A stretch of DNA of 34,835 nucleotides from Nemertoderma westbladi. Taxonomy: Eukaryota; Animalia; Xenacoelomorpha. Under the pieces are notes generated by a model. The model did no database searches and had not been told where the DNA came from. It saw only the letters and a list, made by a program, of their open reading frames with translations. The translations under genes and the position numbers were made by a program. The stretch lies in the NCBI GenBank assembly GCA_032718475.1, contig JAUCBJ010006126.1:1-34835 (forward strand), given 5' to 3'. Within the stretch, counting starts at the first letter, position 1, and each line of letters begins with the position of its first letter. Of the stretch, positions 1-34,835 are shown piece after piece.

Positions 1-1470
1 TGAAAAACACCAAAAGTGCGCGGAAATCAGTGCAAAATATTAAAAGTCAAAGTGCGCGGATGATGGGTAAAAAAAGTTATAAAGTGTGTGCAAAACTGCA
101 ATTTAATGAGAAAAATAATTAGCCTAGCCATAAAAAAATTTCACTCGCTTCGCTCGCGTTTCTTTTCCATTTTGCATTGTTAACCCTTCCCCGGTACCGT
201 GGGGTAAAATAATACCCCAAGGGGATTAATTTTGATATTTTTCGACAATCTCTCATATTATGTATGTCCAGCTTCATAGTATCTTCCAAAAAACTTGTAA
301 TCTAACGATTGTGTGGGTCAAACCCATAAAATTTTGTTTATGAAAAATGTTATGGGCCTTTAATTTGAAAACAACTTAGTTAGGTAAGATGGGGTATAAA
401 AATACCCCATAACGTTATGGTGCTGGTTTAGTGGTACTTTGTGACTCATTTTGGTGTCATTGGAACCACAATGGTCGATTTAGTTGTACTAGACTGCTAG
501 CTGGCTAGACAGCTAGAGGCATGTTTTAACTTTGACTTTTAAGACCAAATTATCAGTATTATGAAGCTACTGTATTCTGGTATTGTGTATGGCCTGTATT
601 TCACAAGCCAAGACTTAGTATATGTGAATAATTCTTATTGTAGGCTTTCTTAGTGGTGTTCTGTCCTTTTGGGTCTCATTATGGGTTCATTGTAACTGCA
701 ATAATGTATAATTTAGTTGGACAATAATCACATTTAATGACCAAATCATCAGTACTTTTGCAGTCATGGTGTAAATTTCATATTACAATTCAAGATCTTC
801 TGCTATTGCGAGGTGATATCGCGACGTTAACGATGATCGCGATTGTAGTGGGATAACTTTTGTGGCATTGAGCGTTGGGTAGACTTCAACCAAATTGAAA
901 AAACAAATTCACAACTTATTTTTTCACCATTTGGCAAATTCTGGGAGGGGGATTGCAAGTGTTTTTCTGTTTAATGTTAATTAAAATGTCTTATCAATTT
1001 GGGGTATAAAAATACCCCACGTTACCGGTGAAGGATAATTTTTTACCATACCGGGGCTCGGGGCAGGGTTAAAATAAAAAAATTTCGCTCGCTTTGCTCG
1101 CGTTTTTTTTTTCATTTTAAACTTCAGGACTTACTGACAGACTGACCTACATGCTACATATAAAAATTAAAAATTTCACCACTTCGCTCGCGTTTCGTTT
1201 TCATTTTACATTGTTAAAATGATAACATTTCGCTCATGTTTTTTTTTTCATTTTGCATTGCTTAAATGTATTTTTTTTATTTCTTTACGTTAGTTAATAA
1301 ATAATACTTTTTTTTATTTATTTATTTATTCATATGTTTGTGTGAATTGAATTGTTTTTCAGCTTGGTGTGCGCGTTTTTTCAATCCATGCGCCGTATAT
1401 TGTCAGATATTGCGCGGCTGAAAAATTGTGCGCGGGCGTTGTGTGCGGTTCAGTGGTGGTTTGCAGCCTG
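1..1470. repeat. Degenerate repeat or non-autonomous element with recurring TTCGCTCGCG units; host of the piggyBac MITE
   Basis: Units of the form aaaatttc(g/a)ctcgctt(c/t)gctcgcgttt...cattttgcattg recur at about 135-180, 1080-1120, 1170-1215 and 1228-1260. The pattern continues across the MITE. A possible CAGG-type terminus (gtttgcagcctg) ends at 1470. The left end is outside the window. Confidence 0.4.
184..1068. mobile_element. piggyBac-type non-autonomous element (MITE)
   Basis: TTAA at 180-183 and 1069-1072 flanks CCCT...AGGG termini. The left end cccttccccggtaccgtggggtaaaataataccccaa matches, in inverted orientation, a subterminal right repeat at about 999-1034. This asymmetric end layout is typical of piggyBac. 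The palindrome GGGGTA..TACCCC occurs three times (about 201, 391, 1001). Confidence 0.85.
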
Positions 1471-2169
1471 GTACAGCAGTAGCCTAACCACTGAACCATA
1501 CAACAGAAAAAAGAAAAGGCGACCGAAGCGAGACTAAATTTTTAAACAGCTAATGAAATTTTTAAGCCACTTCCGTAATTGTTAAACTAATAAATCGGCG
1601 CCGGTTTTTATTTTTGGGAACGCCAAGCGCCAAAGCCGGTGCGCTTTACGATTTTCAAAAAATCAGTGCGTCAGTCACCATACAGCCATAGGAACCGAGA
1701 AAAACACTGAACTACCTAAAAGGACCAGAGACGTCAATTGACACCAGGCTGCCAGGCATATTTATCATTGAAATAGCCAGCTGTATCATACAAAATATAT
1801 CATCATACAGCATGTTTAGAGAAAGACTACTGCGCCACACCGTTTTTGGTTATATACATATTACTGTAAACTGAAAAATTAAAACTGTTGATATTGGATT
1901 TCATTGTAACATTGACCAACAGGATTATTTGCTGTAGAGCTTTTCCTTCTCCACAGGAATACTGTAGTCAAGTAGAGTAGATGTTACTACAGTATTATAT
2001 GACAGTCTACAGCCAACAAAACAATCTCAGTATCCAATTTTATTGCAATATTGCTTCTATATTTTGAAAGTATATATTTTTCTAATGTTTTGTTTCTGTG
2101 TACATATATGATTGACTTCTGTCCTGTGAATTTTTTATTATTGTATATGGCTTTCCATATCTTGGAAAA

Positions 2170-2966
2170 GAGGTAAGAAAAGGCAATCAATCTGTTCCTA
2201 CGAGTGTTGTGATGAAGTTGGTTGAAACCCTAAAGAAACAAGGTTACAATATTTGTTGTGACAACTATTTCTCATCGATTGAAGTTGCAAAGCTTTTGTT
2301 AGACCAGAGCACTAGCTTGGTCTTGGTGGGTACTCTTCGTCGTGATCGGAAAGAAGTTCCTGCTCCATTGAAACAAAAAATGGAACTCTATGATTCAAAG
2401 ATTGCTAGGGGACCACCACGTTTGGAGGGAACACAATAAGTCTTATCAGCTACCAGTGCAAGAAAGCGAAACAAGTTCTGTTGCTGAGCACTCTTCATCC
2501 TACCATATATGTTCCTCCAGAGAACAATGGGAAGAAGAAGCCAGAGACAGTGTTATTCTACAATAAGAACAAAGTTGGAGTAGACACTGTTGATCAAATG
2601 GCTCGTCAAAACTCAACAAGAGCTGGTACTCGTCGATGGCCAGTACATATTCTATACAATGTCCTTGATCTTTCACTTATAAATTCTTGGAATATTTATA
2701 AGCAAATCACTGGTGTCAACATTTCAAGCAAAATTTTCATTCACAGAGTTGTTGAAGAGCTGACTGGAATGTCTCATGTACAGACACTACAGTCTTCAGC
2801 ATCTGCAACATCCAGCAATCCAACATTTCAATCGCAAGCAAAGACACCTTGTTTGATTTGTCAAACACCGAAATGTAAAAATCGAACAACAGAAGAATGT
2901 TTCCACTGTAAGAAAACAGTCTGTGGAAAATGTTCTATGAAGATATGCATTGCTTGCAATAATTAA
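2170..2966 (+). pseudogene. piggyBac (PGBD/DDE_Tnp_1_7) transposase, 5'-deleted and frameshifted
   Basis: Motifs YNICCDNYFSS, VGTLRRDRKEVP, MLSTLH, KKPETVLFYNKNKVGVDTVDQM and TRRWP, plus a C-terminal Cys-rich domain (CLIC..C..CFHC..CGKC). The coding sequence is split across ORFs 2209-2439 and 2481-2966. Confidence 0.92.
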
Positions 2967-3917
2967 AATTGTGGACTGAATCCAGAAATATATATAGCAC
3001 AGCACACCTTTTTTCAACTAATTAATCCATTTATCCTTTAATTAATTAACTAATAATTTACAAATAATTATACATCACCATTATAGAATTATACAACATC
3101 AAAATTTTTACTCATGCTTTATTATTATATTCAGAAAAAGTATCAATTTTAGTACAGCAAACTGGCGGTAATTAGTTGCCAATTAAATAATTATAATTAA
3201 TAAATTAATAATTGCTATATGTTTTCTATATATTTTGAACTCTTTTTACTCAATCTGTGTTAATAATGTAAACTTTGCTTTACATTATCTTCACAAAACT
3301 ATAAATTGTTGTAGCAAGCTGTGAATAATTAGTAACTAATAATCACTATTAGTTAATTGCAATTAATTAATTAATTAATTGTTGTTTCTACCTTTGAGTT
3401 TCTATTAATTGAGCTACTTTGGTACATTGAAAACAAATATCTATTGGAGATATTGAATTTCTCTCCCATTACTGCATTATAAAGACATGGTCAGATGGTG
3501 TCAATTGACGTCTCTGGTCCTTCTAGGTAGAACGAAATTCCGGTCCTTCTACACTGTAAAAAATAAATAGCCTTTTCACCATAAAAAGGTCGCGTATAGC
3601 CCTGCTGCACCTCATTTATGGTAAAAGGTATTAAACAAATTAATGCAAAGGCCATAAATAATATATGGCAAAAGCTGGTTTATTTCTTGTGATTCACCAT
3701 AAAATATTTACGGCAAAATAGGAGCTGCTCTGCTACCTAATATAGGCGGTAAACCTCTATAATAAAGTTATGGCGAAAATCTGTGGATTTCCTGGTTCGC
3801 CATAAAATAATTATGGTGAAATTGACCCTGCTGTCTTTAGTTCACCATGGAACATGTTATGGCTAAAATACGTTTATATCTGGTGATTCACCATGTACAT
3901 GCTATGATTTTTGCTAT

Positions 3918-4330
3918 GGGGGTATTCCTGGTCACTGATTTCATTTCGAGGTCAGTTTTCACTTTTAGTGAAATCTAGTTTTTCTGTATGTCTCTCTGTC
4001 GGTCTTTCGGACTATCCGACAATCTATCCGTCGAATATGAAGGTCACACCATCGAGGTAAAAGTTTAGTTATAGGGGTTTTCCTGTTCGCAGAATTCATT
4101 TCTATTGTCAGTTTTATCGTTTGATGATTTCCAAATTGTCTGTTTGGCTGTCTGTTATATTTTGACGGACAGACATACAAACAGAAACGACAAGGCCAAA
4201 TTTGAATACTGACATCAGAAATGAAGTCACCGACCAAGAAAACCCATATAGGAATTTTTTTTAGACAGATAGTATTCTTTTTATTGACGGGCAGACCGAC
4301 AGTCCATCGGATAGAGAACCATTTCGAGAA
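3918..4330. repeat. Dispersed repeat family copy with internal inverted arms and GACA motifs
   Basis: 4070-4260 (ggggttttcctg...ttcatttc...gtcagtttt...ctgacatcagaaatgaa...ccaagaaaaccc) is clearly related to 15310-15520. Confidence 0.6.
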
Positions 4331-5525
4331 GTATGACAGATCTTGCTAAACCGTTTTCAAATTTGGAATCTTGATATAAATCTGCTCTAGATGAAATATG
4401 GAAAACTTTTTTTAAAACTAAATAAACTAATATTGCAATTCATTGTTACACAAATTGACAAATAACATAGTAAACAATAACATGACAAATAACGTGTTAA
4501 CAAATATTGCAAAACATTGTTATTTCATGACTAATATTGAAAAACATTGTTCCTAATTCGCCCAGCCTGAGAGTTTTTTATTACTTTATGGCCAGTTATC
4601 AAACTTGCAATAAACTCAAAAAAAAAACCATTTGGGAAAACGAAATTAAAAGCATAAATAAGGCCTAAAGTAAATAAAATAACGTAGTCAAAGCTTTTCA
4701 CAGATTCAATACCCCACTTGGTTAGTATTGCCCGCCAAGCTGTCTTCAGAGGTCTGAAAAAGGCCACATCCAAGGGTTGTAGTATGTGAGTGGCATTAGG
4801 AACAAGAGGAATATAACTAATATTATTTGATTTGCAGCTAAGAACAACTTTAATAGAGAGGTGGCTAGACAGATTATCACCAATAAGAATTTTTTCCCAT
4901 TCAGTTTATTGGCAGCTGGTAGAAATACCTCGAAGTACATCGAAACCATCGAACCCTCGAACCATCAGACTGATTCTGTTGCATCGTAAATTGTGCCGGA
5001 TGGCCCCCCTATTCCCCATTCCGGATCGTATCTTCCAGCTTTATATATCACCATAAGAGGCAATAAATTACCATCCGCTGACCCACTGAACATAAGAGAG
5101 ACCGCCTGTTTTGATTTTGAGATAATACGCTCCACACGTTTCAAACCACGCTTGCAGATAACCCTTTTGTCCCCAGGCTGCTGGGCTGGTTGCTCACATT
5201 GGTTTCATCAAAATTGAAAATGTTAGATGGTGGAATCACATCTGTTACTTCAGCTTCGTAATTGTTAAAGAAGGCATTAAGTTGCTTCTCGCCAACCTCT
5301 GCCTAGGGCTCAACAGAAGCTTCGGCTTCGGTTCGGTTCGGGCCGAAGTTTGGCAATTTCGGTTCGGTTCGGCTTCTGCAATTGATACTGCAGAAGCCCG
5401 GAGCAAACTTTGCTAAATATTCCAAGTATTACATTGACTGATTGAGACCAGAAGACAGTAGTACAGCAGTAAGACTAATCAATCTGTCCATCGTTGTACT
5501 AATTAATTTTGGGGTGTAAACGTTA

Positions 5526-5952
5526 AGCAGACACTGGTGCAGAGCAGACAGTGGTGTAGACAGTGATGCAGACAGTGATGCAGACACCTGGTGCAGACAG
5601 TGGTGCAGACACTGGTGAAGGCAGTGGTGCAGACAGTGGTGCAGACAGTGGTGCAGACATAGGTGCAGACACCTGGTGCAGACAGTGGTGCAGACACTGG
5701 TGAAGGCAGTGGTGCAGACAGTGGTGCAGACAGTGGTGCAGACACTGGTGCAGACAGTGGTGCAGACACCTGGTGCAGACAGTGGTGCAGGCAGTGGTGC
5801 AGACACTGGTGCAGACAGTGGTGCAGACAGTGGTACAGACAGTGTTGCAGACAGTGGTACAGACAGTGGTGCAGGCACTGGTGCGGACACTGGTGCAGAC
5901 AGTGGTGCAGACACCTGGTGCAGACAGTGGTGCATACACTGGTGCAGACAGT
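5526..5952 (+). repeat. 12/13-bp tandem array (GGTGCAGACAGT), left foldback arm
   Basis: Directly visible array with occasional 13-bp variants (ggtgcagacacct). Confidence 0.97.
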
Positions 5953-6772
5953 AAAGGGGCGAGCAGGTTAGTAAAGGAGCAGTTTAGTAAAGGAGCAGGT
6001 TTCAGAGGAGTATTGGGGGAACCAAAACAATAAACGTTATTGTTTTGCGGGCTAAGAATACCCAAGGGCCAAGAATACTCACAGGCTAAGAATACTCGCG
6101 GGCTAAGAATTCCTGAGACCTTTACTGTAGTGAGCTGGTTAGTGAATGTATATTCCCAGCATGAGACAATAACTTAATTAGCTCGTTTTATTATACATTA
6201 ATAAGCAGTGGCTCCAGTAAAGGTAAACAAATTAAACATACTCTGTATAAAGTAGGACATGTATAAACAATCAATAAACCTCATTCCTTGGAGACATTGC
6301 TGCTTACAATTTATAGGATTAATTACTTTCGTACACACCATTTATAATTATTTGTAATCAGGGCACATTAACCCCCACGGACCCCGACTTGTACTACATA
6401 CGTCCTCCCTACTTCATGTAGAACCTTTCAGTTATAGTTCATATCCATACCGACCTGACCGATATGATATGATATAAGTATGAAATACCCTATGTTATTG
6501 AGATAATGTTTATTGTTTTGGTTAGAAAAGCCCACCACTGTCTGACTGTAACCTGCTCCTTTCCGTTAATTAAGTAATGGAGATTAGTTTATTGTTTTGG
6601 TTAGAAAACACCACCACTGTAACACCATTGGTCAGGTCGGTACGCATATGAACGATAACCAACCTTTCAGTAGTTGGTCGCATATTTGTAGATAATAAAG
6701 TCTATGATAAAATATAATATAATAGTGCCTGGTGGTATTGTGTTTTGTGGTACTCTGGTATTTCAGTATTTT

Positions 6773-7387
6773 CACCAGGTGTCTGCACCAGTGTCTGCAC
6801 CACTGTCTGCACCAGTGTCTGCACCACTGTCTGCACCACTCTGCATCACTGTCTGCACCAGTGTCTGCAGCAGTGTCTGCACCACTGCCTGCACAACTGT
6901 CTGCACCACTGCCTGCACCACTGTCTGCACCACTGTCTGCACCACTGTCCGCACCAGGCTGCCAGGTGTCTGCAGTCTGCACCACTGTCCGCACCAGGTG
7001 TCTGCACCACTGTCCGCACCAGGTGTCTGCACCACTGTCTGCACCCGTGTCTGCACCACTGTCTGCACGCGGCACCACTGTCTGCACCAGTGTCTGCACC
7101 ACTGTCCGCACCAGGTGTCTGCACCAGGTGTCTGCACCACTGTCTGCACCACTGTCTGCACCACTGTCCGCACCAGGTGTCTGCACCACTGTCCGCACCA
7201 GGTGTCTGCACCACTGTCTGCATCGCTGTCTGCACCAGTGTTTGCACCAGTGTCTGCACCACTGTCTGCACCACTGTCTGCACCATTGTCTGCACCACTG
7301 TCCAGCTGTCTGCACCAGTGTCTGCACCACTGTCTGCACCACTGTCTCCACCACTGTCCGCACCAGGTGCCTGCACCACTGTCTGCT
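6773..7387 (-). repeat. 12/13-bp tandem array (ACTGTCTGCACC), right foldback arm, inverted relative to the left
   Basis: The unit is the reverse complement of the 5526-5952 unit. Confidence 0.97.
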
Positions 7388-8654
7388 TAACGTTTACACC
7401 CTTAATTGTGGACTGAACTTCCATTTAAAAAATGGCATTATTTTTTTAATTGTTTCCAGTTTACTTGGGTAGTTTCAAAATTAGCTTAATTATACAGTAG
7501 TTTAGGTTAGGCTAAATATTGCCATTTTACTTTGTAGGGCCTAGTACCTATTTTTTAATTAATCATAACTTTGATACATAATACCAAATATACCTACCAC
7601 CTCATATAAATTGTATTACAAAGACTACCTGTACTTTTAGTGAGGTTTTCTAAATTTGATGTCACTACTGACTACTGTACGGCTTACTACGGGTGAAAAT
7701 GTGGTGCATACAGTAAGTGCATGCATACATACAGTAAGTATACAGTAGTTTAGGTTAGTAATGTACAGTAATGTAAATATCTGAATATTGCCATTTTATT
7801 TTGTAGGACTTATTTTTTTTAATTAATCATAGCTTCCTCGCTAAGTCCGCAGACCAAATAGGTACCAGTCTGCCACTGCCAGTCAGCCAGTATAGTGACG
7901 TAAATGCGAATTTATGACCATAACTTGCTAACTTTCTGAACTTCGGATTCGGTTCGGTTCGGCCCGAAGTTAGCCCTGCTTCGGTTCGGTTCGGTTCGGC
8001 CCCATAAAGTGCCTTCTGTTGAACCCTACCTCTGCCCTTGCGGGAGTAACATTGTCTGCGATGCGTTTGGTTAGCTTGTGTCTAACAAGGAACATTTCAA
8101 GCCAATCGCGTCCTGGAAGGTTTGTCTCGGGTCCTGCTTGAGTCCTTGCTGAGTTAAATTCTTTCACTACTTTCCCTGCAATATTTAGCATGTTTTGGAC
8201 CATCATACAGACTTCAATCCCTTCAATTGGTTTTCTCCAACGAGCTAAATATTTATGGCCTGTACAACTTTCACTTCCACTTCATTAGTCATTGCTGTAG
8301 GATGACCAGCCAATCCCTCATGGTGCTTATTAATTCTATTCCACAGTGTCCCATAGGGTATTTTCAGCTTTTTACTTACACATTTAATACTTTCTCCATG
8401 TTCTTTAACTCGGCGAATTGCATTATATTATATTATATTATATTTCAGTATTTTGTACATAGAATACAGGAATAGGCAGATAGGCCTATATCTATAACAG
8501 TACAAGAAAGTACCGATACTAAATTAAGGCTGTAAGGTTGTTTAGGTGTAATGATATATGGTAGAAAGATATTATATTGTTGACTGTAGGCCTACCACTA
8601 CCACTACTGGAGTGCTGTTTATCTTATCATTAAGGTACAGTATTTGTGTCAGAT

Positions 8655-8717
8655 ATCAAAGAAGCCCCAGTGAAATCAAAGTAACGCCCAGGGTATCAAA
8701 GTAGCCCCCTTCACCCT
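8655..8717 (-). mobile_element. Probable 5' terminus of the pogo/Fot1-like element
   Basis: The minus strand reads agggtgaagggggctactttgatacc, with three subterminal ctttgat repeats upstream of the transposase start. No matching 3' TIR was found. Confidence 0.45.
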
Positions 8718-9966
8718 TCTACAGTTCTATCAGTCTATGGTACCCATTGCCCATTCACCATTGCCCAGGGTACCGGCAGACCGGTTCCGGTACCTTACCA
8801 CACTACCGGTCTGCTCTCTGCTCTGCTGGCTGGCTGGTTGCAGTAGTCCTACTGACCAGTAGTCCAGTAGCCCACTGACCGTTACATTGCAGCATTGCTG
8901 CACTGTCTGAATAAATATGTCATCTGTCTGTCTGTATGCTGTAGCGCTGTAGGTTCAGACAATCAGACATTACAGCATTAGCTAGTAATACTGTAATAGC
9001 AGCTACCGGTCAGCCAGTCTGCCAGTGACCGGTACAACTGTAGAACAGTAGAAGCCTACTCCTGTCCTGCGCCAGCAGTAGTTTCTATAATCATTGTAGG
9101 TATGCCTACAGCAGTATCCTGTACAGACGACAGAGTAAGATATTTCTATATTAGGCCTACTGCTGTACCGGTACTGCATAGTAGCTACCGGTACTGCATA
9201 GTAGCTACCGGTACAGCCAGACAGCTGCACTGCAAACTGCAACAGTTATAATAACAGAGAATGCAGTAATGTACCGTACTGAAATAAAATGTCTACAATG
9301 TGACCGACCGCCGGAATTCAAATCTGCCTCCAATTTAATCATATTTCGGTTAATTAGGATTTCCCTTAAATAATTTATGGTCAAAAATTTGCAATTTCTG
9401 GTGAAAATATACAAGATTTCATAAAGCCACAGGCCATAAAATAATTATGGCGAAACACCTAATGTTGTTTATGAAAACTTAACTTAATCATACGGTGAAA
9501 TTTATTCGTGATTATGTTAAGGTGATTTACCATATAGAATACGGCCAATTTATGTGGCATTAACTAAGGTAAGGTAGTTCACTGAATCATTTTTTACAGT
9601 GTAGTGTTAAAGGCAGTTAGGACGAGCTGACGAGTGAGGAAGGGTACCAACCAAGCATATAAAGCACTTATGGAGTGGCAATAAAAACACTTGAAGAAAT
9701 TGTAATTAAATATTTTAAACTATATAAGTTATCTGGTTATACTGTAGCAGGCCTACGCCTAATTCTGTAATTATATAGGGTATACCAGTTACTACAGTAC
9801 TACAGTCAGACAGTACAGCTACCGTATTACTGTATTAGGTAATGTATTAATCCTGTAGGCCTACTGCTGGAATTAATCTGTTAATATCTTGGTGTCCACT
9901 CCACAGCCACATATCCATCAGTCCATGCGTGACTGCATGATTAGGCCTAGTACAATTGGGTGATGA

Positions 9967-10969
9967 ATGGCGCACGTAGATGCACCGGCACCGGTTTCTG
10001 CGTCCCCCGCAATGTCGTCAACTATACCGAAGCATTGTATAACTTCCCCCAACCTTGTAGTCGTCGAGAAGCCCTCGGATTCCGACGAACATTCCCCGTA
10101 CGATTGGCCGGTACAGCAGCAGACACAAACCGGCGGTTTGCAGCTCTCCTCGGTACATCGCAGTAAAAGTGAAAGTAAACTCTACGCATCGGCTGAGCGC
10201 GCCGAGGTCAAACTCGCAAAACGGGAGAGTTTAAAAGCGCAAAAGAAATCCTACCGACAGGAAAAGAAAAAAGCAACAAAAGAACTGATGAGCACTCTGA
10301 AAGATCCATCAGTTATTGTGATCGCCGATTGGTTAAAAATCAGAGGGACTTTACGATCTTGGACTAAATTATGGTGTGTTTTGAAACCGGGTTTACTTGT
10401 TTTCTATAAAAGTTCTAAGCACGGACAGTGGGTGGGTACAATGATGCTGAACGTATGCGAGTTGATCGAACGGCCCAGTAAGAAGGACGGTTTCTGCTTC
10501 AAGTTGTTCCACCCGTTGGACCAGACAGTCTGGGCCCTTCGCGGCCCCAAAGGGGAGACCGTAGGGGCTATTACAATCCCGTTACCTAGTAGTTACGCTA
10601 TAATGCGGGCCTCAAGTGAGGCCGATGGTAAGTGTTGGATGGACGCGATAGAGTTGGCTATCCGCTGTTCCACGCTGCTGATGCGAACACTCCCGGCTTC
10701 TAAGTTCGTCACAGACGCGAGTAACACAGAACTCAGCGCTCTCGACGTTTCCGATGTTAACGACGACGTCCCTAGTTCCCACGGTAACGGTTTCCACGAC
10801 GCCGCTAAGGAGTTGTTTGCTGACGCGACGGGTGGTGGGGATGTGGACGATGTTGACGCGATCATGATGGGCGAGATTTCGGACGAAGAGGAGGACGATG
10901 ATGTTTTAGAGACGGAGTCGCAAACTATACGGGAGTCCAAATACATCGAGGCTCCTAAAGAGGATCTGG
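9967..10969 (+). CDS. OSBPL8: Oxysterol-binding protein-related protein 8/5-like, coding exon 1 (polybasic region and PH domain)
   Basis: RESLKAQKKSYRQEKKKATKEL, DPSVIVIADWLKIRGTLRSWTKLWCVLKPG and IERPSKKDGFCFKLFHPL match the ORP5/8 N-terminus and PH domain. In-frame TGA TGA precedes the ATG. Donor G|GTGAGT at 10970 (phase 1). Confidence 0.93.
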
Positions 10970-11369
10970 GTGAGTCTGTTGGTCTTCTCAGTTACAATTA
11001 CACAAACCGAACACTCAATACAGCAATAGGCCTATATATAACAATTAATAACATTAGCAATGTTAATGACATTTATTATAAAGTTCCAAAATGTATTATA
11101 TATGTGAGAAATATTCTTTATCATTAGTTGATTGGATACCATACTGCCATACCGTTTTATATTTTATTTTTCTGGCCATTGTTGATATGGTTTCAATTAA
11201 TGTGTAACAGAACAAATTTTATTATTTCCCCATAGAATCATAGACTGCTCTACAGCTCTATTTATTATTATTATTAGGCCTATTATTTGCACCTGAAACT
11301 GTTATTTTACAATAAATTCCACATCGACAGTTATTTACCTGCAACTAAGTGGAAAGTGGCCATCTTGTA

Positions 11370-11493
11370 TTTGTATATTATTATAACTTTCGTTGGGCCA
11401 GCTTTGCAAAGTCGGCAATCATGTCCATGTGGGATCGAACTGGTAACCTTCGGGTTGGAAGTCTGAAGCTCGAACCATTCAGCTAAAGGTTCA
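11370..11493 (-). mobile_element. tRNA-derived SINE head or tRNA pseudogene in intron 1
   Basis: The minus strand has tagctgaatgg (A box), a cttccaa loop and agttcgatcc (B box). The acceptor stem does not pair. Confidence 0.6.
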
Positions 11494-12103
11494 GGTAAAC
11501 CTGATACCTTGTATGTCCGCAATTTGCGTCCTCATGGCCTCTATCTGTCAATACCACTGTCCAGTTGTCTGCTGCCACTGTAATCAATCCTACTGTATTT
11601 GGCCGTCTTTGTATTTTATTATTCCGGATGTTCAGCTAATAATTAATCAAGACTTTTATTCTCTGATACACAATAATCTTCTATCATTGAAAATAATTAA
11701 CATTGAGTTTCTTTAATTTAAGCAAATCCATTTTATTTCCTATTCGGATTAAGAAGATCAAGAATCATCGTACCGGTACCGGTATATAATAAAATGTAGT
11801 GGGATAGGTTGGCATGAGGGGGGGGGGCTGCCCTTAGGGTGGCTGTGGCGTGTCAGTTTGGTGTGACACAAACTGATTCGTTTCTACCCTTCCCTACCCT
11901 AGTTAGTATCTACTTCTATAATCCATTGTGCTCAACTCCCGAGCAACATGGGAAATTATCATCTATTTTTAATCAATCTGCAAAATATTAAGGGAACGCA
12001 ATGTGGCGTAATGAATCGAAATTAAGATAGAAAACTGTTAAATGTTCTAATTTAGTTATCTTATTTAACGAATAAATATAATAATCTGTATTTATTTATG
12101 TAG

Positions 12104-13008
12104 GGGATCCTGGCGAAGCTTCACAGACCGGGGAGATAGAAGAGGAAAATAAGAGTCTAATCTGGACGATAGTGAAACAAGTTCGTCCAGGGATGGATCT
12201 ATCTCGCGTCGTCCTGCCAACCTTTATTCTAGAACGTCGTTCCTTCCTAGACCGTCTCAGCGACTACTACTACCACTCGGACTACCTCGCCACCGTGGCA
12301 ACTGAAGACGACCCGCTGACCCGCATAAAGTTGGTCCTCCGATGGTATCTGTCTGGCTTCTACAAGAAACCCCGCGGCCTCAAGAAGCCCTACAACCCGA
12401 TACTGGGTGAGCGGTTCCGTTGCATGTGGGCCGACCCCGAGACGCACTCGCGGACATTCTACATCGCGGAGCAGGTGAGCCACCACCCCCCGGTCTCTGC
12501 GTTCTACGTGAGCAACCGGAAGGCGGGCTTCGTCGTCCAGGGGACCATCCTCGCTAAGAGTCGGTTCTATGGGAACTCGATATCGGCAATGTTCGATGGA
12601 TCCGCGACCCTCAGTCTGTTACCCCGCGGCGAGGATTACCGTATTACTATGCCCTACGCGTACTGTAAAGGGATACTTTACGGGATGCTCTCGATGGAGC
12701 TCGGCGGCAAGGCGACGGTTCTGTGCGAGAAGACTGGCTACCGCTGCGATTTGGAGTTTAAACTGAAACCTTTTCTCGGCGGCCCCGAAACGTTTAACGT
12801 GATAGCGGGTAAGGTGAAGCTGGGTAAGGAGACCTTGGCTACCGTCTCCGGGCATTGGGATGGAAAGGTCTACGTTACGGATAAGTCGACCAATGAGGAG
12901 ATGTTGTTATGGGAGCCCAGCGCGGAGGCGAAGTCGCGTCGATTGCGGCGATATCTGATACCGGTGGACGAGCAAAGCGAGTGGGAGTCAGAGCGATTGT
13001 GGATGAAG
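12104..13008 (+). CDS. OSBPL8: OSBPL8/ORP5-like coding exon 2 (ORD lipid-binding domain)
   Basis: Acceptor tttatgtag|GG is phase compatible. Motifs EENKSLIWTIVKQVRPGMDLSRVVLPTFILE, KKPYNPILGE and the signature EQVSHHPP. Donor AAG|GTTAGT at 13009 (phase 0). Confidence 0.96.
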
Positions 13009-14302
13009 GTTAGTGGGTGGGTGGATGTATGAGAGGAATTAATGAATATGGGAGAGTCTTTTAGGCTCGTTAAGCCAAGGAATGCCTGTTCACCACCGTT
13101 AATGATCCTAAATTCGTGTTTCGTGACGGGACAGAATTTAGAAACATAACACCCCACAAATTGACTGACTCTAATCTTCTGGCCCTTTTTATTTTGAATA
13201 ATAGCCATATACTTTATCCAAAAAGTAAAACTGATCCAAATTTCCATTCATATTTTAAAAAGTATCGTAATTTAAAAACATTTACTCGCGTGACGGGACG
13301 GAAAAAATGACAGGATAATGAAAGGCCATCAATATTATTTATATTTTGTAGTTTTGAATTTTATTTGAAAATTTAATTATTTATGGAGATTAGAAATTTA
13401 TTACCTTTTAGATAATTCAGCTGCTTTTATTGATTTGGTGCGAATTAAATGCCAATCAAATAGTCAATACCTATAATACAACACCGTTACCACTCCACAG
13501 CCTTCTCGTGCCGTGAACTGAAATTATTTTTAACTGGAACCTAAGTAAACAGCCTCATTCAAACTGAAACTATAACCGAAACTGATACTATTTTTTTGGG
13601 AAACTGGAACTGTAATCCAATAAACAGGTTTTTTTGAACTGAAACTGAAAGTAGTAAGATATTGTTTCAGTTCGCAGCAATGCCTCTGCCAGCCACCAAC
13701 AGCAACAAAGTGCAAACATCCTGCGATGTGATCCAATGTTTTTAACAAACAAACATGGGCTACAAAATTTAATTTAATTTGGCCTACCTAGCTGTTGATT
13801 TTGCCGAGATATAGGCCTATTGACATTCAAAAATTGATCCAGACATATGGACAGACAGACAGATGAACAGATGGACAAGGTAAATATTTCCCGTACTAAA
13901 ACTGTATGTTAACTTCTCTCAATACTCTCAGACATCGTTGCTCCGTTGACTAGTAAAATATATTAAGTAAAATAGGAATTCCACGAACTCGTCGCCCGTG
14001 ACGGGACCGAAATAATATAAAATTCCGTCCCGCCACGAACATGTTATGCAGTGTCCAGTCCAAAACTACTTAACCATTGAGGCTCTAACTTGCTGAATAT
14101 ATACTACATATGTTGTTTCAGAACTTTGTACAGTTTCATATAAATTAAGTCTTTCATAGAAATGTAGCATTAATAATATTCAACGAAATAGTGACGGGAC
14201 GGAAAATTACACTTTGTTTTATAATTTACAACCATCTACAATGAAATTGTTTCAAACAGTATTATACACCACAATGGACAACTTACTAGTGTACTAAGTT
14301 AA

Positions 14303-16241
14303 GGGGGGGGGGGGGGGTATAGTAATTTTACAACGATTTGGTGGGTTTATGTATTTAGCGTGTAACTTTTGAAGATATGAATGGTTTTTCTTGAATATAG
14401 TCCCATTTCAAAGCTAAAAGATGGGTCATTAACTTAACAAAAAAAAATCCACAATAATTAACGTAATTATGCATAAATTAACATAATTAATGAGGACAAA
14501 TTACGAAACAGTAGAAACACGATTTCTCATTTAGTTCTCAATGGATTTTTAAAATTATTTTTTTGTTTTAATGAGAATTATACCCGCATCAAAGTGAACG
14601 AGCAGAATTTTTCTAGAAATTTTCGATGAAAAATTCCGAAATTTTGGGAAAAAGTCACCATAACTTTTTTCTAATAATTTTCAAAATTATGTTCGTTCAA
14701 TTTATTGCACAGTTTCTGAGCATTCCAAAACAAAAAACAGATTCAAAATCGATTCACAAATGGTGGAGAAAAAGTGTTTCCCATTTTTGAATATGTTCAA
14801 AGAATCGTTTTGAGTGAAATCGCTTTAAAGTTCGGTTATAATAATTCAAACCTTCCCGCCATTTTAGTAATATGGATTTTTTTCCCTTTTCCTTTGTGTA
14901 GTATTTTTCGAATCAATCTTTGGTGCCAATTTTGTACCTAATAAAAGTAACAAACAAAAACAAATTGGCAACATAACAAAATTGATGTTAACAATATATA
15001 GCAGGATGAAAGAAAGCCTTCGCGCAGCACGAGAAATTAAGTGAAGCTTTATTTATAGAACAAATATTACTTTTTTATTAGAATATTAGAATTTTACACA
15101 TATGACTAACATGAAACTTGAATTTAAGACTAATACAAAACAAAATAAGTTACTAGAGATCAGTTAAATGAACTGAAATCAGTTACTAGAGGATAGATGT
15201 AAACTTTTTATTACTATTAAGAAAAGTTAACTTTTCCCCACTATGGAATATAACGCTACTTTTCATATTTTAGTTTTCACAAGTTTTCACTTATACAACA
15301 ATTTTTCTGTTAGGGTTTTCCTGGATGGTGATTTTCATTTCCAATGACAGTTTTTTTCGTTTGATGACAGCCAAACTGTATGTTTGGTTATCTGACTGTC
15401 AGTAATATTTTGACAGACTGACTGACAGACCGACATCCACAAATACAGACACGGCGTCGTCAAATGTAAAAACTGACTTCAGAAATGAAATCTCTTACCA
15501 AGAAAACCCTTATAACGGAAATTTTAGCTGGGTTGCGCCGGCTTATCGACAAAATTGCACCGCCACAACTCCTTATCACCCATGACATTTGCTAGATCAT
15601 CCGCATCTTCAAGGCCAGTGTCCTTTAAGATGCGTCTCAAGAAAGTCATGGGCTGTCCCCCATGCTTATTCACTCCATGAGGCTGCCAAATTACAAGATT
15701 ATGCACTGGGTGGTCCTCACGGCGAAAGCAATGTCCTGCAAAGCGGAGGCGATTTCGTTCTAGTGTCAAGCTTGGGGGAACCAATGAGACACCTCCAATG
15801 TTATATAGTGTCTGGTTGGAGATGTGTGCATTGTACTTGACACAATGAACCCGGCGTAGCATTCTTGTGAATGTGCCATCCAGAGATTTGGTGTCCTCAG
15901 CAGTTAGAGCCCAGCATGGACTCCCATAGAAGAGTACTGGAACTACTGCTGCTCTAAATAATCGGACCTTAAGTTTCCGATTAATTCTCGGTGACTTCCA
16001 AATCCTGGAAAGCCTATTCAAGGCTGCCCATGCCTTTCCCTTACGTATTCAAATTTTGATCAGACAGACCGACATACCGCTAGAAAATCCACCACAACTC
16101 GAGAAGTTAAATAGATCTCGCCAAGCCGTTTTCAGATTTAAAATCCTAATAAGATTCTGCTCTTGATGAAATTTAAAAAAAAAATCAAATTTTTTGACCA
16201 AAATTACTATACCCCACCCCCCCCCCCCCCCCCCACCCCCC
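14303..16241. mobile_element. Kolobok-like TIR element
   Basis: TTAA on both sides (14299-14302 and 16242-16245). Termini are poly-G-TATAGTAATTT and AAATTACTATA-poly-C. Confidence 0.7.
15524..16050 (-). pseudogene. 5'-truncated RTE-type LINE fragment (C-terminus of RT ORF)
   Basis: IRKGKAWAALNRLSRIWKS..KLKVRLFRAAVVPVLFYG..W..DGTFTRMLRR..RLRFAGHC, flanked by a possible 7-bp duplication AAATTTT (15519-15525 and 16051-16057). Confidence 0.85.
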
Positions 16242-16483
16242 TTAACATAACATTGAATTAAAATTAATTTCAAGACTGAGATTTTTCAGAAAATATGATT
16301 CCGTCCCGTCACGATAATTTCTTGCCATTCTCATCTAAAAGAGTGGAATTTTTCAAAAACGGTAACTCAATTAATCACTATTGAATCCATAAAATACAAT
16401 GATGTGCTGGTACAAAAATAAAGTCAGATATTAATTAGCTATTAAAAAAATTTACCCCGGAGTTGACTAATTTAGGATCATTA

Positions 16484-19400
16484 CCCACCATGGCTGATCT
16501 TCCACAGTAAACACTTCCACTATGTTTCCTAAATGAATGACTGTTTACCACCATGAGTGATCTTCCACAGTAAACCCTTCCACTCTGTTTCTTAAAGGAA
16601 TGCCTGTTCATCACCATGGTTGATCTTCCACAGTAAACCCTTCCACTCTGTTTCCTAAAGGAATGCCTGTTCACCACCGTGGGTGATCTTCCACAGTAAA
16701 CCATTCCACTCTGTTTCCTAAAGGAATTCCTGTTCACCACCATGAGTGATCTTCCACAGTAAACCCTTCCACTCTGTTTCTTAAAGGAATGCCTCTTCAC
16801 CACCATGGGTGATCTTCCACAGTAAACCCTTCCACTCTGTTTCCTAAAGGAATGCCTGTTCACCACCATGGGTGATCCTCCACAGTAAACCCTTCCACTC
16901 TGTTTCCTAAAGGAAGGCCTGTTCACCACCATGAGTGATCTTCCACAGTAAACCCTTCCACTCTGTTTCCTAAAGGAATTCCTGTTCATCTCCATGGCTG
17001 ATCTTCCACAGTAAACCCTTCCACTCTGTTTCCTAAAGGAATGCCTGTTCACCACCATGAGTGATCTTCCACAGTAAACCCTTCCACTCTGTTTCCTAAA
17101 GGAATTCCTGTTCATCTCCATGGCTGATCTTCCACAGTAAACCCTTCCACTCTGTTTCCTAAAGGAATGCCTGTTCACCACCATGAGTGATCTTCCACAG
17201 TAAACCCTTCCACTCTGTTTCCTAGAGGAATTCCTGTTCATCTCCATGGCTGATCTTCCACAGTAAACCCTTCCACTCTGTTTCCTAAAGGAATGCCTGT
17301 TCACCACCGTGAGTGATCTTCCACAGTAAACCCTTCCACTCTGTTTCCTAAAGGAATTCCTGTTCATCACCATGGTTGATCTTCCACAGTAAACCCTTCC
17401 ACTCGGTTTCCTAAAGGAATTCCTGTTCACCACCATGGGTGATCTTCCACAGTAAACCCTTCCATTATGTTTGCTAAAGGAATGCATGTTCACCACCATG
17501 GGTGATCTTCCACAGTAAACCCTTCCATTCTGTTTCCTAAAGAAATTCCTGTTCACCACCATGGGCGATCTTCCACAGTAAACCCTTCCATTATGTTTGC
17601 TAAAGGAATGCATGTTCGCCACCATGGGTGATCTTCCACAGTAAACCCTTCCACTCTGTTTCCTAAAGGAATGCCTGTTCACCACCATGGGTGATCTTCC
17701 ACAGTAAACCCTTCCAGTCTGTTTCCTAAAGGAATTCCTGTTCATCACCATGGCTGATCTTCCACAGTAAATCCTTCCACTCTGTTTCCTAAAGGAATGC
17801 CTGTTCACCACCATGGGTGATTTTCCACAGTAAACCCTTCCATTATGTTTCCTAAAGGAATGCCTGCTCACCACCATGGGTGATCTTCCACAGTAAACCC
17901 TTCCACTCTTGTTTCCTAAAGGAATGCCTGTTCACCACCATGGGTGATCTTCTACAGTAAACCCTTCCATTCTGTTTCCTAAAGGAATGCCTGTTCACCA
18001 CTATGGGTGATCTTCCTCAGTAAACCCTTCCATTCTGTTTCCTAAAGGAATGCCTGTTCACCACCATGGGTGATCTTCCACAGTAAATCCTTCCACTATG
18101 TTTCCTAAAGGAATGCCTGTTCACCACCATGGCTGATCTTCCACAGTAAATCCTTCCACTCTGTTTCCTAAAGGAATGCCTGTTCACCACCCCACCATGG
18201 CTGATCTTCCACAGTAAACCCTTCCATTATGTTTCCTAAAGGAATGCCTGTTCAGGGTTCACCACCATGGGTGATCTTCCACAGTAAACCCTTCCACTCT
18301 TGTTTCCTAAAGGAATGCCTGTTCACCACCATGGGTGATCTTCCACAGTAAACCCTTCCATTATGTTTCCTAAAGGAATTCCTGTTCATCACCATGGTTG
18401 ATCTTCCACAGTAAACCCTTCCACTCGGTTTCCTAAAGGAATTCCTGTTCACCACCATGGGTGATCTTCCACAGTAAACCCTTCCATTATGTTTGCTAAA
18501 GGAATGCATGTTCACCACCATGGGTGATCTTCCACAGTAAACACTTCCATTCTGTTTCCTAAAGGAATTCCTGTTCACCACCATGGGCGATCTTCCACAG
18601 TAAACCCTTCCATTATGTTTGCTAAAGGAATGCATGTTCGCCACCATGGGTGATCTTCCACAGTAAACCCTTCCACTCTGTTTCCTAAAGGAATGCCTGT
18701 TCACCACCATGGGTGATCTTCCACAGTAAACCCTTCCAGTCTGTTTCCTAAAGGAATTCCTGTTCATCACCATGGCTGATCTTCCACAGTAAATCCTTCC
18801 ACTCTGTTTCCTAAAGGAATGCCTGTTCACCACCATGGGTGATATTCCACAGTAAACCCTTCCATTATGTTTCCTAAAGGAATGCCTGCTCACCACCATG
18901 GGTGATCTTCCACAGTAAACCCTTCCACTCTTGTTTCCTAAAGGAATGCCTGTTCACCACCATGGGTGATCTTCTACAGTAAACCCTTCCATTCTGTTTC
19001 CTAAAGGAATGCCTGTTCACCACTATGGGTGATCTTCCACAGTAAACCCTTCCATTCTGTTTCCTAAAGGAATGCCTGTTCACCACCATGGGTGATCTTC
19101 CACAGTAAATCCTTCCACTATGTTTCCTAAAGGAATGCCTGTTCACCACCATGGCAGATCTTCCACAGTAAATCCTTCCACTCTGTTTCCTAAAGGAATG
19201 CCTGTTCACCACCCCACCATGGCTGATCTTCCACAGTAAACCCTTCCATTATGTTTCCTAAAGGAATGCCTGTTCAGGGTTCACCACCATGGGTGATCTT
19301 CCACAGTAAACCCTTCCACTCTTGTTTCCTAAAGGAATGCCTGTTCACCACCATGGGTGATCTTCCACAGTAAACCCTTCCACTCTGTTTCCTAAAGGAT

Positions 19401-19788
19401 TACCTGTTCACCACCATGGGTGATCTTCCACAGTAAATCCTTCCATTCTGTTTCCTAAAGGAATGCCTGTTCACCACCCCACCATGGCTGATCTTCCACA
19501 GTAAACCCTTCCATTATGTTTCCTAAAGGAATGCCTGTTCACCACCATGGGTGATCTTCCACAGTAAACCCTTCCACTCTTGTTTCCTAAAGGAATGCCT
19601 ATTCACCACCATGGGTGTTCTTCCACGGTAAACCCTTCCACTCTGTTTCCTAAAGGAATACCTGTTCACCACCATGGGTGATCTTCCACAGTAAACACGT
19701 CCACTCTGTTTCCTAAAGGAATTCCTGTTCACCACAATGGGTGATCTTCCACAGTAAACCCTTCCACTCTGTTTCATAAAGGAATTCC
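16484..19788. repeat. 60-bp tandem satellite, about 55 copies
   Basis: Consensus caccaccatgggtgatcttccacagtaaacccttccactctgtttcctaaaggaatgcctgtt, directly visible. Confidence 0.98.
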
Positions 19789-20541
19789 CATTTATCCCCA
19801 TTAACCAGTCAAGGATGAAAGCCAAGGTTGGGCTAGGCTGCAGCATTTATGGCATTGTGCCCAAACAGTGCGGCCCCATCTGGGGATCGAACCAGGGCTT
19901 CCTAATTGGAAGCCCAGGAGTTTCATAGCTAGACCAAGCTTCTGCTTGGTCTAGTGAGAAGTTTGTATGAGAGGAATGTATTACTCTAAAGATTTGTATT
20001 TACAATTATTTACATAATGTTAACTGAATTCTTTACATCTATAGTTTGTAAACGAAAAATCATTATAATTTTTTTTTTATTTATAAACAAATAAACATAA
20101 TGAAACACTAACTTTTATAAGCTGCTGTCAAAGACTACTCTACTACAATATACAATGTAAATAAGACAATGGGCTGTTGTTTATATCTACTTTATAGGGT
20201 TGTTTTACTGGAATCAATACTTAAATATTTCATCTGTGCTGTTACAACCCCCCACCCCCCTCCCGTACCGGTAGATTAATGGTTTTACTGAAGAATGACA
20301 AAAATATCGGTAATTGCAATTTCATGTTTTCATGTTGACATTTGTGCAACATTTCATGTTGATGTAATTTATTTTAATTTTTGTGAACTTTGATGTTTTG
20401 TTATAATTATATTTGGTTATTATATTATATAATATTTGGCTACATTAAAACCGGTAACCTTCCCTCCTAAACAGACTGTTTGACTTGTGTTATTTTATTT
20501 ACTACGATACTTTTTTTCATCGTATATTTTCCCACCTTTAG

Positions 20542-21192
20542 GTTTCTGAAGCGATCAGTCGTTGCGACCAGGTCGCCGCTACCGACGAGAAGTTTGTGTT
20601 GGAAGACAGACAGCGCCAAGAAGCGCGGGACCGCAAAGCGCGCCGAATCGAGTGGCAGCCGCAGTACTTTATGCCGGAGTCTGGCGGCGGCGGCAGCGGC
20701 GGCTGCATGTGGGTCTACCGGCATCAGGACGTCCGACCCTGGGATATGGTCAACGACATGTTTCAGTTTGAGTACGCCGGGGTCATTCAGACTAAGACGC
20801 GCCACCGCAGTACGCCACTGGTGCGCGCCACTTCCATAGCCTCGGTGGCGCAGCTGCCCGATCTGTCGAGTCTCCGACGGCAGGGAAGTAAACCGGCGAC
20901 TCGCGAGTCGTCCAGCCGTCCCGTGGATACGGACAGCTCGCAGGACGAGAGTCACTCGATCACGGACGCAGACACCGCGACGCCAGTGCACGGGCGCCCC
21001 CTAGCGGCCGCCAACGTGTCCCGAGTCGAGGAGCTCCTACAAGCGAACTGCAACCAGATCGCACATCTCATAGAAACTCAACGCCGTCGCGATGAGAACA
21101 ACCACTACCGGGATTACTGCCTCGTCATCATTCTCGTTTTCGTTCAGGCCGTAATGACCTACCTAGCCGGCCACGGTAACAGCTCCTCTTAA
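20542..21192 (+). CDS. OSBPL8: OSBPL8/ORP5-like coding exon 3 (ORD end and C-terminal ER transmembrane anchor)
   Basis: Acceptor cccacctttag|GTT (phase 0). Motifs VSEAISRCDQVAATDEKFVLEDRQRQEARDRK and RPWD..D..QFE..GVIQT, then a hydrophobic tail YCLVIILVFVQAVMTYL and TAA. Confidence 0.93.
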   Translation, partial: VSEAISRCDQVAATDEKFVLEDRQRQEARDRKARRIEWQPQYFMPESGGGGSGGCMWVYRHQDVRPWDMVNDMFQFEYAGVIQTKTRHRSTPLVRATSIASVAQLPDLSSLRRQGSKPATRESSSRPVDTDSSQDESHSITDADTATPVHGRPLAAANVSRVEELLQANCNQIAHLIETQRRRDENNHYRDYCLVIILVFVQAVMTYLAGHGNSSS

Positions 21193-24100
21193 AATATCAA
21201 AAAGTTAAACATCGGAACAACCTGGATTAATCCAAAATTGATGATCAAACTTTTTAAGTTATAATAACTGGGTGGTAAGTCGGTCATATTATAATACTTT
21301 CATTTATTTTTAAATGGAACATTAACTCCTTCAATAGAAAAGCCTTTATTATAAATAAACAACAATTTTATTTTATTTACAAGGATTCGCTATTATTCTA
21401 AATCTTAATATTACATTTTAATATTTCCAAAATGTTCTACACCATCTCCCTTAAACACTCAACTAAATTATAATTAATATTCTAGAATTGAGTAAAAAAA
21501 ACATTTGAATTTTATCGATTTACGTGTCAAAATTTTCACCTTAGTTTTTTGATAATATATTTTTTTTGGTAAAATTTTAAACGGTTTTCAGATTCGGTAT
21601 CAGCAGATGAAGGCGGTTCCAATGATATCTAGAGTACATTACAAAGCCGAGAAATATAGCTGACGGAGGTGGCTAAAGTTTACCAAATATAAGGTTTTAA
21701 CGGCTTGTTGTATTGAAATGGTGAATTTGTTGGTTCTAGAATACTCAAAATGTATTCAATCGGAGTTCACCTACATTATTTTATAAATATTATAATTGAT
21801 GAACTGAACATGTAAATCATAAAATAATAATGTAATTATTATCTTTACAGTAATGTTCCATTTAAAATCAAACCGTAATGTTACTTGTAAAATAACGTTG
21901 AGCATATTTTAAATATGCAATGGGGTAACATAAAGTCATACATTATATTATAATAATAATATGATACACCTCCAGGCGGGGTAAAAAGTGAATTATACGG
22001 AAACTTGGTTAACAGTTGTGGCTTATTGCGGCATTCGCATGATGTTATCGACACCTTTTTTAGGATATTATCCTTTTTTTTTACAAAAGCGAATCATTAG
22101 ATCTTCATTTTGACACAAACATATTCTCTCTAGGTCGCTAATTCGAGATTTTCATGCTGTCGATTGATTGAATTCCAAAGTTTCTATCGTATTTATCAGT
22201 AATTCATTGTCATTGTAGCTTTATTAGCAGTATATATCGTATTAATGTGTAATATTTGGTGCAGATGCTTTAATTTATTTATGAGAATTCAGTGTTTGTT
22301 TATTATATCCGTTCTGTAATGACAGCTGATATTCTCCCCGTGAACTGTATCACTTATAAATATATTGTTTGACGGCGGAAACAGTAATTATTAATTAATA
22401 GCTCGTTATATATTCCTGAAATATTAAACCAACACAAATATGACTCTATATGTCTAATATAAATACATAATAATAATAATATCGGTGTCATTTTAGTTAC
22501 TTTAATAAATTATTTGTCGATTGAATTTCTCCTCCACGATTCAACCTTTATTGTTATTGCTCCAGTTTCAATGTAAGCTAACCAATTCTACTGCGGCATT
22601 GGTTTGGTTGTTTATATAGTTCGCGTACAGTTGGGTGTTTGTAGTTCCCTACCCTTAGTATTTTTCTTACGGATACGGTTGCACACGTGGTTAACTTGTA
22701 GTTTTGTATTTCCTTAACCAATTCAGTAAAGTTTAACAGTAATTAATTTATCCAACAGTGCTCATCGTGATTAATTACCAATATACGGACACAATTAGTA
22801 GTACAGAGGGGGAGGGGAGGGGGAGGGGGGGGGGGGGGGGTTTGACGCAAATCCCATCTTGGCGAATTAATATCCCGCCTCAATGTTAAATTCTCAATTA
22901 AGGAAAAGGAGCAGGTTACAGTGGCACGTTATTCTAACCAAAACACTAAACGAAAGTCAATATAACAGGTTACAGTTATATTTTTGGGGGTAATCAGCTG
23001 TTATTTGCGTCGATATTCCCCGGATAGGAGTGAATTTTGATTGCCCCGAAAGTTCCCCCTATCTGTTTTTTAGATACCAGTGGACGTATATATTTGTGTA
23101 ATAAGTATTACTGCAACAAATTATTGCTGCTTTCTCGTGCTATATATCTTTATTTGACATATAATTAATTATCTTTTATGTTCAATATTTACTAATAATT
23201 ACAGCTCCACAACTCAAAGCGGTGTTTATAGTTATATATACAATAATAATTTAATCTGCAGTAACAAAGCTTTAATTTTATTTATAAACATATTTAATTA
23301 CATTTTAATATTTATTATTCTTTCATATGATTTGAACGAGTTTGGTTTAGGTTCAGCGCAACGATTGAATTGCCACTTATTTTATAACTGATAATGACAA
23401 TTTGTATTTCAGCTTTATATATTTAATTTTCACTGTTTCTCATTTTAAGTCAAATCTAGGTTGAAATGTTTTTAAGTTTCATTTCATTGCCTAAATTAAT
23501 AGCTATACTAGTGTAAAGTTTAAGTGATTTAGATCTAGAAATACATTAGTTATATTTTCACTTTTTAAACTAATTTGTGATCCATTACTCGTGGCAGGTC
23601 CAGTTCTTTTTTATTTAAAACCTACAAACAAAGATGATATACCAAACTTCAACAAATTTCACTCAAATTTTAATTTTTTCAGGATTTTCTAATAAAATTA
23701 TATTATTCAAAGCAAATTTTAAAATTTTCTTAAAGTTATTTCCATATGATTTTGTTCAGAAATATAAAAAATGAGTTTTTATTTTAAGCACATCTTGTTA
23801 AAGAATCATTATTACAGTTGCATTGTCAGCTCAATTAAAATTCATTTTATATTTTTTAAACAGATAAATATTTAATTCAACAATTAATGAGATTATTTTG
23901 GACATAAACGTAATATAAAATTATTCAGATTTTTCAATTTCCAAAATACAAAATCAGAAAATTAATAACAACATTGCTGATTGCTCTATCGACAACAAAC
24001 CTCCACAATATCCACTACCTTATTGTTGTCGGGAGTTATAATATGCTGAACCAGTTTATTTAAACAAACAAAACTATCGATCTAACAAAAAATTTATTGA

Positions 24101-25404
24101 TTGTTCAGTGAATATATTTACACTAGGCTAAAAGCTATTACTTTTTGTATTTGTCTGCCCTTACTGACCTTGACACCATAATATTACAGCTTGTACTTGT
24201 GCAGTGGCCTTTAAAGGTGGCAGTTTTGTGTCATACAGTATGCAACCGAAAGATTTACTAATAATTGTTTGTTGTTGTCGGTAGTTTTGTAGTAACTCAA
24301 CGTTTATAGACAATGCGTTCCAGAAACTGTTCTTTTTTCACCCCATCCCTACTTTTTCGTTTTATTACAAAATGTAACATTGAACTACATACTAAACTTG
24401 TTTTTAAATGGTTATCATATAGGTATAATTTCTTTAGATTTTATAGAATGTATTTATTTAGAACTATAAATGGTTCCACTTAATTTTAGAAAATTTGATA
24501 ATCCAAAGGTTCTGTGTATTATTTAATTTTGGAGTTAAATAATAGTTAAGTAGTTCAGATATTATATAGTTATTAGTATTAAATTGACACACGTTAGGTA
24601 AACACCCTTACAGGTGGGATTTCTTCAACGACCAAAATCTATATAATAACTGAAAAGTTACTGATAGCAAGATGTTTCATGCAATAGTATGAGAATTATA
24701 ATTAGTTAATCAATATTATTCTACCCAGTAGATGACGTTGTGGTTTAATTCGGAATTTTGTATATTTTGAAATTGTGAACCTCAATGAATCTGAAACCCA
24801 CTAGAGTCTAGTTTCCGGAAGGATCAACATTTTAATATTGAGAATACTTTATCAAAACCCTTTAAACTCATTTATTATCACGATAATATAAATTTGAACG
24901 CACATTTCCTAAAATATAAATATATGTTGATTCAGACAAACTATTGAATGTTACTGATTTATCACAGTTAGTTTATTCCTGCTGTAATTTTTTCCCCATG
25001 ATTTGTTTATTTATTGTTAATTCATAGGTATTCGTGATTTTACATTATTTTAATAGATCATTTATTGTGCTTTGGTTAAAATATAATTACAATTACTATT
25101 TATGTCTTGTAGTACAATATACATACAGGGTCTGGTCTACACAATGTTTGGTTTTTTAATAGCTGTGCTCAATGTTTATCAATCCAAACAATTGGTCGAA
25201 GCTAAACTCCTATCCCAAGTCTTTTCTTTTAATCAGTTTAAGCTAAAACTTGGTAGATTTGTATTAGACCATTAGCTCTTGTCATTCAAAGGGGGATAAT
25301 CCTTCTGCAACTCTCTACTCTGCCGCTAGAGGGCGAAATGTGTGAAAGTGAAATCCTTGAACCATTCCGTTATTTATAATCCGTTCAAGTTGAAACGTGT
25401 CAGA

Positions 25405-25995
25405 TGTGACGGGATCAAGGGATCCCGACCGGATTTGATTCTTACGCGTCACTACAGGCTGATGGTGGTTAATAAAAGAGTCTTAGTTTGATGTGCCTTC
25501 GTGAATGTAATATAATATGATATAAAGTAATGATAGCAATAATACTGAGTAACCGGTAACAAAATAGATAATATACAAGGCAGTATTGCAGTGACGGTAG
25601 AACTATATTGCCGGCCTGCACTGAAACTGACTACTGAATAAACTGAGCTACGGGCCGGTAGCAAATAGATAATATATAATACTCTACCGCTACACTACTG
25701 TGGCCTTTCACCCAGTGGATGCCCTCCTTCGCCCCTATTGGCCAATAACCTACTTCACGCCTCCCATTCTCTCTGGGAGTGTTTCCCCCCCTGTTGGCCC
25801 CTGCTGGTTGTTTTCCCCTTTCGAGGTGGATTGACCTCTAACCTCCCTTTGTGTGGCTTTGGGGTTTGTGTTGTCCCCGGTGTTGGTTGTGATACGAGAT
25901 TGGTTATTGCCAATCTAGTATCTCCAACATATTGCTGAAAAGGTGCCACTTCCCAACTTTGTGAGGGTAGTGCGGCGGAATTGAATCCGAATACA
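25405..25995 (-). repeat. Putative 3' LTR (about 591 bp)
   Basis: The minus strand begins TGTATTCGG right after a polypurine tract and ends ...CGTCACA. Only one copy is visible and there is no canonical AATAAA on the minus strand, so the left boundary is tentative. Confidence 0.55.
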
Positions 25996-26007
25996 CTCCC
26001 CCCCCCC
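25996..26007 (-). promoter_or_regulatory. Polypurine tract (PPT)
   Basis: Minus-strand GGGGGGGGGGAG directly followed by TGT. Confidence 0.65.
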
Positions 26008-26727
26008 ATGCTATCTTCCCGGTGAGAAGATAGCATCACCTGTAAGTGCGCTTCAATTCCGCTGGAACCCGATCTACTATCGGGTGTGGGGTGGAGTTCT
26101 TTTCTTGGAGTCGGCTTTCCAGGCCGCTCCCTCTGGGTATGATATTACTACCCCTTCTTGGTGCAACCGCAACCTATGTTGCACCAAGACATCTGGCGTC
26201 TCGGTTCGAGACAATTGTGGACTCTTCTCACACAATTTTGTATCTCCACTCTACTCTAGACTGATTCTAACTTCTCTAGCTCCACTCTACTTTCGGACCT
26301 CTTTGTCCCTCACTCTACTTCTTACTCCTCGCTCCCCACACTTTGAATTGCACCTGTACTCCTTCCACACACGTCAACACCTCTTCCCACTATCTCCCTG
26401 CACTCCTATACTCAACCCTTACCCGTTTCGCTCCACTCACCCCTGACGAGCCTCACCCTCCCCTTTCGCGCCGTCGCACTCAAGAAGTGTGAGTCGTCTA
26501 GTGTCTCGTCCTGTCATAGTCAATTGGTCCCCAGTCCCAGTAGCTAGTTGGAAAAGGTTACATGACTATAGTACTTACTTTAATTATATTGAATATGTAT
26601 TGATTATATAATTATACTTATTACATACGTACATACTAATTGCACTTTTATTAAATTTGCACTTAGAAGTTCGCATTACTTCGCATGTGGTGCCTTCCAG
26701 GCATCCCCACATCTCCCCCTCCAAGTT

Positions 26728-29259
26728 CTAATTCGCTCCTCCTGAATCTGGGAACCATATCAGGTCCTGTCTCGGTCGCTTCCTGGTTGTCGCCGCTTCC
26801 TTGTTCTTGTCCTCCTTAAGGCTCCTCATCCTTGCCGTTACCTCCTTACTGATTCCCATGGTCGATTCCTTGGGCGCTGATGTGATTAGCTCCCGGTATC
26901 GCTTCGCAGGTGGCCCCTCCGAATGCCCCTGCTGCTTTCCCCTAGTAGCGTCCCATAAGATCACCTTCATGGCCCGCGGCACATGCTCCGCCAGGAAATC
27001 TCTGAACTCTCCCCGGTTCTCTGGCGCCCATCTATCTAAATACCTCTGTGTATTGATCACTCCACCATACGATGCCGCCGTCACTACTTCTTGATAAGTA
27101 AACGGAAGTTTCCGTTTAATACTTTCCAGGTGGGCCTCCTGGTTAATATTGAAGAAACCCCACTGGAACTCCTGGGCCATCATTCTTTGCCGCGTCATGA
27201 CCCCGACGTCGGCCCACTCCTCGAAGATCTTAAACTTCTCCTCGTCGTCCATCCAGTCGCACTGGCGTCCGTAGTGTCCCCGAAAGTTACACTTAGAACA
27301 CCGGTTGTGCAACCGCGGACACGCCCCCATCCTGTGACTTGACTCGTGGCAGTAGAGGCAACTCGTCCCCTTCAAGCAGCTCTTTTCTTGGTGAGTAAGC
27401 CTCCCGCAGTAATCGCAGCCATGTATCAACGCATCCCACCCCAAGTCGTCTTTTGCCCCAAGCGATCTCCTCGGTCTATGGAGCCGTTGGTAAGCAAACT
27501 TCTGGACATTAATGTCTCTGTCCATGTCTATATCCTCGTCTCGCCTTGGCATCATCTCTCCGAACACTACCTGTGGTGCCGTTCCCGGTTGTTCGCCCAA
27601 CCTGATGGTGATCCCCGCGAAATCCATCGCCGGCTCCTCATGCAGCCAGGCCCGCTTGCCGGGTTTATCCCAGAAGGCCCTCGCCCCGCTGGCCGTCACC
27701 ACTCTCCCGCCAACCCAGTCCCTGTCTGAGTGGCCAATCCTCTCGATGGGTGGCATCTCCCCGAACTCATCGTCATCCTCGTCCTCCGCTGGGAGTGGAT
27801 CCAAACCCAGTATCCTGGTAGACCCACTGTGTCCCTCCCCACCTTGGCTCTCGCCCATGACTTTCCATCCTTCTAGTTCCCTTGGTCTTTTCTTCGCGAA
27901 ATTGCCCTCGGCGCCCGCTGGCATGGGCGTCGCCTGCAATCCTGATGTCGACTGTTTCGGCGATCCTTCCGTCCATCCCAACTCCCGCCCCAGAGACTCG
28001 CCCGAGCTCCCTGATCCCCACTGTAAATCGTCCAAGGCCTGGGCCTCGAACCCGTAGCCCTCTCCTCTAGCTTCCGCCTCTCTTTCATCTGCCTCCCTCC
28101 TTTCTCGTCTGGCGATTTCTTCCAATCGCTTCTCCTCTAGTCTATCCGCCTCCAGCTTCTCCCACCTCTGATATGGTGTATCCACCTCCCTGTCTACTAG
28201 ATATCGGCAGTTGTAGTATACCGACTCACCCTTCAGCCCCGGGTGGTCTGCCAGACCCTCGAAGGCCACTTTGAAGGCTCTTCTGTAGTTCAGGGGTGAT
28301 CCTGATAGCTGAAATGCCATTGGCTCTCTTCCGATAACCACGGCCATGAATAGGTTTAGTAAACCTATCATTATCCAATCCTCCTGCAGGATATATTGCT
28401 TCTGATATATCTTTATCACTCCTTTCCGGAATTGATACACCTCCTGTTTCCCTGGCCTCGCTCCCCACTTTAGCGAGTTCGCCAACTCCGCTCCATACTC
28501 CTCCCTGAATTTACCCCAGTCCATCGGCTTGTGGCAGACGAGCCCCATTAGCTGGCCCATCACCACTGCTCCGCAATGTCCTGTGTTCTCTACTAGTCCC
28601 AACCCAGCTGGCCCTGTCATAGCCATGTAGACCGTTTGCATGTCCAGGAGGTTGGGGGTCTCCGGACTGATGATCCTCTCCGCATCGTCGTGGATCGCTG
28701 ATCCCACCTTCATTGTCGACTTCTCCCTTACTACGTTCTGCACCGCCCTTGACAACTGGTTCAACTTCGGCCCACTCTTCTTCCCATACTTTCCCAGATT
28801 GAACAGGAATATGTCCCCATTTGGCGCAGCCAAATGTAGAAGTATGGTTCTGGCCGACCCCGCCGACCTTCTCCTCGAACCCTCTTTGTCTTCCACGGTC
28901 CCTTCGTCGTCTAGGACCATGTATCCTCCCCTGCTGACGGACTCTACGAACCTCTTCCAGTCCTTTCTCGGTGGTTCCCTCGGATACTTCGGTATCCCGA
29001 ACTTCGCCTCGTCTCCCTTCACCACGTAGTGGAAATGCTCGAGGATCGCGTTGTCTAGCGACGGCGTCCCGTAGGTCCCGACCAGCCGCCTCTCGTGCAC
29101 CTCCCTGAAATGGTCCTGCAGCGCTCGCGCCTTATGACCCTTCTCTAACCGCTCGTAGTATCCCCTCGTCTTCTCCTCCGGATGCCTCTCGGTGAAGTGT
29201 ACTAGTATCTCCTTTCCACCCATTTCCGCCTTTCTCTTTCTGACAAGTCTCTCCGCCAT
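26728..29259 (-). CDS. Retroelement-borne protein: DEDDy 3'-5' exonuclease-like domain, coiled coil and three CCHC zinc knuckles (843 aa from the first ATG)
   Basis: Uninterrupted ORF. Exonuclease-like motifs in order: YMVLDDEG, LLHLAAP..IFLFNL, KVGSAIHDDAERI, LLDMQ, GQLMGLVCHK, QKQYILQED. Knuckles CDYCGRLTHQEKSC, CLYCHESSHRMGAC and CSKCNFRGHYGRQC all fit C-X2-C-X4-H-X4-C. Confidence 0.78.
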   Translation of the reverse strand: MAERLVRKRKAEMGGKEILVHFTERHPEEKTRGYYERLEKGHKARALQDHFREVHERRLVGTYGTPSLDNAILEHFHYVVKGDEAKFGIPKYPREPPRKDWKRFVESVSRGGYMVLDDEGTVEDKEGSRRRSAGSARTILLHLAAPNGDIFLFNLGKYGKKSGPKLNQLSRAVQNVVREKSTMKVGSAIHDDAERIISPETPNLLDMQTVYMAMTGPAGLGLVENTGHCGAVVMGQLMGLVCHKPMDWGKFREEYGAELANSLKWGARPGKQEVYQFRKGVIKIYQKQYILQEDWIMIGLLNLFMAVVIGREPMAFQLSGSPLNYRRAFKVAFEGLADHPGLKGESVYYNCRYLVDREVDTPYQRWEKLEADRLEEKRLEEIARRERREADEREAEARGEGYGFEAQALDDLQWGSGSSGESLGRELGWTEGSPKQSTSGLQATPMPAGAEGNFAKKRPRELEGWKVMGESQGGEGHSGSTRILGLDPLPAEDEDDDEFGEMPPIERIGHSDRDWVGGRVVTASGARAFWDKPGKRAWLHEEPAMDFAGITIRLGEQPGTAPQVVFGEMMPRRDEDIDMDRDINVQKFAYQRLHRPRRSLGAKDDLGWDALIHGCDYCGRLTHQEKSCLKGTSCLYCHESSHRMGACPRLHNRCSKCNFRGHYGRQCDWMDDEEKFKIFEEWADVGVMTRQRMMAQEFQWGFFNINQEAHLESIKRKLPFTYQEVVTAASYGGVINTQRYLDRWAPENRGEFRDFLAEHVPRAMKVILWDATRGKQQGHSEGPPAKRYRELITSAPKESTMGISKEVTARMRSLKEDKNKEAATTRKRPRQDLIWFPDSGGAN

Positions 29260-29754
29260 TTCGAACGCTCCCGATCGCTCACCTACAAGGTGATGCCTTG
29301 CCAAGGCTCAATATAGGTGAGTAATGTAGTTAGGATGGTCTGTGCGGTCCGATAATGGCCTATCTCTCTCAGAATGCTAGGTTTTACGCTATATTTTGCC
29401 TATCTACCCCCTAAAGTGCTAAATTTCCCTAAATTCCCTAAATCTGTCAGTTACTTTTATTATGTTCTAGAATTGTCTGCCTACTGTTGCTATAATTTGT
29501 TGAATTTTTAATTTAATTATAATTTTGAATTCTATCACTGTGCTATCAATACTTATAATGGATTATTTGTCTAAATAACCCCTATGGTTTGCGTACAGGG
29601 TAGACTAGCTATTCCTTACTGTGCTAGTCTGCACCAGGTAACCTCCTGTCCCTGTATCAAACATTCTGACCTATTCTACGGGCTGTGCAGTACAGCAGTA
29701 TGTTTTGTGCGGCGTACACGGTCTGTCCTGCTGTACCCACGTGCCCCCCTCTCA

Positions 29755-30200
29755 CTTCTTACTACTAACCCTACTAACTCTCTAACTCTACTAATTCCCT
29801 AACTCTTACTAACTCTCTAACTCTTACTAACACTCTAACTCGTACTAACTCTTACCAACTCTCTAACTCTTACTAACTAACGGTACTACGTACCCTCTTA
29901 CAACTCTACTAACTCCACTAATGGTACTACGTACCCTCTTACACTCTACTAACTCCACTAACGGTACTACGTACCCTCTTACTCTCTAACTAACTCCACT
30001 AATGGTACTACGTACCCTCTTACTCTCTAACTAACCCCACTAATGGTACTACGTACCCTCTTACTCTCTAACTAACTCCACTAATGGTACTACATACCCT
30101 CTTACTCTCTAACTAACTCCACTAACGGTACTACGTACCCTCTTACTCTCTAACTAACTCCACTAATGGTACTACGTACCCTCTTACTCTCTAACTCTTA
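29755..30200. repeat. 41-bp tandem array (8 copies) preceded by short ctaact repeats
   Basis: ggtactacgtaccctcttactctctaactaactccactaa(t/c) starts at 29882, 29923, 29963, 30004, 30045, 30086, 30127 and 30168. Confidence 0.95.
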
Positions 30201-31429
30201 CTATCTTCTATCTGCCTACTTACTTACTACTACGTACTATGTACTATTACTTTCCTTTCTCTTTCTAACTTTCTTTCTATTATTATTATTTTTTTTTATT
30301 ATTATTTTTTTTTATTTTTGTGGGTAGGGCGTCTCGCCCTCAATCCCACCCCCCTCAGTCCAACACTTGGACGATTAAACTCTATGGTGCCCCTTCTAGC
30401 AGGTAACACTTCTATCCGCACTTCTACGGATCTAACTCTTCAATCCCCCCCCCCCCCCCCCTCAGTCCAACTTATTGGACGACTCAGCGACCTAAGGGTG
30501 ATTCTTCCAGCAGGCAACTCTCCCACTGCCCCCCTGTAGGTCCTCTAATTCTTCGCCCCACTCTCCTTGTCAATTCCAACTCTCTTGGAATTGACCTTCT
30601 CTTCTCTCCTGTCCTTAAATCTGGAAAGTGCCGCCTATTCTCTGTATTACTGATCTCCTCGTGGTTTTCCCCTGGCGGCAAAGTGCCACCCTACAACTTG
30701 TCGTTTGGCGGTATAATGCCAGCCCCTGATGTCATCCTTACTCTTACATGCTACCTCTGCTGGCCTCCCCCTTAATATGTGTGCTGGCATTAAAGCCCTC
30801 GACGACCCCCGGTCGTCCTTCGGTATACATGATGTCTTACCATTTAATGCCCCTTCGCACTCTGCCAGCCCCGTGTGCGTGTGCAACACGCCTCCTTCTA
30901 CTTTCCTGGCTCCTTTGTTACGTTTAATAATGGGCTTCTCTGCCCCTGGTCTAATCTTCTCACATCCTCTCCCTTTCCACCTTGTCTTCTTACTCGACCT
31001 CCCCCTTTTCGGTATCCCTCTCACCCGGACTGGCATCTCCTCCAGACACTCCTCCGGACACTCCTCCGGAGATCTCGCCGTCCACTCTTCTCCACCCTCA
31101 TACCGATACTTGCCAGGAACATCCTTGTTCCATCCCATCGCCTCTAGGTCTTCGGCATCCAAGCCATTCTCCTCCGCCCACTCTCTTGGTGTTGCTTCCA
31201 CTTCTAGCTCATCTACCGGCGGTATTTCACTGGAACTATCCTCTATCCTTTCACCACGCCCCACTATGCGTGGTTCCAGATCCATACCCAACTCCTGGTA
31301 TCCTTCCCCGGGCTGCTTCTTACATGGGACCTCCCCATCGCCCGTCTCTGATTTCTCCTCTACCTCCTCAACAGTGCCTGGCAGTATGCACCCTGAAGTT
31401 TCGGACACACTGAATGGAATGTTGGTTTT

Positions 31430-32574
31430 GATTGGGCCGGTTAGCGTCCATCCGAATGGTGTGAGGATTGCCACCGGATCACGCTGTCTGTCTTCTCTGA
31501 AGATCGTCTGATTTCTCTCGTGGGCCGTCGGGCAATCCATTCCCACTATGATGGATACCTTCCTGACGTCCACCTCCGGTATCGAGAAATCGATGTTGTC
31601 CAGGAATCTGTATTGCTCGACCTCGATGTTGGTTGGTTGCCTGGCGTTTATGTTAATCGATTCTATCACCTGGATGGGGTCGATGGTCGCCCCTTAGTCA
31701 CATCCCGGTGCTATCGCTGATATCTCGCACCGTCCCGTCCTCATCTCCAGGACCTCATCTTTGCTGGAGATGGTTGTTACCACCATCCTACTTGGCCTCG
31801 TCTTTAGTCCTATCTCTTCGGCCACCCAATTCTCCACTGACCAGTGTGAAGGCTGCTCCACTGTCGACCAGCATCAACGTGGTTACTGATCGACCGCCTT
31901 CTCCTATCACCCTCACTGGTACTACCCCGAGTAGTACCGTTCCTCTTTTCTTCGCCCCTACGGTGCTTGTCGCCATTGTCTGCCCTTTGCCTTGACCGAA
32001 CTTAATTGGTGTTTCTTTGCATTGATCAGCTTTGTGTCCGCCCGCCACACATCGATAACTGATTCCACTCTTCCTTGCGTATTCTACCTGATCTTGTTTG
32101 GGCAACGCTTGCCAATACCTGCAGTTCTTGGTCTCGAATGCAATTGGCATTTGTTGTTTGGATTATAGCCGTCCCTATACAGTGCGCTGCGTATCGCACT
32201 TACGTTCGTACCTAGTTCCCTACTGTTCTTATTGTTTGGATTTGGCCTACTGGGCGTGTTGGGGTTATATTTGTTTGTGTTGTTATTTTGCCCCTGTCCA
32301 CTCCATGGTGTGGCCCTACCCCCGGCTACATGTGGACTAGCAGTCCCCTGCGTCGCCGCGTATGGCAGCGATTGTCTAAGCTTTGGTAATGCATTTGCCG
32401 TGTTGTGTTCTGGTTTCGGCCTGTTATACTCGGTCGTTGGCCCCCTCCCCAGACTATCCTCGCTATAGACTGGGTCCGTGATCAACTCTGCTTCGTAGTT
32501 GAGTGGAGAAGGCGATCTTTCTCCATTTATTGTGCAGCCAGATCGGCAGTGCCTGCGCTATTGTGTTGATATTA
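31430..32574 (-). pseudogene. BEL/Pao gag C-terminus, zinc knuckle and aspartic protease (frameshifted)
   Basis: IAQALPIWLHNKW, SYRCVAGGHKADQC (first Cys lost), VLLGVVPVRV..TLMLVDSGAAFTLV, VSIIVGMD and PVAILTPFGWTLTGP, spread over several frames. Confidence 0.88.
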
Positions 32575-33675
32575 CTAGAGACGGGCCTAGCGGCCCGTGA
32601 AGCAAGTCGTAGGAGACAGTAGGAGTCAAGTAAAAGCTTTTTGTTCTGTCTGATAATCAATTAGTGTGAGGGTAGTCCCGGTGGCGTACGAAAAATTTTC
32701 TAGACAACTTCAAACTATAATTATTATGTTGTATCATCTAATGAATTACAGTATAAAAGCTGTTGTGATTATAGTAGATAGAGAGCAGTTAGCAAAATGA
32801 TTATTTTATTCTATCGGATAGAGTAGTCAGAGAGGAGTCGAGGTGTCAATTGATTAATAATAATAACAGCAGTTGTCATGAATTCAATATACAATCGCGC
32901 ACAAGAAGTGAAGCACAAGAAGACAAATTCGTTCTTATTTTTGTAATAAATAAAACAAGTTGAGATGTTTCAATGTAAACCGCGATTAACAATTTACACT
33001 GTTCAATGTAAACCACGATATAAATTAAATACAACAATTATATTATTATTATAACAGATTTTTATATTTCAAACTATAATGTTAGCCTTATGGAGAATCA
33101 TTCTGAGGCTGAGTAAACATTCAGCCTTATAAGCATACAGCCTCCACAGATTTCAAAATAAAACAATAATGCGATGAGAGCATAGTACAATACACTGTGT
33201 AGCCAACACACTGTATAACTAACAGTCATTTAGCTTGCATGCCAATTAATTAACATAGCAAGGATGCATGGGGAAGAGTTATTCAGCTGAGACTGTAATA
33301 GCCAGCTAAACCAGTTGATGTTAGCTTACTGTCTGGGTTGTAGAGTAGAGTGATAATAAAACTTGGCAGAGAAAGTACTTCTTTGTTAGTTGCCCTTCCT
33401 ATTGAATGCTTTACCAGGCCATCTCTATACATTTTTCATGAGTGCCAGCTGGTGTTTTATCATTGCGCCTATGGCAATTTTCGTGTTTTGGGGCTATTTT
33501 TCGAAATAAAACAAGTTGAGATATTTCAATTTAAACCGCGATTTCACAAGTACCCTTAGAAATCCATTTTCATGGTCCATGCAAAATTTCATCAAAATCA
33601 TTAGAGCCGTTTTTGCTCTACGTCAGTAGCCAGTAGCTTTTTTTTCTTACAGTAATCAAGTCTAACGACTTGCTA
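32575..33675 (-). mobile_element. Helentron/DINE-1-like non-autonomous element (HINE) inserted in gag
   Basis: Subterminal inverted repeat AGCAAGTCGT/ACGACTTGCT, 3' hairpin ACGGGCC-TAGC-GGCCCGT next to a CTAG end, and a short 5' inverted repeat caagtc..gacttg. Removing it with one ATTA restores gag ...ELNASNINTIAQ... Confidence 0.8.
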
Positions 33676-34835
33676 ATTAGATGCGTTGAGTTCGTATGGC
33701 GCATCTAGTGTCTTCAGCACGATTAGCGCCTTCTCGACCTTGTTCGCAAACGTCTTTATGCTAACAGGGTTATCCTGTAGACCACCCGATGTTATACCCC
33801 TTAAGGTCTGCCAGATGATCTTGGCAGGGTGTCCGTATTCCCTGTCTAGGGCCCACCATGCAGTCGTGAAGCCACCCTCGATGCCCTGATACTGCCTCAC
33901 GATGTCGTACGCTGGTCCTCCTGTATATACTTGCAGATACTTTAGGCACTCCGCTTGCGTCAAGTTTTTTGTTAGTATTTCATTGCTATACATGCGCCGA
34001 AACTGCAGGTATTCTTCCGGCCTACTTCCATCGTATTTGAACGGTTCAACGGGTGGTAACTCGATTCTGGTCTTGAGCGCATCGATTAGTGTAGCCATTC
34101 CCATGCCTTCCAATGGGTTCGGAGGATGCTGTACAGATTCTCCCGTTGGGTGCGGTCCGCCCGTCCGGCCTGTTGACTTCCTTTGCGTCGGATATGCCAT
34201 TGGGGGTAACGGCCCCCTCCATATTTCCGTGTCGCAATATCTGTTCTCGTCCAGGGGGTTCGATGTTCTTATTTCTGTTTGAGTGTATTGTTGATATTGT
34301 AATGGGGGAATGTCACCCTGTCCCCCCCCCCACAGGTGGTATGTTTGGTACTGGGGTTGATGTTAATATATTGGGGCCCATACACCTATCCGCAATAACT
34401 CTCCCCTCCCCTGGATATATGTTATGTCCCTGCATATTATAGTCATACTGCTGTGCTGGTACTGGTATAGGCCTATCCACTTCTGGCCTACCTACCGGTA
34501 TATACTCCGCGACTTCCGGGTCTAATCCCATTGTTCGTGCTACCCTATTGCCTACAACATCTCTCCCAGCATGGCCTATAGTATGTGCAGTAAGGCCTAC
34601 AGTATGTCCTGCAGTCTGTATGTGTCCCTCCGGACCGATGTTTAACCTTCTCGAATAATCCAAGAAGTCCTCCCCGCGACTACCGTACCCTCGATCGGCA
34701 GCTATATCCCGTCGGGAAGTTTGTCTTCAATCCCCTCTCCTGTTCTCGTCCTCATACCGGTACGTCCTGTACCCCTCTCTCGGCGTATAATATATCTCGC
34801 CAGGCTGCGTCTCTCCGGGGTGACGGCAATCTCCC
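33676..34835 (-). pseudogene. BEL/Pao gag (DUF1759-like) N-terminal portion
   Basis: IELPPVEPFKYDG..EYLQFRRMY...LKYLQVYTGGPAYDIV...AWWALDREYGHP...IKTFANKV. The upstream part is broken into several frames. Confidence 0.88.

Follow-up and report, generated by a model that had tools for sequence, protein, structure and literature searches.

The retrotransposons Juno and Vesta of bdelloid rotifers are Gypsy-like. ORF3 genes of the DEDDy exonuclease type have been published for both of them, and also for Athena/Terminons (PMC5408684), and are cited in several reviews (PMC6431247, PMC5718144, PMC6338049). Animal retrotransposons seldom carry accessory genes other than env, such genes have hardly been tested, and the published DEDDy case showed neither selection nor activity (PMC5408684). 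For the Belpaoviridae, the ICTV profile gives gag, pol and env only (PMC8742986). Three cellular proteins are relevant as well. In T. brucei RNase D, zinc knuckles supply RNA binding to a DEDD domain (PMC7797062); EXD1 is a known catalytically dead DEDD RNA binder (PMC5408684); and EXD2 can coat RNA-DNA hybrids, protecting them against other nucleases rather than cutting them (PMC13425236). Known anti-silencing factors of transposable elements act narrowly (PMC6719617).

Here we describe a third gene, ORF3, of a BEL/Pao element in a 34,835-nucleotide contig of Nemertoderma westbladi (JAUCBJ010006126.1, assembly GCA_032718475.1), which is referred to as the window. A literature search that had subscription journals, Repbase, Dfam, GyDB and supplements outside its scope found no report of a BEL/Pao exonuclease or of the ORF3 architecture. 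The word exonuclease is absent from the main text of a large BEL/Pao survey (PMC3118150) and from that of a 2026 envelope survey (PMC13524379). Since Repbase, Dfam and GyDB were outside the search, an existing annotation is possible.

ORF3 and the surrounding element

The features of the element are collected in Table 1.

Table 1. Coordinates of ORF3 and of the element that carries it (positions in the window; aa, residues of ORF3).
Feature	Position	Strand	Basis or remark
ORF3	26728..29259	-	Order: DEDDy exonuclease-fold domain, long helix, disordered acidic linker, three CCHC knuckles, conserved C-terminal domain
DEDDy 3'-5' exonuclease-fold domain, predicted (aa ~56-354)	28198..29094	-	Structure-match rows, EXD2 profile match, pLDDT
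ExoI D117-x-E119	28903..28911	-	In the D-x-E column of the family; aligned to D-x-E of EXD2
ExoII D192	28684..28686	-	Conserved column of the family
ExoIII Y289-x3-E293	28381..28395	-	Glu at the position usually occupied by Asp in DEDDy enzymes
Acidic linker, predicted disordered (aa 401-612)	27424..28059	-	pLDDT <50; no family conservation in the alignment
Three CCHC zinc knuckles	27259..27417	-	Family signature H-x4-C-x2-LH-x2-C-x2-C-x2-RGH
Conserved helical domain after the knuckles	26950..27258	-	E..AD.G..T..R...GFF...Y; invariant columns in 35 rows
BEL/Pao gag, 5' part, two frames	33673..34726	-	Pfam DUF1759, E 3.8e-9
Secondary insertion in gag	32575..33650	-	Ends in hairpin + CTAG; run X2 contig joins 32525 to 33676
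BEL-type nucleocapsid remnant, aspartic protease, post-protease GW motif	31415..32162	-	DSG ~31860; pieces in different frames
Non-pol spacer in the RT-RNase H-integrase slot	29260..31414	-	41-bp tandem array 29876-30196 (TRF) and acidic run-on frame
Polypurine tract	26712..26722	-	5 bases past the stop codon; similar tracts in relatives
Probable 3' LTR	25405..26711	-	TG start at 26711; candidate end at ...ACA 25405

ORF3 encodes 843 amino acids from a Met codon at 29259 on the minus strand. Its frame is open for 859 codons (26728-29307), and the remaining five frames contain 21-46 stops each over the ORF3 stretch. The stop-free 2.5-kb reading frame that the original prediction had placed here, co-oriented with gag, is thus present, as are the frameshifts it had described in gag and protease. 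Gag carries an insertion of about 1.1 kb, presumably Helitron-like, that is skipped by a contig of run X2. The protease and the GW motif match the pol of loci bearing Peptidase_A17, both in tblastn and with profiles. A pol relic had been proposed upstream of ORF3. This is correct for the protease and the motif following it, but not for the remainder of pol: a pol profile search of the window detected no RT, RNase H or integrase, and similarity to BEL pol ends at about 31415. Because these three enzymes are absent, the window copy is a non-autonomous, RT-less derivative.

The polypurine tract that the original prediction had noted next to ORF3 is present. It is followed by TG and resembles GGGGGAGA(A)TG downstream of several relatives. 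Three clues bear on the end of the LTR: multi-copy depth continues as far as about 25350, pieces of contigs stop at 25405, and loose ends lie at 25404. There is no second LTR within the window; the 5' LTR lies outside it. Scans of the window for tRNA and Rfam families revealed neither a tRNA nor a convincing Rfam match.

An env identity of ORF3 was rejected, because the protein has no clear membrane segment (best 19-residue hydropathy 1.59), in agreement with the earlier view that it is not an env. A hydropathy of 1.9 is reached by 2/39 locus ORF3s of the relatives. ORF3 shows no signal peptide, membrane anchor or fusogen fold of the env type, and its best viral fold matches were exonucleases and polymerases. 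Three perfect C-x2-C-x4-H-x4-C knuckles occur at 27417-27259, exactly as predicted, and no others occur in any of the window's six frames. As a single sequence, ORF3 had no Pfam match, including DNA_pol_A_exo1 above the cut-off, and nothing was retrieved from PDB sequences or by a word-index protein search. The single-sequence fold was uninformative (pLDDT 36).

A predicted DEDDy fold in a divergent family

HMMER was run over all 1.84 billion representatives and gave 82 matches, with the best stretch always in the knuckle region. Seven of the 82, picked by eye, were used to build an N-terminal profile. Its score against the window protein (residues 102-318) was 69 bits, and it recovered many of the other long HMMER matches as well. 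A profile of the window protein and 30 relatives matched EXD2 (E 3e-12) and T. brucei RNase D (E 7e-8), and more weakly Egalitarian (E 3e-5) and WRN (E 3e-4). A second profile, which combined the window domain with 38 metagenome loci, again ranked EXD2 first (E 2e-10). When the window row was dropped, the resulting loci-only profile scored the window ORF at 26 bits, compared with at most 3.4 bits for 500 shuffles.

An alignment-based model had a pLDDT of mostly 70-95 over the exonuclease-fold domain. In the same model the C-terminal helical domain reached 73-93 over aa 670-760; a PDB sequence search with this domain gave no match. The best structural match in VIA-align was Nibbler EXO (Z 14.2, rmsd 3.4, 203 aligned). 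Further rows were NrnC-like enzymes, WRN (Z 13.2), RNase D (Z 12.9), RRP6 (Z 12.6) and T. brucei RNase D (Z 12.4), and EXD1 and Egalitarian were also among the matches. The top 26 rows all have the DnaQ/DEDDy fold, and Foldseek concurs. Identity to host exonucleases in the structural alignments is 9-20%, and no relative exceeds 23-24% identity to the window protein in the nuclease domain. Profiles, model and Foldseek together predict a DnaQ/RNase H-like, DEDDy fold for the N-terminal domain of ORF3, the fold that the original prediction had named.

The donor signal is split. Sequence profiles favour EXD2. In the structure rows Nibbler leads, but by no more than about 1 Z unit over WRN and NrnC-like enzymes. 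An Rrp6 origin was rejected: neither profile search returned Rrp6, no HRDC was seen, and RRP6 occurs only as a lower structural row. The Pfam exonuclease family was detected in 0/26 locus ORF3s and in 1/48 database relatives, and one relative scored 23.3 bits against a cut-off of 23.6. Indeed, the 26 locus ORF3s had no Pfam match of any kind, and repeat annotation would therefore miss the family. A search of viral_contigs with the knuckle pattern gave 0 matches.

The active site across the family

The active site of the window ORF3 reads D-E-D-Y-E. The DEDDy motif order had been predicted, and for ExoI and ExoII it stands, with the acids in conserved columns. However, the one extra residue proposed for ExoIII was rejected, as the alignment gives normal Y-x3-E spacing with Glu replacing the last Asp. 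A Glu-last ExoIII is common to the window protein and its nearest relatives, P0004, P0008, P0009 and P0044. Because the window protein groups with these four (SH-aLRT 88-93), its Glu looks like an inherited feature, not a product of decay; the placement is unsure, since the window protein forms a long branch in a quick tree, and the grouping has no starred support.

Sixty-seven non-redundant domains were placed in this quick tree with SH-aLRT support. All four catalytic acids are kept in 35 of them, six of which have Glu last. If Glu is also accepted at ExoII, 38 domains are intact, 2 partial and 27 dead. Two or more acids are lost in 27/67 domains (about 40%). Seventeen dead domains form one clade with a support of 99, and the starred branches require at least two separate changes to the dead state. 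The knuckle residues are invariant in all 35 aligned rows, and the loci L047 and L059 retain the knuckle module while an exo domain is not detectable.

Genomic context of the relatives

For the genomic context, metagenomes were searched with a DNA pattern for knuckles 2 and 3. The pattern fits 69 of 89 stored proteins and makes no use of pol or nuclease information. At least 120 loci were obtained, which may derive from few host species. Context counts were restricted to L001-L080, because L081-L120, none longer than 663 bp, are too short. Of these 80 loci, 76 match the knuckle profile; the exceptions are L014, L019, L041 and L071, the last of which is probably a chance match. Among the matches listed, 33 of the 76 have at least 4 kb upstream. 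Same-strand BEL/Pao pol was present in 31 of these, the nuclease domain in 30 and both in 28. With at least 3 kb upstream (n=41, again among the matches listed), the corresponding numbers were 36, 37 and 32. The two loci without pol are L005, whose contig is filled by ORF3, and L012, a degenerate copy. These pol-context counts refer to metagenome loci.

Twenty-nine large ORFs were hand-picked for a Pfam scan, and 21 of them went into the pol profile. All upstream ORFs (26/26) match Peptidase_A17 or DUF5641, and many add RT and an integrase zinc finger. The remaining 3/29, without match, correspond to ORF3 or to an ORF that lies downstream. RT, RNase H and integrase are present in relatives such as L013, L026 and L046. 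Paired LTRs, which had been suggested as a check on other copies, were found in L023, where a 797-bp direct repeat encloses a degenerate element. A TGG-starting PBS-like sequence follows the 5' LTR in L023 and occurs in L013 too. Homologues are linked to BEL, as the original prediction supposed, by a pol directly upstream, and ORF3 is almost certainly an accessory gene of BEL/Pao elements.

Selection and co-inheritance with pol

A comparison of dN/dS among copies had also been proposed. Forty nucleotide sequences were compared, of which 36 pairs share more than 50% amino-acid identity. The 11 most similar of these pairs, which share at least 81% identity, had dN/dS values of 0.033-0.24. Across all 36 pairs, which are not independent and have dS near saturation, dN/dS was at most 0.53. 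Pairs from the dead clade gave values of 0.033, 0.091 and 0.092. The exonuclease-fold domain is under purifying selection.

Distances of pol and nuclease were correlated in the 24 loci with both (Mantel rho 0.81; 0/2000 permutations), and 6 of 8 supported nuclease splits are also in the pol tree. Therefore, ORF3 has mostly been inherited with pol over deep divergence. Two pairs of supported splits conflict between the trees, both within the dead clade.

The window copy and its family

Summed contig depth in runs X1-X3 was about 16-37 over unique flank versus about 2,000-124,000 in bins 25190-34835, which include ORF3 and the non-pol spacer alongside gag. Summed contig depth is not equal to copy number; X1 may be the source sample and X3 is a separate study. 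Depth was low in run X5, where the bins from position 25535 onwards gave 3-455. The window element belongs to a multi-copy family, and the depth suggests that the RT-less layout is common to its copies.

Between 28360 and 28930, 40 of 105 differences among copies were listed, which is not a random sample. Differences in at least 90% of the other copies, and thus private to the window, comprise 7 synonymous and 12 non-synonymous changes, as expected under neutrality (p 0.44). Among the rest of the listed differences (own species label), 16 are synonymous and 5 are not (Fisher p 0.024). Private window changes lie at CpG in 14/19 cases. None of the 40 listed differences touches a catalytic codon. 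From 7:12 private versus 16:5 remaining differences it follows that the family was selected, while the window copy itself seems to be decaying. As its private changes look neutral, chance may have contributed to keeping its frame open, the approximate P of this happening by chance being 0.06.

Possible functions of ORF3

We regard ORF3 as a selected non-env third gene. With about even confidence, we propose that its protein works as an RNA clamp: the knuckles would bind RNA of the element itself, and the exonuclease fold would shield or trim the 3' end of this RNA. Since the knuckles are invariant and catalysis is dispensable in about 40% of the domains, nucleic-acid binding is the simplest shared function. 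Only 35/67 domains keep the four acids and the dead clade is selected as strongly, so the function common to the family is probably to bind rather than to cut. Together with knuckle invariance and catalytic loss, the analogies to RNase D, EXD2 and anti-silencing factors favour a clamp on the element's own RNA. The original prediction of an accessory nuclease is supported in its fold and its BEL linkage, and the homologues are under selection, but proofreading and other roles that depend on cutting are weakened, because about half of the family lost catalytic residues and is conserved nonetheless.

The proposal can be spelled out as follows. The exonuclease fold was likely captured from an EXD2-type host gene. 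Judged by domain content, the knuckles and the conserved C-terminal domain would select the element's RNA, and the nuclease pocket would grip a 3' end or an RNA-DNA hybrid. Trimming may come in addition in lineages that keep all four acids, whereas dead lineages would bind only. The benefit could be that own-family RNA or a replication intermediate is protected from host RNA surveillance. The window copy, as an RT-less derivative, would have been moved in trans and now seems to be decaying. In a wider and rather doubtful version, an old undescribed BEL/Pao clade would be defined by the fusion of a captured EXD2-type nuclease to the triple knuckle, serve as a counter-defence against animal small-RNA surveillance through this protein, and have switched several times from cutting to pure binding; RT-less derivatives such as the window family may have spread with gag and ORF3 retained.

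An unlikely alternative to the clamp is that ORF3 acts in trans as a suppressor and, by mimicking Nibbler, Mut-7 or EXD1, trims piRNAs or siRNAs of the host too far or sequesters them. The best structural match, Nibbler EXO (Z 14.2), and the presence of EXD1 and Egalitarian among the matches would fit such a role, and dead versions could serve as decoys. Silencing pressure does exist, because the private changes of the window (14/19 at CpG) look like products of host methylation. However, sequence profiles favour EXD2 and not Nibbler, close pairs show strong purifying selection without arms-race change, and a review argues that broad suppressors hurt element and host (PMC6719617). Slightly less probable still is a replication enzyme packaged in the particle, acting as a proofreader or as a 3'-end cleaner of cDNA or RNA-DNA hybrids. 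The fold is that of WRN and Pol I proofreading domains, EXD2 digests RNA-DNA hybrids (PMC13425236), nucleocapsid-like knuckles could permit packaging, and ORF3 co-diverges with pol. It is difficult to reconcile this with a 17-member clade that has intact pol and lost its catalytic acids while the domain is still selected, or with L047 and L059, which keep knuckles without a detectable exo domain. Moreover, gag and pol suffice for most BEL/Pao replication (PMC8742986).

A self-limiting or host-serving gene, for example one feeding element RNA to silencing or acting against RNA viruses, has been proposed for the rotifer DEDDy ORF3s (PMC5408684) and for accessory domains generally (PMC6338049). 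Here we consider it improbable, as runs X1-X3 show strong amplification of the window family and many lineages of replicating elements have retained the gene. Adjacency by coincidence, or a neutrally captured host gene, would agree with a non-autonomous window copy and its neutral-looking private changes. This reading is refuted by the multi-copy depth that ORF3 shares with gag, by BEL pol upstream in 31/33 informative loci, by dN/dS far below 1 and by the co-divergence with pol, and we see hardly any chance for it. The family offers dozens of divergent selected members behind intact BEL pol, catalytically intact and dead ones side by side. Thus, cutting versus binding, and retrotransposon-encoded counter-silencing in animals, become directly testable.

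Comparison with known systems

The bdelloid ORF3 is similar in being a non-env gene behind pol that encodes a DEDDy-type 3'-5' exonuclease without a membrane segment (PMC5408684). Its carriers have GPY/F integrases and a dUTPase (PMC5408684), in contrast to the BEL/Pao elements here. The bdelloid motif is DEED with intact residues, whereas half of the family described here is catalytically dead. The article reports no departure from neutrality within the genome and no evidence of activity, as opposed to strong selection here. A triple knuckle is not described in the passages compared, and the domain found here is EXD2-like, unlike the bdelloid ORF3 as described (PMC5408684). Because DEDDy ORF3s of bdelloids are already published (PMC5408684), the novelty is limited to the BEL/Pao host, the exonuclease-knuckle architecture and the evidence for selection.

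T. brucei RNase D (7c42/7c45) likewise has a DEDD exonuclease followed by RNA-binding CCHC knuckles, but it is a cellular mitochondrial enzyme with four knuckles and a 28-residue linker (PMC7797062). ORF3 has three knuckles, a long disordered linker and an additional C-terminal domain, and the common layout is probably convergent. The host proteins EXD2, Nibbler/Mut-7, WRN, EXD1 and Egalitarian share fold and motif order with ORF3, and two ORF3 profiles that were built separately both have EXD2 as their best sequence match. In contrast to ORF3, these host genes are single-copy and lack knuckles of its type. Finally, env-bearing Belpaoviridae such as roo and mosquito elements have the same gag-pol order and use the same slot before the polypurine tract and 3' LTR (PMC8742986; PMC13524379). 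Their env is a fusogen, whereas the third gene described here encodes a soluble protein with a predicted nuclease fold and zinc knuckles.

Ends of the element and a second candidate derivative

In a contig of sequencing run X5, the match to the window ends at 31413 and is followed by 314 different letters. This break coincides exactly with the end of pol similarity in the window. Beyond 31413, the X5 contig may represent a copy that continues into the RT. Within the putative LTR, the region 25880-26224 showed a depth peak in the run contigs and a short inverted repeat, and it also contains a second purine tract and TG at 26007. These features could mark another possible start of the LTR, or else a nested repeat.

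A degenerate ORF3, the accessory gene of the element, was found in metagenome locus L012 (8912-10426). No pol match was detected in the 10 kb upstream of this ORF3, and L012 is possibly another RT-less derivative.

Variation in ORF3

ORF3 follows BEL pol in L047 (3341-6529) and L059 (6880-9648) and has the knuckle module, while no nuclease domain was detectable in either ORF3. Their N-terminal part may have been swapped. The protein-database relative P0002 contains two copies of the knuckle and C-terminal module and a shortened nuclease domain. N-terminal extensions of 500-950 aa were observed on the ORF3s of L005, L015, L043 and L051. In L051, a further ORF of 1589 aa (1-4767, minus strand) lies downstream of ORF3 and gave no Pfam match.

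Genomic surroundings

The BEL/Pao element lies on the opposite strand to a host oxysterol-binding-protein gene, ~5 kb past its last recognised exon. The window also contains tandem arrays and a broken transposase, which we take to be piggyBac-like.

Host gene and other repeats in the window
Feature	Position	Strand	Description
Oxysterol-binding-protein gene (host)	9967-11127, 12085-13032, 20542-20733	+	PH domain and Oxysterol_BP exons
63-bp satellite	16485-19785		~52 copies; intronic in oxysterol-binding-protein gene
12-bp unit, two arrays	5544-5952, 6780-7386		Mutually inverted, foldback-like
DDE_Tnp_1_7 transposase	2116-2966	+	Broken
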